From contig OZ241847.1 of the NCBI GenBank assembly GCA_965202915.1, positions 2,194,242 to 2,258,241 on the forward strand: a DNA stretch of 64,000 nt, in the 5' to 3' direction. The notes under the pieces are model-generated. The model ran no database searches and was not told where the DNA came from. It was given only the letters and a program-made list of their open reading frames with translations. The DNA is from Gammaproteobacteria bacterium (GTDB taxonomy: Bacteria > Pseudomonadota > Gammaproteobacteria > Eutrophobiales > Eutrophobiaceae). Each line of letters begins with the position of its first letter. Within the stretch, counting starts at the first letter, position 1. The translations under genes and the position numbers were made by a program. This document shows, in pieces, positions 1-64,000 of this stretch.

Positions 1-947
1 GCTGACGACAAGCCTTTTGCCAGGGTCATGGTATCGGGCTGAAAGCCAAACATGGTGGCACCAAAATCCTTGCCCGTTCGGCCAAACGCACAAATAACCT
101 CATCGTCAAGAAACAGGATATTATTATCCCGCAAAAGTCGTTGAACGCGTGGAAAGTAATCCCTGGGAGGCACTATTACGCCACCCGCGCCATTGATTGG
201 TTCAGCAATAAACGCAGCGATTGTCTCCGCTCCTTCGGTGTCGATTAATTCCTCAAGTTGATTGATCAGACGATCACAAAAAGCACTTTCCGACTCGCCA
301 TTTAAACCATTTCTATAGTAGTGAGGAGCATCTATGCGAAGTATGCCCAGAGCGTCGAATGGGAGATTAAAATGAGCATGATTTGCGGCCAGCCCGGTCA
401 GCGAAGCGGCGGCGACGGTCAATCCATGATAAGCATTATGTCGTGAAATAATTTTTCTTTTCTCAGGCGTACCCAGTATATGATTATAGTAACGCACAAT
501 TTTAACAAGTGAATCATTGGCATCGCTTCCTGAGTTGCCAAAAAATACCTTCGCCCCGCTGATATTCACCATTTCACTCAGTTTGTCAGCTAAATCAATG
601 CCCTCTTGATGTGTTTTCCCGCCAAATAAATGACTATAAGACAGGCGTTCCAGTTGCCCGGAGATGGCCTCTACCAGTTCCTCATTCCCATAGCCCAATG
701 AGGCGCACCATAATCCGGCCAGACCTTCTATGTACTTTTTCCCCTTATCGTCATATACATATATGCCCTTACCCTTAGAAAACTTTATTTGCTCCGGTGC
801 GCATAAATTAGTGCTTGGATATAAAACACTGCTCATTATATTGCTTTCCTCATATGAACAAAACCAATCGCGACGTTCAGACCAGCTTTCCGGTTTATTT
901 ATCTGTATTAAATTATAGTCATTTAATTCTTTATAAACCATCGACAT
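1..947 (-). CDS. Class III (PLP-dependent) aminotransferase; the 3' end of the gene lies outside the window
   Basis: Reverse-strand translation from the ATG complement at 945-947 gives MSMVYKELNDY... and ends ...DDEVICAFGRTGKDFGATMFGFQPDTMTLAKGLSS, typical of class III aminotransferases. The ORF track does not list it because it runs off the window edge. Confidence 0.75.
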   Translation of the reverse strand, partial: MSMVYKELNDYNLIQINKPESWSERRDWFCSYEESNIMSSVLYPSTNLCAPEQIKFSKGKGIYVYDDKGKKYIEGLAGLWCASLGYGNEELVEAISGQLERLSYSHLFGGKTHQEGIDLADKLSEMVNISGAKVFFGNSGSDANDSLVKIVRYYNHILGTPEKRKIISRHNAYHGLTVAAASLTGLAANHAHFNLPFDALGILRIDAPHYYRNGLNGESESAFCDRLINQLEELIDTEGAETIAAFIAEPINGAGGVIVPPRDYFPRVQRLLRDNNILFLDDEVICAFGRTGKDFGATMFGFQPDTMTLAKGLSS

Positions 948-1076
948 ATTTTCACTTAATCTGTGAATATATCTCACTGATGGCGTTCGCAATGTTTATC
1001 AGGTGGCTTGTTTAGCCTTAAAGCAGGCACAAACCCTTAGCCCACACAACCGCGCGACAGCCTTTATTCCGGGAGA

Positions 1077-1124
1077 AACATTGGCTGAACGCAACATTGG
1101 CTGAACGCAACATTGGCTCACGCC
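1077..1124. repeat. 16-bp direct tandem repeat (AACATTGGCTGAACGC, about 2.5-3 copies, last copy degenerate) upstream of the first TMTC-like gene
   Basis: Read directly: aacattggctgaacgc aacattggctgaacgc aacattggctcacgcc. Confidence 0.8.
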
Positions 1125-1259
1125 GGCATTTGCCACGCCACCCCCTATGCCTGGCGGCATACATACCGTTGACGCATCACCATGGGGTCATTAAAATATT
1201 CCCGTGTCGCACTACGGACTGGAATCTTCCCTCACACTTAATAATGAGAATCATCAAAA

Positions 1260-3146
1260 GTGAGTAGGCAATCAAATTTCAATGCCAGAAAACGCGGCAA
1301 CAGGAACCGACGCCGGCAAGCCAAATCGCAACCGGTTTCGCCAACAAGCTCAAAGCCATCAGCGACAATATCAGCAAGGGAAAGTATCCATATTACCCCG
1401 GCGCCGCACGGGCCGGAGTCACCCGTCTCCGCCGCGGCACCGGAAGCCGCCATCGCAACCGTATTCGCGCTGCCGGCACTATGCCTGTTAATCACCCTCA
1501 GTTACCTGCCCGCAACCTGGGCGGGGTTGGTGTGGGACGACGTCGTACTGACGATGGCCCAACCGTTGCAACATCTGTCCGGCCTATGGGATATCTGGTT
1601 CGCGCCCCGTTCCCTTTCCCAGTTTGAGGGACACTACTGGCCGCTTCTCTATACGTCTTTCTGGCTGGAGAATCGATTGTGGGGCGTCACCCCGGTCGGC
1701 TATCATATTGTCAACCTTGTACTACATGGCTTGGTCACAGTACTGCTATGGCGCCTGTTACTAAGGCTGGCCGTTCCCGGTGCCTGGTTTGCGGCGGCGG
1801 TGTTCGCGGTACATCCCCTGCACGTGGAGTCCGTGGCATGGATCATCGGACGCAAGGACGTGCTGGCCTCACTGTTTTATCTGGCCTGCGTGCTGAGTTA
1901 CCTGCATTTCATCGAGGCCCGGCGGCGCCGGTTTTATGCCGCGGCACTGGCACTGTTCATGGCGGGTCTGTTGTGCAAATCCATCCTGGTCACGCTGCCC
2001 GTATCGCTACTGATCTGGCACTGGTGGCAACAGGGGCGCGTGACGCCGGCCGACGTGCGCAGAGTGCTGCCGTTCCTGCTGCTGGGGCTGTGCGTCACGA
2101 TCGCCGACGTCTTGTTCTACAAGAGCAGGGATCCCACCGCCTTTGACTATTCAATCGTTGAACGGCTACTGATCGCGGCGCAGGCATTGTGGTTCTACCT
2201 GGGAAAACTGGTCTGGCCGACGCAACTGGCGGTCATTTACCCGCGCTGGGAGGTCGGCGTCGCCAACCCGCTGGCCTGGGGGTGTTTGATGGCCGCCTTC
2301 GCTGCGGTGGCGGCGCTGTGGTTCGGGCGCCACCGCATCGGTCGGGGGCCGCTGGCGGGTGCACTGTTCTTCGTGGTGACGCTGTCGCCGACGCTGGGCT
2401 TCGTGGACTATGGCTACATGCTGTACTCCTTTGTCGCCGACCGCTACCAATACTTGGCCGGGGCCGGTGTGATTGCAACACTGGCCGCAGCCGTAACCCT
2501 GGGCATGGGCAGACTGCCGGGCGCATACCGGCGCGGAGCGCAGGGCATGGCGGTGCTGCCGCTGGCCGCACTGGGCGTCATCACCTGGAACCAGGCGGGA
2601 ATCTACCGGGACAACTACACTTTTTACAGCCACGTCCTCTCTCTCAACCCGCAGGCCCGCTTCGCCCACCACAGTATCGGCCTGGAGTATCAAAAGCAGG
2701 GCCGCCACGAAGAGGCACTTGCCGCTTTTGAAACCGACTATCGTCTTGCCCCGGAGCAGCCGTCCCCACGGGTGCGCATGAGCAAGGCCCAGACCAGCAT
2801 CGGAACGTCGCTTGCGGCACTGGGCCGGATCCAGGAAGCGGAGGAGCACTTCCGGCGCGGGGTTGAGATCGCCCCGGACTTTCCGGGGGCCTACGATCAT
2901 CTGGGCGGGTTCCTGATCACGCACAAGCGTTACCGGGAGGCCCTCGAAGTTTTTCAAGCCGTCATCACCATAACGCCCGGCAATGCAAGGTTTCACGTCG
3001 GCCTGGGGGTCTCGCAGGCGGGCTTGGGACGGCTGGATGAGGCCTTGCAGAGCTACGAGCGGGCGCTGTTGATAGACCCCTTGCAGGAGCAGGCGCTAAG
3101 CAATCGCGCCAGCCTGTTGAAGTTCAGAGAGAGTGGCGGCGGATAG
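1260..3146 (+). CDS. GT-C fold glycosyltransferase, PMT_2/TMTC-like membrane domain fused to C-terminal TPR repeats (paralog A); probably a polyprenol-phosphate-sugar dependent mannosyltransferase
   Basis: 628 aa with multiple TM helices and the motifs LSYLPATWAGLVWDD and GHYWPLLYTSFWLE. The C-terminal third has TPR-like repeats (EALAAFE..., AYDHLGGFL..., EALQSYERALLIDP). About 75% identical over the membrane domain to ORF 9789..11648. Arg/Lys-rich N-terminal tail. Confidence 0.7.
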   Translation: MSRQSNFNARKRGNRNRRRQAKSQPVSPTSSKPSATISARESIHITPAPHGPESPVSAAAPEAAIATVFALPALCLLITLSYLPATWAGLVWDDVVLTMAQPLQHLSGLWDIWFAPRSLSQFEGHYWPLLYTSFWLENRLWGVTPVGYHIVNLVLHGLVTVLLWRLLLRLAVPGAWFAAAVFAVHPLHVESVAWIIGRKDVLASLFYLACVLSYLHFIEARRRRFYAAALALFMAGLLCKSILVTLPVSLLIWHWWQQGRVTPADVRRVLPFLLLGLCVTIADVLFYKSRDPTAFDYSIVERLLIAAQALWFYLGKLVWPTQLAVIYPRWEVGVANPLAWGCLMAAFAAVAALWFGRHRIGRGPLAGALFFVVTLSPTLGFVDYGYMLYSFVADRYQYLAGAGVIATLAAAVTLGMGRLPGAYRRGAQGMAVLPLAALGVITWNQAGIYRDNYTFYSHVLSLNPQARFAHHSIGLEYQKQGRHEEALAAFETDYRLAPEQPSPRVRMSKAQTSIGTSLAALGRIQEAEEHFRRGVEIAPDFPGAYDHLGGFLITHKRYREALEVFQAVITITPGNARFHVGLGVSQAGLGRLDEALQSYERALLIDPLQEQALSNRASLLKFRESGGG

Positions 3147-3391
3147 TGCTAAAGGGCTCAAGATAAATATATTCTGCGCGGCAAAGCGGGAACATCGGCC
3201 AATAACACCGAGGAAAGGCATCACACACCACAACCAGATCGTGGCCATTCACGCCGACCAAGAGCGAATGAACCGGCAGGTACTCACACCCCACCTCAAA
3301 AGACCAGTTGTCATTGAACGACATATTCAAGATTCCGATCTTACGATTCGGATGGTTTCGGTGATAATGGTGGGCAGGGGGGCAGGGTCAC

Positions 3392-3841
3392 TCATATTCT
3401 CTTTTGTGGCTTCTCCAGCATTTTTCCAAGCTGATTCAGTTTTCTGTTAAGAAGTTGCCCGTCTTTTAGCTGACATTCCCATATCCGCAATACTTTCCAT
3501 CCGTTGTTTTTAAGCGTCTTGTTTACCAGCCTGTCACGTTTCTTGTTGGCATATATTTTTTTAACCCAAAAATCTCTGTTGTTTTGGGGAACTTGGCCGT
3601 GCTTTGGGCAATCATGCCAGAAACATCCATCCATAAAGATCGCAAGCTTACTGTTTGGAAATACAATGTCTGGCTTGCCGAAAATCGGGTATCTGCGTCG
3701 CCATCCTATCACATGATTTCGCTTCAATATTTTAAGCAGTTTCCCTTCGGTTGATTTGTTTCCAGTAGAACGCACCTTACCCATAATCCATGAACGTTTT
3801 TCTTTTGAATAGACGTCAACCATTTTTCTTGACGTTGTCAA
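3392..3841 (-). CDS. vsr: Very-short-patch repair endonuclease (Vsr family); the start may be the internal MVDVY at 3823
   Basis: MVDVYSKEKRSWIM...FMDGCFWHDCPKHG...RDRLVNKTLKNNGWKVLRIWECQL matches the Vsr signature (FxDGCFWH ... GWxVLRxWE). Overlaps the upstream GHKL gene stop, so translationally coupled. Confidence 0.85.
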   Translation of the reverse strand: MTTSRKMVDVYSKEKRSWIMGKVRSTGNKSTEGKLLKILKRNHVIGWRRRYPIFGKPDIVFPNSKLAIFMDGCFWHDCPKHGQVPQNNRDFWVKKIYANKKRDRLVNKTLKNNGWKVLRIWECQLKDGQLLNRKLNQLGKMLEKPQKRI

Positions 3842-5477
3842 GCCTAAACAATAAAAATGAAATTAGACTTAGAATATCAAGGCAACTATTTTCTGGAAAT
3901 AATATATTTGATGTTGTCCTAGGTTCATGGTGCGTTGGATTTCTGAATGCTTGCACCAAACCAACTGAAAGAAATTGTTGACCCCTTTGCATGTTAAGTT
4001 CTGTGTCGTCGGAAAGGTCTGAAATTTGAAGTATTGGAAGCCTGGTTATTGTTGTTCTCCCTCTCTCGTTGTGTGATTCAAAACTAAAAGATTTATGCAT
4101 CAAATCAGTAGATGAATAATTAACACCAGCCTTATCTCTAATTTCCCTTTCATAAATCACCACTCCCTCTTTTGCAGCATCCAGATATCGGGCATTTTTA
4201 TAATCTTCGTACAGTCGATCCCTGATAAGCTGATGCAAATTTCTCCAATGATAATAAGGGTAAGAAGGTATAAGTTTTTTAAACTCGACAAACAGCCGAT
4301 TTGATTCAATAGTTTCTATTTCAGGAAAATCTTCAATCAGTTTTTCAGTAATAACCTCAATACTATTCTGAATTTCCTCCGGCATAGAATTTTTCCAGTC
4401 TTCCAGACCAATATCGCCAAGGCTGTTATCAACCTCGGCTATTTTCTTTTCTTTACGCTTTCTACGCCAATCCAATTGAACGAACTGGACACATTTCTCA
4501 AGATATGTATGAAGTTTGCTAGTTTGTAAATACCCCCAGTTTAGGTTTTGTCTGTTAGTGGAAATTACGTCCTCTGAAAAATCTTCTATAAAATCCACTT
4601 CCAACCATCCCGTCATATAAGAAAAGAAATGACTGGACGTGCTATCAGAAAATTGATAAGGAGATTGCACGAGTTTCCCCCGCGAAAACAAAGAAATACC
4701 CCTTGAATCAAATCTTGGTGCAATGGGCTTTTCAGGCGTAATGATCTTTCCCTGAATCTCAGACCGGTGCTCATAATCTGATTCTATGTTTGAAAAATCC
4801 TCGGGGAAATTCCAAGAAAATTCTTCACCAAATGCGGAGAAGTGCATATCATTGGACAACATTACCGGGTCTTCATCGTTACGCCTTACGGTAACGGAAA
4901 AATCTTCATCGAAAATAAAAAACCTTGCTATGCTGTTGGCAAGAAATTTTTCCGAAAAATCAGATTCTCTATTGATGTTTGTAAGTATTATTTGAGTTCC
5001 GGATTGACCATCTTCAACAATTTTGTCAATTACTTGCGGGATCATTAAATATTTCCCTCTCGTGGAGTTCATTAAATCATCCCAATCCATCGTAAAAATA
5101 TTTCTTTTTCCCTGTTGAACAGTGTTTACGGTAATTGTCCGAACAATCCCAAAGAATGAAAGCTTGCCCAAACCCTTTTTACCGATAACCTTCCTACCTC
5201 TCGGAGTCAACTCTTCTCCATCTTCTCTGCGGTTTCTCCCAATAACAAGAAATTTCTTGTCAATATCATTAAAAGACATTCCTGTTCCATTGTCCGTTAC
5301 AATAATTTCTTTTTCATTAATATCATTCAACTGCACTTCCACTTTTGTGGCATCTGCATCATATGCGTTGGCTAGCAGCTCACTTAAAACCGGAGGAAGA
5401 GTTGAGTACATACGAACTCCAAGGTGCTCTATAACTCTTGGGTCAAACTTCATCGTCAATTGATTAGATTCCAGCAT
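3816..5477 (-). CDS. GHKL-superfamily (HATPase_c_3 / MORC-MutL-like) ATPase protein, 553 aa, with a C-terminal domain of unknown function
   Basis: N box ELLANAYDADATKVEV, G1 box VTDNGTGMS and G2 box GKKGLGKLSFFG lie in the N-terminal 120 aa. The C-terminal roughly 400 aa match nothing I recognise. Low GC. Confidence 0.65.
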   Translation of the reverse strand: MLESNQLTMKFDPRVIEHLGVRMYSTLPPVLSELLANAYDADATKVEVQLNDINEKEIIVTDNGTGMSFNDIDKKFLVIGRNRREDGEELTPRGRKVIGKKGLGKLSFFGIVRTITVNTVQQGKRNIFTMDWDDLMNSTRGKYLMIPQVIDKIVEDGQSGTQIILTNINRESDFSEKFLANSIARFFIFDEDFSVTVRRNDEDPVMLSNDMHFSAFGEEFSWNFPEDFSNIESDYEHRSEIQGKIITPEKPIAPRFDSRGISLFSRGKLVQSPYQFSDSTSSHFFSYMTGWLEVDFIEDFSEDVISTNRQNLNWGYLQTSKLHTYLEKCVQFVQLDWRRKRKEKKIAEVDNSLGDIGLEDWKNSMPEEIQNSIEVITEKLIEDFPEIETIESNRLFVEFKKLIPSYPYYHWRNLHQLIRDRLYEDYKNARYLDAAKEGVVIYEREIRDKAGVNYSSTDLMHKSFSFESHNERGRTTITRLPILQISDLSDDTELNMQRGQQFLSVGLVQAFRNPTHHEPRTTSNILFPENSCLDILSLISFLLFRLDNVKKNG

Positions 5478-5489
5478 AATAAAACTATC

Positions 5490-6530
5490 TCAGCCCGAGT
5501 AAAAAGATTTCGCTATTCTGTAAGCAAGTTGCGGTGGCACTGCATTGCCTATTAGCTTGGCTGCGATCATTGAACTTTCACACGCAAAAACATAGTCTTC
5601 GCTGAACGTTTGTAGTGTTGCACCTTCTCTTAGGGACAATCCTCTGTTCTCCTCGGGATGGGCAAATCGACCATTTGAAATCCCGTTAAATCTCGTTGTA
5701 ATTGTTGAAGAGGGTTTATCCCACCTCAATCTCCCATAAACATCCCGAAAAGAATTATCTTTGCCTTTGTAGGTGTTCAATTGAAGCTCGGGGTCGTCTT
5801 TCCATGCGCTCCTTGTCCCGCCGTCTTTGGGTGTTAGCTTGAGCCGTCTCAAATTTTTTTCGGATAACGATGAAACTGTATCCATGAAATTATTTTCATC
5901 CTTATAACCGGATTGCAGAACGGGAAATCCATTATGGGTCCCTATAAATTCCTTCAATACGGATTCTTTCTCCGGTTGGGGAAGATCAATCGATTTTTTT
6001 ACCCTGGAAGCAATCAAGATAAATCTCTTTCTGCTTTGCGGAACTCCATAATACTTGGCATTGATAATATCCTCGACAATCTTATATTCTTTTTCAAGTT
6101 TCCGACAAAATTTGTCAAGCCCACTTTCCGCTTTGTTTCTTTTTATTCCCGGAACATTTTCTATAATTACATAACCCGGTTTGTAGTAACAGACAAAGCG
6201 CCAAAAATGATCAAGCAGTCCTCTGGTGTTCTCCGATGATCTTTTGTTCGTATTCAGGGTGGTCCAGTGCTGGCATGGGCTGCACCCTATAAAGATCAAA
6301 GAGTCGTCATTGCGTTTAATCCCACAATTTTTTTCCAGAAAAGTTCGTGGTGTGTCTTCTATATCTTTTAGAAAAAATTTTGTCCCCGGATGATTTGCCT
6401 CATATGTCTCTTTACAATCCTCATCCACATCTATCCCGGCAACAACCTTTACTCCGGCCATCTTTAACCCTTGGGACATGCCGCCGGCACCGCAAAAAAA
6501 ATCAACCGCTCTTAAGGATTTTTTTCTCAT
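5490..6530 (-). CDS. dcm: DNA (cytosine-5)-methyltransferase (Dcm family)
   Basis: Motif I DFFCGAGGMSQG, motif IV GCSPCQHWT (PCQ), motif VI ENVPG and motif X GNAVPPQLA. The ATGA overlap with the upstream gene indicates an operon. Confidence 0.9.
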   Translation of the reverse strand: MRKKSLRAVDFFCGAGGMSQGLKMAGVKVVAGIDVDEDCKETYEANHPGTKFFLKDIEDTPRTFLEKNCGIKRNDDSLIFIGCSPCQHWTTLNTNKRSSENTRGLLDHFWRFVCYYKPGYVIIENVPGIKRNKAESGLDKFCRKLEKEYKIVEDIINAKYYGVPQSRKRFILIASRVKKSIDLPQPEKESVLKEFIGTHNGFPVLQSGYKDENNFMDTVSSLSEKNLRRLKLTPKDGGTRSAWKDDPELQLNTYKGKDNSFRDVYGRLRWDKPSSTITTRFNGISNGRFAHPEENRGLSLREGATLQTFSEDYVFACESSMIAAKLIGNAVPPQLAYRIAKSFYSG

Positions 6531-8872
6531 TCGCCACCGCCCAAACTGGCTATTAATGTTACTATATGTGCCGCAACCGCGGACGAGGCAGCACGCACGA
6601 CAGAATCTTCGTCATATTCCTCCCGGCCATCGGAATTATCTTCGGAGTCACTGACAAGTCTCTTATACATTGCTAATGTGAGAATGCCCACCCCCACCCT
6701 GAAGCGGTGCCTGATGATCTCTCTCTTACCCTCATCTGATTCTTTGGAAATTAAGTACAAGAGATATTTATTGGCTTTGTTCACATATATGGTTAGCGTT
6801 TCTCCTCTGGACACATGACCGCCCGACTCTTCATTGTAGTTATGTTCATCCCAATATTCTTGCTCCACCCACTCAATATTCGGAAATTCCCGAGCCGGTC
6901 TCTCTTGATTGTTTGTGTCTGTTTCATCCCCGGGCGGGTTTCTTTGAGTTTCTTCCGCACTGGCAATTTTGATCATTACGTCAAAAGTCAGAGGATCTGT
7001 TCTTTCCGGGTTTGAGTCATCAAAGCCAAACTGAACGGCAATTTCATCTCCTACTTTTGCCCCCGCGGGAGTTATGACTTTTATTCGGAATTTTCCATTA
7101 CGCAGAGAACCCGAATGTGGCAATATATCAGGTGATGGGTGAATAAACTCCCCTCGGTTGGCATCTCTTATCAAATAATCATTTTGAGCGTCTGTTCTAC
7201 ATTCAATTCGTCTGTAAGAATTTATGGGAACACTCTTAACATTGCCCTCCTCCAAGTGCGTGGGAGTTAAATATGTGGGGAACAATTTCCCTTCATATTG
7301 ATCCTCACCTCCGGATGTTGCAATCTGACTGTCAACAATACTTCCAACATCAAATAGTTCTTGAAGATCCGGATTATCTTTAACAAGATTGGAAAGAAAT
7401 TCTTTATCGGTCTGCTCTTCTATTTGCTCGCTAATACGACGGTTTTTTATTTCTCTTGCATATTCCCTAAGTTCTCCGCTCCCGGCCAAGGCATCTATAA
7501 TAATTTTCTTTAGTTCTCTCGTGAGCCCTATGTCCGCCATTCTTTCCCTGTCCGATTTAAACACGGCGGCTCGCGCCGTATTATCCATGGCATTACAATC
7601 TATTTGAACAATTAAATGGTTTCTCAAATCATCCAGTCGCGCCTTCCGCAACAGACTGGCTCTGTCCGCAGATTGGGACTGACCGTTGATCGTGTAGAAC
7701 ATTCTGTATGGCTGTTTGCGCAAATAATCCTTCATTTTCTTCAACCCAAAATAAGATATTCGGATAGTCCCCAAATCCGAATTTTCAGAATTTTCAATTA
7801 CGTTTTCCAAGTCAACTTCGCTTTCCTCACTTCTTTCATCATCGGATTTGAGCACTATATTCATACCGGAAAAAGTTCTCGGTGCAATACCCTCCGCTCT
7901 AAGACCGCTCCTTGTGGGTTGAGCATCAAAATCATAAAGACGAACAGGCAAGGCACAATTTATAAGGTTGGTCGTAAGCGCATCATATAGTCCTATATCA
8001 ACCGCACGGGCACGAGGCCCTATATCGTATTCATATAACTTCACAATGCTGCCACCATTGATGACGACACCGATATCCTCTCTGCCAAAAGCCTTGATTT
8101 CATCGGTTTCAAAACAGGCAATTTCTCCGTCGGGACAAAAATACTCAACCACTGGCAAATCCTCTCCTTCTCGAACTCCTCTTACCCTTATCAAAGTCCA
8201 TCCCCATAGACCATCCGAACCGTAAGTGGTTCTTTTGGACAGAATAAACTTATACATCCCCGCCCTGATATCTGCTCGGGTACAAAAAGGTATGGATCCG
8301 GTGCTACCCATATTAAATCGACCTTGGACAAACGGAATGCCTTCCTTATTCTTTTCTCCAAGAGATAAAAAAGTTTTTCCAAAATCTGTATGATTTTGCC
8401 CCTCACCAAAATCAACTATCGTATAGTTTGGACAAATATCATTTCTCCTTCCTGTTCTCTTAATACCAATCAAAACACTTTTTTCAGCCAGATCAGTCCT
8501 TTGATTCGGGCTTAACAAAGCCAACCTGCCTTCTTGAACTTTGGGGAAAAAGTGTTTGACAGCCTCGCTCATATCTTGGGGAGCTGATTCACCATAAAAA
8601 TCTATTTGCTCTTCCTTTGCCCTGCGCATAAGGATTGCGTCAATGGAATTAATGATTAACTCTGCCAACGCACCGACTGGTTGGCTCGTTTGGACGCTCA
8701 CCCTGTCCCAATTTTTATCCGCGCCGCCGTAAGGCTTCCAATTTTCATCAGCGCTAAATTCAGGCTGGCTTTCCATGAACCGATTAACGTCGTCGGCTGA
8801 CAAAGCACCGAGAAACTTATTCGCTATTAACTTTGAAAGTGGGCTGTTGAAAAATTTTCTCGAATCATTCAT
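6527..8872 (-). CDS. Large (781 aa) protein with an N-terminal divergent GHKL ATPase-like domain and about 500 aa of unassigned C-terminal sequence; first gene of the island operon
   Basis: ALAELIINSIDA (N-box-like), IVDFGEGQ (G1-like DxGxG) and GRFNMGSTGS (G2-like GxFGxG). The remainder has no motifs I can assign. Its stop overlaps the dcm start. Confidence 0.5.
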   Translation of the reverse strand: MNDSRKFFNSPLSKLIANKFLGALSADDVNRFMESQPEFSADENWKPYGGADKNWDRVSVQTSQPVGALAELIINSIDAILMRRAKEEQIDFYGESAPQDMSEAVKHFFPKVQEGRLALLSPNQRTDLAEKSVLIGIKRTGRRNDICPNYTIVDFGEGQNHTDFGKTFLSLGEKNKEGIPFVQGRFNMGSTGSIPFCTRADIRAGMYKFILSKRTTYGSDGLWGWTLIRVRGVREGEDLPVVEYFCPDGEIACFETDEIKAFGREDIGVVINGGSIVKLYEYDIGPRARAVDIGLYDALTTNLINCALPVRLYDFDAQPTRSGLRAEGIAPRTFSGMNIVLKSDDERSEESEVDLENVIENSENSDLGTIRISYFGLKKMKDYLRKQPYRMFYTINGQSQSADRASLLRKARLDDLRNHLIVQIDCNAMDNTARAAVFKSDRERMADIGLTRELKKIIIDALAGSGELREYAREIKNRRISEQIEEQTDKEFLSNLVKDNPDLQELFDVGSIVDSQIATSGGEDQYEGKLFPTYLTPTHLEEGNVKSVPINSYRRIECRTDAQNDYLIRDANRGEFIHPSPDILPHSGSLRNGKFRIKVITPAGAKVGDEIAVQFGFDDSNPERTDPLTFDVMIKIASAEETQRNPPGDETDTNNQERPAREFPNIEWVEQEYWDEHNYNEESGGHVSRGETLTIYVNKANKYLLYLISKESDEGKREIIRHRFRVGVGILTLAMYKRLVSDSEDNSDGREEYDEDSVVRAASSAVAAHIVTLIASLGGGE

Positions 8873-8924
8873 TTATGAAAATTCACCTAGGTTTTGGTAT
8901 TTAATCAGTACATATCCATAACCG

Positions 8925-9560
8925 TTAAAAATCATTCCCGGAACCAAATGGCCACCCACTTGCGGAATAGGCCCGGATGTCATCATCGCCGGCATATTTG
9001 AACCAAAAAACCGCCGCCGGCACAACCGAACATTTGCCAAGCCGGCAGTTTTCCACCACCACCTTGAGCATGGCGTATTCGCCGTTGACTTGGCAGGCGA
9101 AAGCCAGCATATCGAATGCTACTTGATACGCCAAATGATGTCGAGTTTAATATATCCAGTTTGACCATTACGCATGTCGGTGATGTCGAGATCTTCACGC
9201 AGTGCTTTATCGCCATTGGTTAGGACCATTTTGTAACTGTATTTGTCGCCGCCCGCTAGAATCGCCGGACATACGGACTCCCCGAACCAAGAATGATAAC
9301 ATTAGCTCCCTCTACAATCCAGGTATTTCCCAACGCCTGTCCTTCCAGAACACCTATCGACCAAACCATCGGTTACTGACAGAACAACATCTACGGACGT
9401 GGCGACAGCGGTAATTGGGTTATCATGGAATCATCCGATTCACACCATCTCCAGAATATACGGGCGGCAGCATCGGACACTTCCTTGGGTATGTGTGCTA
9501 CCCGCACCTCCAATTAACACGGCCGAGTTGAGAATGTGAACCAAGTATTTCGTTGGTAAT
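8925..9560 (-). pseudogene. Degraded gene remnant of unknown family with multiple frameshifts, adjacent to the island
   Basis: Protein-like segments sit in three different minus-strand frames: ...VWSIGVLEGQALGNTWIVEGANVIILGSGSPYV..., ...KMVLTNGDKALREDLDITDMRNGQTGYIKLDIIW and AYQVAFDMLAFACQVNGEYAMLKVVVENCRLGKCSVVPAAVFWFKYAGDDD... They are separated by +1/-1 shifts and in-frame stops. Confidence 0.3.
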
Positions 9561-9671
9561 TACCCCACATCCTTCGACTTATCAGGTAATGAGACAAGAC
9601 TCGGCAAGGTTACGGGACTTCCCCGGTCACCGTCTGTGCACAATCTTATAATGCTTTTCTGCGAAAATTAT

Positions 9672-9710
9672 GAGGATTGTGTAAAATCCTCTCTTGTATA
9701 GGATTAGGAT
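9672..9710. promoter_or_regulatory. Perfect 7-bp inverted repeat GAGGATT-N6-AATCCTC followed by tandem AGGATTAGGAT, in the promoter region of TMTC-like paralog B; possible operator
   Basis: Read directly at 9672-9691 and 9700-9710; about 80 bp upstream of the 9789 start. Confidence 0.3.
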
Positions 9711-9788
9711 ACCCTCTTGCCACACTTCAGACTGAAATCTGCCTTCTCCTCAAGAAAGGAGTGGCGCAAGGTGAACAGATAATCGGAT

Positions 9789-11648
9789 ATGGCGGCCCGA
9801 AAAAACCGAAACAAGGCCCGGCGCAGGCAAATGAAGCTGCAAACCACCGCCAGGCGCCCCGGCACGGTGCGTAGCCGGACCGGCCCCGTACCCATCAAAT
9901 CGTCGCCGGGCGGGTTGCAATCGCTTTTTTCCGGGCTCAAGCGGAGCGTACTTCACGGGGACCCGATCCCACCCGCACTCGCGGCCACGGCGCTGTGGCT
10001 GCTGATACTCATCAGTTACCTGCCCGCGACCTGGGCCGGTTTCGTGTGGGACGACTTCGCGTTCACGGAGGCCGAACAGGTACTGCGCCCATCCGGTCTT
10101 TGGGATATCTGGTTCAAGCCGCACTCGCTGCAGAATGAAGGCCATTACTGGCCGCTCCTCTATACGACCTTCTGGCTGGAGCACAAGTTGTGGGGGCTGG
10201 ACCCGACCGGTTATCATATCGTCAACCTGCTGCTGCACGGGTTGACCACGCTGTTGTTGTGGCGCCTGCTGCTGCGGCTGGCCGTGCCGGGCGCCTGGTT
10301 CGCGGCGGCGGTGTTCGCCGTGCACCCCCTGCACGTGGAGTCGGTGGCATGGGTTATCGGACGCAAGGACGTGCTGGCGGGGCTGTTCTCCGTGGCCTGC
10401 GTGCTGAGCTATCTGCGTTTCGTGGAAGCTGGTCGCCGCGCACGCTATACGCACTACTTTCGGGCACTGGCGCTGTTCGTGGCGGGACTGTTGAGCAAAT
10501 CCATTGTCGTCACCCTGCCGGTGTCGCTGTTGATCTGGCACTGGTGGAAGCAGGGTCGCGTAGCCGTGACCGACGCACTGAGGACGCTGCCGTTCCTGCT
10601 GCTGGGGCTCGGCATCACGATCATCGACTGGTGGTACTACAAGGACCGGGAAGAGATTGTCCTGGAGGACTACTCGTTGATCGAGCAGACGCTGAACGCG
10701 GCGCACGCGCTGTGGTTCTACGTTGGCAAACTGGTCTGGCCGGCGGAACTGGCAGTCATCTACCCGCGCTGGGAAATCAACGTCAGCGAGCCACTGGCCT
10801 GGGCGTATCTGGTCACCGCCGTCGCGGTGGTGTGGCTGCTGTGGTTCTACCGCGACCGCATTGGCCGGGGGCCGCTGGCGGGGGTGCTGTTCTTCGTGGT
10901 GACGCTATCACCGACCCTGGGGTTCGTCGAGTACGGTTTCATGCAGTTCTCGCTGGTCGCCGACCGCTATCAGTACCTGGCCGGGATCGGAGTGACGGCG
11001 GGCCTCGTGGCCGCCGCGGCCCGCGTTGCAGGCCGGCTGTCGGGTACGCCGGCGAGGGGCGTACAGGCCGCGGCGGTGCTGCTGCTGGTCGTGCTGGGAA
11101 CCATCAGTTGGAACCAGGCGGGCATCTACCGCGACAACTTCACGTTCTACCAGCATATCATCGCTCTCAACCCGCAGGCCAGGAACGCCTGGTACAACCT
11201 TGGCAGAGAGTATTCCATGCAGGGCCGCACGCAGGATGCGCTGGCCGCGTATCTCACCGCCGGCGAGCAGCGCCCCGACCACGTCTGGGCGCATATCGGC
11301 GCCGGGCAGATGGCCGCGGAACTGGGAAGGCTCGCCGAGGCGGAGATGTACCTGCAACGCGCGCTTGCGGTTGACCCGAGTTTCCCGGAAGCCCTCAACA
11401 ATATGGGAGCGCTGCGGCTCAGACAAAAACGCTACAGCGAGGCGCTCGAACTCTTTGAGACCCTGATTGAGATGCAGCCCGAGTACGCCAAGGTTTATTC
11501 TGGCATAGGCGTGGCCCTGGCCGGACTCAGGCGGTTTGAAGAGGCGTTGCGGAGTTTTGACCGCGCGCTTGAACTGGACCCGTCACTGGAAGAGGCGCGG
11601 GTCAACCGCGAGCACGTATTGCGGAACTCCAAAAGCGAGAGCAGGTAA
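9789..11648 (+). CDS. GT-C fold glycosyltransferase, PMT_2/TMTC-like membrane domain fused to TPR repeats (paralog B)
   Basis: 619 aa with ISYLPATWAGFVWDD, GHYWPLLYTTFWLE and HPLHVESVAWVIGRKDVLAG. The C-terminal TPR-like repeats include NAWYNLGREYSMQGRTQDALAAY and EALNNMGALRLRQKRYSEALELFE. Very high GC. Its stop overlaps the start of the next gene (TAATG). Confidence 0.7.
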   Translation: MAARKNRNKARRRQMKLQTTARRPGTVRSRTGPVPIKSSPGGLQSLFSGLKRSVLHGDPIPPALAATALWLLILISYLPATWAGFVWDDFAFTEAEQVLRPSGLWDIWFKPHSLQNEGHYWPLLYTTFWLEHKLWGLDPTGYHIVNLLLHGLTTLLLWRLLLRLAVPGAWFAAAVFAVHPLHVESVAWVIGRKDVLAGLFSVACVLSYLRFVEAGRRARYTHYFRALALFVAGLLSKSIVVTLPVSLLIWHWWKQGRVAVTDALRTLPFLLLGLGITIIDWWYYKDREEIVLEDYSLIEQTLNAAHALWFYVGKLVWPAELAVIYPRWEINVSEPLAWAYLVTAVAVVWLLWFYRDRIGRGPLAGVLFFVVTLSPTLGFVEYGFMQFSLVADRYQYLAGIGVTAGLVAAAARVAGRLSGTPARGVQAAAVLLLVVLGTISWNQAGIYRDNFTFYQHIIALNPQARNAWYNLGREYSMQGRTQDALAAYLTAGEQRPDHVWAHIGAGQMAAELGRLAEAEMYLQRALAVDPSFPEALNNMGALRLRQKRYSEALELFETLIEMQPEYAKVYSGIGVALAGLRRFEEALRSFDRALELDPSLEEARVNREHVLRNSKSESR

Positions 11649-13414
11649 TGGCGAAACGGAAAAACCCCCGCCCCGCCACTCGCCGGCGCCGACAACCTGG
11701 GGCAGCGGCGCCGACAACGGCAACGATGCCCTGGCGGTGGCGCGCGGGCGACGCCTTATTTGCCGCCGACCGCCCGCGGCTCGCCGGCGACGGCGAACAC
11801 TGGACGTATTTCTGGCCGCTGCTGGGCGCGGCCCTGCTGCTGCGCGCTGCCATCGCCCTGTGGGGTGACTTTGTGCTGCATCCGGACGAGATCATGCAAT
11901 ACCTGGAGCCGGCCCACTATGTGGCCTTCGGCAATGGCGTCCTCTACTGGGAATATCTCCACGGCGCACGCAGCTGGCTGATCCCGGGCGCGATCGCCGG
12001 CGTGCTGAAGGCGCTGGATGGCTTGGGGCTGGCGCAGCCGGCCATCTATATCGCCGTGGTGAAACTGTTGTTCTGCCTGCTGTCGCTGTCGGTGCCGTGG
12101 GCCATGTACCGCTTCACGCAAATCACGGTCAACGAGCGATCTGCTCGGCTGGCGCTGATCTTCGGCTGCTTCTGGTACGAACTGGCGGCGCTGGCGCACA
12201 AACCCTTCACCGAATTGTTCAGCACTTCCATTTTCATGGTCGTGCTCGCTCTGTCCGTGGGCAGGGAAGCGGAAAGACCCGCCAGGCTGTTTGCCATCGG
12301 CCTGCTGGCGGCACTCAGCGGTGCGGTGCGCCTGCAGTACGCACCCGTGGCGTTGCTGCTGTTGTTGCTGCGCTCGGTATCCCTGCGCAACGGCGTTGCC
12401 GGGCTGGTGTCGTTATGGGCGGGCGCCGGGCTGCTGACGCTGCTAGTGGGTATCTTCGAATGGCAGACCTGGGGGGCGCCGTTTCATTCCTACCTGAGCA
12501 ACTTCTTTATCAATCTCGCCATTGACCCCGCACGCGCCGGTGAATCAAGCCGATGGCTTCTGTTGGGGCAGTTGGCCGCGGCCAGCGGCGGCATGGCACT
12601 GATCGCCTTTGCCGCTGCGCTGCCCAGGGGGCGGCGGCATCTGCTCATCCTGGTGACGAGCGCGGTGATACTCGTCCTGCACCTGCTCCCGGAGCATCGC
12701 GAATACCGCTTCATCCACGTCCTGATCCCGTGCTGGTTGATGCTGCTGGCGGCCTGGATCGCGCGCTGGGGCGACGGATTGTCCGGCGAACGAGGCCGGA
12801 TATCCGCACTGGCGCGGCGCTGGGGCGCGGCGGCGGTGCTGGCCTTCGGCATCCCAGCCCTACTCAATGCGTTTCCCTGGCAGAGCCGGGTGTACCAGAG
12901 TTTCTCCGTGGAAAAACCGGTGTACTACTTGCGCAATCAGGACCCGATATTTGAGATCATGTCTTTCCTGGCCGCCCAGGACGACGTGCACGGAGCTCTC
13001 TACCATACCCGGGAATACAACGCATACTTCAGCACTGGCGGCTATTACTACCTGCACCACGACGTCCCTTTCTATACCGCGCAAGACACCTGGCAAACCA
13101 TCAGGGAACGGCACCCGGCGGTGCCTCAGGAATCGTTGGTTTCCCATATCGTGACCGAGGCCGACGGCCCCGCCATCCAGGGGTTCGAACGACTGCTCCG
13201 GCGTGGAAACCTGGCGCTGTGGCGGCGCCGGGACAACGACAGTGCAGTCCCCCGCTGGCGCGAGCACGTGATCAAGGTAAGCCATGCGGACCTAAACGAC
13301 CTGGTGAGCAGAACCATGCGGCGCCTGAACGCCTCTTCCATGCTCGACCTTTTCGTAGCCGATGACTTGTACTGGGTGGAGGCGCCACCGTTGTTTGAGT
13401 CGGCGGATGAATAA
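11648..13414 (+). CDS. GT22-family (PigB/Alg9/Alg12-like) GT-C mannosyltransferase
   Basis: Loop-1 signature HPDEIMQYLEPAHYVAFGNGVLYWEYLHGARSW matches the GT22 consensus (PDEhWQslE...G.LTWEW..RLRSY). Multi-TM. Translationally coupled to paralog B. Arg-rich N-terminal tail. Confidence 0.6.
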   Translation: MAKRKNPRPATRRRRQPGAAAPTTATMPWRWRAGDALFAADRPRLAGDGEHWTYFWPLLGAALLLRAAIALWGDFVLHPDEIMQYLEPAHYVAFGNGVLYWEYLHGARSWLIPGAIAGVLKALDGLGLAQPAIYIAVVKLLFCLLSLSVPWAMYRFTQITVNERSARLALIFGCFWYELAALAHKPFTELFSTSIFMVVLALSVGREAERPARLFAIGLLAALSGAVRLQYAPVALLLLLLRSVSLRNGVAGLVSLWAGAGLLTLLVGIFEWQTWGAPFHSYLSNFFINLAIDPARAGESSRWLLLGQLAAASGGMALIAFAAALPRGRRHLLILVTSAVILVLHLLPEHREYRFIHVLIPCWLMLLAAWIARWGDGLSGERGRISALARRWGAAAVLAFGIPALLNAFPWQSRVYQSFSVEKPVYYLRNQDPIFEIMSFLAAQDDVHGALYHTREYNAYFSTGGYYYLHHDVPFYTAQDTWQTIRERHPAVPQESLVSHIVTEADGPAIQGFERLLRRGNLALWRRRDNDSAVPRWREHVIKVSHADLNDLVSRTMRRLNASSMLDLFVADDLYWVEAPPLFESADE

Positions 13415-13654
13415 AAGTTTGTGGTCACGATCTTACACGGGCAGCCCGATGCCGATACCGTTCGCAGGTGTGGCCCACCGGGCCAGGTGGTCGGCGATGC
13501 TTTCCGACCCCATGGAGCCCCGCGCGGCCCCGGAATAGTCTTCGCAACCGCTCATTGGTTTGCCGGCGACAATATGGCACACTCTCCGGCAGTTTGATTG
13601 TAATGTTGATCCTGTCTTTTGATTTGCTTTTTCATTGCTTTAGGAGGCCCGCCC

Positions 13655-14404
13655 ATGTCCAAAAACCTAAGCGACTTTTCAACCCTGAGCCTGGACTGCT
13701 ATGGCACACTCATTGACTGGGAGACTGGCATTTGGGACGCGCTACAGCCCCTGATCCGGCGATCCGGACGAGACGACGTCGTGCGCCGCCAAGGACTCGA
13801 GGCGTTCGCCCGATTTGAAAATGCCCGCGAAATGGAGACACCGGAGCTGCCCTACCCGGAGATTTTGCAACGAACCCACGCCGACGTGGCGGCCTACCTG
13901 GGAATGACCACCTCGGTGGAACTGGACCGCGAGTTTGCCTGCTCCATCGCCCACTGGCCGGCCTTTGCCGACACCGCCGACGCGCTGCGCCGCCTGCGGA
14001 AGCACTATAAACTGGTGATCCTGTCCAACGTCGACCGGGCCGGATTCGCCGCCTCGGCGACCAAGCTCGGCGTCGCCTTTGACGCCGCCTACACAGCGGA
14101 AGATATCCGCTCCTATAAACCCGCCGCCGCCAACTTCCACTACCTGATCGAACATCTCCAGGCCGATCTCGGCGTTAAGCGCGAAGCCATCCTGCACACC
14201 GCCCAGAGCCTGTTCCACGACCACGCACCGGCCAACGCCTTCGACCTCGCCAACGTCTGGATCGACCGCCAGGGGCTGTCGCATAGCGACAACTGGGGCG
14301 CCACCGCCAGGCTCGACAAGCGCCCCGACGTGGACTTCCTGTTCCCGACCCTGGCGGCGATGGCGGACGCAGTGGAAGGGGAGGTCGAGCCGCCCCAGGG
14401 TTGA
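13655..14404 (+). CDS. HAD-superfamily hydrolase, haloacid dehalogenase type II-like
   Basis: N-terminal LSLDCYGTLIDWE (DxYGTL nucleophile motif), ILSNVDRAG and a C-terminal WIDRQG block. AGGAGG lies 8 nt upstream of the ATG at 13655. Confidence 0.75.
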   Translation: MSKNLSDFSTLSLDCYGTLIDWETGIWDALQPLIRRSGRDDVVRRQGLEAFARFENAREMETPELPYPEILQRTHADVAAYLGMTTSVELDREFACSIAHWPAFADTADALRRLRKHYKLVILSNVDRAGFAASATKLGVAFDAAYTAEDIRSYKPAAANFHYLIEHLQADLGVKREAILHTAQSLFHDHAPANAFDLANVWIDRQGLSHSDNWGATARLDKRPDVDFLFPTLAAMADAVEGEVEPPQG

Positions 14405-14712
14405 AAGCGGTCATGCACTGTACCAGTTAAGGATATAAATCCAGTGGTGGGTCTGGTACCTGGCGTCGTTCCTGATTCCGCACTGATGGCGGGGCGGGGA
14501 GCAAGTGCACAGCAGGGGCCAGGACTGAACACTTCGGCAGTGGGTGCTGCCTGGCGTCTTGCTGGTTGTACAAACGCGCCGGTGCCACGTTGCTGGCGGT
14601 GCTGCTTCCCACCAATTGCGCCGCCGGGACATTTTTAATGAACTATGTCCACAAAAAATTCACTTGTCCGAGCGAAAGCTTTGTAGTGCCCGCCCTGGTG
14701 CGCGAGATTCAC

Positions 14713-15643
14713 TTACCCGTTCGCCATTGTGGAGACGGTCGTGTATCTGCGCGCGAGTGCCGCACGAGAGACACGGTGTTCGTCGACCAGTGGCGGGATT
14801 CCCCGATGTTGCCGTATTACTTGAGCGGTCAACTCATTTTCTGCTGCGGCCTGGGACACTACACCAGACTGCCCGGTGACCTTGTATAGGGTGATATCCT
14901 CGCGCACTTGCTCCAACAGATAGAATTCCATCCGGGCATGGTTGAAAGCGAAGCGATCTCCTGACCGGTTGTTGAACACCAGCTTGGAGAGCGCAATGTT
15001 GACGACTACCAGCGCGGCCAAAATTGTCAGTATCCAGTGATTAGACAGCCCTAGCCTGCAAACCACGGCAAACCCCTTGAGATGGGTCGGATTTCGACCC
15101 TGTGCGTAAACCAGCGTCAGCAGCAGAATCAAAAGAAAAAGCAGCACGTGTAAGGAATACACCTTCTGGATAATGGACTGCGACCAGAATAGCTTGGAAA
15201 ACCCGTAGGCGAAGCCGGCCATGTAGCCGCCGAGGCGGCCGCCCGTCAGGTGGACCGCCACCAGATATAGCACCGCGCAGGCCGCCGCGCCCAAAAGGGC
15301 GCTCAATATGTTGCCGGCCAGCGGGCGCGAAAGCAACGGCAGGTGGGCGAACGGGAAGCACAACATGCTGTACAGCGGGTAACCCGGCGGGTGCACTGGT
15401 TGGCCGTAGTGGCAAATCAGGTTGAAGATCGCTGCGTCTTCGTAGGTGACGACACGGGGCATCGTGGCCAGATATACGATAAAAAGCCCGGTAAACACGG
15501 CCAGAGGGGGGGCAGCCCTGTCCTTCGATGTTATCGCGTAATGAAAACAAGCTAACCGTAGCGGCGTTGCGCACCCTGTCTTGGGACTGGGGGCGCACCT
15601 TACCCGAACGGGTACGGTTTTTTCTTTTACTCTTTCTGCGCAT
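14713..15643 (-). pseudogene. Frameshifted and truncated DUF2723/TMEM260-like GT-C glycosyltransferase gene
   Basis: PRVVTYEDAAIFNLICHYGQPVHPPGYPLYSMLCF matches the DUF2723 N-terminal signature (GDsgEF...HPPGYPLY). The Arg/Lys-rich start MRRKSKRKNRTRSGKVRP is in a different frame (ORF 15041..15676). Total length is about 300 aa versus more than 600 aa expected, and the C-terminal part is low complexity. Confidence 0.5.
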
Positions 15644-15975
15644 GGTGCCTACCCAACTACAGTCCCTTTTTGGCAAATACTATCACGTCTGATGCTGTAC
15701 CCGCTCGAATCGGCTCGCCTGAACGGGAGGGCGGAATGATTGTAATGTCGACTATGATGTCGCGTGTTTCATCCGGGCGGTTTTGTTGAATCTCGTCTTT
15801 TATGATTTGTATGTCCAGCCGGATCAACGGTTTATTCAGGTCAAAGATTTTCGCCAATTGGTAGCAAACGTCGCCGTCAAAGAATAAATCTTTGCGGTCT
15901 GTCTCAACCTCATATTGGGGGTTATAATGGTCTTGAGTTCGTTTTGCTTGGCACAATCGTAATATTTACTCAGTA

Positions 15976-16266
15976 GTGGACCAATCCACCGCTGTTTTTT
16001 CTTTGATAATACTCTGCACTTTTTTGATTGGATATAGCGAGTTCAAGGATGTGTTTGACTCACTGCTAAAAGACAACCCTATCTTCCACATGTCCCGACA
16101 AGCGGCCCTATTCAACCAAAAACTGGCTGACACGTCCCCGCATCGGGGTTGGCTACCCAAATACAACGCCATCCGACCTCATAAAGGAGTTGGACTCAAA
16201 ACACCCGTATGGATTACTATCGATAACAACAAAATTTATACAATATGTGGTGGACCCCATACATAG
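15976..16266 (+). mobile_element. IS transposase C-terminal fragment (DDE integrase core end, IS3/IS481-like); remnant
   Basis: FNQKLADTSPHRGWLPKYNAIRPHKGVGLKTPVW matches the conserved W..YN..RPH..LG..TP tail of IS3/IS481 transposases. There is no intact upstream catalytic region. Confidence 0.5.
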
Positions 16267-16329
16267 AGTAGTAGAAATATCGCTATGTGGGAGTATATAT
16301 GCAGATAAGGCATAGGGAGTTTCCTAATA

Positions 16330-17304
16330 ATGAAATTAGATGAATTAAATAAATACAGAAGGCTAATACTCATTATTAGTGTTATTGCCTTTTCTCTTTT
16401 GTTAATTGGTGTGTCTGAGGTCTTTCTAGCCAGATATATGGGCCTGGGTGAGCCTGTACTTTATGACTCATCTCCAATATACGGGTATAGGCCATTGCCT
16501 GGAAAAACATACTCTAGATTTTATGGAAAGGAGGTAAAGTTTAATAATCTGGGGCTAAGGTCTGAATCTGATTGGAACGAAGATATTGAAGATAAAATAC
16601 TTTTTCTTGGTGATTCCGTAACTTATGGAGGTTCTTATATTAGCAATACGGAATTGTTTTCTTATCTATCTGTAAAAAATCTGGGAAACAATTACGTTAG
16701 CGGGAATGCCGGGGTAAATGCATGGGGGGTTGAAAATATATATGGTCTTATTGTCGAGTCAGGGTTCATGCCCGCGGGAATTTACGTCACAGTTATTCCA
16801 GAATCTGATTTTTACAGAGGCTTGACTAGAATACACGGGCTCCCTTTCTATAATGAGGATCCAAAATATGCTTTTCAGGAGCTATTTGATTATTTTATTA
16901 TTAATAAAAATAATAATAAGCGATACAAAGGTTGGCAACACTATGCTGATAAAAACACAAAGGCTTTCGTTATAGAAAAAGCAGTGAAAAAACTAAAGAT
17001 GATCGATGTATTGTTAAAGGAAAAGGGGTATAAGCACTTAATCTTTATTTCTCCCAAAAAAAGGCAAGTGATAAAACATTTGGAGAAAGATCTTCTGAAA
17101 AAAGATCCATTGGTTAAAAAATTTCTAACGAAACATGGGCTGTTTCCTTTCTATATAAAAGATGAAATAAATAAGCTTGATTTATTGAGGGAGGAAATAG
17201 AGGGTATCTATCATGGCGACCATGACAACATACATCTTTCAGAAAAGGGCCATAGGCTCTGGGCAAGGATTATAACAAATAAGTTACAAGAGTTACTGCT
17301 TTAG
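16330..17304 (+). CDS. Membrane-anchored SGNH/GDSL-family hydrolase (esterase/acyl-transferase-like)
   Basis: N-terminal TM helix (LILIISVIAFSLLLIGV) and GDSL block I ILFLGDSVTYGG. Very low GC with AT-rich codons, distinct from its neighbours. Confidence 0.55.
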   Translation: MKLDELNKYRRLILIISVIAFSLLLIGVSEVFLARYMGLGEPVLYDSSPIYGYRPLPGKTYSRFYGKEVKFNNLGLRSESDWNEDIEDKILFLGDSVTYGGSYISNTELFSYLSVKNLGNNYVSGNAGVNAWGVENIYGLIVESGFMPAGIYVTVIPESDFYRGLTRIHGLPFYNEDPKYAFQELFDYFIINKNNNKRYKGWQHYADKNTKAFVIEKAVKKLKMIDVLLKEKGYKHLIFISPKKRQVIKHLEKDLLKKDPLVKKFLTKHGLFPFYIKDEINKLDLLREEIEGIYHGDHDNIHLSEKGHRLWARIITNKLQELLL

Positions 17305-17593
17305 TTGGCGTTAAGCCCTGGGTTGGCAGCTAACGATTGCGGGTTTTATTCTGTCGCCATGGGGTCGCTTTGTTGGACAATATATTGCATTAATCTCAAC
17401 AAGTTAATCGCAACCAAAGAATCATTTGGCAACGTATTATCATAATAATTATCTTTCCATTCATAGGGTTATTGTACCGATTTACTTGGCCTGGCTGTAT
17501 AAGCTCAGAAACATATTGCGGGCAATATCCTCGGCGTATATCATGTCATCGTGTGTGACGTTCCGCTATCGCAAGACAACCAGGATAAACAAT

Positions 17594-17935
17594 ATGACTG
17601 ATACCGTATTTGGAAAAATCATAGCCGGGGAAATACCCGCGGACGTGGTCTATGAGGATGACTTGTGTCTGGGATTTCGTGACGTCAATCCTCAGGCACC
17701 GACCCATATACTGCTGATTCCGAAAAAATCTATCGCTAAATTATCCGAGGCAGGGCCGGAGGATCAGGCGTTGCTTGGCCACCTGATGTTGACCGCCGCT
17801 AAAATTGCCGGACAGGAAGGTGTTGGTGATCGCTTCCGGCTGGTGATGAATAATGGTGCTGATGCCGGTCAAACCGTATTCCATCTGCATATCCATATCC
17901 TTGCCGGTCGACAATTGGACTGGCCCCCCGGGTAG
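17594..17935 (+). CDS. HIT-family (histidine triad) nucleotide hydrolase
   Basis: MTDTVFGKIIAGEIPADVVYEDD... and the histidine triad HLHIHIL. ATG at 17594. Confidence 0.85.
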   Translation: MTDTVFGKIIAGEIPADVVYEDDLCLGFRDVNPQAPTHILLIPKKSIAKLSEAGPEDQALLGHLMLTAAKIAGQEGVGDRFRLVMNNGADAGQTVFHLHIHILAGRQLDWPPG

Positions 17936-17968
17936 CCTGGCCCGTCCCGGCAATAAAGATGCGGCTTT

Positions 17969-18784
17969 TTAGTGCTTCTTTTGCCGGCATAAAAGCGAAA
18001 TAAAATAGGCTGAGCAAGCGATGAGCACCATGACGGATGCCGCCGGCAGATCAGGCTGATAGGAAACGGCCAATCCAAGCCAGGTGACCATTAATGCAAT
18101 CAGGCAGGCAACGATCATCATTTTTTTCAGTGATTTTGTGAATAGAGCCGCGGTCGCGGCCGGCATGCTTAACAAACAGATAACCAGTATTAATCCAACG
18201 ACTTGTATTAATAATACGACGGTCAGTGCAATCAATAAAAACAGCAAATAATAGATTGCCTCGACGTTAATGCCTCGAATGCGGGCAAATTCTTCATCAA
18301 AGACCGATAACAGTATTTGTTGGTAAAAGATCGATACCACGCTGATGATCACTATATCAAGAACCAGCATCAGAATAAGATCGGAATCAGTGATCAGCAG
18401 GATATTGCCAAATAGATAAGCGAATAAATCCACGTTATATCCCGGCGTCTTTGACAGGAAGATAATGCCGATTGCCATCCCGGCGGACCATATTGCGGCA
18501 ATTAAGACGTCTTCCTGCTGTTTCCATTTCAGATTAATCCAGCCAATAATCATTGCCGCGATAATCGCGGTGATGATTGCGCCGTGCATCGGCGACGCAC
18601 CAAAGAAATAGGCGATACCCATGCCTGCCAGAACCGAATGCGCTATCCCGGCACTGATGCTGCTGATCCTCTTGACAACGACGTAACTGCCAATGATGCC
18701 GCAACCGATGCTCGCCAGCAGACAGGCAATCACCGCATATTGCATGAATTGGTAATTGCTTAATAAATTAATGGCTTCATTCAT
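17969..18784 (-). CDS. znuB: Zinc/manganese ABC transporter permease (ABC-3 family, ZnuB-like)
   Basis: 271 aa multi-TM protein with a typical ZnuB/MntB profile. Lies in an operon with the upstream ATPase (4-nt overlap). Confidence 0.75.
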   Translation of the reverse strand: MNEAINLLSNYQFMQYAVIACLLASIGCGIIGSYVVVKRISSISAGIAHSVLAGMGIAYFFGASPMHGAIITAIIAAMIIGWINLKWKQQEDVLIAAIWSAGMAIGIIFLSKTPGYNVDLFAYLFGNILLITDSDLILMLVLDIVIISVVSIFYQQILLSVFDEEFARIRGINVEAIYYLLFLLIALTVVLLIQVVGLILVICLLSMPAATAALFTKSLKKMMIVACLIALMVTWLGLAVSYQPDLPAASVMVLIACSAYFISLLCRQKKH

Positions 18785-19497
18785 ACCGGATGCTGATGAT
18801 GAATGATATTGACCCGCACGTCGTAGAGTTCCTCAATCATCTTGCCGCTGATTGATTCGGTGTCGTGGCAAATCAGTGTTTTATTCAGACAAGCGACTCT
18901 GCTGACATAGGAGGAAATAAAGGCCACGTCATGCGACACAATAATGATGGTCATATATTCATTGTATTTTTCCAGAAAACTGAAAATATTTTCTTCCCCT
19001 TTGACGTCAATATTGGCCGTTGGCTCATCCAAAATAAGGATCTTCGGACGACAAACCAGCGCCCGCGCCACCAATACACGCTGGAGTTGGCCGCCCGATA
19101 ACGCGCCTATGGGTTTGGCGGCTATATGATCGATTTCCACCTCCCGCATGGTTTCCCTTACCAACGCACTGTGCTCAGACTGTATGCTATTGGCGGTTCC
19201 AAGCATGACCACTTCTTCAACAGTGATCGGAAAGTCTCTGGAAAACTTTGCATATTGGGGAACATAACCAATGTGATGCACGGCTTGTTCAGGCGGCTTG
19301 CCATAAATTGTGATCTTGCCGCGTTCAGGCTTTAGCAGTCCCAGCATTAATTTAAGGAGGGTCGTCTTGCCGCCGGCATTCGGGCCAATGATGCCAATAA
19401 ATTCCTCTTGATAAATGGAAAGATTAATATCCTTTAATACCCGCACCTCCGAATAGGAGAAATCAAGCGCCTGAATATCGATGACTATATCCGCCAT
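18781..19497 (-). CDS. znuC: Zinc ABC transporter ATP-binding protein
   Basis: Walker A GPNAGGKTTLLK, ABC signature LSGGQLQRVLVARAL, Walker B ILILDEP. Confidence 0.85.
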   Translation of the reverse strand: MADIVIDIQALDFSYSEVRVLKDINLSIYQEEFIGIIGPNAGGKTTLLKLMLGLLKPERGKITIYGKPPEQAVHHIGYVPQYAKFSRDFPITVEEVVMLGTANSIQSEHSALVRETMREVEIDHIAAKPIGALSGGQLQRVLVARALVCRPKILILDEPTANIDVKGEENIFSFLEKYNEYMTIIIVSHDVAFISSYVSRVACLNKTLICHDTESISGKMIEELYDVRVNIIHHQHPV

Positions 19498-20462
19498 TAT
19501 CTTAATGATAATGCAATTGCATCACTCACGCGATCCAGATTGGCAAGATAATCCTCCGCCAACGGGTCTATAGTGATAATGTTGCCATTAATCTCTTTCG
19601 CAAGAACGCTGGCGGCATTTTGATTGAACTGGGGCTGTACAAATATGGTGCGCACCGCGTTTGTTTTGGCAAATTGGATCAGATCAACCAGTTTTGCGGC
19701 ATTAAGCTCGCGTCCATATTCCTCAAGTGATACCTGAACCAGGTCATAATCATGGGCAAAATATCCCCATGCAGGATGTGAAACGATAAATGCTTTGCGT
19801 TTTTTATCGGCCAGTTTGGATTTGATTTTTTCATCCATCAAAATGAGGGCGTCGGTTAAATGTTTGTGGTTGTCGGCAAATTCACTTTGCAATAAAGGTT
19901 TCAAGCGGAGGAGATGCGCGTATATTGCATCCGCTAAATGCGCCGCCTGTCTTGGACTGGTCCATATATGGGGATCAATATTATTACCGCTTTGATGGTG
20001 GTGGTGATCATTAATTTTGACGGCCGCGTCACAGCACCTGAGCAGTTGCATTTGCGGGTGGCGTTGCATAAAGACCTCGGCCCAAACCGATTCAAAAGGA
20101 ACACCAATAAAAAAAAACAGGTCCGTCGAGGCCAGTGCCGCCATTTGTTTTGGGGTCGGTTCATAGATCGCCGGATTATGCCCAGGTTTCACCATTACAG
20201 ACACGTCAACGTGGTCCCCGCCGATGCGTTCAACAAAATATTTTTGTGGTGGCACCGATACAAACACCCTGATCTTGTCATCCGCATGCAGGAATGATGC
20301 GTTGAGTAGCAGGACAAATAAAATACAGTGGCCGATAAGGTTGCCTCTGTCCATATCCATCATTGATTTCATAAAATCCGTAACGGCCAAATGGCCTGAT
20401 TGGTTTCCGGTAAAGACCCGTTTTGCGAGCTTGTCACTGAATATACGGCACCGATGGTTCAT
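19497..20462 (-). CDS. znuA: Periplasmic zinc-binding protein ZnuA (TroA-like) with His-rich loop; the true start is probably an internal Met before the signal peptide
   Basis: Signal-like LIGHCILFVLLLNASFLHA, His-rich loop NDHHHHQSGNNIDPH and cluster-9 solute-binding-protein architecture. Confidence 0.75.
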   Translation of the reverse strand: MNHRCRIFSDKLAKRVFTGNQSGHLAVTDFMKSMMDMDRGNLIGHCILFVLLLNASFLHADDKIRVFVSVPPQKYFVERIGGDHVDVSVMVKPGHNPAIYEPTPKQMAALASTDLFFFIGVPFESVWAEVFMQRHPQMQLLRCCDAAVKINDHHHHQSGNNIDPHIWTSPRQAAHLADAIYAHLLRLKPLLQSEFADNHKHLTDALILMDEKIKSKLADKKRKAFIVSHPAWGYFAHDYDLVQVSLEEYGRELNAAKLVDLIQFAKTNAVRTIFVQPQFNQNAASVLAKEINGNIITIDPLAEDYLANLDRVSDAIALSLR

Positions 20463-20925
20463 GCCCGGGCGGTCTTGCCGGCCATTTGATTGAACGCCAC
20501 AAGCTATGCAGCGTCTAATACCTCAAGCCTGGTCGTTCCGCAATAAATGTAACCCTCGATATAATGAACACCCTTTTGAGCCGCCACGCTTGTTTGCTGA
20601 ATTGATTGTAACAGGCATATAAACATTACGCCGATCTTTCACGGGTCGGAACGGGCTGATAGTATTATGGTTTTGCATGATCAAGTATCGATTACACTAT
20701 AACATATCACCTTATTTTATTGCACGTTCCGACTGGTTAATAGTGTGAATCCGGATAACAATCAAAGCGGCCGCGTCGCTTTATTGCACCTGCCATCGAA
20801 CGCTGGGATAAATATGCAGTCCGGAACACCTGGCACAACCGGGCGCCCTCGATTCAGCGATCACCGGGCGGGCGGTAATATTGGTTTAAGCGGGTGTTTC
20901 CAATATAATTGGCGAAAAAGTTGAT

Positions 20926-21186
20926 ATGGACGATGGAATAAAATACGACGAATATCTCGATGCCAAGGGTCTGAATTGCCCCTTGCCCATCTTAAAGACC
21001 AAGGTGCTGCTCAATAAAATGCAAGCCGGTCGAGTGCTTTACGTTGAAGCCACCGACCCACATTCAAAGGTTGATTTTGAAGCCTATTGCGCCAGAACAA
21101 ATCACGGTTTGTTGACCAGTGGTAAAACCGATGATGGGATTTTTTCCTTTTATATAAAACGCGCCGAAAATCCAAAAAAAATATGA
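20926..21186 (+). CDS. TusA-like sulfurtransferase (CPxP motif)
   Basis: 86 aa with LDAKGLNCPLPILKTK, the TusA/SirA active-site CPxP motif. Confidence 0.7.
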   Translation: MDDGIKYDEYLDAKGLNCPLPILKTKVLLNKMQAGRVLYVEATDPHSKVDFEAYCARTNHGLLTSGKTDDGIFSFYIKRAENPKKI

Positions 21187-21318
21187 ACGTCCGTCGCCCA
21201 TATTAACCATGATGCCCTGCTTTATTATGCAAGCGCGGCATACATCCGCAACTCTAACGAGCATATCTCATCCGGTAATGATATGATATACAGGGCATGC
21301 CGCTCCGCGGAGGATAGA

Positions 21319-21981
21319 ATGACTGCAAAAAAGATTTTAGTTGTTGACGACGACGCCACCACTGCGATTGTTATGCAGTTGTACCTGCGAAATTTCGGTT
21401 TCCACGTACCTACTATTGCCAAGTCGGCCAGCGAGGCGATTTCCATGGCAAAAGCCGAAAGACCAGACCTGGTATTAATGGACATTCGCCTTGGAGGAGG
21501 TCTGGATGGCATTGACGCCGCCGAGGTGATCATTGAAAGGATTGGTATTCCGGTGGTTTACGTCACCGCCTATTCGGATGAAGCCACCCTGGAACGGGCA
21601 CAATTGTCCAACCCCGTCGGTTTTATTAATAAACCGTTGCGCGAAAAAGATCTGAAGACAACACTTCGATTTGCATTGACCGGCAATAACAAGCCGCAAC
21701 CAAAAACCGTCCGAAACTTTAATATGGTCTCAATGTTGCGAAATATTTATGATCTTACCCGTGCGGAAGCAAGAGTAGTGGCGACCTTGCTTAATAACCC
21801 CAATGTTGAAAATGCCGCAAACACCTTACACGTCAGTCTCTCCACCGTGCGCACGCATTTAAAGCATATATATCGAAAGACCGGCACCAAACGCCAAACG
21901 GCCCTGCTACACAAAATAGTGACCGGGCCAATCCCAACAATAATGGGTTCTCCCGAACTACCGATCCAAACTGAGGACTGA
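21319..21981 (+). CDS. Two-component response regulator, receiver domain plus LuxR/GerE-type HTH
   Basis: KILVVDDD...DLVLMDIRLGGGLDG receiver motifs and a C-terminal LTRAEARVVATLL...LHVSLSTVRTHLKHIYRKTG HTH. Confidence 0.75.
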   Translation: MTAKKILVVDDDATTAIVMQLYLRNFGFHVPTIAKSASEAISMAKAERPDLVLMDIRLGGGLDGIDAAEVIIERIGIPVVYVTAYSDEATLERAQLSNPVGFINKPLREKDLKTTLRFALTGNNKPQPKTVRNFNMVSMLRNIYDLTRAEARVVATLLNNPNVENAANTLHVSLSTVRTHLKHIYRKTGTKRQTALLHKIVTGPIPTIMGSPELPIQTED

Positions 21982-22075
21982 GATAAATTGCCCGCAAACA
22001 TTGACCCCAAAAGCAATCCCGAACAGACCATGTATTCAATCCCACGGCCTTTAGCCGCGGTTCGGTAAATAAAAT

Positions 22076-22152
22076 TGGTAGCGGGGGCAGGATTTGAACC
22101 TGCGACCTTCGGGTTATGAGCCCGACGAGCTGCCAGACTGCTCCACCCCGCA
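22076..22152 (-). tRNA. metY: Initiator tRNA-fMet (anticodon CAT)
   Basis: The reverse complement reads GCGGGGTGGAGCAGTCTGGCAGCTCGTCGGGCTCATAACCCGAAGGTCGCAGGTTCAAATCCTGCCCCCGCTACCA. This is near-identical in pattern to E. coli tRNA-fMet, with the 5' C:A-type end, three G-C pairs in the anticodon stem and an encoded CCA. Confidence 0.85.
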
Positions 22153-22294
22153 CCGGACGGTCAAGTATAAAGGCCTGAGTTTATTTTTCAAGGGGGGCGT
22201 ATAAATCCGCAATATACGGATCAGTATGGGATAGACGGGGTTGTGGTTGCGATGTGCTCGGACAATAACCGTAGCCAGAGAGATATCGCCTCAA

Positions 22295-22801
22295 CTAACC
22301 GCCACTCAATAATGCAAAAACGCCAATGATCGCACCGATTCCAACACCAATTTGAACGTCCGCGGGTGCATTAACGACGGCCTTTGTGAACCAGTCATAT
22401 TCCTGTTCCGGTTGTTGCTCGGGAGCGTCGGTGGCCTGGGGCTCAGCAGATTCATCGTTTGCCGTTGTTTTGCCGTTTCCCGCTTCAGCACCATGATAAA
22501 TATAATAATCACTCTCGGTAACGCGGATACCACCCAGTTCAAATGACCATATCCCGTGTTTGTCCATCTCCAGGCCGAAAAGCGCCGGCTTGTTGAGATC
22601 AAAACCGGAATCAATGGGTGTTTGTATCAAGCTGCGGTCCAGTCTCAAGCCAAAACTGTATTGGTTCGCCGATTGACTTGCGCCGGCGAGCGGAATATTA
22701 AAATAGACGTAGGCCTGATGATCCAGAACAGGTTCGATGGCATAAAGGTTGAAAGAAACGGCTGAAATAACCGCGAATAGAAGACAGTGTGGTTTGCGCA
22801 T
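22295..22801 (-). CDS. Hypothetical exported protein with a C-terminal hydrophobic anchor
   Basis: Signal-peptide-like MRKPHCLLFAVISAVSFNLYA and an acidic, Gln/Pro-rich region before a C-terminal TM segment. No family recognised. Confidence 0.35.
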   Translation of the reverse strand: MRKPHCLLFAVISAVSFNLYAIEPVLDHQAYVYFNIPLAGASQSANQYSFGLRLDRSLIQTPIDSGFDLNKPALFGLEMDKHGIWSFELGGIRVTESDYYIYHGAEAGNGKTTANDESAEPQATDAPEQQPEQEYDWFTKAVVNAPADVQIGVGIGAIIGVFALLSGG

Positions 22802-22918
22802 ATTATCCTCCCCGGCTATATGAGGGCATGATGAATGACCATGAAAAACCAATATCGATATTTACCCTGCCAGGGGCGTATTCAAGCGGTGCCGTGAAAT
22901 GCTGCAATCTCATCACCT

Positions 22919-23389
22919 TTAGAACGGGATATCATCATCCAAGTCGGCGGTCGGGCCGGGTTGTTGAGGTTTTGCCGGTGCCGGATTTTCACCCGCATTA
23001 GGCCGGGCATTTTGCTGTGGAGGCGTGCTATCAATACTGGCCGAGCCGCCACTGCGACTATCCAGCATTTGCATTTCCCTGGCGACGATTTCCGTCGTAT
23101 AGCGATCATTACCCTCCTTGTCCTGCCATTTACTTGTTTGTATTCGGCCCTCCACGTACACCTTGGAGCCCTTATGCAGGTATTCACCAACGATCTCGGC
23201 AAGGCGCCCGAAAAAAACCACTCTATGCCACTCCGTGCGTTCCTGCTGGTCGCCGGTTTCTTTGTCACGCCATGACTCACTGGTGGCAATACTTATGTTG
23301 GCAACCGCGGCCCCATTGGCCGTGTAGCGTATATCCGGATCATTCCCCAGATTACCGATTAAAATAGCTTTATTAATACCGCCGGCCAT
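22919..23389 (-). CDS. ssb: Single-stranded DNA-binding protein
   Basis: [23 protein letters not shown]... OB-fold sequence, a Gly/Gln/Pro-rich linker and the acidic tail DLDDDIPF. Confidence 0.9.
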
Positions 23390-23669
23390 ATTTTGATCCC
23401 CCTGTCTCCTTAATAGTGTCCTTGCTCCCGGCACAGGATACCCTTTTTGTTGGAAAGATGACAACAAATATTTGATGCCGGCACATTCTAAAAAACGGCG
23501 GGACGGCGAGTGTCTGGCAGGACGTCTTTCCAGTGCGGGCGTCTTGCCGGTCGATCTCTGCATTCCCTTTCAAGTTGACCCCGGAACGCCGGTCACGCAA
23601 CAGGTTGATTCTGCCCGCGTTGCGCAAATTATCCGGCAGAACCCTCAGACGGCGGATTTGCTGTTTTGC

Positions 23670-25091
23670 TCAGGCCTTTTGCTCAGACCGCGCATCCAGA
23701 ATGTATCCGGCTTGATGCAGTGAATCGCGATCCAGATTATCGATATCAACCTTCAAATAGGCCACGCCCTCTTCCGCGACCACGGTTGCATCCACCACCC
23801 CGGATACGGCCGATAACGTGCCGGCCAGTTTGCCGGCGTTTTCGGCGTCCAGCTTGCCTACGTTAAGCAGATAGCTCTTATGCCGAGCGAGCCGGGGCAG
23901 GGTCAATATCAGGATAAGCCAGGGCAGGGTTAATAACGCACAACCAAAATAAACCGCGGCAATACCAAATAGTGCATATAATCCACCGCCCGCTATTCCA
24001 CCCACAAAAATGCCGGCAAATTGGGCGGTGGAATGTGCACCGAGGGCGGTGCCCTTGGCGGCAATCGGCGCACTGCGCGACACCTGCGAAGGCAGGAAGG
24101 CTTCAAGGTAATTAAATGCAATAAACAGCATCGTGGTCAAGAAAAACACCGCGGCATGTGAGGAATAGTATAATGCATTGCCGAATTGTGAGATAAATAG
24201 TAACAGGGTTGAAGGAAGTAGATATTTGCCGGGGTTGCCCCGGCGTTCTCCATATACCAACACCGAGCCGGCAATCACCAGCGAAATGAGGACTACCGGC
24301 AAATAAAAATGCCAATGCATTGCCGCCTCCAGTCGGTGATGGTCGAGCAGGATAATCGGCAACACGGTAAAATTGGCCATAAGGATCGTATGGGCGATAA
24401 GGATGCTGAGATTAAGCCGCACCAAAACAGGGTTGCGGATCACCGATTTTAAATCGGCGTAAATGAATCCGGTGTCGCGATATCTGCGTATCCGCCGGGG
24501 ATCGGGCACCATAACAAACAGGACGGCTATCGCGGCAACGGCGAGCAGAGTGCACAATAGGAACAGGCCGGCGTGGCCCACCACCGCGTACATTATCGGC
24601 CCGGCAACAAAGGCGAATGAAAACGCGAGCCCTATGCCGCCGCCAATAATCGCCATGATCTTGGTACGCTGCTCATCTCGGGTTAAATCCGCGGCCAGCG
24701 CCAGCGTGGCCGCGGCTATCGCACCGGCCCCCTGCAACGCCCGACCGATAATGATCATATCGATGGTATCAGCCCCGGCGGCGATCAGACTGCCCACGGC
24801 GAAAATAACCAGTCCCAGGGTAATAACCGGTTTTCTTCCCCAGCGATCGGATAACAGGCCAAACGGGATTTGAAAGACCGCCTGCGTCAGACCGTAGATC
24901 CCCAGCGCAAGCCCGGTCTTAAAAGGCGTGTTGCCGGCAAGCTCGTTTGCCATCAGGGCAATGACCGGCAACAGCATAAACAGCCCCAGCATGCGAAGAA
25001 ACAGCACCAGGGAAACGGACGCTCCAACTTTTAACTCAAAAGCGGAAATTTTATTATCGGGGGTCACTGACGATTGAATTGCATCACGCAT
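23670..25091 (-). CDS. MFS transporter with a roughly 75-aa soluble C-terminal extension
   Basis: 12-TM MFS profile with [12 protein letters not shown] (motif A). The start was chosen at MRDAIQSS at 25091 to avoid overlapping uvrA. The C-terminal ...[30 protein letters not shown]... lies outside the TM core. Confidence 0.75.
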
Positions 25092-25140
25092 GTAAAAACA
25101 TTTATAGTAACAGGTTATTTTGTCACTGGCGAAAGAGTAA

Positions 25141-28020
25141 ATGGATAGTATTAGAATACGCGGGGCACGCACCCATAACCTGAATAATGTTGACCTGGAT
25201 ATTCCCAGGGACCGGCTCATCGTGATCACCGGGATCTCCGGATCAGGCAAATCATCGCTTGCATTTGATACCATCTATGCGGACGGGCAACGGCGTTACG
25301 TTGAATCGCTGTCGGCCTACGCGCGCCAGTTTCTATCGGTGATGGAAAAACCCGACGTCGATCATATAGAGGGTCTTTCACCGGCAATTTCCATCGAACA
25401 AAAATCAACCTCACATAACCCCCGTTCCACGGTCGGCACGATCACCGAAATCTATGATTATCTGCGCTTACTGTTTGCAAGAGTGGGTGAACCGCACTGC
25501 CCCACGCATCGGACGCCGCTGGCCGCGCAAACCGTCGGTCAGATGGTGGATCAAGTGATGACGCGTGAACAGGGGGAAAGATTAATGCTGCTTGCTCCGG
25601 TGGTACAGGATCGCAAGGGCGAACACGTGCAATTGATAGAACGACTCAGGATAGATGGTTTTTTGCGGGCGCGGGTGGACGGGCAAATCATTGAACTGGA
25701 CAACGTGCCCGCTCTCGATCTTTATAAAAAACACACAATAGAAGTGGTGGTCGATAGATTCAAGATTAAACCCACGCCGGAAATGCAACTCAGATTGAGC
25801 GAGTCCTTTGAAACCGCACTGAAATTATCCGAAGGTACGGCAAAGATCGTTGCAATGGATAATGAATGCGATGAACAACTGTTTTCTTCATTGTTTGCCT
25901 GTAATCAATGCGGTTATAGCCTGAACGAGCTTGAACCAAGATCATTTTCCTTCAATAATCCGGCCGGTGCCTGTGACGGCTGTGACGGCCTTGGGATAAT
26001 AGAGTTTGTCGACCCGGATCGAGTCGTGCGGGACCCTGATCTGAGCCTGCCCGGCGGCGCGATAAAGGGTTGGGACAGACGCAACGCCTATTATTACCAA
26101 ATGCTAAAGTCTCTCGCTCAGCATTATAAGTTTGAGCTTGACGCGCCGTTTAACCGTTTATCAAAAGAGATACAAAACGTGATTCTTTACGGCAGTGGAA
26201 CCGCCGAGATTGAATTCCAATATCTGCACGACGGCGGTACTCCCCTTGTTCAACGCCATACTTTTGAAGGCGTGTTGCCGAATATGCAACGACGCTTGCG
26301 GGAAACGGAATCAATTACGATGCGGGAAGAGCTGTCCAAATACCAGACCAGCACAAGCTGTTCAAAATGTGACGGCACCCGGCTGAACCAAGCCGCTCGC
26401 CACGTGTTTATAGAGACCATGGCCTTGCCGAATATCACCGCGATGACCATCGTCAAGGCGCAATCTTTTTTTGCGTCATTGCACTTGCAGGGAAGTCGCG
26501 GTGAAATTGCCGCCAAGATACTCAAGGAAGTGAACGACCGTTTGCGTTTCCTGGTCAACGTCGGGCTGGATTATTTGACGCTTAACCGCAGTGCCGAAAC
26601 ACTTTCCGGCGGAGAGGCGCAGCGAATACGCCTGGCCAGCCAGATCGGTGCCGGACTGGTCGGGGTAATGTACGTACTGGATGAACCTTCCATCGGATTG
26701 CATCAGCGTGATAACCGGCGACTGTTATCCACCCTGTTCGATTTACGTGATTTGGGAAATACCGTGATCGTCGTTGAACACGACGAGGAGGCGATCAATG
26801 CCGCGGATCACGTCATCGACATCGGTCCGGGCGCCGGTATTCATGGAGGCTGCATTGTCGCCGAGGGCAAACCTGAGGAGATCGCCGCCGATCCAAATTC
26901 GCTGACCGGACAATACTTGTCCGGCGTGAAAGAAATTGCAACACCCAGGCGACGCACGACCTATGACAAGACGCGCACCCTAAAACTGACGGGCGCAAGC
27001 GGTAATAATCTGAACTCGGTGAATTTGGCAATACCAATAGGGCTTATGACTTGTGTAACGGGTGTATCCGGATCGGGGAAATCGACACTGGTCAACGACA
27101 CGCTGTATAAAATCGCGTCACATAAATTGAATTGCGCCAATACTGAGCCGGCCCCATATCAATCCATCTGCGGTCTGGAACATTTTGACAAAGTCATCGA
27201 TATCAATCAGAGTCCAATAGGACGCACGCCGCGCTCTAATCCGGCCACCTACACCGGTGTATTTACACCGATACGGGAGTTGTACGCGGCCACTCAGGAG
27301 GCGCGTTCACGCGGCTATAAGCCGGGACGCTTCAGTTTTAATGTAAAAGGCGGTCGTTGCGAAGCCTGTCAGGGAGACGGTTTGATCAAGGTGGAAATGC
27401 ACTTCCTGCCGGACATATACGTCCCCTGCGACGTTTGCAAAGGCAGGCGCTATAACCGTGAAACTCTGGATATTCGCTACAAGGGCGTCAATATCCGCGA
27501 AACGCTTGAAATGACCATAGAAGAGGCCCGCGAGTTATTCGACGCGGTGCCGGTGATTGCCCGTAAGCTGCAAACCCTGATGGACGTTGGGCTTAGCTAT
27601 ATCCAGTTGGGTCAAAATGCGACGACTTTATCCGGTGGCGAGGCACAACGGATAAAATTATCCAAAGAACTGTCCAAGCGAGACACGGGTAAAACGCTTT
27701 ATATTCTGGATGAGCCGACAACCGGCCTGCATTTTCATGATATTCGACAACTTTTGGCCGTACTACGGCGCTTGCGGGACCACGGTAATACGATTGTGAT
27801 CATTGAGCATAACCTGGACGTGATCAAAACCGCCGATTGGATTGTCGATATGGGACCGGAAGGCGGTGACGGCGGTGGCAACATTATTGCCAAAGGCACG
27901 CCTGAGAAGATTGCACAGGCAAAAAAATCCTATACCGGGCAATTTCTCAAGAGATTATTTGCTCGCGCGACGCGGCAAAAACGCGCCGGTCGGCAAAAAA
28001 CTCTCGATAAAGTGGGTTGA
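25141..28020 (+). CDS. uvrA: Excinuclease ABC subunit A
   Basis: 959 aa with two ABC modules ([35 protein letters not shown] and [16 protein letters not shown]) and zinc-finger Cys clusters. Confidence 0.95.
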
Positions 28021-28082
28021 TACCTTTTCAAACTGAGCGCATTTCATTTATCATGAATACAACAACCCATTAAATATATGAT

Positions 28083-29018
28083 ATGAAAGCGCTTATTTGT
28101 GGCTCAGTTGCCTACGATAATATTATGGTCTTTCCGGACTATTTTAAAAACCATATTTTGCCCGATAAGGTACACATGCTTAATGTGTCATTCATGGTGC
28201 CGAGTCTGAGGCGCGAGTTCGGCGGCTGCGCGGGAAACATCGCCTATAATCTAAATCTGCTCATGGATGATATTGCCGTGCCCATGGGAACGGTGGGTAA
28301 AGATTTCCAACCTTATGCAAACTGGATGGATAAAAATAAGATAAATCGGCAATGCGTCAGAGTCATTGATACCGTTTTTACCGCGCAGGCCTACATTACC
28401 ACCGATTTGGATGATAATCAGATCACCGCTTTTCACTCCGGGGCGATGGAATTTGCGCATCACAACAAAATTGTGAACAAAGACGATATAGCCATCGGCG
28501 TGATTGCGCCCGATGGCCGTGAAGGCATGCTTCAGCACGCCGCACGGTTTCATGATCTGGGCATTCCTTTTATCTTCGACCCGGGACAGGGCATGCCTAT
28601 GTTTGGCGGAGAAGAATTAAAGGATTTTATCCATCAGGCGGATTGGATCACGGTCAATGATTATGAATGGCAGCTCATGCAAAAGTACACCGGATATAAC
28701 GCCGAGGAGGTTGCCGAACAGGTGCGGGCACTGGTTGTGACCCTGGGCGGTCAGGGATCGATAATTTACGCGGCGGGCAAAGAGTATAAAATACCGGCGG
28801 TACAAGTTGATCACTTACAGGATCCAACCGGTTGCGGCGATGCTTTTCGCGCCGGCCTGATGTACGGCTTATTAAAAGATATGGATTGGGAAACCATGGG
28901 GCGCGTTGCATCGTTAATGGGCGCCATCAAGATTGCATCACACGGCAATCAGAATCATTCATTCACGTTCGACGAGTTTCAAGCAAAATTCAAAGAAAGC
29001 TTTAACCGAACAATATAA
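28083..29018 (+). CDS. PfkB-family carbohydrate/nucleoside kinase
   Basis: PfkB signature 2 DPTGCGDAFRAG and a ribokinase-like fold. Confidence 0.75.
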   Translation: MKALICGSVAYDNIMVFPDYFKNHILPDKVHMLNVSFMVPSLRREFGGCAGNIAYNLNLLMDDIAVPMGTVGKDFQPYANWMDKNKINRQCVRVIDTVFTAQAYITTDLDDNQITAFHSGAMEFAHHNKIVNKDDIAIGVIAPDGREGMLQHAARFHDLGIPFIFDPGQGMPMFGGEELKDFIHQADWITVNDYEWQLMQKYTGYNAEEVAEQVRALVVTLGGQGSIIYAAGKEYKIPAVQVDHLQDPTGCGDAFRAGLMYGLLKDMDWETMGRVASLMGAIKIASHGNQNHSFTFDEFQAKFKESFNRTI

Positions 29019-29021
29019 AAA

Positions 29022-31367
29022 TCATCCACCGATTGCGTCGCGGCGGCCGGCGCGTTTGCCGATCAATAGCGACGCAATTGCCGGCAAAATCAAAATTGCA
29101 CCCGCCATGCTGACAAGTAACATGAAGCTAAGAAGAACGCCCATGTCGGCCTGGAATTTTAACGGAGAATACAACCAGGTTATCACCCCGGTGGCCAGCG
29201 TTACGCCGGTAAAGATGACACCGAAACCACTGGTTTGCAAAGCGATAAAATACGCCTGGCGTATGCTCGCGCCCCGCTTCAAGGAGTCGGATATTTGGCT
29301 GTATATGTAAATCCCGTAATCGACACCGATGCCTATGCCCAATGCAACCACCGGCAGGGTGTTCACCTTCAAACCGATTGCAAGATAACTCATCAGGGCA
29401 TAGCTAAGTAAAGACACAAGTACCAGGGGTAATACGATGCACAGCATCCCGCTGATGGATCGAAATTGTATTAAACAGAGCAATATGATTGCGGCAAAAA
29501 CATAAAGTAAAATTGGAAATTGTGCCGCCCTGACCTCCTGGTTAGTGGCCGCCATTACACCGACGTTGCCGGTCGCGAGTCTGAAATTGACCAAATCGGT
29601 TTGATTTTCGGTCTTAAATTGTTCCACGCCGTCTATTACCGCGTCAATCGTTTCGGCCTTGTGGTCCTGGGTGAATATATGCACCGGCATGGCACTGCAA
29701 TCAGTGTTCAACAATCCGGAAGAGGTCGGCACGTGGGAAACGGCACGGGTCAGGGACGACCGGTTCCTGGGCAATACTCGCCACTTCATATCGCCTTCAT
29801 TCCATCCGGCGTTTATTCTTTTGGCAATTAACGGCAGCCCGACCACGGATTGAACTCCGGGCGTGTTTTGCATGTGCCATGCAAACCGATCGATCAAATC
29901 CATGACGTGATAATCGATACAACCTTCACTCTTTGTTTCGGCGATTATCGAAATCACGTCGACACCGATTGAAAATCGTTTTGTGATCGCGTCGGTGTCG
30001 ACGTTATAGCGCGCCTCTTCATGCAATTCCGGAACGCCGCGATGCAAGTCGCCTATCTTCACATCCGTCCCCTTTACAAACCCGAAAATGCCCAGCAATA
30101 CCGAAACTGCAATAATCGATTGCGCGTAAGGATAAGCGGTCAGGCCGGACGTCTTCCACCATAAAGCTCGCAGAGCATCGGCCCGGCGTTGTAATTTTTC
30201 ACCATAAGACGCGTCAAACTTGATAAATGAAATCAGCACCGGCAGTAAAAATAGGTTGGTAAAAATGATCACGGCCACGCCTATGCTTGCGGTGATCGCC
30301 ATTTCCCGGATGATATCGATCTCGATGAACGAGATGCTTATAAAACCGATCGCGTCACTGATAAGCGCAATCGAGCCGGCAATGAATAATTTTCTAAAAC
30401 TTTTTTTGGCCGCGTTCAAACTATCGGCGCCCCGATAAATTTCAGCGCCCGCGGCGCCAATCATCTGCACGCCGTGGCTGACCCCGATGGCAAAGATTAA
30501 AAAGGGCAGAAGTATCGACATCGGGTCGATTCCAAATCCGAACAGGGACAGCACGCCCAGTTGCCAGATCACCGCAACCAGTGAACAGACCAATGGCACG
30601 ACCGCCATTTTGATCGATTGCGCATAATAAATGACCAGCAACGCGGTGATCAGAAACGCAATCGCAAAAAACGCAACCACCCGCTTGACGCCTTTGCTAA
30701 TTTCGTTAATTACCATCGCAAAGCCTGTGATATGGTAATCGATATTTGTTGCCGCATATTTTGTCCTGATATTTTCTTGCAATTGTTCGGCAACGCGGAC
30801 GTAATCAAGCCGTTCGCCGGTTCTTGGATCAATCTCCAGCAGTTGTGCGCTGATTAACGCCCCTGAAAAATCATTCGCCACCAGCCGACCCAACAGGCCC
30901 GCCTTGATGATGTTTTCCCGTACCCGCTTGAACCCTTCATCGGTCGCCGCAAAATTATCAGGAATAACGTTGCCGCCGGCAATGCCCTCCTCGACCACCT
31001 CGATAAAACGCACGTTAGGGGTAAAAAGTGATCTAATTTGGGCGCGATCGACACCGGCAATAAAAAATACTTCGTCGGTCACCTTATTCAAGGTATTAAA
31101 GAATTCGGGAGTAAATATATCCCCCTCTTTCGCCACCAGGGCAACCAGAATTCGGTTTGCCGCGCCAAACTCATTCTGATATTGGATGAAGGTTTGCATG
31201 TATTCATGTTTGAGCGGCAGTAATTTGTCAAAACCGGCGTCCATTTTAAGGTGGCTGGCCGACCAAAGCATGAATGCGCTTATGAGCAGGAATATGCCGA
31301 TCACCACCGCACGGTTGGCAAATAAAAACCATTCGAGGCAGGCAAGCGGGGCCGATTGCCGCATCAT
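29022..31367 (-). CDS. RND-superfamily exporter, MMPL/HpnN-like
   Basis: 781 aa: 12 predicted TM segments in two 6-TM halves, each preceded by a large periplasmic loop. ATGA overlap with the upstream gene. Confidence 0.65.
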   Translation of the reverse strand: MMRQSAPLACLEWFLFANRAVVIGIFLLISAFMLWSASHLKMDAGFDKLLPLKHEYMQTFIQYQNEFGAANRILVALVAKEGDIFTPEFFNTLNKVTDEVFFIAGVDRAQIRSLFTPNVRFIEVVEEGIAGGNVIPDNFAATDEGFKRVRENIIKAGLLGRLVANDFSGALISAQLLEIDPRTGERLDYVRVAEQLQENIRTKYAATNIDYHITGFAMVINEISKGVKRVVAFFAIAFLITALLVIYYAQSIKMAVVPLVCSLVAVIWQLGVLSLFGFGIDPMSILLPFLIFAIGVSHGVQMIGAAGAEIYRGADSLNAAKKSFRKLFIAGSIALISDAIGFISISFIEIDIIREMAITASIGVAVIIFTNLFLLPVLISFIKFDASYGEKLQRRADALRALWWKTSGLTAYPYAQSIIAVSVLLGIFGFVKGTDVKIGDLHRGVPELHEEARYNVDTDAITKRFSIGVDVISIIAETKSEGCIDYHVMDLIDRFAWHMQNTPGVQSVVGLPLIAKRINAGWNEGDMKWRVLPRNRSSLTRAVSHVPTSSGLLNTDCSAMPVHIFTQDHKAETIDAVIDGVEQFKTENQTDLVNFRLATGNVGVMAATNQEVRAAQFPILLYVFAAIILLCLIQFRSISGMLCIVLPLVLVSLLSYALMSYLAIGLKVNTLPVVALGIGIGVDYGIYIYSQISDSLKRGASIRQAYFIALQTSGFGVIFTGVTLATGVITWLYSPLKFQADMGVLLSFMLLVSMAGAILILPAIASLLIGKRAGRRDAIGG

Positions 31368-32431
31368 CGATTGTTTTGGAAAACGTCACGCCGCGTCAAG
31401 CGTTTAATGCCAAATTCACCGACCAACACCAGCCCGTCATCAGCGACCGTACTGATTGCCGCAATCCCCTGTCGTTGCTCCAGGGAGCGGGACTGGAACG
31501 TTGCCCCATTATCGCGACTGAGCAGATACCGGCCTCCGGTCGCGGAGATAACGATGCCGTCGGCCAATCCAAGCCCTGCAGTTAACCTTTCCGTGGTATT
31601 AATATCGATTTTATTCCAGTTAACGCCGGCATCGGTCGATCTGTACAGATGGCCGCGCAGACCGAACACCAAAAGAGTATCGGCTCGTGCCGGCAAGACG
31701 CCAAAAAAAGAGCCGTCATAGGGGGACGAGATCGCCGACCAGGTCGCACCCTGGTCGAAAGATTGAAAAATATTGCCCGCTTCCGCGGCAATATATAACA
31801 CTCCTTCGTCAGACCCGGCAATATCATGCAAATGAAAATCAAAGAAGTCTTCAGCGGCGCCATCGGTGCCGAGCAGGTCGGCAAAGGCCAATTGCCGCCA
31901 ACTGGAACCGCCGTCTTGCGTCAGCAGATATAAACCATATGCACCGATCGCAATGCCATGATTTGCATCGAAAAACCAAAGATCGAGTAATGGGGCGTCC
32001 AATTCAATGTTAGAGTGGACTTTGGTCCAATTTTTGGCGCCGTCCTCGGTTTTCAGAATAATTGCATCATGACCGGCGGCCCAGCCGATGCTATCATCCA
32101 GCATAAAAACACTGGTCAGCGTTGCTCTGCTTGCAACCCTGGCCTGATGCCAATTTACACCGTCGGCCGAATAAAGAATATGGCCTCGTTCTCCGACCAC
32201 CACGACCAACGACTTGGAGGATGCCGCCGACAGCAATAAGGATTGTTTTGCCAGCGGCGCAATAGTGGCGTATTCATCGTTTGCCAGGACAATCCCGGCT
32301 CCGAGGAATAAAAATAATAAGGGCATTGAAGAAACAAAACCGGAGGGCTTCGGCGCGTGATGAAACATTGAACCGCCATCATTAAAAAACCTGTTCATTG
32401 CCGCCACCGGAGCTGATTTTCCAGTCGGCAA
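31364..32431 (-). CDS. BNR/Asp-box repeat protein (Ycf48-like beta-propeller), secreted
   Basis: Repeated SxDxGxTW boxes: SADGVNWHQA, TEDGAKNWTKV, TQDGGSSWRQL, SFDQGATWSAI, STDAGVNWNKI. N-terminal signal peptide. Confidence 0.65.
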   Translation of the reverse strand: MPTGKSAPVAAMNRFFNDGGSMFHHAPKPSGFVSSMPLLFLFLGAGIVLANDEYATIAPLAKQSLLLSAASSKSLVVVVGERGHILYSADGVNWHQARVASRATLTSVFMLDDSIGWAAGHDAIILKTEDGAKNWTKVHSNIELDAPLLDLWFFDANHGIAIGAYGLYLLTQDGGSSWRQLAFADLLGTDGAAEDFFDFHLHDIAGSDEGVLYIAAEAGNIFQSFDQGATWSAISSPYDGSFFGVLPARADTLLVFGLRGHLYRSTDAGVNWNKIDINTTERLTAGLGLADGIVISATGGRYLLSRDNGATFQSRSLEQRQGIAAISTVADDGLVLVGEFGIKRLTRRDVFQNNR

Positions 32432-32439
32432 GCGGTCAT

Positions 32440-33792
32440 TTATCGGCGTCCCCGCCTGCGCAACGCGCCCGGCGTAAATTCCCAGTTGGAAAAATTCACA
32501 TTGAAGTTAAGCGGCATACTCTCATTATTCAGTCCTATGGCCAGATATCGGCCAACCTGCAGATCGGTATGCACTTCCAGCGTGGTCCATACACTTTGGA
32601 CGTCATAATAATTCATCGCAAAGCCCTCGGAGACCCGCCACAGCTGATCACGATTGTCATAATGATCGACTATCAGGATCTGCCATGAATCTTCATCGAC
32701 ATAAAATACTCTGCGTTTATAGATATGGCGCACACCCGGTTTCAACGTCGCCCGCACCACCCACACTCGGTGCAATTCATAGCGAGGATAACTCTGATTA
32801 ATATGCAACGGGGTCAAAATATCACCGTATTTAAGTGATGGGGAATGCAATTTGTAGCTGTTGTACGGCACGTAGATTTCCTTTTTACCCTCCAGGCTCC
32901 AGTCGTAACGTTCGGGACTGCCGTTGAACATGTCCAGTTGGTCATTGGTGCGCATACCATCCGATGCCGTACCCGGATTATCAAACGCCAGGTTGGGTGC
33001 GCGTCTCACCCGCCGTTGACCGGGATTATAAAACCATGCTTTGCGATTTTCCGCCTTTTGATTCATGGTTTCATGAACCAATAATATACCACCCGCCAAA
33101 CGAGCCGGGGCTTTCACTTCCTGTTTGAAATATAAAATAATGTTATTCAGTTTATCCGGCGTCATATCCTCATGGCTGTATAACATGGCAAAATGATCAT
33201 GGAACTGAACCAGGGTATAATCACCTCCCCTTGTTGGTGTCGCCTGGGCAATATTTCGTTCGACATACTCTCCGCGCCAACGCAATATATGATTCCAGAT
33301 CACTTCCAGCCCGTTCGCGGGGATTGGAAATGGAATGCCCAGCACCGCGTTTTGTACGCCGTTACCATCCGCGGTCAGCCTCGCCGACGCGGCGATCCGT
33401 TTAGTCGCGTCGTAGATGTGCCTGGGTGCCGAGGCGCTGCGCCGAGTCGGGTATATATTCATCTTATAAGTGTCAGGATAGGTGCCAAGCAATGCCTTAT
33501 GCCCCGCACTTAATTTATCCGCGTGGTCATCGGCGTTATTTGCGGTTATGGTAAATTTCACGGCATCGCCGGCATACGGGTCCGTATAATGTTGGCCGGG
33601 TATATAAGCGGACGGTGGCGTAGTAATACCGCCCTCCCAGGCGGGAATGGTGGCATTCGCATTGGCCGCTTTATCGCCACCCAAAGGCGTGAGGTCATTG
33701 TCCAAACGTGCAATTTGATCCGCGGAGATTTCTGCGGATGCAGGCAATGATATTAACGGCAGAATCAGGAGGAAACTGTTTATCAATCTCAT
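32440..33792 (-). CDS. DUF1329-family periplasmic protein (LolA-like fold family)
   Basis: About 450 aa with signal peptide MRLINSFLLILPLISLPASA. Length and sequence character typical of DUF1329. Adjacent to DUF1302, as is usual for this family. Confidence 0.6.
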   Translation of the reverse strand: MRLINSFLLILPLISLPASAEISADQIARLDNDLTPLGGDKAANANATIPAWEGGITTPPSAYIPGQHYTDPYAGDAVKFTITANNADDHADKLSAGHKALLGTYPDTYKMNIYPTRRSASAPRHIYDATKRIAASARLTADGNGVQNAVLGIPFPIPANGLEVIWNHILRWRGEYVERNIAQATPTRGGDYTLVQFHDHFAMLYSHEDMTPDKLNNIILYFKQEVKAPARLAGGILLVHETMNQKAENRKAWFYNPGQRRVRRAPNLAFDNPGTASDGMRTNDQLDMFNGSPERYDWSLEGKKEIYVPYNSYKLHSPSLKYGDILTPLHINQSYPRYELHRVWVVRATLKPGVRHIYKRRVFYVDEDSWQILIVDHYDNRDQLWRVSEGFAMNYYDVQSVWTTLEVHTDLQVGRYLAIGLNNESMPLNFNVNFSNWEFTPGALRRRGRR

Positions 33793-33811
33793 AATTTATT
33801 CTCCGCCGGAG

Positions 33812-35518
33812 TTAGAAGGAATATTTAACGTTAAAGGCAAAGAAATCACGGTCATGTATCAAATTTTGCCGGCCTGCGCCAAAGAAATTGGTATAGCTCA
33901 TATCGACCTCCCATTGATTCTGATAGATCGCGCGCAAACCCAAATTAAAGGATTTTCTGCCTTCAATAAAATTACCGCCTGGTCCGGGGCTGATTCCATG
34001 TATATCATGTTGCCAGCCAAAACGCGGTTGCAAATTGACCGCATTAAAAAGCGCATTATTATAATCAAGCCTGCCAACCAATCGATATCCGTACGCGGTT
34101 GCATCAGGAAAATTGGTCAATGGCTCAGACGCCGGCTGACCGAGCAAAACCACGGACGCGGTGGCGGGCACAAATGTATGAGGGGCTTCCAACCGGAATG
34201 TACGTTTAGCCGGTAGATTGTGGACATGGGTGATTGCAAATTCACCTAATAAAAAAGCGGAACTTGCCTTTAACGTCGGCCCGAATATTTTCGAAACAGT
34301 GAACTGAAATTGGCTGCTGTCTCGCAATATAAAACCGTCGAGGCGATTGCCCGCCGAAAATGAGCCCGCCGGTGTGATTTGGTTCGGAACACCCAGACCG
34401 GCGGCCAGCAATTCCTCAAGGTCAATTTGAAACGGCGCATCACGCCTGTAAGAATATTCACCCTGTATCGCTATGCCCGACTGACCAAGTTCATTATTAA
34501 AGCTGAAACCGAGCAGTTGTATATCCTCAGGATAACTAATGAAATACCGGGCATCAGTCAACCCACCCCGGCTGTTGCCGGAAATTGCATTTACGATCGG
34601 TAATTTGCTGTGATAATTAATGTAATAGAAGCCAAATTCGGTGGCATTAAGAATCGGGGTAAAGACTCTGATCGCCATACCATATTCTCCACCGTTGGCC
34701 GGTTCCCGGTCCGGGCCCCTGGCAAGATGGGATGCATCCATAAAGCTCCGATCGGTCCCCCTGCCAAAACCGGCGGCCACCGCAAAAACACCGCCCTTGC
34801 CAACAAAATCATTGGTGCTGAAATACGAACCCGGCGGATCAATAACGGTCTGTTCCCAATCATATTGATAAAAGGCCTCGACCGAAATATTTTCCGTTAT
34901 GGCCACATCACCCCAGATCATGCCGACCGGAATCAATGCCTCACGCACCTCCGCACCGGGCGTTCTCAATCTCGAGACGTCAACCGGATTGATGGTATTG
35001 ATACCGTTCTGAATGAAGGTGCTTTCTCCCCAACTCAACACCTGTTCACCGACCTTGATCGTACCCGGCACCTTGCCTATGGAAAAATCCAGCCACGCAA
35101 ACAAATCCCGTAAGACCAGGTTCGATTCTACAAGGCGTTTGGCGTCATTGCTCAGCGGGGTGCGATCAGTCTTATCAATCGAATGGTCGCCAAAACCACT
35201 GCCGCGAAAAAAGATCCCGGCATGGTTTTTATAAACAAGATCGAGCTCGGTGGTGAATTGTCCGGTTGCGGCGACTAATCCGGGGTCATAGTTCAAATTA
35301 CCATCATCGCCGTTGATGGAAAAGGCCGAACCGCCGTTGGCAACGCCCACCAGTTGTTTCGACCTGGATTGTACTCGGTATAGATGGCCGTAGGTTAAGA
35401 TGGTATCCCAACTACCACTAAACTCGTTAAATCTAAATGCAACGGCATTAACGGAAGCCGAATACTGCAACAAGATCAATACGGCAAACAGTCGCTTAAC
35501 CGGGCACAAATCAATCAT
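33812..35518 (-). CDS. DUF1302-family outer-membrane beta-barrel protein; start placed at MIDLCPVK (35518) before the signal peptide
   Basis: Signal peptide LFAVLILLQYSASVNA, a Gly/aromatic-rich beta-strand pattern and the C-terminal ...FNVKYSF typical of OM barrels. The upstream 113 codons of the listed ORF look non-coding. Confidence 0.6.
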   Translation of the reverse strand: MIDLCPVKRLFAVLILLQYSASVNAVAFRFNEFSGSWDTILTYGHLYRVQSRSKQLVGVANGGSAFSINGDDGNLNYDPGLVAATGQFTTELDLVYKNHAGIFFRGSGFGDHSIDKTDRTPLSNDAKRLVESNLVLRDLFAWLDFSIGKVPGTIKVGEQVLSWGESTFIQNGINTINPVDVSRLRTPGAEVREALIPVGMIWGDVAITENISVEAFYQYDWEQTVIDPPGSYFSTNDFVGKGGVFAVAAGFGRGTDRSFMDASHLARGPDREPANGGEYGMAIRVFTPILNATEFGFYYINYHSKLPIVNAISGNSRGGLTDARYFISYPEDIQLLGFSFNNELGQSGIAIQGEYSYRRDAPFQIDLEELLAAGLGVPNQITPAGSFSAGNRLDGFILRDSSQFQFTVSKIFGPTLKASSAFLLGEFAITHVHNLPAKRTFRLEAPHTFVPATASVVLLGQPASEPLTNFPDATAYGYRLVGRLDYNNALFNAVNLQPRFGWQHDIHGISPGPGGNFIEGRKSFNLGLRAIYQNQWEVDMSYTNFFGAGRQNLIHDRDFFAFNVKYSF

Positions 35519-35870
35519 TCCCTGGCCATACACTGATATCCCTCCAAAAATAACGCGTTTGCATGCACAAAAACCGATGTGATTTTTATCCTCAACGCAA
35601 TCCAAGCATACCCGGAAGCGGCGGCTGATTGCAAGGATGACGCGACTTATTAGCGTGCAGGCACAATCGCGGTGGCACATGGATTGCCCCGTATGGTTGT
35701 AGGCGGAGCTGACAGAAGCCGGCGGGACTAAGCCGATCAGCTCAGCGCACCGATTGCCACCGACAAATTGCCCAAAATTGGTATGGCAATTATTTATTAA
35801 AGCAGTTATAATAGTCTGGCATGATGTATTTTGGGAGTGGGCCTTAGCGCCCACTTTTTGGTTTTATATG

Positions 35871-36323
35871 TACAGGCAAAATCAGGCACTCATTAATCTG
35901 TTGGAGCCGGTGGTGAACGCACTCGGCTATAGGCTGTTAGGTATAGAATACCTGCCCGGAAGCAGGGGCGTACTATTGCGGTTTTATATAGATAACGATG
36001 CGGGCATCACCCTTAATGATTGTGCCAGGGTCAGCCAGCAGGTAACCGGCGTATTGGACGTCGAGAACCCGGTCCGGGACATATATGAGCTCGAGGTATC
36101 ATCACCGGGCCTGGATCGACCTTTGTTTACACTGGAGCAGATTAAGCAGTATGCGGGTCACATGGTAAGTCTAAAATTGTATGAAAAACTGCAGGGTCGC
36201 ATGCGTTTTCGAGGCAAGGTGAAAACGGTGCATAACGGTGCCGTTGTTATTTTGGCGGAAGATACTGAATATTTAATACCGGCTGGTATGATTAAAAAAG
36301 CCAGACTGGTACCTCGGATATAG
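35871..36323 (+). CDS. rimP: Ribosome maturation factor RimP
   Basis: MYRQNQALINLLEPVVNALGYRLLGIEY...LEVSSPGLDRPL, immediately upstream of nusA. Confidence 0.85.
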   Translation, partial: YRQNQALINLLEPVVNALGYRLLGIEYLPGSRGVLLRFYIDNDAGITLNDCARVSQQVTGVLDVENPVRDIYELEVSSPGLDRPLFTLEQIKQYAGHMVSLKLYEKLQGRMRFRGKVKTVHNGAVVILAEDTEYLIPAGMIKKARLVPRI

Positions 36324-36346
36324 TGATAGAACGGATGTTGAACGGT

Positions 36347-37855
36347 ATGAATAAAGAAATATTAATGGTAGTCGACGTCGTCTCCAACGAAAAAGGCGTC
36401 GCCAAAGAGATCATCTTTAACGCGCTGGAGGCGGCACTTGCAAGCGCAACCAAGAAACGCAGTCGCGAGGACATCGAGGCACGAGTATCGATTGATCGTG
36501 AAACGGGCGATTATAAAACCTTTCGCCGCTGGCAAGTGCTGGATGATGATCCGGAATTATTTGAAACGCCCAGCAGGCAAATATCATTGAGTGACGCGCG
36601 TAAAAATAATCCTGATATTAATGTGGGTGATTTTATCGAAGAACCGATGAAATCGCTGGAATATGGACGAATTGCGGCACAGGCGGCAAAACAGGTTATC
36701 GTCCAAAAAGTTCGTGAAGCAGAGCGCGACCAGGTTATCAAAAATTATCAGGACCGCATTGGTGAAATGCTGGGGGGAACTTTCAAACGCATGGACCGTA
36801 ATGGTGTAATTATCGATCTGGGCAATAATGCCGAGGGCTTGATCCCTCATTATGAATTGATTCCGCGTGAATCATTCAGACTCGGCGATCGTGTACGCGC
36901 TTATTTAACGGAGGTGAGACCGGAAGTACGCGGCCCCCAGTTATTCTTAAGCCGCACATCTCCAAAGCTGTTGATTGAACTCTTTAAAATCGAGGTTCCG
37001 GAAATTAATGAAGGCCTTATCGATATTATTAATGGTGCTCGCGACCCGGGGGTGCGGGCAAAGATTGCGGTAAAGGCAAATGATCCCCGCATTGACGCTG
37101 TTGGTGCTTGTGTCGGTATGCGCGGCTCCAGGGTGCAGGCGGTATCAAACGCGCTGGCCGGTGAACGTGTTGATATTATTTTATGGGATACAAATCCGGC
37201 TCAATTCGTTATTAATGCAATGGCACCGGCTGAAGTCGTTTCAATTATGGTGGATGAGGATGCAAAGTCCATGGATATTGCCGTTGCCGAAGAGCATTTA
37301 TCGCAGGCGATTGGCCGTGGAGGACAAAACGTTAAATTAGCCAGTGAACTGACTGACTGGGCACTAAACATCATGTCCATTGAACAGGCGGAAGAAAAAA
37401 ATGAATCTGAGGCGGAATCGTTGCGGGCGATATTCATGGAACAGCTGGACGTGGATGAGGAAGTGGCGATTATTCTGGTGCAGGAGGGTTTTTCCAGCAT
37501 TGAAGAAGTGGCCTATGTTCCGGAAAACGAGATGCTGGACATTGACGAATTTGATAATGAACTGGTGCAGGAATTAAGGGCGCGCGCGCGTAACGCCATA
37601 TTGACGCATGCCATCGCAAACGAAGAAAAACTGGGTGACGCCAAACCGGACAATGATTTATTGACTATGGAGGGCATGGATGAACAGTTGGCTTACGAAC
37701 TGGCCGGTCGAGGCGTGGTGACCGTGGAAAATTTGGCCGAACAATCGGTTGATGAACTGTTGGATATTCAAGGATTGGATAAAGATCGTGCCGGAGAGTT
37801 GATAATGACCGCCAGACAGCCTTGGTTCGAAGCCGAAAAAATGAGTAAGGTGTGA
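36347..37855 (+). CDS. nusA: Transcription termination/antitermination factor NusA
   Basis: [18 protein letters not shown]..., S1 and KH domains, and a C-terminal acidic repeat region. Confidence 0.95.
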
Positions 37856-37862
37856 GCAAGAG

Positions 37863-40361
37863 ATGGCAAAGATAACAATAGCTGAATTTGCTAAAAATAT
37901 AGGAGTCCCGACTGATCGTCTGACGCAGCAATTGATGGAAGCGGGCATGGGTGAAAAATCCGCCAATGGCATGATCACCGATGAGGAAAAATCTGATCTG
38001 CTTAATTTTCTGCGCCGCAGACATAGTAAAAAAGACGGCTTTGAACCTGAGAAAATTATCCTGAAAAGAAAAACAATCAGTGAAATCAAAATGCCGCCCA
38101 CCACCCAGAGCAGAATAAAGTCGCGGACAAAAACAGTGAACGTTGAATTTAGAAAACGCCGCACCTACGTTAAACGGAGCGTGGTAGCCAAAGACATGCT
38201 GAAGCAGAGGGAAGATGAAGTTGCCGCGCAACAGGCCAAACAACAGGAGGCAGAAGAGCAGAAATTAAAAATTCAGGCCGAAAAAGTCGCTCAACAAGCC
38301 GAGGAAGCGACGCCCCAGGCCGACGCGCTAAACAATGAAAAGGCGACGCTGATCAGTGAACCCCCGATAACCGCCGAAGAAAATGAAGTGAACGCGGCGT
38401 CTATGGACGCCGTGCCGCAGGCCACACCGGCGGCTGACGAGCCGGAAACGCCAAAGAAACAAGCGGAGCAAAAGGATCATAATAGTCGTAAAGAATTGCA
38501 TATTGCGAGTGAAAAATCCGGCCGGCGCAGGAAAAGAACCATCCGTCCGAAATCGGTGGTTGCCCAGGCATCACGCAAGCATGGATTTGAAAAACCAACC
38601 GCACCGATCGTTCATGCAGTGGAAATTCCCGAAAGCATTACCGTGGCGGATCTGGCCCAACGCATGTCCATTAAGGCTTCCGAAGTGCTCAAGACCATGA
38701 TGGGGCTGGGCAGTATCGCCACTATCAATCAGACTATCGATCAGGACGTGGCCGCAATTGTGGTGGAAGAGATGGGGCACAAACCGCAAATGCTAAAGGA
38801 GAACGCGCTGGAGGAAAAAATCATTCAGTCATCAAAGCAAGCGGGGGCGCAAATCAGCCGCACGCCGATCGTAACCATTATGGGACACGTTGACCACGGT
38901 AAAACGTCTTTGCTGGATTATATTCGCCGTTCCAAGGTGGCCGCCGGGGAACCCGGTGGCATCACGCAACATATTGGCGCATATCGGGTCTCCACCGATA
39001 ACGGCGATATTACCTTCCTCGACACACCGGGGCATGAGGCATTTACTGCAATGCGCGCTCGCGGGGCAAAAGTGACTGACGTGGTCGTGGTGGTTATCGC
39101 GGCCGATGATGGGGTCATGCCGCAAACCGATGAGGCGATCAAACATGCCAGGGCGGGTTCGGTGCCCATCATAGTTGCGATCAATAAAATTGACAAAGAT
39201 GACGCGGATACCGAGCGCGTCAAGCGGGAATTATCCAAGCATGGGCTGATTTCCGAAGACCTGGGCGGCGATACCATGGTGATTCACGTGTCTGCAAAAA
39301 CCGGGCAGGGCATTGATGAACTGCTGGACGGTATTCTCCTGCAAACGGAAATACTTGAGCTTAAGGCCATCAAATCCGGGCCTGCATCAGGCACTGTGAT
39401 CGAATCGAGACTGGACAAGGGACGTGGTCCGGTGGCCTCGATCCTGGTGCAGAATGGCAAATTAAACAAGGGCGACGTTATATTAAGCGGGCATGAGTTT
39501 GGGCGGGTTCGATCCATGATTGATCATAGTGGCAGGGAAGTAAGCGAAGTCGGACCTTCAACGCCGGTGGAGGTGTTCGGCTTGTCCGGCACGCCCAGGG
39601 CCGGCGATGAAATGATCGTCGTGCCGGATGAAAAGAAAGCGCGTGAGATTGCATTATTCAGGCAGGGGAAATACCGCGAAACCAAAATGGTACGGCAACA
39701 GACTGCCAAGCTCGAAGACGTGCTGTCACAAATGGGCGATGGCCTGGCAACCGGGTTGAATTTGATAATCAAAACCGACGTGCAGGGTTCGGCTGAAGCA
39801 ATGGTGGATATGCTGACGCGCTTGAGCAATGATGAAGTCCAGGTCAATATCGTCAGCAGTGGAGTGGGCGGGATCACAGAATCGGATATCAATTTGGCGA
39901 TGACCTCCAAAGGGAGGGTGATCGGTTTTAACGTCCGTGCCGACGCCGCGGCAAAAAAGCTGGCTGATGCGGAAGGTATAGATCTGCGCTATTACAGCGT
40001 CATCTATGACGTGGTTGATGACGTGAAAGCAATAATCACCGGATTGCTTACGCCTGAAGTGCATGAACAGATCATCGGTATTGCAGAGGTGCGTGATGTA
40101 TTCCATTCTCCCAAATTTGGGAATATTGCCGGATGTATGGTTGCAAGCGGAGCCATAAAGCGCAATAGCCCAATTCGGGTGTTGCGCGACAATATCGTCA
40201 TCTACCAGGGCGAATTGGAATCATTGAGACGATTCAAAAATGACGTCAGCGAGGTTAAATCCGGGATGGAATGCGGGATAGGCGTTAAAAATTACACCGA
40301 CGTCAGAGTCGGGGATCAGATAGAAATATTTGAATGTGTCGAAGTGGAGCGTAATACATAG
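37863..40361 (+). CDS. infB: Translation initiation factor IF-2
   Basis: G domain [29 protein letters not shown]. Confidence 0.95.
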
Positions 40362-40401
40362 ACCGCAGTCAGGTGACGCTGCTTTATCATAAGTCGATAT
40401 C

Positions 40402-40761
40402 ATGCCAAAAGAATTTGGACGCAATCGCCGTATTGCCGAGTTGATCAAGCACGAGCTGGCGGGGGCCTTGCAACAGCGGTTCCCGACCAGTCAATATGGC
40501 CTTATCACCCTGTCGGCGGTGGACGTCAGCCCTGACCTGGAAAATGCCAGGGTTTATGTAACCTGCCTCAGAGAGGATAGCGATATCCCGGTTTTTATCA
40601 AAGCACTGAATGCGCAGACGTATTTTTTTAGAACCCGGATCGCCAGGGTAATGCACTCCAGAAAAGTGCCGGTAATACAATTCCAATATGACGAATCGAT
40701 ACGGCGGAGTGAACGTCTGACTGCGCTGCTTGATTCACTGGCACCGCCAAAGACCGATTGA
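40402..40761 (+). CDS. rbfA: Ribosome-binding factor A
   Basis: MPKEFGRNRRIAELIKHELAG...ITLSAVDVSPDLENARVYV. Confidence 0.9.
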   Translation: MPKEFGRNRRIAELIKHELAGALQQRFPTSQYGLITLSAVDVSPDLENARVYVTCLREDSDIPVFIKALNAQTYFFRTRIARVMHSRKVPVIQFQYDESIRRSERLTALLDSLAPPKTD

Positions 40762-41689
40762 TCAAAATAATCAGCCCGGAAAGACGGTGCAACGCGGTAG
40801 AAACCTGAACGGTATATTATTATTGGATAAGCCCGCCGGCAGGACCTCCAACCAGGTTTTACAAGTCATCAAGAGACTATTTGATGCAGACAAGGCCGGG
40901 CACACCGGCAACTTGGACAGACCGGCGACCGGATTATTAATCATCTGTTTTGGCCGTGCCACCAAGATATCCGGCTTCCTGTTAAATGCGGATAAATATT
41001 ATCGAGTCCAATGCCGGTTGGGTATTCAAACCACAACCGGAGACGCCGAGGGTGATATCGTCGAGCAGAGACCGGTGGACAATTATTCTGCGACCGATAT
41101 CCGGCCGATACTATCGGCATTTACCGGTGAGAGTAAGCAGGTGCCGCCGATGTATTCCGCGCTGAAACATAATGGCCGGAGATTGTATCGACTCGCCTAT
41201 CGAGGCATCAACGTGGCGCGTAAACCGCGCAAAATAAAAATTTCCAAGATCAAGCTGCTTGACTATGCATCCGAGCGACTGAGCCTGGAAGTGCACTGCT
41301 CAAAAGGGACCTATATTCGCGTCCTGGTGGAAGATATTGGCGATAAGTTGGGTTGTGGCGCGCACGTGCATGATCTCAGACGGCTTGGTATCGGACATTT
41401 TAGCGCTCAGCAAATGCTGTCATTGGACACGATTGAGGACTTGGCGCAACAAGGATATGCCGCTCTGGATAAGTTGCTTCTCCCGATAGATGCGGCCTTG
41501 ACAAATTTGGCCACCGTATATCTGGATGAAAAGACGGCGTACTATTTGCGCCGGGGGCGGGCCGTGCGGGTGTCGGATGCGCCGGCACAGGGGTGGCTGC
41601 GAATCTATGATGAGCGGGGAAACTTTTTTGCCATTGGAGAGGCAAGGGGGGACGGGCATATCGCTACAAAGCGTTTAATCATCCCCTGA
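40730..41689 (+). CDS. truB: tRNA pseudouridine(55) synthase TruB; the start may be downstream of the listed one
   Basis: GILLLDKPAGRTSNQV...GHTGNLD, with the catalytic Asp in GNLD. Confidence 0.9.
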   Translation: MIHWHRQRPIDQNNQPGKTVQRGRNLNGILLLDKPAGRTSNQVLQVIKRLFDADKAGHTGNLDRPATGLLIICFGRATKISGFLLNADKYYRVQCRLGIQTTTGDAEGDIVEQRPVDNYSATDIRPILSAFTGESKQVPPMYSALKHNGRRLYRLAYRGINVARKPRKIKISKIKLLDYASERLSLEVHCSKGTYIRVLVEDIGDKLGCGAHVHDLRRLGIGHFSAQQMLSLDTIEDLAQQGYAALDKLLLPIDAALTNLATVYLDEKTAYYLRRGRAVRVSDAPAQGWLRIYDERGNFFAIGEARGDGHIATKRLIIP

Positions 41690-41788
41690 TCGGTGGGCAC
41701 TGCCAAGCGATAAAAATAGCGGGAATAGAGTGTATCTTTATGGCTCCGAGACAAACCAGGCACCATTTCTTCCATGCGGGTTATCGAT

Positions 41789-42973
41789 TTACCAGGGACG
41801 GAGAACAAAATCAGCGACTTTCGAAGAATAATCTATCGGGGGAATGCGATGCCTTTTCCATTTGGGTTGGGCCAGCTCATCCAATGCCTCAAGGATTTCC
41901 GGTTCTGACGCATCTGCCGGCAGCGACAGACCCGCTTTGAAACGATGAATTTCCTTTATGGTGTCTGCTTCCGGCGGCCCAAGAAATAGAACCGGCGCCT
42001 CCGTTTGGAGAATTCCGTACAGCTTGCTGGGAATAATGATGCCCTCCCATCCCGGATTCATTGTGATTAAGTGCACGGTGGCGTTGAAAAAAAGATTAGT
42101 GAATTCTTCCAATGGCGGATAATCAAGGACACAAAAGTTTTTGAGGTCGTTAGTATCCTCGATCAGCTGCTTGCGACCAGACCCGCGGATGACAAACACG
42201 AATATCCAGTCATTGTGGTTTGCTTCAGACAACAAACGAGCCGCGCCCACTAGGGCTTTTGAGGAATGACCCCGGCCAAGATTGCCCGCGTAGAGGGCGA
42301 TCTTGGCGTCCTTCAGTCCGTGCCTCTCGACAAGGCTGTCATTGCTTGTCTTGTGGCGCCGGAGCGGACGGGCATCCCATGGAGGGATCACAACAATTGC
42401 CTGATCGCGATTATGTAAGGCAGGATAACGACTTAGGCGTTGCTTCTGTTTCTCGCCGAGCGAGATCACGCCCGCAATACTTTTCAGTCCCAGGTTGTTT
42501 ACGCGGCGCAGGCAACGATAGACAATACCGCTCTCGTTTAGGAACGAAGCAGCCGCCAATGCCTCCGGATAGAGATCCATCGCCCACAAAATCAGAGAGC
42601 GCTTCCTGCCATAGCAAAACAGGCGTGAGGGCCAGGCACTGAAGATCAAAAAAGGTGGGTCCGTCAATAGAACACAACGGTCCCAGTTAAGCAGTGGGAC
42701 CCGGATGAGGGCCTGGCACCAGAACAGAAACCAGTTGAGAGGACGCAAGCGGAAAGGCGGGGTAAAGGCAAAATGCATGACAAATGCGCCGGCTCTATCC
42801 GCTCGCGCGGGCATTGAAGGCACGTATGAATCGCGGCTGGAAAAAACCTCCACGGTGTGACCCTTGACGGCCAGGTGGAGAGCCACGTCATGGAGCATTC
42901 TGCCGGAGGGAGAAGCCTGCTCGTCTCCGAAAAATCGATTGACTAAGAGAATACGCATGAAGGCAGGACTCAA
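41789..42973 (-). CDS. GT4-family (GT-B, group 1) glycosyltransferase
   Basis: N-terminal MRILLVNRFFG...GRMLHDVALHLAVKGHTVEV and a C-terminal nucleotide-sugar-binding half. Confidence 0.65.
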   Translation of the reverse strand: MSPAFMRILLVNRFFGDEQASPSGRMLHDVALHLAVKGHTVEVFSSRDSYVPSMPARADRAGAFVMHFAFTPPFRLRPLNWFLFWCQALIRVPLLNWDRCVLLTDPPFLIFSAWPSRLFCYGRKRSLILWAMDLYPEALAAASFLNESGIVYRCLRRVNNLGLKSIAGVISLGEKQKQRLSRYPALHNRDQAIVVIPPWDARPLRRHKTSNDSLVERHGLKDAKIALYAGNLGRGHSSKALVGAARLLSEANHNDWIFVFVIRGSGRKQLIEDTNDLKNFCVLDYPPLEEFTNLFFNATVHLITMNPGWEGIIIPSKLYGILQTEAPVLFLGPPEADTIKEIHRFKAGLSLPADASEPEILEALDELAQPKWKRHRIPPIDYSSKVADFVLRPW

Positions 42974-43465
42974 TTACAGTACAGGCAGTGTAGAAGCAGG
43001 TGCAAGCTGATAGACGGTCAATACGGTTACAAAAAATACCCTGATGCAGGACGACAAACCATGCCGGCATTTATTCTGTTGTCAATGAGTCTGGATTGCA
43101 GTCCGGGCATTATTGAGATTCCACATGAAATAGGTTGGCTATGATGTATGGGTATTATAAAACACCTGCATTGACAAATACAGCGGGGAAGCATGCACTT
43201 AGGTTGCAAAGGGGCCATTGATGGACAAGAGTTAAAGCATGGCTATTGCCGGCGTGGTGGTATCGCTTGAATAACGGTCACAGAGCCGGGCATGCATGGA
43301 ATCACAAAGCAAATTGGCACAACGGATAGCGGTCAATGCCAAAATTTCGTCTTTTTTACACTTAAATGCATTGCATGAGGACGGCGACTCATCTACAATT
43401 AACCCTTTAGCGTTTGTCTCACCGTCTTAAAATGAGGAAATTACTTAACCATGAGGATGCAATAG

Positions 43466-43963
43466 ATGCGGCACTATGAAATTGTGTTATTGGTCCATCC
43501 CGACCAGAGCGACCAGGTGCCCGCGATGGTAGATAAATACCAGGCCATGGTCACTACTAATGGTGGTGCCATTCATCGCATTGAAGACTGGGGACGGAGA
43601 TTGCTCGCCTATCCGATCAATAAAATGCATAAAGCGCATTATATTCTGCTCAATATCGAATGCGACGCGGATATCCTTAAACAGCTTACCGACGGGTTTT
43701 TCTTCAACGACGCGGTTATTCGTAATCTTGTTATTCGCCGTGACCGCGCCTTCAAGGAACCATCGCTGTTGGCAAAATCCGATGAAGAAGGTGATGACGG
43801 CGACGACGCGGAGGCACAGGAACCGGAAAGTGTTGAAGGAGAGGATTTAAAGCAGTCTGATGCACAGGAGCTGCCGGCGGATAACACCGCCGATCCGGTG
43901 GAAGAAACCTCCGGGGAACGCGACGAAACAGCCGAAGACGCGGCGGCAACCGATAAAGTATAG
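43466..43963 (+). CDS. rpsF: 30S ribosomal protein S6 with an extended acidic C-terminal tail
   Basis: [22 protein letters not shown]... and a Glu/Asp-rich tail. Confidence 0.9.
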
Positions 43964-43974
43964 AGGAACACTCG

Positions 43975-44199
43975 ATGGCATATTTTTTAAAACATAAGCG
44001 CTATTGCCGCTTTACAGTAGAGCGTGTTGAGGAAATTGATTACAAGGATATAAACATGCTAAGGAATTACATTACCGAAACGGGGAAAATTATCCCGAGT
44101 AGAATGTCCGGTACCAGTGCAAAATATCAGCGACAGTTGGCGACGGCAATTAAACGTGCAAGATTTCTGGCGCTTATGCCATACTGTGACGCACACTAG
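43975..44199 (+). CDS. rpsR: 30S ribosomal protein S18
   Basis: [58 protein letters not shown]. Confidence 0.9.
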
Positions 44200-44292
44200 C
44201 AAAATATATATTATTGTTGTCACCCCCGGGTTGCCAGAATAACCATGACAAGCCGGGTATCGTCCGATACCATTTGATTTTGAGAAGCGGCA

Positions 44293-45195
44293 ATGCACGC
44301 ATTGGGCAACCATATACTTCGCGGCCGGTCACAAGCGATTATAATTATTACCGCCTTCACCCTGTGCTCCGTGATATTATTTCCATTGGCTTATTTGCTA
44401 AGTGGCGCGCCGCTGGCCCTGGTCACTTTGGGGCAAGGCAGTCGGCAGGGCCTGCAGGTTATTATCGGGGTCGGACTGGTTCTGACTTTATTTAGCCTGG
44501 CCGTGCAATGGCCGGTGCATCTGGTACTGGCATATTCTATTTTTATCTGGATACCGGTGTGGTTATGCGCAACCATTTTGCGCTTGAGTCAACAACAGGG
44601 CATACTGGTAACCGCGGCCGGTTTAATGGGCATAGTGACATTGGCCACCTTATACGTCACATTGAGCGACACTGGCGGCTGGTGGCAAAATCTGCTTAAT
44701 AACGTAATTGAAAAGAATCTGCCCATTGAGCAACAAGCCGAATACAAAGACAGGCTATTGCCGATGGCGGAGTTTATCAGCGCTTTGCTGGTGGTCGGCT
44801 TTGTGGTAAATTTGGTCACAACGGTCATGTTGTCGCGCTGGTGGCAGGCTTTGCTGTACAATCCGGGTGGATTCGGTAAAGAATTTCGCGCACTCCGGTT
44901 GCCACCGGTAATACTGATGCTGACCGCGGTAAATATTATTGCCTGCCTGGTCGTAGCCGAGCCCTGGGGCCGGTTTGCCAGAGACACGTTGGCGGTAATA
45001 GTATTTATGTTTTTATTTCAGGGTCTGGCTTTGGCGCATAGAACCGTCGACGCCAGGCGCTTACCTGATTTTTGGCTGGTGATCACGTACGGCTTACTGC
45101 TGCTTGTACCGGGGTTGGCACTGTTTATGGCCTGCCTGGGGATGATCGACAGTTGGCATGCAAGCCGTAAGCCCATCAGGCCTAATCATGATTAA
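44293..45195 (+). CDS. Integral membrane protein of unknown function between rpsR and rplI
   Basis: 300 aa with about 7 TM segments and no recognisable motifs. A gene in this position is conserved in some gammaproteobacteria. Confidence 0.5.
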   Translation: MHALGNHILRGRSQAIIIITAFTLCSVILFPLAYLLSGAPLALVTLGQGSRQGLQVIIGVGLVLTLFSLAVQWPVHLVLAYSIFIWIPVWLCATILRLSQQQGILVTAAGLMGIVTLATLYVTLSDTGGWWQNLLNNVIEKNLPIEQQAEYKDRLLPMAEFISALLVVGFVVNLVTTVMLSRWWQALLYNPGGFGKEFRALRLPPVILMLTAVNIIACLVVAEPWGRFARDTLAVIVFMFLFQGLALAHRTVDARRLPDFWLVITYGLLLLVPGLALFMACLGMIDSWHASRKPIRPNHD

Positions 45196-45237
45196 GACGG
45201 GGCACTGTCCCATTTGTTAATTAACGGTAGCGATGAG

Positions 45238-45690
45238 ATGGACATTATTTTATTGGAAAAAGTGCATAGTCTCGGTGACCTGGGAGATCAGGTCAAAGTC
45301 AGGCCCGGATACGGGCGCAATTATTTGATACCCAGCGGCAAGGCGGTGGCAGCCTCCGATGATAATCGCAAGATGGTCAAAGTCCGGCAGGCGGAGCTGG
45401 AAAAACAGCAAAAACAAACCCTGGAGCGAGCCGCTGCCAGGGCCGAAAAGATGCGGGACTTGACAGTCGATATCACCAGCAAAGCCGGTGCCTCGGGCAA
45501 ACTGTTTGGTTCCGTGGGAACCGCCGATATAGCCGCCGCGGCCACGGCCGCCGGAGTGGAACTCGCCAAGCACGAGGTCAGATTACCGCAGGGTTCACTA
45601 CGGGCAACGGGTGAATATGATATTGACGTGCAATTACACGCGGACGTGACAACGGCAATTAAAATCAATATTGTAGCGGAGGAATCTTAG
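45238..45690 (+). CDS. rplI: 50S ribosomal protein L9
   Basis: MDIILLEKVHSLGDLGDQVKVRPGYGRNYLIP... Confidence 0.9.
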   Translation: MDIILLEKVHSLGDLGDQVKVRPGYGRNYLIPSGKAVAASDDNRKMVKVRQAELEKQQKQTLERAAARAEKMRDLTVDITSKAGASGKLFGSVGTADIAAAATAAGVELAKHEVRLPQGSLRATGEYDIDVQLHADVTTAIKINIVAEES

Positions 45691-45853
45691 CTATAGGTAT
45701 GATGCACTTTTAGCTCCAGGCCATCAAACATCCCATCTCGTATTAGATACGCGGATAGGTTGATGAATTTGTAAGCTGCTGCCGATGACCCCGGTTCCGT
45801 GGCTTGTTGCGAAAGCTCATCATTGCAGAGCAAACGAAAATCCGGAGGAAATA

Positions 45854-47281
45854 ATGCAGGAAATGGCTCAAACACCCGGTGCCGGTGACGCCGAAGTTGA
45901 TGCTTTGAAAATCCCGCCTCACTCCATTGAGGCCGAGCAGTCGGTGCTGGGTGGCGTGTTGTTGGATAAAAATGCCTGGGTTAAAGCCACCGAACACGTT
46001 CGGCAAGAGGATTTTTACCGGAAAGACCACAGACTTATCTTTCAGGCCATCGCCAGGCTGGATAACGAAGGTCAGCCGTTCGATATCGTCACAGTGGCGG
46101 AATGGCTGGAAAACCATCAACAGCTCGAAGACGCCGGCGGGATAAGTTATCTGGCCGCATTGGCGGAAAACACCCCCCACGTCAGCAACATTGCCGTCTA
46201 TGCCGATATAGTACGAAAGCGCTCGATCCTGCGTCAACTCATCACCGCAACCAGGAATATAGGCGACACCATTTTTAATCCGCAGGGTAGAAGCAGCGAC
46301 GAAATTCTGGATTTTGCCGAGCAGTTGGTGTTTGAAATCGCCGAACAGGAAGGGCGTAGCAAAAAAAATTACAAGAACATCAAAGACGTTGTGGCAACCG
46401 CGCTTAAACGCGTGGATGAACTGTTTCACAAGAACAGTCCCATTACCGGCGTGGCAACCGGTTTCGATGATCTGGATGCCAAAACGGCGGGCCTGCAACC
46501 CTCCGATCTGATCATCATTGCCGGACGTCCGTCCATGGGAAAAACCGCACTGGCAATTAATATCGCCGAGCATGCCGCGATCAAGGACAAAATGACCGTT
46601 GCTATCTTCAGCATGGAAATGTCGGGCGAACAACTTGCCATGCGGATGATGGCGTCGCTGGCGCGTATCGATCAACACAATATCCGCACCGGTAGGCTTG
46701 ATGAAGACGATTGGCCAAGATTAACCTCTTCACTGGCGGTATTGTCGGAAACCAGCATGTTTATCGATGATACCCCGGCGTTAACGCCCGCCGAATTAAG
46801 AGCACGTTGCCGACGTATTGCCAGAGAGCAGCACGGTCTTGATATGATTGTGGTTGATTACCTGCAACTCATGCAAGTGCCGGGTACGGCGGAGAATCGA
46901 GCCACGGAATTATCCGGGATATCCCGTTCCCTAAAGGCAATGGCAAAGGAATTGAATATTCCAGTGGTTGCATTATCACAATTAAATCGCAGTCTCGAAC
47001 AACGGCCCAACAGACGTCCGGTGATGTCCGACCTGCGTGAGAGTGGCGCGATTGAACAGGACGCCGACGTTATCCTGTTTATTTATCGCGACGAGGTTTA
47101 TGACAAGGACAGTCCCGACAAAGGCATGGCCGAAATCATTATAAGCAAACAAAGAAACGGCCCGATTGGCATGGTGAAATTGGCTTTCAGGGGACAATTT
47201 ACCCGCTTTGAAAATTATATTGAGGAACGGGACCTGGTCCTGGCGGGCGACTCATACCTTGTATCGAGATCGGATGAATGA
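45854..47281 (+). CDS. dnaB: Replicative DNA helicase DnaB
   Basis: PPHSIEAEQSVLGGVLLD..., Walker A GRPSMGKTA and the RecA-like C-terminal domain. GGAGG lies 6 nt upstream of the ATG at 45854. Confidence 0.95.
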   Translation: MQEMAQTPGAGDAEVDALKIPPHSIEAEQSVLGGVLLDKNAWVKATEHVRQEDFYRKDHRLIFQAIARLDNEGQPFDIVTVAEWLENHQQLEDAGGISYLAALAENTPHVSNIAVYADIVRKRSILRQLITATRNIGDTIFNPQGRSSDEILDFAEQLVFEIAEQEGRSKKNYKNIKDVVATALKRVDELFHKNSPITGVATGFDDLDAKTAGLQPSDLIIIAGRPSMGKTALAINIAEHAAIKDKMTVAIFSMEMSGEQLAMRMMASLARIDQHNIRTGRLDEDDWPRLTSSLAVLSETSMFIDDTPALTPAELRARCRRIAREQHGLDMIVVDYLQLMQVPGTAENRATELSGISRSLKAMAKELNIPVVALSQLNRSLEQRPNRRPVMSDLRESGAIEQDADVILFIYRDEVYDKDSPDKGMAEIIISKQRNGPIGMVKLAFRGQFTRFENYIEERDLVLAGDSYLVSRSDE

Positions 47282-48351
47282 CGCGACCATCCCGGGTCAT
47301 TATTGATCGCGCCGCACTTCAGCATAATTTTTCTGTTGTAAAATCCATCGCCCCCGCCGCCCGGATCATGGCCATCATCAAGGCCGATGCCTATGGTCAC
47401 GGCCTGATCCGGGTCGCAAAGCTGTTGCGCGACGCCGATGCCTTTGGGGTGGCCTGCCTGGAAGAGGCAAGCCAATTGCGCGACGCCAATATTGACCGGA
47501 CCATAGTCTTGCTTGAGGGCCCGTATGATGCCGGGGATATCCCTCCGGTGCGTGATCTCAAACTGGATATCGTCATCCATAACCAACACCAGATCGAGAT
47601 GTTAAAAGGCGCATCCTGCTACGATCTGCAAACCTGGATCAAGGTCGACACCGGCATGCATCGTCTGGGATTCCAGGCCGATGCGGTTGCCAACGTGTGC
47701 CAACAATTGGAAGCCTTGCGCTTGTCCCGCCCACCAAGACTCATGACTCACCTGGCGGTCGCGGACCAGCCGAAGAATCAATTTAATCGATTACAATTGG
47801 CGCGCTTTAGTGAGCTCAACGCAGGCGTCGCGCTGGAAAAAAGTGTTGCCAATTCCGCCGCGATTCTGGCCGAATCTGAAACTCATATGCATTGGGTCCG
47901 CCCCGGCTTGATGCTCTATGGCGTCTCGCCCTTTCCCGAAAAACAGGCAAATGATCATGATTTAAAACCGGTTATGACCCTGGAGTCGGAATTGATCTCG
48001 GTCCGGTGGTTAAAAAAAAATGAACCGGTCGGCTATGGCGCCGATTGGCGTTGCCCGGAAGATATGCCGATAGGCACAGTGGCTACCGGATATTGCGATG
48101 GCTTTTCCAGGCACGCGCGCCCCGGCACCCCGATATTGGTGCACGGCAAACGCTGCGCACTCATTGGCAGGGTGTCGATGGATATGCTCACCGTAGATCT
48201 GCGCAATTGTGCCACCGCCGGTATCGGCGCGCCGGTTACGCTATGGGGAAACGGATTGCCGGTGGAGGAAATTGCCAGGGCGGCCGATACCATCCCCTAT
48301 GAATTATTATGCGGCGTCCATAAGCGGCTTGAATTTGTAGAACGTGGCTAA
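47278..48351 (+). CDS. alr: Alanine racemase
   Basis: PLP-site AIIKADAYGHG. The ATGA overlap with the dnaB stop is the dnaB-alr synteny seen in E. coli. Confidence 0.9.
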   Translation: MTRPSRVIIDRAALQHNFSVVKSIAPAARIMAIIKADAYGHGLIRVAKLLRDADAFGVACLEEASQLRDANIDRTIVLLEGPYDAGDIPPVRDLKLDIVIHNQHQIEMLKGASCYDLQTWIKVDTGMHRLGFQADAVANVCQQLEALRLSRPPRLMTHLAVADQPKNQFNRLQLARFSELNAGVALEKSVANSAAILAESETHMHWVRPGLMLYGVSPFPEKQANDHDLKPVMTLESELISVRWLKKNEPVGYGADWRCPEDMPIGTVATGYCDGFSRHARPGTPILVHGKRCALIGRVSMDMLTVDLRNCATAGIGAPVTLWGNGLPVEEIARAADTIPYELLCGVHKRLEFVERG

Positions 48352-49726
48352 AACAAAAATACAATTTCAATGCAGTGAATGCAGTGCAATAGCCCCAAAA
48401 TGGTCCGGACAATGCGCGGAATGCCGATCATGGAACAGTATGATTGAGGTGACAATGGCGGCGCCGTCCCTACATACCGCACGGTTACCACAGGACTCAG
48501 GCGAGTCGGTAAAAGTCTGCGCGCTCAGTGCGGTACGCTTTAATGATGAGCCGCGTCAGCATACCGGCATCGCCGAACTCGACGTCGTCATTGGCGGTGG
48601 CATAGTCAAGGGATCGGTGACATTGATAGGAGGCGATCCGGGGATCGGCAAATCCACCCTGTTATTACAGGCCTTGTCGGGACTCAGGCAAGTCGGCAAT
48701 ATAAGCAGCTTGTACGTAACCGGCGAAGAATCGGCGCAACAGGTGGGTTTGAGGGCACAAAGACTGGGGTTGCCGCTTGACGGTCTGAAATTACTTACCG
48801 ACAACCGGCTTGAAAGAATATTAACCATCATCGCCGGCGAACAACCGCAGGTTATCGTCATTGATTCCATCCAGACAATGTACAGTGAACTGGTGCAGTC
48901 GGCGCCCGGGTCCGTTGCCCAGGTGCGTGAATGCGCGGCACAATTGGTGCGGTTTGCCAAATACAGCGGTACCGCGGTATTTCTTGTCGGACACGTGACC
49001 AAAGAAGGGGCGCTGGCCGGCCCGCGTGTACTGGAACACATGGTTGATACCGTTTTGTATTTTGAGGGTGAGCACGATAGTCGCTACCGGATAGTGCGGT
49101 CGGTCAAGAACCGATTCGGCGCGGTCAATGAACTGGGGATCTTTGCGATGACCGATAAGGGATTCAAAGAGGTGAATAACCCGTCGGCAATATTCCTGTC
49201 ACGCCATGATGAACAAATACCGGGGTCGGTGGTGATGGTGATGCGTGAAGGCACCCGGCCCATACTGGTCGAGGTGCAGGCGCTGGTTGACGCCGGGCAC
49301 CCCGGCAATCCCCGCCGAGTCATACTGGGCATGGAACAAAACCGCCTGGCGATGCTGTTGGCGGTATTGCATCGTCACGCCGGTATCGTCACCACCGACC
49401 AGGATATATACGTCAACGTGGTCGGTGGCGTGCGCATCAGCGAGACTGGTGCCGACCTGGCCATTTTGCTGGCGATCATGTCCAGTTTACGCAACCAATG
49501 CCTGCCTTTGGATTTGGTCGTGTTTGGAGAAGTGGGTTTGTCCGGTGAAATTCGTCCGGTTCAGAATGGTCCGGAAAGATTGAATGAGGCGGTCAAACAT
49601 GGTTTCAAGAATGCCATTATTCCAGGGGCCAATAAACCCAGACAAAATATCGCCGGCTTAAATGTTATTGCAACCGACAATTTACAGTCGGCACTACAGG
49701 CACTCAAACGGCTCTGCCGGTTGTGA
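48344..49726 (+). CDS. radA: DNA repair protein RadA/Sms
   Basis: Zn-finger CSECSAIAPKWSGQCAEC, Walker A GGDPGIGKST, KNRFG and a Lon-like C-terminal domain. Confidence 0.95.
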   Translation: MAKTKIQFQCSECSAIAPKWSGQCAECRSWNSMIEVTMAAPSLHTARLPQDSGESVKVCALSAVRFNDEPRQHTGIAELDVVIGGGIVKGSVTLIGGDPGIGKSTLLLQALSGLRQVGNISSLYVTGEESAQQVGLRAQRLGLPLDGLKLLTDNRLERILTIIAGEQPQVIVIDSIQTMYSELVQSAPGSVAQVRECAAQLVRFAKYSGTAVFLVGHVTKEGALAGPRVLEHMVDTVLYFEGEHDSRYRIVRSVKNRFGAVNELGIFAMTDKGFKEVNNPSAIFLSRHDEQIPGSVVMVMREGTRPILVEVQALVDAGHPGNPRRVILGMEQNRLAMLLAVLHRHAGIVTTDQDIYVNVVGGVRISETGADLAILLAIMSSLRNQCLPLDLVVFGEVGLSGEIRPVQNGPERLNEAVKHGFKNAIIPGANKPRQNIAGLNVIATDNLQSALQALKRLCRL

Positions 49727-49820
49727 ACCGATTTGCATGGCCTGAAAATATTGTCTCACTGATGCATTGGATTAGCGTATCGCTTATAAAAAAAGGATTC
49801 CAGGGGCGGCCCGGAAAAAA

Positions 49821-51143
49821 CTAAACCGGCGTGGAGTGGCGTACGTCTTCAGTAATTCTGGCTTTCTTAACCGCGTTATCAACAACCTGAATGATTTCTA
49901 TGGTGTAATTATTTATGCGTAAGCTGGTATTCGCAACCGGAATATGTTCAAGCTGTTCCAGGACCAGACCATTCAATGTTTTCGCCCTTTCGGTCGGGAA
50001 ATTCCATTGTAATTGCCGATTTATTTCTCTCAGCGCGATCGACCCATCCACCATATAAACGCCATTTCCCTGTTCATGTATGTCTTGGTTAAACATCTGC
50101 ATATTGGTTGTGAACTCACCGACAATCTCTTCAAGAATATCTTCCATGGTTACAATACCCTTAATGACGCCATATTCATCCACCACCAGGCCATAGCGAA
50201 GTTTTTGACGCTGAAAATTAAATAACTGTGTATGCAGTGGCGTACCCTCAGGCACAAAATAAGGCTCGGACAAGACGTCTCTGAGTGCCTCGGGGGTGAA
50301 ACCATCTTTATCGGATAAGACCCGCAGGACGCGACGAACGTGCAGTACCCCGATAACATTATCAATATCCCTGTCATAAACCGGCAGGCGGGTATGCTGA
50401 CTACGGTCCAGTTGCTTGATGACGTTGCCGGCCGCTTGGTTGATATCGATCGCCACCATTTCGTTGCGCTTAATCATGATATCATCAACGGTGACGTTCT
50501 CCAGCTCAAGGATATTCATCAGCATTTTTTTATGGCGCGGCGGGATCAGGTGACCGGCCTCCCTGACGACGGTATGCAACTCATCACGAGACAGCGCCAC
50601 TCCGGTTTGGCCCTCCGGATCTATCTTGAACAGCATAAGTATGCCATTTGATATTTTATTGACGACAAATACCGCCGGGTAACACAGCTTCATCAACACC
50701 GACAAGACGTGCGAGGCCGGAAACGCAACGGCTTCGGGATACAACGCGGCCGTGGTCTTGGGCAACACCTCGGCAAAGATAAGGAACACAACAACCAGGA
50801 TAAAAGGCGCCAGCGCCACGCCGACGTCTCCCAATAGACGCATACCGATTAAGGTGGCAATAGTCGCGGCAATGAGATTGACGAGATTATTACCAAGCAG
50901 AATCAATCCAAATAATCGATCCGGGCGCTGTAATAATCGGTTGGCTTTAATTGCAGACTTATGATTATTCTTAACGAGATGACGCAGGCGATAACGATTG
51001 AGCGCCATCATACCTGTCTCAGAACTTGAAAAAAAAGCCGACAGGACAATCATGATCCCGAGCACAGCAAATAATACGGACAGGGGAATATCGTTCAAGT
51101 AATTTATGGTACCGGTTGTGGACTGGATATCATTTTGAGACAA
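49821..51143 (-). CDS. CNNM/HlyC/CorC-family membrane protein (DUF21-CBS pair-CorC_HlyC), YfjD-like
   Basis: N-terminal 4-TM DUF21 domain, tandem CBS domains and a C-terminal CorC_HlyC domain (...VDEYGVIKGIVTMEDILEEIVGEF...). Confidence 0.8.
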   Translation of the reverse strand: MSQNDIQSTTGTINYLNDIPLSVLFAVLGIMIVLSAFFSSSETGMMALNRYRLRHLVKNNHKSAIKANRLLQRPDRLFGLILLGNNLVNLIAATIATLIGMRLLGDVGVALAPFILVVVFLIFAEVLPKTTAALYPEAVAFPASHVLSVLMKLCYPAVFVVNKISNGILMLFKIDPEGQTGVALSRDELHTVVREAGHLIPPRHKKMLMNILELENVTVDDIMIKRNEMVAIDINQAAGNVIKQLDRSQHTRLPVYDRDIDNVIGVLHVRRVLRVLSDKDGFTPEALRDVLSEPYFVPEGTPLHTQLFNFQRQKLRYGLVVDEYGVIKGIVTMEDILEEIVGEFTTNMQMFNQDIHEQGNGVYMVDGSIALREINRQLQWNFPTERAKTLNGLVLEQLEHIPVANTSLRINNYTIEIIQVVDNAVKKARITEDVRHSTPV

Positions 51144-51183
51144 AACCGGGGCATGTCAAGTCCAAATATTGCCCGGCGGACGA

Positions 51184-51993
51184 CTATACCCGCTTGAGAA
51201 TCAATTCCAGCACCATTTTGGAACCAAAATAGGCCAATAGCAGTAATGAAAAACCGCCTAATGCCCATTTCACGACGGTAATTCCCCGCCATCCCAAACG
51301 CCAACGCCCCCACAACAGAATGCCATAGACAAACCAGGCAAAAATCGAAAACACGGTTTTATGGGCAAGATGTTGAGCAAAGATATTATGGATAAACATC
51401 AGGCCGGAGGCGAGACTCAGGCTGAGTAAAAAGAACCCGATCATTATCAATTGAATCAACAGACTTTCCGTAGTCTGCATCGGTGGCAATATATTAAACA
51501 ATCCGGTGAAATGTTTATTCCGCAGGGTATATTCCTGGATATAAAGCATAAACGCCTGCAACGTGGCGATGGCAAGCAGGCTATAGGCAACAAGCGACAG
51601 CAAAATATGAAACTGTAGCCCAAATGACAGCAAACTATCCGGGGCTCCGGGATCATGCAGAGAGTATTGCAGGACCAGCACGATCACCGCCAACGGATAA
51701 ATAATTATCAACAGGCTTTCCACCGGTTTAACAACTGCGGTGAACGTGGCTATGGTGACGATAAGCCATGCCACCAGGGATAATGCATTATAGAAACCCA
51801 GGTCAACAACACCAGCAACAAGTAGGGTTTGATAGAGTGAAACCGCATGCAGAATCAACGCGCCCGCACCAACACCGAGATATAAAAACCGCGACCCAAA
51901 CCGGCTGCCAGGCCCCCCGGAAAAACGCATAAGGAGCATAACACTTGCCAGCAGATAGCCGACCATCGTCAATCCGAGGATAATAATATTCAT
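51184..51993 (-). CDS. Cytochrome c assembly (CcsA-like) family inner-membrane protein, YpjD-like
   Basis: 269 aa with 8 TM segments, a Trp-rich segment and the YfjD/YpjD adjacency seen in E. coli. Confidence 0.6.
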   Translation of the reverse strand: MNIIILGLTMVGYLLASVMLLMRFSGGPGSRFGSRFLYLGVGAGALILHAVSLYQTLLVAGVVDLGFYNALSLVAWLIVTIATFTAVVKPVESLLIIIYPLAVIVLVLQYSLHDPGAPDSLLSFGLQFHILLSLVAYSLLAIATLQAFMLYIQEYTLRNKHFTGLFNILPPMQTTESLLIQLIMIGFFLLSLSLASGLMFIHNIFAQHLAHKTVFSIFAWFVYGILLWGRWRLGWRGITVVKWALGGFSLLLLAYFGSKMVLELILKRV

Positions 51994-52303
51994 TGCATGG
52001 TGATCATATTCTCAGCATGATTGCATATTAACAGAGATTCAAAAAATTCCTGTGCACGGGGCGGCGTCAAACAATGGTCGATCAAAAGATGCGGAAACAT
52101 TATTTCCAAAAAAGTAATATCACCGAGGCACAGGCCAATTTTTCCGGCTATTTATTGCCGGGAATTGAATTATAATTTTTCTTATTTTTTTAAATAGATA
52201 TAGCTTTTATTAAATAAATTGTATTAAGATCATATCATAAGCTATACTTATCTATACTTAACTTAGAGAAATTAACCTGAACAGACAGTCGTAATAAACA
52301 ATC

Positions 52304-54553
52304 ATGTCCGATGATACTGAAAAAAGTGCACTTGATTACCACCGCTTACCTCGTCCCGGCAAGATAGAGATTTCTCCAACCAAACCGCTGGCCAATCAAC
52401 GGGACCTGGCACTCGCCTACAGTCCCGGCGTTGCCGAACCCTGCAAGGCCATCGCATCGGATGAAAACATGGCCGCCGAGCTTACCTCCCGTTCCAACCT
52501 GGTTGCGGTGATCACCAATGGCACCGCGGTGCTTGGCTTAGGCAATATCGGCCCGCTTGCCTCCAAGCCGGTGATGGAAGGCAAAGGTGTATTATTCAAG
52601 AAATTTGCCGGTATCGACGTATTTGATATCGAAATCGAGGAACAGGACCCCGCCAAACTGGTTGATATCATCGCCAGTCTGGAACCCACCTTCGGCGGGA
52701 TCAATCTCGAAGATATTAAATCCCCGGAATGTTTTCTGGTCGAAGGCCAGTTACGGCAACGTCTCGGCATACCAGTATTCCATGACGATCAGCATGGTAC
52801 GGCAATCATCGTTGCCGCGGCGGTATTAAATGCCCTGCGCCTGGTGGAAAAGAATATCGCAGATATAAAAATAGTGGTGACCGGCGCCGGCGCCTCCGGC
52901 ATCGCCTGCCTGAAGCTACTGGTCAAAATGGGTGCAAAAAAGGCAAATATCATCGTCGTCGATAGAACCGGTGTGATTTCCAAAAATCGCGGGGGCTTGA
53001 CGCCTCACAAGAGGATGTTTGCAAGCGATACCGATGCCAGGACTTTATCCGACGCGATACAGGGCGCGGATATGTTTTTGGGTTTATCCGGGCCGGGGGT
53101 GGTCAAGCCTGAAATGGTGCGCAGCATGGCGAAACGACCGTTGATCTTTGCCCTGTCGAATCCACTGCCGGAGATACTGCCGGAGGAAGTCAAAGCGGTG
53201 CGGTCAGACGCGATCATTGCCACCGGGCGCTCCGATTACCCAAACCAGGTCAACAATGTATTGTGTTTTCCATTTATTTTCCGGGGCGCACTGGATGTAT
53301 GTGCGACCACAATCAACGATGAGATGAAACTTGCCTGCGTCAAGGCATTGGCGGAATTGGCTCATGAAGAGGCACCGGATACAGTGGTCGCCGCATATGG
53401 AGGGGACGAAATTAAATTTGGGCCGGATTACCTGATCCCCAAACCATTTGACCCCAGGCTGATCATGAAACTTGCGCCGGCGGTGGCAGAAGCGGCGATG
53501 CAAAGCGGCGTCGCCAGGCGGCCGATTAAAGATCTGCGGAAATACATGGAGAAGCTGTCACAATATGTATTCAGATCCATCATCCTGATGCGACCGGTAT
53601 TTGAAAAGGCCAAGCAGGCTCCCAAACGGCTGGTATATGCGGAAGGCGAACAACCCAAGGTATTGAGGGCGGTGCAATCGGTCATTGATGAAGGCATTGC
53701 AAAACCCATCTTGATAGGCGATGAAGCCCTGATTGACTCCCATATCAAAAGAATGGGGTTAAGAATTCGACCCGGTATAGACGTTCAAATCGTCAACCCT
53801 GAGCAACATGAGCCTGCAAAAAACAACCCGGATAGCCCGGATAGCATCACAAGCAATACCCGCCTTGCGGCAACCATGATTCACAACGGTGAGGCCGATG
53901 GCCTGATCTGTGGCACCACCGGCAACTACCATCAACACCTGAATCAAGTGATAGCGGAACTGGGGGTAATGAACGGCATACAGCAACCCACTGCAATGAA
54001 TATCCTGATCCTCAAAATGGGGGTATTTTTTATCTGTGATTCTGCAGTGACGGTTGAACCCAATGCCGAACAGATCGCCGGCAACACCCTACTGGCCACC
54101 GAAAGCGTCAGGCGATTCGGCATTACGCCCAGGGCGGCCCTGTTGTCGTTTTCAAATAACGGTGATATTTACCCTGACGATACCGCAAAAATGGCAACGG
54201 CACTACAATTGATCCGGCAACGACAACCCGACCTCAGGATCGAAGGGCCGATGCGGGCTGATGCGGCATTGGTAAGTGGGATAAGAAAACGGGTCTTACC
54301 TTATTCCAAACTCGTAGAAAACGCCAATCTATTGATCATGCCCAATCTGCATGCCGCCAAAATTGCATACGATATGATAAAAGTGTTGAGTGACGGGATA
54401 TCCATAGGCCCGATATTATTGGGATTAAACCATCCGGTTCACATCATGACGCCCTCATCCACCGTTCGGCGTTTGGTCAACGCCAGCGCGCTTGCAGTGG
54501 TTGATACGGGATTGGCGGTTGCGGCTCAACGACGGGTAAAAAAAGCCAGCTGA
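52304..54553 (+). CDS. maeB: NADP-dependent malic enzyme (malic enzyme fused to a PTA-like domain)
   Basis: N-terminal malic-enzyme half ([13 protein letters not shown]...[12 protein letters not shown]) and a C-terminal phosphate acetyltransferase-like half. Confidence 0.9.
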
Positions 54554-54746
54554 CTGTAGCGGGAGCACGGTTCCACCGTCATCTTCCCGTCATCGGTCAC
54601 GTCTTGCATTCCAATTGGCTGATATCCGGGTATTCCTCGCCAGCTCGTGCCCGCCGGGAAACGTCGGGGCGGGTGCATATCGGCCATTAAAATCACCGTG
54701 ACACTAAATTACAGTTGAAAACCAGGGTATAAATTAAACCTTGCAA

Positions 54747-54780
54747 GTGAGAATAGTTTTCATTTATCATTAGTTTCTCA
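54747..54780. promoter_or_regulatory. Fur-box-like palindrome (TGAGAA-N22-TTCTCA with an AT-rich GATAAT/ATCATT-like core) upstream of the FetP-like pair
   Basis: tgagaatagttttcatttatcattagtttctca has 6-bp inverted arms and the internal hexamers AATAGT/TTATCATT, resembling Fur consensus half-sites. It sits about 30 bp upstream of the 54807 start. Confidence 0.25.
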
Positions 54781-54806
54781 TTTAGATTAGATAAAGGGGG
54801 AACGGT

Positions 54807-55544
54807 GTGGAAGCAAATCAAAAACTCGTCATTACCTGGTTCAACAGAGGCCGACGGGTCTGCCTGAGCACATTGTTCATTATAGCCTTTTCAGGCGGTG
54901 TCGCAACCGCCGATGAGGCCGCACAACTGGAAACAGAGGCATCCCTGAGGTGGGATTCCAAATACGTCTCTCGCGGACGAGATCAATTGGATGACGGCGG
55001 CATTTTCTCCCCGGAAATTGGCCTGTCTTATGGTAACAGTTACGTCGGCGCCTGGTTTGCCGTTGGCGATTCGGTCAACTATCGTGAATTGAATCTCTCG
55101 GTCGGACACGTTTTCTCGGCCGGTCCGGTGGAATTGGACCTGGGCTATACCTGGCTCTGGTTCGAGGATGAAAGAACGGACGAGAATGAATTCACCGCCA
55201 TTGCCTCCTGGCAGGCTCAGGAATGGCTGGGTTTCGACGCCGATTACATCTATAACACCCTCGAGGATGGATGGGCAATTGATGCGGTGGTACGGGGCAA
55301 TTTTGCCGTTGGCAATTTTACAATCTCTCCATACGCCCTTGCCGGATTTGATTTCGGCTTCTCCAGCCCTGAGCACAACGGCATTGCTGAAATTCAGATT
55401 GGCGCCGAGACGAGTATCCCACTGGGGGATAAATCGGAATTGAGTATCTACGCCGCTCATTCCCTGGCTCAAAGAGATAAGAGTAGAGACGGTCTGGGTG
55501 ACCTGAGCTGGATCGGGGTCGGACTGCATTTCCATCTGCCGTAG
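54807..55544 (+). CDS. Small outer-membrane beta-barrel protein (Gcw_chp/TIGR02001-like)
   Basis: Signal-like LSTLFIIAFSGGVATA, the pattern SLRWDSKYVSRGRDQLDDGG, alternating hydrophobic beta-strands and the terminal ...VGLHFHLP. Confidence 0.4.
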   Translation: MEANQKLVITWFNRGRRVCLSTLFIIAFSGGVATADEAAQLETEASLRWDSKYVSRGRDQLDDGGIFSPEIGLSYGNSYVGAWFAVGDSVNYRELNLSVGHVFSAGPVELDLGYTWLWFEDERTDENEFTAIASWQAQEWLGFDADYIYNTLEDGWAIDAVVRGNFAVGNFTISPYALAGFDFGFSSPEHNGIAEIQIGAETSIPLGDKSELSIYAAHSLAQRDKSRDGLGDLSWIGVGLHFHLP

Positions 55545-55583
55545 ATAACCGCTATTACTATCCAATATAGAGGAGGAAACACC

Positions 55584-56177
55584 ATGAATAATCATTATGC
55601 AATCAAGCTCCCAACTGTGCCGCAAGGCTTGCCGGGAAAATGCCTGGTACTGTGCTGGCCGTTACTGCTGGCGACGGACATATATGCCGCCGAACTGATC
55701 CTCGGCAAAGAGCGCATCCCACCCGGTATTGAGCTCATCTTTGAAGGTGCCGTCAAAGATGACGTGACGCCCGCCGGCCAACATTTGCCAATCGCTAAAA
55801 CCCACGTACACCTGGAGGCATTGGCGAACTGGGCTGAAGACGGGTCGGCACCGGCGGGCGCCCCCGGCGGAGGCTTCATACCTTACCTGAAGATCACTGC
55901 TGAAGTCACCAATGAAACAAGCGGGGCTTCAACACTGGTGGACCTGGTACCGCACATTAACCTGATTGACAACCTGCACTACGCACGCAACATGTCCCTG
56001 CCGGGCAAGATCACCGATAAATACGAGGTGACTTTCCACGTTGTCCCCCCCGGCAGATTCGACCTTGCCTATCACAAGGATTGGCGGGTGCAATACGAAA
56101 AAGGCTTATTCAAAGAAGCAAAATTCCGCATCCGGCACATCGACTTCGAGGAAATTGCGCTGGCGACCAGGGAGTAA
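55584..56177 (+). CDS. FetP/P19-like periplasmic iron(II)/copper-binding uptake protein (COG3470)
   Basis: HVHLEALANW...GGGFIPYLKITAEVTNETSGAS...LVPHINLIDNLHYARNMSL...YEVTFHVVPP aligns by eye with FetP/P19 (DVHLEADIHA...GEWIPYLTISY...DGPHYGANIKM...YKVTYHIEPP). Signal peptide present. Confidence 0.5.
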   Translation: MNNHYAIKLPTVPQGLPGKCLVLCWPLLLATDIYAAELILGKERIPPGIELIFEGAVKDDVTPAGQHLPIAKTHVHLEALANWAEDGSAPAGAPGGGFIPYLKITAEVTNETSGASTLVDLVPHINLIDNLHYARNMSLPGKITDKYEVTFHVVPPGRFDLAYHKDWRVQYEKGLFKEAKFRIRHIDFEEIALATRE

Positions 56178-56260
56178 GGCCTGCTGGTAAACACCGTCCG
56201 CCGCTGACCGGGGCAAACCGTGGCGATACAGTACACTCGCCGGTCGGCCGCGGGCATTGA

Positions 56261-56767
56261 TCAGTCCGGTTTAAACGAATGCCGATACAGGATGGCCGGT
56301 ACTGATGCAATCAAGATCGCCAGGAAGCAGATCATGCTCCATTCCGCAATACTCATACTCATGAAACGCCATTGCACCTCGGCACATTCGCCGGAACCGG
56401 TGAACACCATGCCAATGGCCTCCCGTAGCGGGAAGACTTCCAACATGTACTCCAGGCCCGGCCCACATTCAGGCACTTCATCCGGCGGCAAATGCTGTAG
56501 CCAGATCTGGCGCCCGGCAATCGCCGCGCCCGCCAACGCGATAACGCTGATCACCCCATGATAAATTTTGCCCACAAATTGGCGCGGACCGTGAATCACC
56601 GCAATCAGGGCGACCAGGGCGATCAATACATACGCTAACCGTTGCAGGATACAAAGCGGACAGGGTTCAAGTCCGACCCCGTATTCCAGATACAGTCCAA
56701 ACCCAAGCAATCCGATGCAGGCCAGGAGCAGCAGCAGAAAATACGCCCTTGATGTAACCATGCTGAT
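56261..56767 (-). CDS. dsbB: Disulfide bond formation protein B
   Basis: 4 TM segments, periplasmic Cys pairs CPLCILQR and ...ECGPG...GECAEVQW, and similar overall to E. coli DsbB. Confidence 0.8.
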   Translation of the reverse strand: MSMVTSRAYFLLLLLACIGLLGFGLYLEYGVGLEPCPLCILQRLAYVLIALVALIAVIHGPRQFVGKIYHGVISVIALAGAAIAGRQIWLQHLPPDEVPECGPGLEYMLEVFPLREAIGMVFTGSGECAEVQWRFMSMSIAEWSMICFLAILIASVPAILYRHSFKPD

Positions 56768-56790
56768 CATCCTGACAAACATATCATATT

Positions 56791-57783
56791 TTATGAATTT
56801 AACCGGCTTTTGAAAAACGCCGGAATGCGTCTTTCCAACCAATAGGTCGATTGAAACGGGAATCTTCCGCCGACAAATCCAACGTGACCGCCCGTATCGG
56901 CAAGTTCAAGCGTCACCTGATCCGATAATTCAGCCAAACCGGGAATGGCCGCCGCGGTCAGGAAAGGATCATCGCGGGCATGAACGATCAAGGTCGGTAC
57001 CCGGATGTCTTTTATAAATTGCCGGCTGCTGCATTTTGCATAATAATCATCGGCGTTTTTAAACCCATGCAAACGTGCGGTAACGCAATCATCGAATAAC
57101 GCAAAGCTGCTCCATTTATGCATCCGGGTCATATCAAAAGGCGTCGGTCTGTGCAAAAATTTGTAACGCATCTTATTTGCAAGACGGTTTATCAGATAAC
57201 GCCGGTACAAGCGTGACGCCCCTCGATCGAGTCTTGCCGCACCCTTGGCCAATTCAAACGGAACCGATACCGCCACCGCAACCTTGATCATGCTCCGATT
57301 GCCCTCTTCCCCCAGATACTTTAACAAAACATTGCCCCCCAGAGAAAACCCTATTATGGCGACGTCCCGATTTGGAAAATGGCGCGCCAGATATTTGATA
57401 AAATACCGCAGATCACCCGTGTCACCGGCATGATAACTTCTTTGCAATCTGTTATGCCTGCCGCCGCATCCTCTGAAATGCATAAGCACACCCTGCCAGC
57501 CCTGCCGTTCAACCCTGTGCAACATACCCCTTATATAGCGCGAATTAACAGACCCCTCAAGACCATGTAACAACACTATAATCGGGCCGTCACAGTCGCG
57601 GGTCCAAACCAAATCAACAAAGTCGCCATCATCGGTATCCAGAGTTTGCCATCGTAATTCAAGCCTGTTCCGCCGGCGGAACAGGGCCGGCCATATAGTC
57701 TGGAGATGTTTATTCCTAAGCCACCAGGCCGGCTGAAATTGACTTTCGATGATCACGGTATGGTCACAAAAACCACTTCCCAA
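56791..57783 (-). CDS. Alpha/beta-fold hydrolase, YheT-like (AB_hydrolase_4)
   Basis: KHLQTIWPALFRR..., GFSLGGN (nucleophile elbow GxSxG) and a length typical of YheT. Confidence 0.7.
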   Translation of the reverse strand: MGSGFCDHTVIIESQFQPAWWLRNKHLQTIWPALFRRRNRLELRWQTLDTDDGDFVDLVWTRDCDGPIIVLLHGLEGSVNSRYIRGMLHRVERQGWQGVLMHFRGCGGRHNRLQRSYHAGDTGDLRYFIKYLARHFPNRDVAIIGFSLGGNVLLKYLGEEGNRSMIKVAVAVSVPFELAKGAARLDRGASRLYRRYLINRLANKMRYKFLHRPTPFDMTRMHKWSSFALFDDCVTARLHGFKNADDYYAKCSSRQFIKDIRVPTLIVHARDDPFLTAAAIPGLAELSDQVTLELADTGGHVGFVGGRFPFQSTYWLERRIPAFFKSRLNS

Positions 57784-57843
57784 AATACCTCATCTTGCCG
57801 GCAACCCGGCAAAACTTTCTCCTGATAGCGCGGCGACGCTTGT

Positions 57844-58887
57844 TCAAGGATTCTCCCCCTGTTCGAGTGTGTGCCGCATATTGCCAAGCCCAGGCGATGG
57901 ATGGAGTATTACGGACCGGTCCGGTTTGTTTGACAGGCATATCCGGTCGGCATCCGGACGGTCCAGTTCCATCACCACCAGCATAATCGTTTTCTCACCG
58001 CTATCCCTGATGCAGGACAGTACCGTGCCTATTGACCGGTCATTGCCATCATAACAAAGGGTGTCACCCACGTTTGCGTCCGCAGCCACCGACGCCGGCA
58101 TAAGGCGGCGTTTTACCGTGCCGCGGTAATGCAGGCGAGCAATCACTTCCTGCCCCGGAAAGCAGCCTTTGTTCAGGTTGATTGCAGACAGTAAATCCAG
58201 GTTCAGCATTTGCGGCAGAAACTGTTCGCTGGTCCTGGTGCCGACCCGGGGCAGGCCCTGCTTAATATCCAGATATTGCCAGGATAGGTCGTCAGTAAAA
58301 GACACCAACACTTCCCGGTTCTCGATAACGGACCGCATATCAGCAAAATCAGACAAGATCATCACCCTCCCCGAATGCTCAGGCAGACCGATTATTACCC
58401 GATTTTCATGCACGATGACCCCGCCGGGCGGACAGTCAATTCCCCCCCCGGTGTGCAGCGCATTAACCGTCTCCATATCCGCCGCACCCGATAAAACATA
58501 ATCATTACCGGCCTCCTCTATTTTTACATTGGCGCGCAACTTAAACATGGCCAGACGCGGTGACACCACAGCGGTTAAATCCTCAGGCAGCAGCATAAAA
58601 AAGTCGCCGCTGATATTGGCAAGTATAAAAAAACTGATCACCTGACCCCTGGGATTGCACCAGGCATTGAGCTGACAGCCCGAAGCCGCAATCGCGGTAA
58701 CGTCATTACTGAATTGACCGTTTAGAAATGACAGGGCATCGGGCCCCGACACCTTAATGATCGCCAAATGAGACAGATCAAACAGCCAGCACCGGTCTGG
58801 CCCCTGAAGTTCGGATACATCGCCAAGGTCGGCAAACCGGGTGAACCGACTCGACCGTTGCAGAAGGGTACGCCATTCCCGGTTCAT
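57844..58887 (-). CDS. ygfZ: Folate-binding Fe-S cluster repair protein YgfZ
   Basis: GcvT-like fold and the conserved C-terminal KGCFPGQEVIAR (the KGC[Y/F]xGQE motif). Confidence 0.8.
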   Translation of the reverse strand: MNREWRTLLQRSSRFTRFADLGDVSELQGPDRCWLFDLSHLAIIKVSGPDALSFLNGQFSNDVTAIAASGCQLNAWCNPRGQVISFFILANISGDFFMLLPEDLTAVVSPRLAMFKLRANVKIEEAGNDYVLSGAADMETVNALHTGGGIDCPPGGVIVHENRVIIGLPEHSGRVMILSDFADMRSVIENREVLVSFTDDLSWQYLDIKQGLPRVGTRTSEQFLPQMLNLDLLSAINLNKGCFPGQEVIARLHYRGTVKRRLMPASVAADANVGDTLCYDGNDRSIGTVLSCIRDSGEKTIMLVVMELDRPDADRICLSNKPDRSVILHPSPGLGNMRHTLEQGENP

Positions 58888-58900
58888 AGATACCCAAAAA

Positions 58901-59152
58901 CTATTTAGTCTTTACTTGCCGTAACAGGGCAATGATGGCATTGAAATCATCCCGCCGCGGCCGGCCCTTATCCATGATCCAGGCGAGAATATCCAAATCG
59001 GCCTCATCCAGCATATCATCGAAACTCAGTTTTTGATTGTCCGACAGCCGGTCATAATGCCGTTCAATAAAGCCCTGCAACAACAAATCCATCTCCTTGA
59101 CGCCGCGCCGGCAACGCCACCGCAGACGGGAGCGACTGGCCTCCATAGACAC
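58901..59152 (-). CDS. sdhE: FAD assembly factor SdhE (flavinylation of SdhA)
   Basis: 83 aa with the RGxxE motif in CRRGVKEMDLLL. Immediately downstream of sdhB. Confidence 0.8.
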   Translation of the reverse strand: MSMEASRSRLRWRCRRGVKEMDLLLQGFIERHYDRLSDNQKLSFDDMLDEADLDILAWIMDKGRPRRDDFNAIIALLRQVKTK

Positions 59153-59154
59153 GA

Positions 59155-59943
59155 TTAAACCGTGCGGGTAAGCATCAATTTTTTAACCTCGGCAATGGCC
59201 TTCGCCGGGTTCAATCCTTTTGGACAGGTATTGGTACAATTCATAATCGTATGACAACGATACAGACGGAACGGGTCTTCCAGTTCATCCAGACGCTCAC
59301 CGGTATTTTCATCCCGACTATCGACAATCCAGCGATAGGCCTGAAGCAGTATCGCCGGCCCAAGATAGCGGTCCCCATTCCACCAATAGCTCGGACAACT
59401 GGTGGAACAACATGCGCACAATATGCACTCATACAAACCATCCAGCCGGGCCCGCTCCGGTTTTGATTGCAGACGTTCAGCATCCGGCGGCGGCGGACTC
59501 TGGGTTTGCATCCAGGGTTTAATGGATGCGTATTGCGCATAAAAATGGGTCAGATCAGGCACCAGGTCCTTGATCACCGGCAGATGCGGTAACGGATAGA
59601 TTGCAATATCACCGGCAAAATTTTTGATCGCCCTGGTACAGGCCAGGGTATTAGTGCCACCAACGTTCATCGCACAGGAACCACAGATCCCCTCCCGGCA
59701 GGAGCGACGAAAAGTGAGTGTCGAATCCAACTCATTTTTAATGTAAATCAGAGCATCCAGCACCATCGGCCCGCATTGATCAAGATCGATCCGGTAACTA
59801 TCCATGACCGGATTGTGATCCTTGTCCGGGTCCCAGCGATAGACGCGCAAAGTCTTGTCGCGTGCCGCACCATTGGCGGCGTTCACGGTCTTGCCCGATT
59901 TGACCCTGGAATTTTTTGGTAACGTGAATTCAGCCATGATCAC
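59155..59943 (-). CDS. sdhB: Succinate dehydrogenase iron-sulfur subunit
   Basis: 2Fe-2[12 protein letters not shown], 4Fe-4[13 protein letters not shown] and 3Fe-4[15 protein letters not shown]. Confidence 0.95.
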
Positions 59944-59964
59944 TCTCTCAAATAGTTATAATAA

Positions 59965-61752
59965 TCAATAGACCCGTTTCTTAGGAGGAATAACCTCAAC
60001 CTCGTCAGTCAACGTGAACAAATGCGTTGGCCGATAACCAAACGACACCTTGCCGTTGGCATCGATCCAGGTCAAAGTATGTTTCATCCAGTTTTCATCA
60101 TCCCGATCGGGATAATCCTCCCTGGCGTGCCCGCCCCGGCTTTCCTGTCTATTATCGGCGGCGTGTATGCTCACGATTGCACACTGCAACAGATTTCTTA
60201 GCTCCAGTGTCTCCACCAGATCGGTATTCCAGATCATGCTTCTGTCTTCCAATTTAACGTCGGCAAATGAATCCCAGATCCCGGCCATTACCTCAATACC
60301 CTCGCGCATAACCTCGCCGGTGCGAAATACCGCGGCGTGACCCTGCATATTGCGTTGCATATTGGTGCGGATCCGTGACGTAGGAACCGAGCCGTTGCTA
60401 TGACGAAGCTGATCCAGTTCCTCTATCGCCTGCGCACCCGCGTCCTGAAGGGACTTATGCGCCATCCCCGGCTTGATATTTTCCGCGCAATAATTTGCGG
60501 CCGCCCGCCCAAACACGATCAGATCCAGCAGCGAATTGGAACCCAGCCTGTTGGCGCCGTGCACCGACACACAGGCCGCTTCACCGATAGACATCAAGCC
60601 GGGCACCACCGCGTCCGGATCATCACCGTCCAGGGTCACCACCTGGCCGTGGTAATTGGTCGGGATCCCACCCATATTGTAATGCACGGTCGGGATCACC
60701 GGTATCGGTTCCCTGGAGACGTCAACCCCGGCAAAAATCCTGGCCGACTCGGCGATCCCAGGCAGACGCTCATTGATCACCTCCGTGCCCAGATGCTCCA
60801 GATGCAGATGCACGTGATCCTTATCCGCCCCCACGCCCCGGCCTTCACGGATCTCGACCGTCATTGAACGGCTGACCACGTCACGCGATGCAAGGTCTTT
60901 CGCGGACGGCGCATAACGCTCCATGAATCGTTCGCCGTCCGAATTGGTTAAATAGCCACCCTCACCCCTGACCCCCTCGGTGATTAAACAACCGGAACCA
61001 TAAATCCCGGTCGGGTGAAATTGAATAAATTCCATATCCTGCAACGGCAACCCGGCGCGCAACACCATCGCATTCCCGTCACCGGTGCAGGTATGCGCCG
61101 AAGTGCAGGAAAAATAAGCGCGGCCATAGCCGCCGGTGGCCAATACCACCTGGTGGGCGCGAAACCGATGCAAGGTGCCGTCGTCCAACTTCCAGGCCAT
61201 CACCCCGACGCAGGCGCCGTCATCATCCATAATCAGATCCAGCGCAAAGTATTCAACAAAAAAATCGGCGTCATACTTTAACGATTGCTGATACAGCGTA
61301 TGCAATATCGCATGGCCGGTACGGTCCGCCGCCGCACAGGTTCGCTGGGCGGTGCCTTCACCATAATTGGTCGTCATGCCGCCAAATGGACGCTGATAGA
61401 TCTTGCCGTCCTCGGTGCGCGAAAACGGCACCCCGTAATGCTCCAGTTCTATCACCGACGGAGCCGCCTCACGACACATATACTCGATGGCATCCTGATC
61501 GCCCAGCCAATCGGACCCCTTGACCGTGTCGTACATATGCCAGCGCCAATCATCCTCTCCCATGTTACCGAGCGCGGCGCTCATTCCGCCCTGAGCCGCG
61601 ACGGTGTGGCTGCGGGTCGGAAACACCTTGGTGATACAGGCGGTCGCCAGGCCCTTCACGGCCATGCCGAACGTCGCCCGTAACCCGGCGCCGCCGGCAC
61701 CGACCACGACCACGTCATACCGATGTTCAATAATCTGATAACCGTCGGCCAT
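59965..61752 (-). CDS. sdhA: Succinate dehydrogenase flavoprotein subunit
   Basis: [18 protein letters not shown]-binding motif, the flavinylation His in [10 protein letters not shown] and the C-terminal fumarate reductase/SDH domain. Confidence 0.95.
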
Positions 61753-61758
61753 CGCGGT

Positions 61759-62142
61759 TCAAAACCCCAGAGACATTTTCAATACCGCCACCAGCGCCGC
61801 CAACCCGGCCAAACAGAACAAAAACTTAACCAGCATGATGCACGCAATCTTTTGCCATTCCGGTTGAATATAATCCTCTATTACCACCTGCATACCGAGT
61901 GCCGCGTGATAATAAAGTGCAATCAACATCAGCAACATAAGCACACAGCGCATTGGCGATAACTGCAACCAGCTATTTATGCCGGCATAATCCATCGTAG
62001 TCATACTCACCAGGGAATAAACAAACCACACGCTGAGCGGCACCAGCAAAACCGCGGTCAATCTTTGCGCCCACCAATGGCGCAAACCCTCTTTGGCGGA
62101 ACCCAGGCCGCGCGCCCTGGCTATCGGGGTTTGCAGACTCAT
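61759..62142 (-). CDS. sdhD: Succinate dehydrogenase hydrophobic membrane anchor subunit
   Basis: 127 aa, 3 TM segments with the heme-ligand His region. Its start overlaps the sdhC stop. Confidence 0.8.
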   Translation of the reverse strand: MSLQTPIARARGLGSAKEGLRHWWAQRLTAVLLVPLSVWFVYSLVSMTTMDYAGINSWLQLSPMRCVLMLLMLIALYYHAALGMQVVIEDYIQPEWQKIACIMLVKFLFCLAGLAALVAVLKMSLGF

Positions 62143-62522
62143 ACACTGCCACCCGCAAGCCAGGTCGCAACGCTAAGCAACAACGCAACCACGATGGCGG
62201 CGTAACCGCTTTTATAACTGGTCTCAAGCTCCAGGCCGAAACCCGCGTCCCAGAATAAATGCCTGATGCCGTTGCACAAGTGGTAATAGAAAGAAAGCAC
62301 AAACGCAAACAACAGACACTGACCGTACCAACTGCTGATATGAGTCTGCATCAGCGCGAAATATTGCGGCCCGGTGGCCGCCGCCGTTAACCAGCAGGCA
62401 AGCAACACCGCGCCCAGCGCCAAAAATACCCCGGTGCCGCGATGACTGATCGACAACAGCGAAGTCAACTGCGGTTTATATATCTGCAAATGCGGTGATA
62501 AGGGTCTATTTACCATCGCCAT
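62139..62522 (-). CDS. sdhC: Succinate dehydrogenase cytochrome b556 subunit; start at MAMVNRPLS
   Basis: RPLSPHLQIYKPQLTSLLSISHRGTG matches the SdhC N-terminus. AGGAGG lies upstream of the ATG complement at 62520-62522. Confidence 0.8.
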   Translation of the reverse strand: MAMVNRPLSPHLQIYKPQLTSLLSISHRGTGVFLALGAVLLACWLTAAATGPQYFALMQTHISSWYGQCLLFAFVLSFYYHLCNGIRHLFWDAGFGLELETSYKSGYAAIVVALLLSVATWLAGGSV

Positions 62523-62872
62523 ACATGCTGCCTCCTCCTGATCACGTTTTATATCCGGTACATCAATCGCCCGGCGGGTGAATCCAAACCCGCCTAGAAA
62601 TCGATACAGCGCCCGCGCCGTTCCCAATCACCGTAGCGCGTCGGCTCCGGCCCCTGCGGACCTCCGATTTCACCGCCGGCGTTTTTTTTCACGTCCATAA
62701 CCGGCTCAGGTTGAATATCGTCCGGTTTTTTAGCATCATTGGTTTTTGCCTGCATTCGTAAATTATATCCCAGGCCGCCAAAAAAAACAGCACTTTTGTA
62801 CGTCGGAATACCGGCGAAAGTCCGGCCGCAATTAAAAACCACCAGAATAACAAGGAGACAGCATAAACCGGG

Positions 62873-63352
62873 ATGAGCAGAGAGAACCCTTTCCTATTGC
62901 CGCTATCGATTCCGGTGGCGGTATCGCCCAGGCTGATCAGGCTGCTGTACGCGGTGGCACTGGGGGCCGGCCTGGCAATATGGATCAGTGCCGCCACAGT
63001 GATAATAAAATCCGCGGCGTCACTATTATTATTGCTTTATATCGCGCTCCTGCGGCGCCGGCTCCAATCCAACCGGGCGCACGATCCCAGACAAATAACG
63101 CTACTCCATGATAACAGTTGGCGGATCATTACCCATGCCGGCGAGACCCTGCCGGCAACACAGGGCCGGGCGATCTTTATTCATCGCGATCTGATCGTGC
63201 TGCCTCTGCACTACAATCGGCGCAAAAAGATCCTGCTGTTGACGCCTGACAGCCTCGACAATACACTCCTGCGGCGCTTGCGGGTGCGCCTGCAATACCT
63301 CAGCGACCAGCCACCGCTCAGCACCAAAAATGTTTTATCTTCCAGGCAATAA
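62873..63352 (+). CDS. YgfX/CptA-like inner-membrane protein (DUF1434)
   Basis: Two N-terminal TM segments, then RRRLQSNRAHDPRQITLLHDNSWRI...ILLLTPDSLDNTLLRRLRVRL, which parallels E. coli YgfX (SQRRINARQGEIRLLMDGRLRW...LWLAADSMDEAEWRDLRRIL). Confidence 0.45.
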   Translation: MSRENPFLLPLSIPVAVSPRLIRLLYAVALGAGLAIWISAATVIIKSAASLLLLLYIALLRRRLQSNRAHDPRQITLLHDNSWRIITHAGETLPATQGRAIFIHRDLIVLPLHYNRRKKILLLTPDSLDNTLLRRLRVRLQYLSDQPPLSTKNVLSSRQ

Positions 63353-63983
63353 ACAACTTGCTCAGCGGACTCAGCGCATGCCGTTGCCGCAGGAATGAAT
63401 CGCAATGACGGATATCGACCCCGCACTGACGCGCCAGTAAACGGCACAGGATCAATGCATGCAACTGTTGCCGGCGGTCGGTCGCCGGCATCCGCTCATA
63501 GAGCCGCTGCAAATACCGCCGCAATTCCGTAAATAATGGAATAAAGACCGCCCGCAGCTCAGCCGCTTCCTGATTCAAACAGGCCGGAATAGAGGCCCGA
63601 CTTAAATAGCCGCCGGGGATAAAAATACGATCCTGCCGCAAATGAAAAGCGGTTTGCCCAAGCAGGCCGAACAACGCATTGACGGCCGCGGTTTTTGCCA
63701 AAACCTCCAGCGTATCGGGATCCGAACAGCCGCCTATCTCGGCACTCAGCCGCCAGATTGTACCGGGGCCGTTCATCAAAACCCGGATACAGGCATCCAA
63801 CGATTCAGGCTGCTCAATGCAGATCAAAGAATCGGCATGAGCGATGGGCCCGATCAGCCTGGCCCGGTCTATTGTGTGCACCGCAATGATCTCCGCCAAC
63901 GCACGGCTGATCGGATGCCCGGCCCTGTGCCGGTAAAGCCGGTCGATCTCCTCACTCCACCACAGTAACTTCAACCTGGCCAC
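63318..63983 (-). CDS. Squalene/phytoene synthase-family protein (NDUFAF6-like), probably GTG-initiated
   Basis: DRIFIPGGYL resembles the phytoene-synthase RxYLPxEEL block, with an alpha-helical isoprenoid-synthase-like composition. Low confidence. Confidence 0.4.
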   Translation of the reverse strand: MARLKLLWWSEEIDRLYRHRAGHPISRALAEIIAVHTIDRARLIGPIAHADSLICIEQPESLDACIRVLMNGPGTIWRLSAEIGGCSDPDTLEVLAKTAAVNALFGLLGQTAFHLRQDRIFIPGGYLSRASIPACLNQEAAELRAVFIPLFTELRRYLQRLYERMPATDRRQQLHALILCRLLARQCGVDIRHCDSFLRQRHALSPLSKLFIAWKIKHFWC

Positions 63984-64000
63984 GCCCGGATCCTGGCAGG

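Follow-up and report, generated by a model that had tools for sequence, protein, structure and literature searches.

A divergent and partly degraded copy of a mobile island of TMTC-like and GT22 genes with a probable role in periplasmic mannosylation

Related glycosylation systems

Animal TMTC1-4 (CAZy family GT105) are ER protein O-mannosyltransferases that act on cadherins, and animal TMEM260 is the O-mannosyltransferase for IPT domains. ALG9, ALG12 and PIG-B (CAZy family GT22) are Dol-P-Man mannosyltransferases of the ER lumen. In the actinobacterial Ppm1 and Pmt (GT39) system, polyprenyl-phosphate-mannose made by a GT2 enzyme is used by a GT-C enzyme to mannosylate exported proteins outside the cytoplasmic membrane. 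The three-component periplasmic glycosylation systems GtrA/GtrB/GtrX and ArnC/ArnT are a further precedent for a GT2 synthase, a GtrA-type module and a periplasm-facing GT-C enzyme being encoded side by side. Prokaryotic TMTC homologues have been noted previously (PMC7801869). Our literature search recovered no bacterial TMTC-like, TMEM260-like or GT22 member with demonstrated activity.

Genes related to several of these systems are found in the window, the 64 kb stretch of a 2.49-Mb contig that was analysed here. The original prediction described them as a cluster of eukaryote-type GT-C mannosyltransferases. The GT-C cluster is present, but 'eukaryote-type' is a misnomer, because the TMTC-like, GT22 and DUF2723 families are large in bacteria. 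We consider that the region is probably one copy, divergent and in part degraded, of a horizontally mobile periplasmic mannosylation island that would be fed by polyprenyl-phosphate-mannose and is likely to act on proteins.

Genes in the window

The features identified are as follows.

1260-3146, plus strand: paralogue A, membrane domain (TMTC-like GT-C, approximately 11 helices), then C-terminal TPR repeats, 628 aa
3149-9788, minus strand: foreign low-GC insertion, 6.6 kb, GC 37-44%
3392-3841, minus strand: Vsr, within the insertion
3816-5477, minus strand: BbrUII/HgiDII-like HATPase restriction enzyme, within the insertion
5490-6530, minus strand: Dcm C5-methyltransferase, within the insertion
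6527-8872, minus strand: 781-aa ORF with no family assigned, within the insertion
9789-11648, plus strand: paralogue B, membrane domain (TMTC-like GT-C), then TPR repeats, 619 aa
11648-13414, plus strand: GT22 (ALG9/ALG12/PIG-B family) GT-C mannosyltransferase homologue, intact, PF03901
13619-14404, plus strand: HAD type II-like hydrolase, TIGR01428 119.8 bits (under the 125.4 cut-off)
14533-14886, plus strand: PMT_2/PMT-type GT-C remnant, residues 401-521 of a 591-aa orthologue
14713-15643, minus strand: TMEM260-like (DUF2723) GT-C pseudogene, PF11028 63.6 bits (cut-off 24.2)

The island genes are clearly unlike the backbone in composition, with whole-gene GC of 62-64% and GC3 of 75-82%, against 48-57% and 49-67%, respectively, for the housekeeping genes in the window. 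The GC content of 70-80% originally claimed for them is not that of whole genes; only GC3 is as high.

The TMTC-like proteins

A and B are paralogous, sharing 62% protein identity across 550 aa. In a Pfam-type profile search, TPR families matched A with E-values down to 1e-22 and also matched B. The TMTC and TPR parts of the original assignment are borne out. Pfam PMT_2 scored 23.4 bits on A, under the cut-off of 26.1, and had no match on B, and Pfam PMT matched neither. Animal TMTC1-4 matched the A and B membrane domains in BLASTP searches with 29-40% local identity (E 5e-20 to 4e-13), and hhalign comparison of these domains with a TMTC alignment gave a probability of 99.8% (E 2.3e-30, 368 columns). 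ArnT (5EZM), the competing assignment named at the outset, and Pmt1 (6P25) were also tried, and neither sequence matches. By these comparisons, A and B carry membrane domains that are true homologues of TMTC, not ArnT or PMT.

Using published motif definitions (PMC7801869), the FVWDD motif, the H..P of the first loop, FAVHPxHxExV..GRxD, the M4 Lys and DRYQY were found to be kept in A and B, matching the DD, FAVHPxHxExV..GRxD, M4 Lys and (E/D)RxxY motifs of TMTC1-4. D88, D89, H119, R192/D194, K237 and R393 of B are invariant. However, unlike TMTC1-4, the bacterial TMTC-like proteins have no match to Pfam TMTC_DUF1736 and lack its DNPA motif, and both metal ligands modelled for human TMTC are replaced, the M4 Glu by Ser (KE to KS) and the DW Asp by Arg (DW to RW). 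Because of these differences, their chemistry may differ.

The AlphaFold model of B has a pLDDT of 84.9 and pTM of 0.82. The predicted topology has 11 membrane helices, a basic N-terminus inside and positive residues in all loops assigned to the cytoplasm; it would place the catalytic loops on the periplasmic side together with the TPR domain, as originally proposed. TMTC1-4 share this architecture, with 11 membrane helices in a GT-C domain at the N-terminus and TPR repeats at the C-terminus that face away from the cytoplasm, and they too occur as multiple paralogues. In contrast to TMTC1-4, A and B are bacterial and would be periplasmic with a polyprenyl-phosphate rather than a dolichyl-phosphate donor, and the bacterial genes, known here from sequence, are in operons with GT22 and donor synthase genes.

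The GT22 protein

Membership of GT22 was confirmed by a PF03901 score of 91.6 bits (cut-off 23.8). The HPDE...YLEP...WEY loop is present, and D80, in the first loop helix, aligns with D82, the catalytic base position of human ALG9 (PMC13503287). The YxEPxH, WEY and HKEYRF motifs and a C-terminal non-membrane domain, here an alpha/beta domain of approximately residues 420-588, are further features shared with ALG9, ALG12 and PIG-B. The family profile matches ALG9 (9s6s) and ALG12 (9s6t), and these two, the nearest solved folds, were also the top Foldseek matches of the AlphaFold model (pLDDT 86.2), with TM-scores of 0.57-0.69 at only 13-14% identity. Unlike ALG9 and ALG12, the bacterial GT22 shows translational coupling with a TMTC-like gene: as predicted, the B stop codon overlaps the GT22 start codon (TAATG), and the same junction occurs in four related loci. 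Neither a Dol-PP-GlcNAc2Man nor a GPI pathway, in which the eukaryotic enzymes act, is evident for it.

By analogy, the GT22 step could represent a glycolipid branch, as every characterised GT22 enzyme extends lipid-linked or lipid-anchored glycans, not protein-bound mannose (PMC13503287). This bears on a rival reading, which we regard as rather unlikely, namely that the whole island modifies envelope lipids or builds a lipoglycan and does not glycosylate proteins. Polyprenyl-phosphate-mannose would then supply lipid A, the LPS core, a glycolipid or a lipid-linked oligomannan, with parallels in ArnC/ArnT, Francisella FlmF/FlmK and mycobacterial PIM/LM/LAM synthesis, and the TPR domains would dock onto envelope-assembly or export machinery. 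The TPR domains do score weakly against those of the polysaccharide-export proteins PgaA, BcsC and PrsT. The best-known Gram-negative PMT_2-type enzymes modify lipid A, and the 591-aa PMT_2/PMT gene of the island directly adjoins the putative donor synthase gene. However, the A and B membrane domains align along their whole length with protein O-mannosyltransferases (TMTC) but do not align with ArnT, and the third family's characterised relative, TMEM260, likewise mannosylates proteins at oxygen (PMC10214176). The paralogues also differ mainly in their TPR domains, which are only 42-52% identical between paralogues (membrane domains, 63-72%) and 71-75% identical between orthologues. With two to eight such paralogues, this fits many protein clients better than a single lipid acceptor.

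Sister loci and transfer of the island

The gene order A-B-GT22 and the TAATG junction are shared by five loci, the window and sister loci L002-L005. Judged by this synteny, A-B-GT22 is a conserved operon, and the shared pathway proposed from the TAATG overlap is strengthened. A, orthologous to the operon's first gene, is 73% identical to its counterpart in L002 (4794-6623); B is 72% identical to L002 8022-9887. In comparisons with orthologues, dN/dS was 0.27 for A, 0.30 for B and 0.32 for the GT22 gene, within an overall range of 0.18-0.37 that indicates purifying selection.

The island is common to sponge-symbiont bacteria of different phyla, and island copies in different phyla share 95-98% DNA identity. 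The operon alone is 98.4% identical over 5.4 kb between an Arenicellales (gammaproteobacterial) and a Nitrospirales chromosome, and therefore was recently transferred across phyla; the proteins of these copies fall into common 90% clusters. Together with the composition, these identities uphold the original proposal of horizontal acquisition.

Fuller sister islands also encode intact PMT_2-like and PIG-V-like enzymes, the latter in L013, and intact TMEM260-like orthologues of 696-747 aa. L004 carries only A-B-GT22, with ManC nearby, and the three-gene core thus persists on its own.

Donor supply and candidate clients

A DPMS-like gene, encoding a GT2 domain fused to a GtrA-type domain, is present in L002, L003, L005 and L010-L013. 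The best solved match of its product is the Pyrococcus dolichol-phosphate-mannose synthase 5MLZ (E 1e-46; ArnC, 6e-16), and its sugar, judged from sequence, is probably mannose. In L012, ManC and a TMTC-like gene overlap, and in L003 and L004 ManC adjoins the operon. The donor synthase originally sought is thus found inside sister islands, but the 64 kb window contains no DPMS-like gene, ManC or candidate client, and none of the 120 DPMS-like matches listed is from the same contig. In this respect, the window does not hold a complete system.

Sister loci resemble GtrA/GtrB/GtrX and ArnC/ArnT in co-encoding a GT2 synthase, a GtrA-type module and periplasm-facing GT-C enzymes. However, synthase and GtrA-type module form a single fusion protein, as in the archaeal dolichol-phosphate-mannose synthase, one synthase would serve up to approximately eight GT-C enzymes drawn from four or five families, and the window copy lacks this synthase. 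Compared with actinobacterial Ppm1/Pmt, the GT-C enzymes are TMTC-like, TMEM260-like and GT22 rather than GT39, the hosts are Gram-negative, and multiple TPR-bearing paralogues lie in a single mobile island.

Homologous autotransporters directly follow GT22 in L005 and L013, and in L008 and L012 genes for cadherin-like/fn3 proteins sit between a TMTC-like gene and GT22. This association with surface proteins comprises only two independent arrangements, and L010 and L011 lack an embedded surface protein. Both points weigh against the protein-directed reading, and the second favours the lipid-directed one.

On the protein-directed reading that we prefer, ManC of a complete island would provide GDP-mannose, and the GT2-GtrA protein, resembling archaeal DPMS, would transfer mannose to polyprenyl phosphate at the cytoplasmic face. 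Once at the periplasmic face, the lipid-linked mannose would be used by several GT-C enzymes. The TMTC-like paralogues may grip clients via their periplasmic TPR domains, the differences between which would determine client recognition, and initiate O-mannosylation of exported proteins; the TMEM260-like and PMT_2-like enzymes would do the same for other clients. In the manner of ALG9, ALG12 and PIG-B, GT22 would then add another alpha-linked mannose, with the TAATG overlap keeping its production in a fixed ratio to that of B. Surface proteins with a beta-sandwich fold, for example the autotransporters and cadherin-like/fn3 proteins of the sister islands, are the likely clients. The window copy would obtain its donor from elsewhere in the genome, or its pathway may be under loss.

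Decay of the window copy

DNA homology between the window and the sister islands stops at 3148, where the low-GC insertion, which also holds approximately 0.9 kb of non-coding DNA, begins. The A-B intergenic spacing is only approximately 40-70 bp in L003-L005, and L002 carries an inserted HNH gene at this very position. A restriction-modification cassette therefore splits an otherwise contiguous A-B-GT22 operon; it is no part of the glycosylation system. We note that this insertion was missed in the original prediction.

In the window, only A, B and GT22 are intact. The predicted TMEM260/DUF2723 remnant was recovered and is a pseudogene, with a frameshift after its basic N-terminal leader (in another frame), a deletion in its interior and a truncated 3' end. 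Of the 747-aa L002 orthologue, it retains residues 59-247 (72% identity) and 423-497 (43% identity), and 248-422 and 498-747 are gone. It shares PF11028 with animal TMEM260, from which it differs in being a pseudogene.

These features raise the question of whether the cluster is a non-functional relic in this genome, with A, B and GT22 orphaned and heading to pseudogenes once the restriction-modification cassette had inserted and the donor synthase, TMEM260-like and PMT_2 genes had been lost. In favour are the two pseudogenised GT-C genes, one of them rearranged, the separation of A from B-GT22 by 6.6 kb of opposite-strand foreign DNA, and the lack of donor and client genes described above. 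We consider this reading improbable, more so than the lipid-directed one. A, B and GT22 are full-length, retain the catalytic acids and all other residues that do not vary among 54 and 58 homologues, and have dN/dS values of 0.27-0.32; L004 likewise carries only these three genes, with ManC nearby, and the donor genes may lie elsewhere on the 2.49-Mb chromosome.

The HAD-like gene has an island-like GC content of 63%, but its membership of the island is uncertain, as tblastn found no counterpart in L002-L005. The PMT_2 remnant (14533-14886), absent from the original prediction, is a fourth GT-C remnant; it is 45% identical to the 591-aa orthologue (tblastn, E 6e-24) and is inverted relative to L002.

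Genes of the island in the window

The genes and gene remnants considered here are listed below. A and B, a pair of paralogous TMTC-like genes with TPR repeats, form an operon with GT22, and the horizontally transferred gene set around this operon is referred to as the island.

Features of the left part of the window
1260-3146, + strand: A, 628 aa, polytopic membrane domain and then TPR repeats (ORF listing and profile searches)
3149-9788, - strand: insertion containing Vsr, a BbrUII/HgiDII-like HATPase restriction enzyme, a Dcm methyltransferase and a 781-aa ORF
6527-8872, - strand: the 781-aa ORF
9789-11648, + strand: B, 619 aa, polytopic membrane domain and then TPR repeats
11648-13414, + strand: GT22, 588 aa, PF03901 over residues 62-392 (91.6 bits, cut-off 23.8)
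13619-14404, + strand: HAD type II-like gene, GC 63 %
14533-14886, inverted: fragment of a fourth GT-C gene, PMT_2/PMT-type, residues 401-521 of 591
14713-15498, - strand: TMEM260-like ORF, 261 aa, PF11028 (63.6 bits)
16330-17304, + strand: 324-aa ORF, GC 35 %, weak GDSL/SGNH match, just past the pseudogene debris

The A and B proteins are 62 % identical over 550 residues. The stop codon of B and the start codon of GT22 overlap in TAATG with one base in common, as had been predicted. In the database, B is a protein of 605 aa that begins at 9831 and lacks the first 14 codons of the ORF, counted from the ATG at 9789; because orthologues conserve the sequence MA(A/T)RKNRNKARRRQ, the longer version is probably correct.

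The GC content of A, B, GT22 and the HAD type II-like gene is 62-64 % (GC3 75-82 %), whereas that of housekeeping genes in the window (UvrA, NusA, IF-2, TruB, DnaB, Alr, RadA, MaeB and SdhA) is 48-57 % (GC3 49-67 %). The value of 70-80 % in the original prediction is therefore wrong for whole genes, but the compositional contrast that it described is real. Overall, at least three base compositions are mixed in the leftmost 17 kb of the window. The HAD type II-like gene has an island-like GC content but no counterpart in the sister loci.

The TMEM260-like gene is a pseudogene. Relative to an intact 747-aa orthologue it is frameshifted, internally deleted and truncated, with only residues 59-247 (72 % identity) and 423-497 left, and its basic N-terminus, MRRKSKRKNRTR..., lies in another frame. 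The island in the window is reduced to A, B and GT22. These intact ORFs keep all family-invariant residues, which argues that they would still be functional.

Insertion between A and B

The 6.6 kb separating A from B has a GC content of 37-44 % and its genes are on the opposite strand. The DNA match between the window and the sister loci is interrupted precisely between A and B (3148 to 9980), and the restriction-modification cassette found there is therefore an insertion. The cassette, foreign DNA of low GC content, was missed in the original prediction. Searches for target-site duplications or terminal repeats flanking the cassette found only short matches at chance level. The 781-aa ORF, which at its end overlaps the beginning of the Dcm gene, had no Pfam, NCBIfam or PADLOC match, and could represent a specificity or defence partner not described before.

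In L002, a sister locus described below, an HNH endonuclease gene (6745-7503, - strand) is inserted at the same A-B intergenic site. This short region has been struck independently by mobile defence-type genes in the window and in L002.

A and B are related to TMTC proteins

A profile built from 54 bacterial membrane-domain sequences was compared with an alignment of seven TMTC sequences (from the supplement of PMC7801869). With hhalign, they matched over 368 columns (probability 99.8 %, E 2.3e-30), and the homology to the TMTC N-domain spans the full length of the N-terminal membrane domain. The membrane domain of B also matched animal TMTC1-4 in BLASTP (E 5e-20 to 4e-13, 29-40 % identity). 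Assignment to ArnT (GT83) or PMT (GT39) would have contradicted the original prediction; hhalign gave no significant alignment with ArnT (5EZM) or Pmt1 (6P25), each used as a single-sequence control, there was no match to Pfam PMT (PF02366), and the homology to TMTC stood. When Pfam was searched with the membrane domains at E values up to 10, PMT_2 alone matched. For this family, A scored 23.4 bits, against a cut-off of 26.1, and B was undetected; 11 of the 12 island paralogues match.

The catalytic DD (M1) is found in FVWDD, which aligns with TMTC FVxDD in the first extracytoplasmic loop, and D88 and D89 are invariant in the 54 homologues and the 12 island paralogues. For M3, the RxD within TMTC FAVHPxHTEAV..GRAD, the bacterial sequence is FAVHPLHVESVAWVIGRKD. 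M7 (TMTC ERxxY) is represented by ADRYQY, with (E/D)RxxY conserved in the alignment, and HxVNxxLH, FAVHPxHxExV..GRxD and the Lys of M4 are further conserved features. Other motifs are kept in part. M2 (TMTC SHKSYRP) is EGHYWPL, with the His and Pro-Leu kept and the Lys and Arg lost, and M4 (TMTC KE(T/Q)xxT) is KSIVVT, with the Lys and Thr kept and the Glu replaced by Ser. M5 (TMTC DW) aligns to RW, in which Asp is replaced by Arg and Trp is invariant. D280-W281 was considered as the DW motif, and was ruled out by the profile alignment.

In human TMTCs, the M4 Glu and M5 Asp are modelled metal ligands, whereas both are replaced in the bacterial proteins (KE to KS and DW to RW). The DNPA motif of DUF1736 is absent in the profile alignment. 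These differences fit with the lack of any match to PF08409 (TMTC_DUF1736, covering the TM7-TM8 loop with the DNPA motif), which was found in none of the 12 island paralogues at E values up to 10. With the core motifs kept, the DUF1736 motif absent and the modelled metal ligands replaced, A and B are best classified as a distinct bacterial subfamily of TMTC homologues and are not filed as TMTC orthologues. Full-length prokaryotic TMTC homologues have already been noted and were called uncharacterised (PMC7801869).

Searches of PDB sequences with the membrane domain (phmmer and hmmsearch) matched nothing, and those with full-length B matched TPR proteins only. When full-length B was compared with the PDB by Foldseek as a fold test, TPR proteins again dominated, and the result is therefore silent on the membrane domain.

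Profile searches place the TPR repeats of A and B at the C-terminus. The AlphaFold model of B (pLDDT 84.9), together with the charge distribution, predicts a cytoplasmic N-terminus, 11 membrane helices and a periplasmic TPR domain, and this predicted topology matches that of TMTC. The first 61 residues include 15 Lys/Arg and one acidic residue; Arg or Lys is present in every predicted cytoplasmic loop, and the conserved acidic and polar motifs fall in the predicted outside loops. In comparisons of paralogues, identity is 63-72 % for the membrane domains and only 42-52 % for the TPR domains; in comparisons of orthologues, it is 71-75 % for the TPR domains. This is the pattern expected if the TPR domain of each paralogue were to recognise its own clients.

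GT22 is related to ALG9 and ALG12

The GT22 family profile matches ALG9 (9s6s) and ALG12 (9s6t). D80 is invariant and aligns with D82 of human ALG9, in the first helix of lumenal loop 1 (the PDB chain has D82A); D82 is the catalytic base of ALG9 (PMC13503287). The motifs YLEPAH, WEY and HREYRF correspond to YxEPxH/WEY and HKExRF of the family. The three top PDB matches of the AlphaFold model (pLDDT 86.2) in Foldseek were ALG9 (two entries) and ALG12, with TM-scores of 0.57-0.69, ahead of ArnT. Like ALG9 and ALG12, GT22 has a C-terminal domain outside the membrane.

Representatives of 50 %-identity clusters of the GT22 type number 3,418 at E ≤1e-3 and 956 at E ≤1e-30. For the TMTC-like family, the homologue search was saturated, with all of the 120 matches listed at least 60 % identical. 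Both are large bacterial families, and 'eukaryote-type', the label used in the original prediction, therefore reflects the organisms in which these enzymes were studied rather than their distribution. An evolutionary study from 2016 reportedly found the ER-lumenal ALG glycosyltransferases, including ALG9 and ALG12, to be apparently unique to eukaryotes. Distant GT22 homologues (40-45 % identity) showed no linkage to TMTC-like genes, and the linkage is therefore specific to one clade.

Sister loci and recent transfer

Four chromosome-level MAG loci were retrieved with the GT22 protein. Three are from Gammaproteobacteria with family names that refer to sponges, namely L002 (Ca. Porifericomitaceae) and L003 and L004 (Ca. 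Poriferihabitaceae), and L005 is from Nitrospirales. The order A-type, B-type, GT22 and the TAATG junction were found in all four. The island of L002 contains four TMTC-like paralogues, GT22, an intact TMEM260-like gene (747 aa), a PMT_2/PMT gene (591 aa) and a 369-aa GT2 fused to a GtrA_DPMS_TM domain, followed by an IS transposase.

The window is 75-77 % identical to these loci at the DNA level. L002 and L005 share about 95 % identity over A, B-GT22 and another 5.2 kb, and L004 and L005 share 98.4 % identity over 5.4 kb, limited to A-B-GT22. Synonymous divergence between the gammaproteobacterial L004 and the Nitrospirales L005 is 0.03-0.06, and the island proteins of these loci group in common 90 % clusters. 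As judged from these divergences, this shows a recent transfer of the island between phyla. Values of dN/dS are 0.18-0.37 throughout, and 0.27-0.32 for the window genes relative to their orthologues.

Arrays were found in L010 (a 2.99-Mb genome) and L011 (a Nitrospira MAG), where 5-8 TMTC-like paralogues surround one TMEM260-like gene and one gene for a DPMS-like synthase, a GT2-GtrA protein resembling dolichol-phosphate-mannose synthase. L010 has at least seven TMTC-like genes, and a GT22 gene was called in neither. Both arrays adjoin a conserved gene for a 550-aa alpha/beta-hydrolase-like protein with faint PAF-AH/chlorophyllase matches.

Probable mannose donor and its supply

Among solved structures, the GT2-GtrA protein is closest to the dolichol-phosphate-mannose synthase of Pyrococcus furiosus (5MLZ, E 1e-46; compared with E 6e-16 for ArnC). 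The DPMS-like synthase is present in L002, L003, L005, L010 and L011, and in two further sister loci, L012 and L013. In L012, a TMTC-like gene overlaps ManC (GDP-mannose pyrophosphorylase/phosphomannose isomerase), and in L003 and L004 ManC homologues immediately precede the operon. L013 includes a PIG-V-like GT-C gene (PF04188, Mannosyl_trans2; 15175-16410, + strand) between an autotransporter gene and the DPMS-like gene; the characterised members of this family are eukaryotic. The DPMS-like synthase, ManC and PIG-V-like neighbours point to mannose linked to polyprenyl phosphate as the likely donor.

Within the 64-kb window, tblastn found no GT2 polyprenyl-phosphate-sugar synthase, and neither ManC nor a candidate client is present. 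Among the 120 matches listed in the homologue search, no DPMS-like protein came from the 2.49-Mb contig to which the window belongs.

Candidate clients and possible function

The gene directly after GT22 in L005 (11958-14750, - strand) encodes an autotransporter of 930 aa, in which two He_PIG Ig-like domains and a PKD domain are recognised, and a homologue (40 % identity over 728 aa) has the same position in L013 (12055-14826, + strand). L012 (4537-7629, - strand) and a further sister locus, L008 (6632-9763, - strand), each encode a protein of about 1,030 aa with Cadherin-like/Calx-beta/fn3 domains between a TMTC-like gene and GT22; the two proteins are orthologues. The content of Ser and Thr in the embedded surface or secreted beta-sandwich proteins is 16-21 %; L012 14469-16383 (+ strand) is also listed among them. 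Animal TMTCs act on cadherin and TMEM260 on IPT domains, which are beta-sandwich domains (PMC10214176). The embedded proteins are candidate glycosylation clients, and the parallel with the animal substrates is suggestive; just two independent arrangements show the association, and L010 and L011 lack it.

The best-supported interpretation of the gene content is that the island would be a periplasmic mannosylation system fed by polyprenyl-phosphate-mannose. The TMTC-like, TMEM260-like and PMT_2-like enzymes would initiate glycosylation of exported proteins, and GT22, with the PIG-V-like enzyme where present, would lengthen the glycan. The main rival explanation, which gains weight because every known GT22 acceptor is lipid-linked, is that the island modifies a glycolipid or LPS instead; the embedded surface proteins are the candidate clients under the interpretation as protein mannosylation. 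A far more specific version of that interpretation seems to us unlikely. It would make the island a self-contained mobile system for O-mannosylation of Ig- or cadherin-like beta-sandwich surface proteins (autotransporter passengers and cadherin-like/fn3 proteins), a bacterial equivalent of the TMTC (cadherin) and TMEM260 (IPT-domain) pathways of animals, which might even have evolved from it. Sponge symbionts of different phyla would pass it among themselves as a means of decorating their surface proteins with host-like mannose glycans.

TMTC and TMEM260 have recently been recognised as the enzymes of two of the three animal O-mannosylation pathways, and to our knowledge the prokaryotic TMTC homologues, though noted before, have never been studied. 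Here, bacterial homologues of TMTC, TMEM260 and ALG9/ALG12 sit together in operons, to which the sister loci add a mannose-donor synthase, ManC and plausible clients, in a unit that has passed from phylum to phylum very recently. Both the component families and the pairing of a GT2 lipid-sugar synthase with GT-C transferases are already known. In the literature, we found no characterised bacterial TMTC-like, DUF2723 or GT22 enzyme, and no report of this cluster in sponge symbionts. Nor did we find an account of TMTC-like arrays, GT22, TMEM260-like, PIG-V-like, DPMS-like and ManC combined in one island, of very recent exchange of such an island between Nitrospirales and Gammaproteobacteria, or of surface proteins embedded in it. 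The island is a candidate host-interaction trait of sponge symbionts, and gives access to questions of O-mannosylation of surface proteins in Gram-negative bacteria and the origin of the animal pathways. L005, L012 and L013 offer compact gene sets for heterologous study of the bacterial TMTC-like, TMEM260-like and GT22 enzymes. The window itself is more modest, a diverged and partly eroded copy broken by a restriction-modification cassette, and the interest of the island is higher as a class than in this copy.

Other sequence features

An Rfam scan of the window found one tRNA-Met and nothing else. In a scan for promoters and terminators, counts in the window were not above those in shuffled sequence; a promoter-like site scoring 10/12 is upstream of A at 1169-1197.

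The TMTC-like, GT22 and TMEM260-like proteins belong to unrelated families and have a similar basic leader, M-x-(R/K)-K-x-R-N-(K/R)-x-RRRQ, encoded in the window at 1260-1340, 9789-9840, 11648-11700 and 15580-15643 (- strand). The leader is also present in L002, in distant homologues and in homologues from other phyla; the PMT_2-type and DPMS-like proteins lack it. It may serve as a common cytoplasmic signal, or simply act as a strong N-in determinant.

Follow-up and report, generated by a model that had tools for sequence, protein, structure and literature searches.

How did a low-GC defence operon come to lie between two similar glycosyltransferase (GT) genes that point the same way? The window analysed here, a 64,000-nucleotide stretch of the gammaproteobacterial contig OZ241847.1, has 6,642 bp (3147-9788) between GT_A and GT_B, where the relatives L005 and L007 have 69 bp. 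We consider it quite probable that a chromosomal restriction-modification (RM) block, carrying pieces of its neighbour genes, inserted into the approximately 69-bp spacer of an old GT pair.

The insertion site is bordered on the left by GT_A (1260..3146, plus strand), a glycosyltransferase-like membrane protein of 628 aa whose C-terminal part carries TPR repeats, and on the right by its 619-aa paralog GT_B (9789..11648, plus strand). GT_A has strong TPR family matches, while its PMT_2 score of 23.4 bits falls under the cut-off of 26.1. BLASTP verified the coordinates, shared orientation and identical sequence blocks given in the original prediction, but not its figure of roughly 75% identity: the proteins are 62% identical over 550 residues (59% globally) and the genes 68% identical in nucleotides. 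Nor are the two recent paralogs, as had been proposed. In a tree, the A clade and B clade lie apart, with window GT_A among the A-orthologs of L004, L005, L007 and L082 and window GT_B among the B-orthologs of the same four genomes (74-75% identity). Each window copy is 70-74% identical to its own orthologs, compared with 59-62% to its partner. A third gene, GT22 (11648..13414, plus strand), belongs to the Alg9-like mannosyltransferase family (Pfam Glyco_transf_22, E 8.3e-26) and occupies the same place 3' of B in L004, L005, L007 and L010. GT_A and GT_B are an old tandem pair within a conserved A-B-GT22 block, duplicated before the insertion.

The empty site is seen in L005 and L007, where the A- and B-orthologs are 69 bp apart and followed by GT22. 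This bears out the proposal that foreign DNA entered a tandem gene pair. The island-free locus of these relatives holds both paralogs rather than a single gene. Across relatives the A-B spacer takes four forms: the bare 69 bp, a repeat array of 862 bp, a 1.4-kb stretch with an HNH_2 gene, and the 6.6-kb RM cassette. The HNH_2 state belongs to L004, in which the low-GC HNH_2 gene lies amid a relic of hemB, the opening 31 codons of U781 (the rightmost gene of the window cassette) and a weak DUF971 relic that is marginal (E 0.019, with a tiny search space). What separates the paralogs in relatives is nothing, a repeat array or relics of the cassette unit, rather than unrelated native DNA, and the A-B spacer is a variable site that has been filled repeatedly.

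These observations also bear on the suggestion that the insertion seeded the duplication. RM systems are documented to insert with long target duplication (PMC2853133), and here GT_A and GT_B, which are homologous and in direct orientation, would be the two target copies. We regard this as practically dismissed: A and B share only 68% of their nucleotides, separate A and B orthologs exist in at least four other genomes, and the insert-free pair of L005 and L007 already refutes it.

What does the insert encode? It contains four intact genes, all on the minus strand. The leftmost encodes a 149-aa Vsr very-short-patch-repair endonuclease (3392..3841; TIGR00632 115.6 bits with a cut-off of 97.85, Pfam Vsr E 3.3e-16, PADLOC Vsr). 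The next (3816..5477) encodes a 553-aa fusion of a paraMORC-type GHKL ATPase (HATPase_c_3, 80 bits) and a C-terminal Ymh/HEPN domain (Hypoth_Ymh, 69 bits), with PADLOC matches to REase_II, Aga_HEPN and PD-Lambda-3_B; R.NmeAIP shows the same architecture (PMC2441816, PMC3710099). The third is a Dcm-type C5-cytosine DNA methyltransferase of 346 aa (5490..6530; Pfam DNA_methylase 177.5 bits, TIGR00675 138 bits with a cut-off of 100.65, PADLOC MTase_II E 2.4e-85). By domain content, the insert is a paraMORC-type m5C RM cassette consisting of Vsr, GHKL-ATPase/Ymh-HEPN, Dcm and U781. The GC content of the cassette genes is 0.37-0.44, compared with 0.62-0.64 for the GT genes (GT_A 0.621, GT_B 0.64), in agreement with the predicted low-GC defence DNA between the paralogs. 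Because the genome background is approximately 0.505, the GT genes are anomalously GC-rich, just as the island is anomalously GC-poor.

The fourth gene, U781 (6527..8872, 781 aa), has no Pfam, NCBIfam or PADLOC family match, and its HATPase_c_3 similarity is weak (E 0.11). It is predicted to fold as a GHKL ATPase plus transducer domain, with beta-rich and helical structure in the C-terminal region beyond; the AF2 model (pLDDT 74) matched the GyrB 43K ATPase region and Hsp90/TRAP1 in a Foldseek search of the PDB (E 1e-6). At least 351 homologs were found, every one named "hypothetical", and those at 47% identity retain only the U781 and Dcm pair. U781 and Dcm form the conserved core of the cassette, U781 being the gene most tightly linked to Dcm. 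U781 is a putative restriction subunit; no nuclease domain was identified, and no match to any one of paraMORC1-5 was assignable.

Integration scars had been predicted at the ends of the island. We found no target-site duplication or att site beyond chance at either junction; when the two were compared, the longest common word was 7 nt, the modal value of 300 shuffles. The junctions hold gene relics instead. On the right, the multiply frameshifted remnant predicted at 8925-9560 is real and represents approximately the 3' two-thirds of hemB (porphobilinogen synthase/ALAD; 8925..9590, minus strand), with E 1.3e-5 to PDB 1w1z and E 2e-14 to the intact ALAD of relatives. The strong match covers ALAD residues ~205-327 at 9265-8952 (equivalently 8952-9265), and weak collinear matches (E ~5) carry the outer third to residue ~115-123 at ~9566-9590. 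A gap of approximately 52 bp separates the relic from the U781 start, compared with 59-62 bp in L080 and L081. The relic is homologous to the L004 relic at the same site and only ~45-60% identical to any sampled functional ALAD, among which no close donor was found; the host's native hemB-DUF971 locus was absent among the best 120 ALAD matches. The unassigned stretch from there to GT_B (9591..9788) includes the region upstream of GT_B as well as a hairpin with a 7-bp stem (9672-9691). It has no Rfam match, and its last ~60 bp align with the sequence preceding the L004 B gene.

The left junction retains the 5' part of a GBBH-like_N/DUF971 gene (3165..3395, minus strand), disrupted by frameshifting and a premature stop. 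In tblastn, residues 12-47 of DUF971 from L080/L081 match 3348-3241 at 55% identity (E 3.6e-8; E 1.5e-11 in a smaller search space), and the start codon (ATG) of the relic and the stop codon of Vsr overlap, an arrangement also seen in L080. Its outer limit at 3165 was placed at the start of the strain-invariant block. The stretch directly after the GT_A stop (3147..3164) can be loosely aligned to what follows the stop codon in L004, L005 and L007, and it varies between strains (at 3147 and 3164), making it flank-like rather than island-like; it is probably the leftover left side of the original spacer. Decay has blurred the exact breakpoints. The DUF971 relic was absent from the original prediction.

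Such ends also bear on a site-specific integrase- or transposase-driven element that targeted the spacer and whose scars have since eroded. The A-B spacer is differently filled in several lineages, and on a Hymenobacter plasmid a distantly related homolog of U781 adjoins a tyrosine recombinase, both of which speak for such an element. We nevertheless consider it very unlikely. Pfam, PADLOC and NCBIfam searches found no integrase or transposase gene in the island, and the window, L001, L004, L087, L090, L080 and L081 all lack a recombinase gene within or next to it. The junction repeats are at chance level, no tRNA lies at the site (the sole tRNA in the window is 12 kb from the island), and housekeeping-gene fragments are not expected at the ends of a self-contained element.

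Where do the two relics come from? In L080 (Arenicellales) and L081 (Poriferihabitaceae), the gene order is adk-hemB-U781-Dcm-GHKL/Ymh-Vsr-DUF971-ubiE-SCP2-ubiB. At this home locus hemB is the upstream and DUF971 the downstream neighbour of the cassette, hemB and DUF971-ubiE are intact, and the cassette is low-GC as well. The cargo of the hemB|DUF971 site varies, being either the cassette or an NmeDI_C gene. Relic-flanked cassettes also occur elsewhere: between aroA and hisD in L087 (hemB' residues 233-334 at 80% and DUF971' residues 1-36 at 83% identity), and in a fourth context in L090 (hemB' from residue ~115, DUF971' residues 6-25). These ectopic copies have no common sequence beyond the relics, which again counts against an integrative element. 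Because relatives hold the cassette between intact hemB and DUF971-ubiE, we infer that it moved as a chromosomal chunk with parts of both neighbours, and the block in the window would be a piece of chromosome copied from a locus of this type. The relatives with this home locus are sponge-symbiont Gammaproteobacteria.

Conversely, hemB and DUF971 could have been resident here, with the GT genes inserting on both sides of a native hemB-cassette-DUF971 locus that then decayed. The relics do have a native-like GC content (0.49-0.52, near the background of 0.505), and the GT genes are the compositional outliers. Yet the window locus lacks adk, ubiE, SCP2 and ubiB, the companions of hemB and DUF971 in L080, L081 and L086; relatives have A, B and GT22 side by side; and each relic is cut off at its outer end, as a fragment would be. 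Since hemB is normally essential, its loss in place is not expected, and we judge this history highly improbable.

The GT block has a history of its own. L005 and L007 have just the 5.4-kb A-B-GT22 block in common, at 98.5% identity and with unrelated flanks, and the L004 block is ~95% identical to theirs. The block itself is horizontally exchanged between genomes, and its GT genes are not core housekeeping genes. The cassette may have entered the A-B spacer in another genome and then arrived in the host with the transferred high-GC block. In favour of such nesting, the window GT block is 12 GC points over the genome and L004 has relics of the cassette unit at the same spacer; nesting would also account for an old relic inside a foreign block. 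The relic GC fits the host background and not a high-GC donor, though AT-biased decay could also yield this value, and the island is much less diverged between two strains than the surrounding GT genes. Nested arrival is a possibility to be kept in mind, though we think it rather unlikely.

The strain contrast is large. A single difference separates the two strains across 6,624 bp of island, compared with 159 across 7,824 bp of GT flanks (binomial p 8e-56 vs island) and 27 across ~5,000 bp of housekeeping DNA further left; overall the flanks diverge by 0.5-2%. Because the island is so much less diverged than the GT genes, the two do not have one common strain-level history. The island-bearing haplotype appears to be much younger in the host species than the allelic diversity of its flanks, which could reflect a clonal frame with flanks inflated by recombination, rather than recent transfer. 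The island ends are heavily decayed despite this near-identity, and the window shares its filled spacer with the distant GT block of L004, whose closest relatives are empty. Together, these features call for one of two histories: the insertion is old and was followed by clean deletions, or the filled spacer passed from one GT block to another.

Under insertion of a chromosomal block, a ~6.4-kb segment comprising the RM cassette, a truncated 3' hemB and a 5' DUF971 would have entered the A-B spacer, donated by the host's own genome or by another bacterium. The cassette has no recombinase of its own, and joining would have been by recombination with no need of homology. Both gene fragments would then have decayed while the four cassette genes remained intact. 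From domain content and the literature, Dcm would methylate host cytosines and Vsr would mend the T:G mismatches that arise when 5-methylcytosine is deaminated. Restricting unmethylated incoming DNA would be the ATP-consuming task of U781, possibly jointly with the second GHKL ATPase, and the HEPN domain would act as a back-up RNase. The locus is an essentially ordinary yet clear case of a defence cassette travelling with its neighbours' DNA.

The cassette resembles paraMORC-type RM neighbourhoods (Iyer, Abhiman & Aravind 2008, PMC2292703) in having a GHKL ATPase gene beside a cytosine methyltransferase and a Vsr endonuclease. ParaMORC-Ymh(HEPN) fusions occur in R-M operons (Anantharaman et al. 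2013, PMC3710099), and the 553-aa protein has exactly this arrangement of N-terminal GHKL and C-terminal Hypoth_Ymh, as does the putative R.NmeAIP (Orlowski & Bujnicki 2008, PMC2441816). Unlike those systems, the window cassette adds a second and far more divergent GHKL-fold protein, U781; in distant relatives the partner that Dcm keeps is U781 and not the Ymh fusion. The N-terminal ~380 residues of the 553-aa protein also align to positions 2-397 of the NCBIfam model for BbrUII/HgiDII type II enzymes (NF050001), which likewise pair with an m5C methyltransferase, but a Ymh/HEPN domain replaces the C-terminal part of the model. With this N-terminal match alone, at 224 bits and a cut-off of 550, membership in that family was ruled out.

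As with mobile RM gene complexes and RM-linked rearrangements (Furuta, Abe & Kobayashi 2010, PMC2853133), the unit occupies different chromosomal sites in related genomes, an empty site exists, and cargo is swapped at one locus. Unlike the forms described there, it is without a long target duplication, flanking inverted repeats, or an integrase and tRNA, and is marked instead by remnants of the two genes that formerly flanked it.

Defence hotspots carry variable defence cargo between conserved flanking genes. The A-B spacer with its four states and the hemB|DUF971 site with its two alternative cargoes are both of this kind, but the window insert is flanked by a horizontally exchanged glycosyltransferase block rather than by core housekeeping genes.

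The island lies between two glycosyltransferase genes of the same orientation, GT_A at 1260-3146 (+, 628 aa) and GT_B at 9789-11648 (+, 619 aa). The identical sequence blocks quoted for these paralogs in the original prediction are all present; its identity of roughly 75% is too high, as the proteins are 62% identical over 550 residues by BLASTP and 59% globally, and the genes 68% at the nucleotide level. Pfam places strong TPR repeats at the C-terminus of both proteins, and PMT_2 scores 23.4 bits on GT_A, under the 26.1 cut-off, with none reported on GT_B. A PF13231 match is precomputed for many homologs, PDB sequence matches are confined to the TPR regions, and no TMTC-specific domain match was seen for either protein. 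Because the TPR repeats are strong but PMT_2 on GT_A is sub-threshold, the earlier label "TMTC-like" should be read as an architectural analogy. The TPR-glycosyltransferase family is very large, with over 3,186 proteins at E ≤ 1e-100, frequently in tandem arrays of 4-6 copies (e.g., L006, and OY843588.1 in L009, L016, and L020). In a scan of one genome per species, all 75 loci came from sponge-symbiont MAGs of at least eight phyla, and the family looks symbiosis-linked and horizontally spread.

The GT genes have a GC content of 0.62-0.64 and the rest of the window averages 0.505, which makes them high-GC compositional outliers. A GT22-family gene (11648-13414) directly follows GT_B; it was considered as a third paralog and rejected, being unrelated to GT_A and GT_B. 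A TMEM260-like O-mannosyltransferase gene at 14713-15498 (-) encodes 261 aa, compared with 747 aa in the related locus L004 (79% identity over the shared part), and was probably truncated at the GT-block edge. The left flank holds an aminotransferase gene (Aminotran_3 in L001 and L002), and the right side at 16-28 kb, with HIT, znuABC, a response regulator, tRNA-Met, ssb, and uvrA, looks like core genome.

Two other genomes, L005 and L007, carry the same site empty: a GT_A ortholog, exactly 69 bp, a GT_B ortholog, and then the GT22 gene. On a neighbor-joining tree, window GT_A groups with the A-orthologs (70-74% identity) and GT_B with the B-orthologs (74-75%), in separate clades, and GT_A and GT_B are 59% identical to each other on the same alignment. 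Since the A and B clades are separate and the pair exists at an empty site, the A/B duplication predates the sampled lineages and occurs without any insert. The description of the two genes as recent paralogs is thus refuted, as is the proposal that the insertion seeded the duplication, since both copies stand 69 bp apart with no insert between them. The empty site instead supports the other scenario put forward, insertion into an existing tandem pair. Restriction-modification (RM) units are documented to insert with long target duplication (PMC2853133); near-identical direct repeats on either side and a single copy at the empty site would then be expected. That mechanism was ruled out here: the flanks are 68% identical, both copies are present at the empty site, and their clades are separate. 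A search for GT_A homologs found no relative with an identity below 100% and above 73%, which left no close strain with an empty site for comparison, and an exact-match scan of JGI metagenomes with the GT_A 3' end gave no match.

The DNA between the paralogs spans 6,642 bp and contains four intact minus-strand genes with a GC content of 0.37-0.44, in agreement with the predicted low-GC defense operon. The first is a Vsr gene at 3392-3841 (-), scoring 115.6 bits on TIGR00632 against a cut-off of 97.85. A linked Vsr repair endonuclease is a frequent but non-obligatory accessory of type II m5C RM systems. Next is a 553-aa GHKL ATPase with a C-terminal Hypoth_Ymh domain at 3816-5477 (-), matched by Pfam HATPase_c_3 at 80.3 bits (cut-off 25) and, over the Ymh domain, by PF09509 at 68.7 bits (cut-off 25) and TIGR02391 at 65.4 bits (cut-off 39.45). 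The BbrUII/HgiDII restriction-enzyme model aligns to the N-terminal part only of this protein, at 224 bits against a cut-off of 550. A Dcm-type C5-cytosine methyltransferase at 5490-6530 (-) exceeds its curated cut-offs, with 138.1 bits on TIGR00675 (cut-off 100.65) and 177.5 bits on Pfam DNA_methylase (cut-off 22). The fourth gene, at 6527-8872 (-), encodes a 781-aa protein, U781, without a Pfam, NCBIfam, or PADLOC match.

The 553-aa protein shares its GHKL and Ymh architecture with the putative enzyme R.NmeAIP (PMC2441816). The same domain arrangement is seen in paraMORC-Ymh(HEPN) fusions within R-M neighborhoods, which were proposed to act as back-up RNases like PrrC/RloC (PMC3710099). Iyer et al. 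linked GHKL "paraMORC" proteins to cytosine methylases and Vsr endonucleases (PMC2292703). By its gene content, the cassette is a predicted paraMORC-type m5C RM system, of the kind anticipated from comparative genomics, with putative restriction activity. Compared with such systems, it adds the unannotated GHKL-fold subunit U781.

At least 351 homologs of U781, none of them named, and at least 508 metagenome loci were found. A sequence search against the PDB returned nothing meaningful, and its fold came from the predicted structure only. An AlphaFold model built from an alignment of 40 homologs (pLDDT 74) matched the GyrB 43-kDa ATPase region, Hsp90, and TRAP1 in Foldseek at E ~1e-6. The alignment to GyrB 43K covers ~450-480 columns, which would take in the transducer domain, with low TM-scores (0.16-0.26). 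At the sequence level HATPase_c_3 reaches only E 0.11, so that GHKL is seen at the fold level only; by eye, the sequence shows Bergerat-like motifs (ELIINSIDA, DFGEGQ, and GRFNMGSTG), and no nuclease motif was recognized in U781. Relatives at 47% identity keep the U781 and Dcm pair only. Of 85 loci from metagenomes and viral contigs that are more distant, 26 have a Dcm homolog, 20 a Vsr homolog, and one the Ymh fusion. Because the pair is kept at 47% identity and the Ymh fusion occurs in one of the 85 distant loci, we infer that U781 is the putative restriction partner of Dcm, with the Ymh fusion and Vsr as accessories. U781 represents a widespread unannotated GHKL-fold family, the constant partner of Dcm and a candidate new restriction subunit.

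A search for phage carriage of U781 relatives gave no phage matches; distant relatives are found on 8 plasmids (21-27% identity) and 5 IMG/VR contigs (25-30%). The plasmid-borne examples L088 (NZ_CP110137.1) and L089 (NC_014731.1) are 24-26% identical to U781. On a Hymenobacter plasmid the neighbors are tyrosine recombinase, SIR2, DUF262, and PAPS-reductase-family genes, and on a Halogeometricum plasmid a site-specific DNA methyltransferase adjoins the relative. These neighborhoods are consistent with a defense role for the wider superfamily.

At the right junction, the frameshifted remnant in the original prediction is present and is the 3' portion of the porphobilinogen synthase gene hemB. 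One fragment matches the Pfam family of the hemB product, ALAD, at E 1.5e-4; PDB ALAD chains match at E 1.3e-5, and 8952-9265 is matched at E ~2e-14 by the intact ALAD proteins from relatives. Weak collinear matches extend this relic, hemB', outward to residue ~115-123 near 9566-9590. At the left junction, a GBBH-like_N/DUF971 protein is matched over its residues 12-47 by 3348-3241 (55% identity, E 3.6e-8); the start codon of this second relic, DUF971', overlaps the Vsr stop, and its reading frame is broken. The target-site duplications or att sites expected at the junctions were looked for, with nothing beyond chance: a repeat search of 3050-9850 found no direct or inverted repeats linking the junctions beyond chance, and the longest words common to 3147-3260 and 9501-9788 are 7 nt, the mode for shuffled sequence. 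No island ORF has a recombinase domain, and the sole tRNA in the window (22076-22152) is 12 kb away. An integrase- or transposase-borne island was rejected on these three counts.

No structured RNA matched window 1-16000 at Rfam E ≤ 0.1. A promoter search of hemB' returned a single sigma-70-like site in the correct orientation (9144-9116), a number not above that in shuffled sequence. Between hemB' and GT_B, a perfect 7-bp-stem hairpin (GAGGATTGTGTAAAATCCTC) at 9672-9691 is terminator-like on both strands and could insulate two divergent transcription units. The best 120 matches to the ALAD of the related genome L081 include none from the window's own 2,489,980-bp chromosome and, ranked against the relic, contain no close donor of hemB' (best 47-60% identity).

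The key comparison was of the genes that surround close homologs of U781 with 68-74% identity. L080 (Arenicellales) and L081 (Poriferihabitaceae) share the arrangement adk, hemB, U781, Dcm, GHKL/Ymh, Vsr, DUF971, ubiE, SCP2, ubiB, with both hemB and DUF971 intact. The gap between hemB and U781 is ~60 bp in these genomes compared with ~52 bp in the window, and the cassette is low-GC against flanks of 0.58-0.66. Because the cassette there adjoins intact hemB and DUF971, comparison of these loci indicates that the window island is the cassette together with truncated pieces of its home neighbors. Pseudogene fragments cannot yield intact genes, so the move was from a hemB/DUF971-type locus to the GT spacer. 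In L086, a locus of the L005 genome, the hemB/DUF971 site holds a 72-aa ORF and a 309-aa NmeDI_C-domain gene (6042-7186) rather than the cassette; given this different cargo, the site is a second variable defense spot. For annotation, "scars" at island edges may be pseudogene fragments that point to the origin of the island.

The relic-flanked unit was found at two further sites in related sponge symbionts, three sites in all. The L087 copy (Ca. Spongiihabitans) is flanked by aroA and hisD; its hemB' covers residues 233-334 (80% identity) and its DUF971' residues 1-36 (83%). The L090 copy has another context again, with hemB' from near residue 115 and DUF971' residues 6-25. The cassette is also present in L091 and L079, where relics were not detectable. 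The ectopic copies share no sequence outside the relics, conserved terminal elements included, and no ALAD or DUF971 fragments were found at distant U781-homolog loci. Upstream of the L087 cassette (5500-5680) is a fragment with a PP-loop motif, SGGRSSG, and L091:4600-5000 holds broken fragments resembling a GGKDS-type PP-loop protein, both read by eye; these are possibly relics of other disrupted genes.

We propose that an RM cassette without mobility genes of its own left the hotspot between hemB and DUF971-ubiE carrying pieces of both neighbors, and then landed in another hotspot, the spacer of the old glycosyltransferase pair. Such a relocation agrees with the established view of RM complexes as mobile units linked to rearrangements, and of defense hotspots with swappable cargo. 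None of the catalogued forms of RM insertion (long target duplication, inverted repeats, or integrase with tRNA) matches here; the distinguishing mark of the relocated cassette is the fragments of both former neighbors. On this reading, the locus provides direct sequence evidence of illegitimate, flank-carrying relocation of defense genes in uncultured symbionts. One study reports that sponge-symbiont genomes are rich in restriction-modification and other defense genes (PMC5649159).

The spacer between GT_A and GT_B carries variable cargo between one pair of flanking orthologs, which identifies it as a hotspot: it is empty at 69 bp in L005 and L007, 862 bp in L082, 1,398 bp with relics and an HNH_2 gene in L004, and 6,642 bp with the RM cassette and relics in the window and in a second strain, L001. 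The L082 spacer (7547-8408) consists of three tandem copies of a ~255-bp dispersed repeat (GC ~0.57), which is also intergenic at L080:2494-3160, 7211-7416, and 22052-22317 and at L081:2634-2812; the repeat may be a MITE- or REP-like element in these symbionts. In L004, the spacer holds a low-GC HNH_2 endonuclease gene together with the first 31 codons of U781, a hemB' homologous to that of the window, and a marginal DUF971'. Because the relics and the start of U781 surround the HNH_2 gene, the L004 spacer has the outer frame of the window island around a replaced interior. The GT genes of L004 share 92-95% identity with their counterparts in the empty-site genomes but only 74-78% with those of the window. 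Given this closer kinship to the empty-site genomes, the relic common to L004 and the window calls for one of two histories: either an old insertion was followed by later clean deletions, or a filled spacer moved between GT blocks.

The GT block itself appears to have been exchanged between co-resident symbionts. L005:10136-15572 and L007:10028-15461 share only a 5.4-kb A-B-GT22 block, at 98.5% nucleotide identity, within unrelated 10-kb flanks; both are complete chromosomes from one sponge metagenome (ERZ25070185), labeled as different phyla (Poriferihabitaceae and Nitrospirales). The same block is found in L004 at ~95%, and the GT block of the window (1260-15500) has a GC content 12 points over that of the genome. 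The main rival account of where the insertion took place is a nested history, an island within an island, which is plausible because the block is shared across L005, L007, and L004 and has this GC anomaly in the window.

That hemB' starts at a similar point in the window, in L090, and possibly also in L004 is a weak hint of one founding unit. A further reading, which we consider rather unlikely, is that hemB'-U781-Dcm-GHKL/Ymh-Vsr-DUF971' forms a mobile RM module that sponge symbionts carry without a recombinase and whose fragments are working parts rather than debris. As such, hemB' and DUF971' could serve as portable homology arms for homologous recombination, admitting the cassette to the conserved hemB/DUF971 locus of any new gammaproteobacterial host, and could also carry a promoter needed by the operon. 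The window, L087, and L090 copies, with a hemB breakpoint near residue 115, would then descend from one founding excision, the resulting unit having since spread among co-resident symbionts.

The strain L001 comes from another metagenome and aligns collinearly with window 1-14448 at 98.9% identity. Of the 160 differences in this stretch, only one falls in the island (3165-9788; 6,624 bp), compared with 159 in the 7,824 bp of immediate flanks (2.0%; binomial p 8e-56); 27 differences (0.54%) were counted over ~5,000 bp of housekeeping DNA further left. The invariant block starts 18 bp past the GT_A stop codon and fades 130-680 bp inside GT_B. The low divergence may reflect recent spread of an island haplotype between strains. 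Alternatively, it may represent the clonal frame, as island-free relatives cannot donate to the island, with divergence of the GT genes inflated by recombination. Under either reading, change here is fastest in the GT genes and slowest in the island. Upstream of GT_A, the intergenic stretch 1069-1259 has 20 differences in 191 bp between the strains (10.5%), far over any neighboring region. Synteny stops abruptly at 14448, just past a HAD hydrolase gene, and beyond the break L001:1-2080 carries FAD-binding oxidase and ECF sigma factor genes that occur nowhere in the 64-kb window.

Follow-up and report, generated by a model that had tools for sequence, protein, structure and literature searches.

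The locus analyzed here is read, with somewhat better than even confidence, as a mobile four-gene defence cassette resembling a 5-methylcytosine (m5C)-based restriction-modification (R-M) system, in which two parallel homodimeric ATP-gated modules would use one m5C self-mark. The modules correspond to two GHKL ATPases, designated A and B, which are encoded in one operon together with a Dcm-type DNA cytosine-5 methyltransferase and a Vsr endonuclease. On the basis of their motifs, domains, and distribution, A and B look like separable defence modules and not like the subunits of an obligate heterodimer.

Gene organization and mobility of the cassette

All coordinates are positions in the window, i.e., the whole 64-kb stretch of DNA that was analyzed, and the features are listed in Table 1. 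The two minus-strand ORFs of 781 and 553 aa that the first-pass annotation had described were both located where the table places them. The operon consists of four genes and not three, the fourth being a Vsr gene whose start lies across the stop codon of gene B. The gene order is A-Dcm-B-Vsr. The stop codon of A and the start of Dcm overlap by 4 nt, Dcm is separated from the downstream gene B by a gap of 12 nt, and the stop of B and the start of Vsr overlap by 8 nt, as read from the junction sequence. In addition to the Pfam model, Dcm matched TIGR00675 (E value, 5e-40) and the PADLOC model MTase_II (E value, 2e-85). The Vsr protein, which begins with MVDVYSKEKRS and shares its operon with Dcm, scored 59.3 bits against a Pfam cut-off of 27 bits. 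No SF2 helicase and no classical nuclease partner were found at the locus.

Table 1. Features of the cassette and its surroundings (positions in the 64-kb window).
Feature	Position	Strand	Evidence or remark
Gene A, MORC/MutL-like GHKL+S5 ATPase, divergent, 781 aa	6527..8872	-	Family without annotation
A residues ~60-445, GHKL (Bergerat) + S5/transducer-like	7538..8695	-	Motifs, family alignment, structure comparison
A residues ~530-640, all-beta domain (Ig-like sandwich)	6953..7285	-	Conserved TDAxNDYLxR (T560, D561, R569)
A residues ~665-781, small beta unit + long helices	6530..6880	-	Conserved INxDN (N698, D700, N701)
Dcm-type DNA cytosine-5 methyltransferase, 346 aa	5490..6530	-	Pfam DNA_methylase, E = 5.9e-52
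Gene B, paraMORC-type GHKL+S5 ATPase + Ymh-family HEPN, 553 aa	3816..5477	-	REBASE 'R.NmeAIP' architecture
B residues 28-159, GHKL domain	5001..5396	-	Pfam HATPase_c_3, 80.3 bits vs cut-off 25 (E = 1.8e-22)
B residues 412-545, HEPN (Hypoth_Ymh / TIGR02391)	3843..4244	-	Pfam Hypoth_Ymh, E = 5e-19
Vsr very-short-patch-repair endonuclease, ~143 aa from ATG at 3823	3392..3823	-	Pfam Vsr, E = 3.3e-16
hemB (ALAD) 3' remnant, decayed	8925..9259	-	Pfam ALAD, E = 1.4e-4
Horizontally transferred low-GC block (0.39-0.48)	3261..9259	.	Composition + blastn vs loci L002-L010

The four-gene cassette was horizontally acquired and is evidently mobile. By blastn, the DNA of the block is 72-74% identical to cassettes in MAGs from other phyla, and its likeness to two of them (L002 and L009) runs from position 9259 to approximately 3264. 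The decayed hemB remnant shares 44% amino acid identity with the intact hemB gene located upstream of A in L002; it has travelled with the cassette and delimits the transferred block on its upstream side. The low GC content and the mobility fit a selfish or defence element. A search of the island borders for flanking direct repeats or attachment sites yielded only short repeats at chance level, promoter-like and terminator-like sites were not enriched compared to shuffled sequences, and no similar DNA was found in E. coli genomes.

Motifs and domains of proteins A and B

B was readily assigned from domain models, with HATPase_c_3 at the N-terminus and Hypoth_Ymh at the C-terminus, both above curated thresholds. 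The GHKL strings quoted for this protein in the first-pass annotation, ELLANAYDA (residues 33-41), DNGTGM (62-67), and GKKGLGKLSF (99-108), are all present, and the family-invariant residues are E33, N37, and D40; D62, G64, and G66; G99-K-K-G-x-G-K105; and G160 and T161. The S5 segment G260-ISLFSRG-K268-LV, in which G260, L263, R266, and K268 are invariant, fits the MORC S5 pattern GhXhhpXXRhl with K replacing R. The HEPN domain of B is a predicted RNase and carries the Rx4H motif R512-N-P-T-H-H517, in which, across 32 sequences, R512 is invariant and H517 shows at least 90% conservation. The operon had been described as lacking an effector, a description that this Ymh-family HEPN domain and the Vsr nuclease encoded by the fourth gene contradict.

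The relationship of A to known GHKL proteins lies beyond the reach of sequence searches, and structure prediction was therefore needed. Against Pfam HATPase_c_3, A scored 12.9 bits (E value, 0.11), below the cut-off of 25 bits, although weak matches (E ≤ 1) were obtained for 20 of 52 family members, the best with an E value of 2.6e-4. Searches against PDB sequences by phmmer and by profile hmmsearch returned nothing relevant for A, and no match was found in PHROGs. In the predicted structure, the N-terminal region of A forms a Bergerat alpha/beta sandwich, in agreement with the fold proposed in the first-pass annotation, and in each of the two proteins the GHKL domain is immediately followed by an S5-fold transducer domain. 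The earlier view that two GHKL/Bergerat ATPases are encoded in one operon is supported.

The motifs of A are all present and in GHKL order: ExxxNxxD, DxGxG, a Gly-rich ATP lid, and G-T. Motif I starts at residue 68 (ALAELIINSIDA), motif II is 152-IVDFGEGQ, motif III starts at residue 182 (VQGRFNMGSTGS), and motif IV is 223-WGWTLIRV; the three strings that had been quoted, ELIINSIDA (71-79), DFGEGQ (154-159), and GRFNMGSTGS (184-193), belong to the first three. In an alignment of 52 sequences with identities down to 26%, E71/N75/D78, D154/G156/G158, and G184/G189/G192 are invariant, and G224 and T226 of motif IV are at least 90% conserved. The S5 motif, 390-RMFYTINGQ, has N396 at least 90% conserved and G397 and Q398 invariant; it ends in NGQ, compared with xxR in MORC and NGR in MutL. 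We take this motif to resemble FYVNGR of MutL and not to fit the MORC pattern.

These alignments do not support the earlier designation of A as a degenerate ATPase. Its motifs diverge from the textbook consensus, yet the catalytic Glu and Asn, the DxGxG motif, and the Gly-rich lid are invariant across the family, so the site is not evolutionarily degenerate. The catalytic pair proved to be retained in both proteins by the family alignments (E71/N75 in A; E33/N37 in B), and both ATPase sites keep all motifs family-invariant, which speaks against a pairing of a competent with a degenerate subunit as in MutL-alpha. The motifs of A were also said to be shifted by approximately 60 aa relative to those of B; the actual offset is not uniform, amounting to 38 aa for the N box and to 92 aa for G1, owing to approximately 55 extra residues of A between these two boxes. 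Profile-profile alignment of the two families with hhalign gave a probability of less than 10% and no significant similarity. It aligned either motif I or motifs II/III and never all of them, because of the insert in A.

The C-terminal halves of the two proteins are unrelated, being Ig-like and helical in A and HEPN in B, and there is consequently no common MutL-like C-terminal dimerisation domain. An effector had been suspected in the C-terminal halves; B carries a predicted one there, the HEPN domain, and no nuclease fold was recognised in A by domain-model, PDB-profile, and structure searches. The terminal region of A (residues ~665-781) may serve in dimerisation or as an effector. A is a member of a large unnamed family that has no model in Pfam, NCBIfam, or PADLOC, and it could not be placed in any of the named families paraMORC1-5. 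The family comprises approximately 2,350 cluster representatives at 50% identity from bacteria and archaea, and all source names and annotated records that were inspected label its members 'hypothetical'.

Separability of the two modules and alternative readings

Of 72 B-centred loci, 65 have Dcm immediately upstream of B and in the same orientation, and housekeeping genes surround some Dcm-B pairs. Among the 42 B-centred loci with at least 3.6 kb of upstream sequence, to which this count is limited, A is present in one and absent from 41. Vsr was found in 33 of 86 B-centred loci and in 20 of 80 A-centred loci. Around A, Dcm occurs within the searched flanks of 34 of 80 loci, mostly directly beside A, and 20 of these 34 A-Dcm loci also carry Vsr. 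B is present in 13 of the 80 A-centred loci, and a recognisable methyltransferase is adjacent in only approximately 40% of A-family loci. A cassette 72% identical to the present one (L005) cleanly lacks B, and in the A tree the loci lacking B (L005 and L017) interleave with those containing it.

This distribution does not support an obligate heterodimer. The reading of the first-pass annotation, in which A and B would form a MutL-alpha-like ATP-gated DNA clamp through a cross-subunit head dimer, with HEPN and/or Vsr as the output, appears unlikely to us. B occurs without A in nearly all informative loci and A without B in most, both ATPase sites are fully conserved so that the expected asymmetry is missing, the C-terminal halves are unrelated, A carries its insert between motifs I and II, and the profile-profile similarity of the two proteins is not significant. 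Moreover, the solved forms of MORC, MutL-NTD, SMCHD1, and Shedu-type GHKL modules are homodimers. In favour of the heterodimer, A and B are both GHKL+S5 proteins that have their structural neighbours in common and are encoded in a single compact operon, the order A-Dcm-B is found in 14 loci that belong to two subclades of A, and the B proteins linked to A fall into two separate clades at the base of the B tree. In two Planctomycete loci (L035 and L064), a different canonical GHKL gene lies directly upstream of a distant A relative, which hints that A-type proteins may favour a second GHKL partner. Operons with two different GHKL proteins, MORC and paraMORC1, were also known earlier (PMC2292703).

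The co-occurrence of A and B is far above chance, and their divergences are correlated (r = 0.88). Together with the distinct clades of A-linked B proteins, this makes some functional coupling over and above the sharing of a methylase plausible, and a facultative interaction between A and B is possible.

A guard arrangement, in which A and Dcm would be the primary DNA-targeting restriction arm and B a dormant HEPN 'suicide' nuclease that watches over the system and is triggered once a phage has disabled it, as in PrrC/EcoprrI, is judged rather improbable. A PrrC/RloC analogy has been proposed for paraMORC-Ymh proteins in R-M neighbourhoods (PMC3710099), and here B is encoded downstream of A-Dcm with its HEPN Rx4H motif conserved. 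However, B mostly occurs with Dcm alone, where it would have no other restriction component to guard, and A has no recognisable nuclease.

It is very unlikely that one or both GHKL proteins are MutL-like helpers that load or stimulate Vsr at T:G mismatches in a methylation-plus-repair unit without a defence role: MutL does work with Vsr in very-short-patch repair (PMC2292703), Vsr accompanies many A-Dcm and B loci, and both proteins are structurally similar to the MutL N-terminal domain, but mismatch repair offers no role for a toxin-type HEPN domain, and Vsr is missing from many cassettes of both the A-Dcm and the Dcm-B kind. In addition, A relatives occur with N6/N4 adenine-type methyltransferases and in defence islands, two settings to which Vsr repair has no relevance, and the mobility and low GC content of the cassette point to a selfish or defence element.

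More distant A relatives adjoin other methyltransferases and GmrSD, DndB/DGQHR, PIN-MazE, SIR2, and DUF262 genes. A recurrent neighbour of 350 aa in these loci had no match in Pfam or NCBIfam. A Type IV (methyl-dependent) enzyme was also considered for A and was rejected, as a methylase consistently accompanies A within its operon.

Relation to known systems and proposed working of the cassette

The B type and R-M operons with two GHKL proteins are already known. A GHKL+Ymh protein is listed as the putative restriction endonuclease R.NmeAIP (PMC2441816), and Ymh is a HEPN family whose members are fused to paraMORCs in R-M neighbourhoods, for which a PrrC/RloC-like action was proposed (PMC3710099). 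R.NmeAIP, encoded beside M.NmeAI (C5mCGG) in Neisseria meningitidis, has the same GHKL/S5/Hypoth_Ymh architecture as B (PMC2441816, PMC3710099, PMC4676702). Members of this type likewise have an upstream Dcm-type methylase, often a Vsr gene, and a conserved HEPN Rx4H motif; the present locus differs by the second, unrelated GHKL gene upstream of the common methylase, a rare arrangement. No experimental work on the GHKL-HEPN type was found in the literature on Ymh/TIGR02391 and paraMORC. The first ~380 residues of B, spanning the GHKL and middle domains, also matched positions 2-397 of the 659-position model of BbrUII/HgiDII (NF050001; GTCGAC) with an E value of 3.6e-66. However, the score of 224 bits is far under the cut-off of 550 bits, and in B, HEPN takes the place of the ~260 residues at the C-terminus of HgiDII proteins, which puts B outside this family.

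Two distinct GHKL proteins per operon (MORC and paraMORC1) were noted by Iyer, Abhiman & Aravind (2008), who proposed DNA looping or clamping (PMC2292703). As in the present locus, the MORC and paraMORC1-5 proteins combine intact-motif GHKL and S5 domains and are encoded, together with cytosine methylases and Vsr, in mobile operons; A differs from them by its ~55-aa insert between motifs I and II, its own Ig-like and helical C-terminus, and the lack of a Pfam model. In the paraMORC3/Shedu protein VcSduA (type I-D, Vibrio cholerae), defence requires the GHKL Glu and the nuclease, and the protein is a homodimer in the model (PMC12137116). VcSduA joins an N-terminal GHKL and a C-terminal effector in one polypeptide (PMC12137116), but this effector is a DUF4263 PD-(D/E)xK DNase and the system has no methylase, whereas B carries HEPN and A no recognisable nuclease. 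Neither A nor B matched DUF4263 in Pfam or Shedu in PADLOC.

Sequence identity to the N-terminal modules of eukaryotic MORC2/3, SMCHD1, and MutL (PDB 5ix1, 5of9, 6mw7, and 7p8v) is only 10-17%, and the C-terminal domains and roles of these proteins (chromatin silencing, mismatch repair) differ from those of A and B. In obligate heterodimers of the MutL-alpha type, the subunits are homologous in their C-terminal dimerisation domain, unlike A and B. Subunit B of PD-Lambda-3 and an Argonaute-associated HEPN in PADLOC matched the C-terminal domain of protein B (E values, 3e-10 and 5e-10, respectively), but the match covers HEPN only, and neither system has GHKL or Dcm.

In the favoured reading of two parallel modules, Dcm would mark the host DNA, and Vsr would repair the T:G mismatches that arise from deamination of 5-methylcytosine. 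B would most likely act as an ATP-gated homodimeric clamp on DNA without the Dcm mark and, once clamped, would activate its HEPN RNase, leading to abortive infection or growth arrest. A forms self-sufficient A-Dcm cassettes as well, and for this reason its most probable role is that of a second homodimeric clamp, acting independently and responding to the same methylation mark. As the two modules are separable, they may be regarded as two 'restriction-like' arms sharing one methylase; for A, this role is suggested from gene context only, because no nuclease fold was recognised.

These results correct the idea of a MutL-alpha-like obligate pairing of A and B. The bacterial GHKL/MORC ATPases of R-M systems were predicted in 2008 to be ancestors of the eukaryotic MORC silencers, and apart from the Shedu-type paraMORC3, almost none of them has been studied. 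The cassette is compact (~6 kb) and combines two ATPases with a methylase and a repair nuclease, and variants lacking one arm or the other occur naturally, which makes it a convenient system. It is suited to asking how a GHKL clamp reads DNA methylation, what HEPN does when coupled to such a clamp, and what the role of the A family is. As a speculative and improbable extension, the A family may be a new class of nuclease-free prokaryotic MORC/SMCHD1-like clamps that do not cut unmarked DNA but silence it by ATP-driven entrapment or compaction, in cooperation, possibly in a mixed complex, with the HEPN-armed paraMORC. If so, the cassette would provide an immunity in two tiers, 'silence, then suicide', that consists of nothing but GHKL clamps and a single methylase, and it would represent a bacterial equivalent, and perhaps an ancestor, of the MORC-based epigenetic silencing of eukaryotes.

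The four-gene cassette and its flanks

The cassette consists of four closely set genes on the minus strand of the window, in the order A, Dcm, B and Vsr. The first-pass annotation had described A and B properly, but the fourth gene, Vsr, was overlooked. The start of Dcm and the stop codon of A overlap by 4 nt, B starts 12 nt past the Dcm stop, and the true start of Vsr, an ATG at 3823 (MVDVYSKEKRS...), overlaps the B stop by 8 nt. The G + C content of the 3.3–9.3 kb block is 0.39–0.48, compared to 0.50–0.65 in the flanks. The neighbors of this island on both sides are two paralogous genes encoding TPR-repeat proteins, one of which also has a PMT_2-like glycosyltransferase region. Neither flanking direct repeats nor an integrase were seen at the island edges in the window.

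Features of the cassette and its surroundings (window positions)
Feature	Position	Strand	Details
TPR-repeat protein gene	1260-3146	+	
Full cassette	3261-9259		
Vsr very-short-patch endonuclease	3392-3823	-	Pfam E=3.3e-16
B	3816-5477	-	553 aa
Dcm-type cytosine-5 DNA methyltransferase	5490-6530	-	346 aa; Pfam E=5.9e-52
A	6527-8872	-	781 aa
hemB (delta-aminolevulinate dehydratase), decayed 3′ fragment	8925-9259	-	just upstream of A
TPR-repeat protein gene	9789-11648	+	

Two ATPases of the GHKL (Bergerat-fold) superfamily

B scored far over the curated cut-offs for both HATPase_c_3 (E=1.8e-22) and Hypoth_Ymh/TIGR02391 (E=5e-19), and its AlphaFold model (pLDDT 79.9) matched two sets of structures. 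The N-terminal ~380 residues also matched the BbrUII/HgiDII restriction-enzyme model (E=3.6e-66), but under the cut-off and only at model positions 2–397 of 659, indicating that B has this family's ATPase module without its C-terminus. In an alignment of 32 relatives, E33, N37 and D40 (GHKL), D62, G64 and G66, the GKKGLGK lid, G160 and T161 were invariant, as was R512 of HEPN, the predicted C-terminal RNase domain; H517, the histidine of the Rx4H motif, was at least 90% conserved. B is a previously described kind of protein. The GHKL + Hypoth_Ymh architecture is that of the putative restriction endonuclease R.NmeAIP (Orlowski and Bujnicki, PMC2441816), and Ymh is a HEPN family fused to paraMORC ATPases in restriction-modification neighborhoods (Anantharaman et al., PMC3710099). 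Public gene calls place the start of B (protein P0121) 22 codons further downstream, giving 531 aa. Within the region that this removes (5412–5477, minus strand), F11 and I16–G20 are family-invariant, and profile matches start at residue 5–8; judged from these features, the 553-aa start is the correct one.

A matched Pfam HATPase_c_3 weakly (E=0.11), no match was found in PDB sequence searches, and hhalign gave a probability of <10% against the B family. Structural comparison of A gave figures of 12.9 for MORC3, 11.2 for SMCHD1, 11.0 for MutL-NTD, 10.5 for MORC2, 10.1 for TRAP1, 9.5 for Topo VI-B, 9.1 for MLH1, and 8.9 for PMS1, and GyrB-43K was matched by Foldseek. The motif strings quoted for A and B in the first-pass annotation were all found in the two proteins. 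It had regarded A as degenerate, which was not borne out: in a broad alignment of 52 A-family sequences (identity down to 26%), E71, N75, D78, D154, G156, G158, Q159, Q183, G184, F186, M188, G189, and G192 were invariant. The N-box Glu and Asn, whose retention had been proposed as a check, are invariant in both alignments, and A thus retains the Glu needed for catalysis, the Asn that binds Mg and the Asp that binds adenine. A is divergent rather than degenerate, with motifs I and II set further apart by ~55 additional residues. Weak HATPase_c_3 matches were present in 20 of the 52 members (best E=2.6e-4). A is a genuine but very divergent ATPase with a GHKL domain followed by an S5 transducer domain. 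The ATPase module is followed by a helical linker and a C-terminal helical region with a conserved INxDN motif ahead of the helices; no nuclease fold was detected in A.

The A family has no model in Pfam, NCBIfam, PADLOC or PHROG and was labelled "hypothetical protein" in every source name or annotation seen. Clustering at 50% identity gives 2,354 representatives, of which 781 reach E≤1e-30; the best 150 listed are mostly full-length, with 750–850 aa. Bacterial and archaeal relatives were found in 472 species-level genomes.

Separate and combined occurrence of A and B

Loci centered on relatives of A (80) or B (86) were examined. In 65 of the 72 B-centered loci with enough sequence, a co-oriented Dcm lay directly upstream of B, sometimes as a pair alone amid housekeeping genes (e.g., L084), and Vsr was present in 33/86. 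Of the 42 B-centered loci reaching ≥3.6 kb upstream, only one (L157) had an A relative. Among close A relatives (>40% identity), Dcm adjoined A in nearly all, and Vsr occurred in 20 loci; B was downstream in only 13 A-centered loci. In L005, whose cassette is 72% identical to that of the window, B is cleanly missing, and in the A tree the B-lacking loci L005, L017, L018, and L022 are nested among B-containing ones. Distant A relatives (~30% identity) adjoin N6/N4 or other methyltransferases, a 350-aa gene, DndB/DGQHR, GmrSD, HsdR, PIN-MazE, SIR2, and DUF262 genes; these neighborhoods are defense islands. The B-only and A-only loci demonstrate that A and B are each a self-sufficient methylase partner, and the window cassette unites both around one Dcm.

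The A–B heteromer proposed in the first-pass annotation, facultative or obligate, is unlikely, and the co-occurrence data speak against the obligate form. The association of A and B is nevertheless not random. The order A-Dcm-B recurs, in two subclades of A; the B proteins linked to A fall into two separate basal clades; and pairwise divergences are correlated (r=0.975 for A-Dcm and 0.88 for A-B). Another rival reading takes B as a PrrC-like guard, and a PrrC/RloC-like role has been suggested for paraMORC-Ymh proteins (Anantharaman et al., PMC3710099), but B-only cassettes speak against guarding of A by B.

Two further observations also fit a non-random association. Restriction-modification operons with two distinct GHKL proteins, MORC and paraMORC1, were already noted by Iyer et al. 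(PMC2292703). In two Planctomycete MAGs, the gene just upstream of a distant A relative (L035:6090-7835 and L064:6226-7878) encodes another canonical HATPase_c_3 protein of 550–581 aa, not B-like and lacking HEPN, and neither locus has a Dcm; this is a second, independent tandem two-GHKL arrangement. Directly upstream of seven distant A relatives (L040, L042, L045, L047, L052, L069, and L077), adjoining or overlapping the A start, lies c4, a conserved gene of ~350 aa for which Pfam and NCBIfam gave no match; it may encode an alternative partner of A-family proteins, perhaps a methylase or nuclease. A PIN-domain toxin gene lies directly upstream of A relatives in L026, L060, and L068, beside a MazE-like antitoxin gene, and also in L054 and L059.

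Cassette transfer and proposed mechanism

The full cassette shares 72–74% DNA identity with loci L002–L010, which come from MAGs that differ in phylum or class (Arenicellales, Nitrospirales, Thermodesulfobacteriota, Ca. Spongiihabitans, Ca. Poriferihabitaceae, and Ca. Azophilus). Several are names of sponge-associated candidate taxa, and this may point to recent exchange inside a shared, possibly sponge-symbiont, community. L002 and L009 carry an intact hemB where the window has the remnant, and DNA similarity to both begins within it; a piece of donor hemB seems to have travelled with the cassette. Compared with L082, L086 and L012–L027, the window Dcm is ~49% identical to that of B-only cassettes versus 32–38% for A-only cassettes, a hint that Dcm-B may have moved as a unit and been joined to A more than once.

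GHKL ATPases, even two, have been known in Dcm/Vsr operons since 2008. New are the recognition that the 781-aa A is a GHKL+S5 ATPase whose active site is intact and that it belongs to a large family lacking a model in the libraries searched; its distinctive C-terminal architecture; and the locus counts, which demonstrate that A and B can be separated yet recur in combination.

The identity of the domains, their conservation and the statistics on gene context are direct observations; for the cassette proteins we infer homodimerization, methylation sensing, RNase activity and a defense role. The nearest experimental precedent for B is paraMORC3/Shedu VcSduA, in which defense requires the GHKL Glu and the nuclease; its model is an entwined homodimer whose middle domain is clamp-like (PMC12137116). 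A MutL-like helper role in Vsr repair would fit the action of MutL with Vsr in very-short-patch repair, but the HEPN domain, cassettes without Vsr and non-Dcm contexts speak against a pure repair role. In the best-supported model, Dcm would mark self DNA and Vsr would correct the T:G mismatches arising from deamination. B would be an ATP-gated homodimeric clamp whose own HEPN RNase is activated on engaging unmarked DNA, and A would act as a second, independent clamp, keyed to the same Dcm mark.
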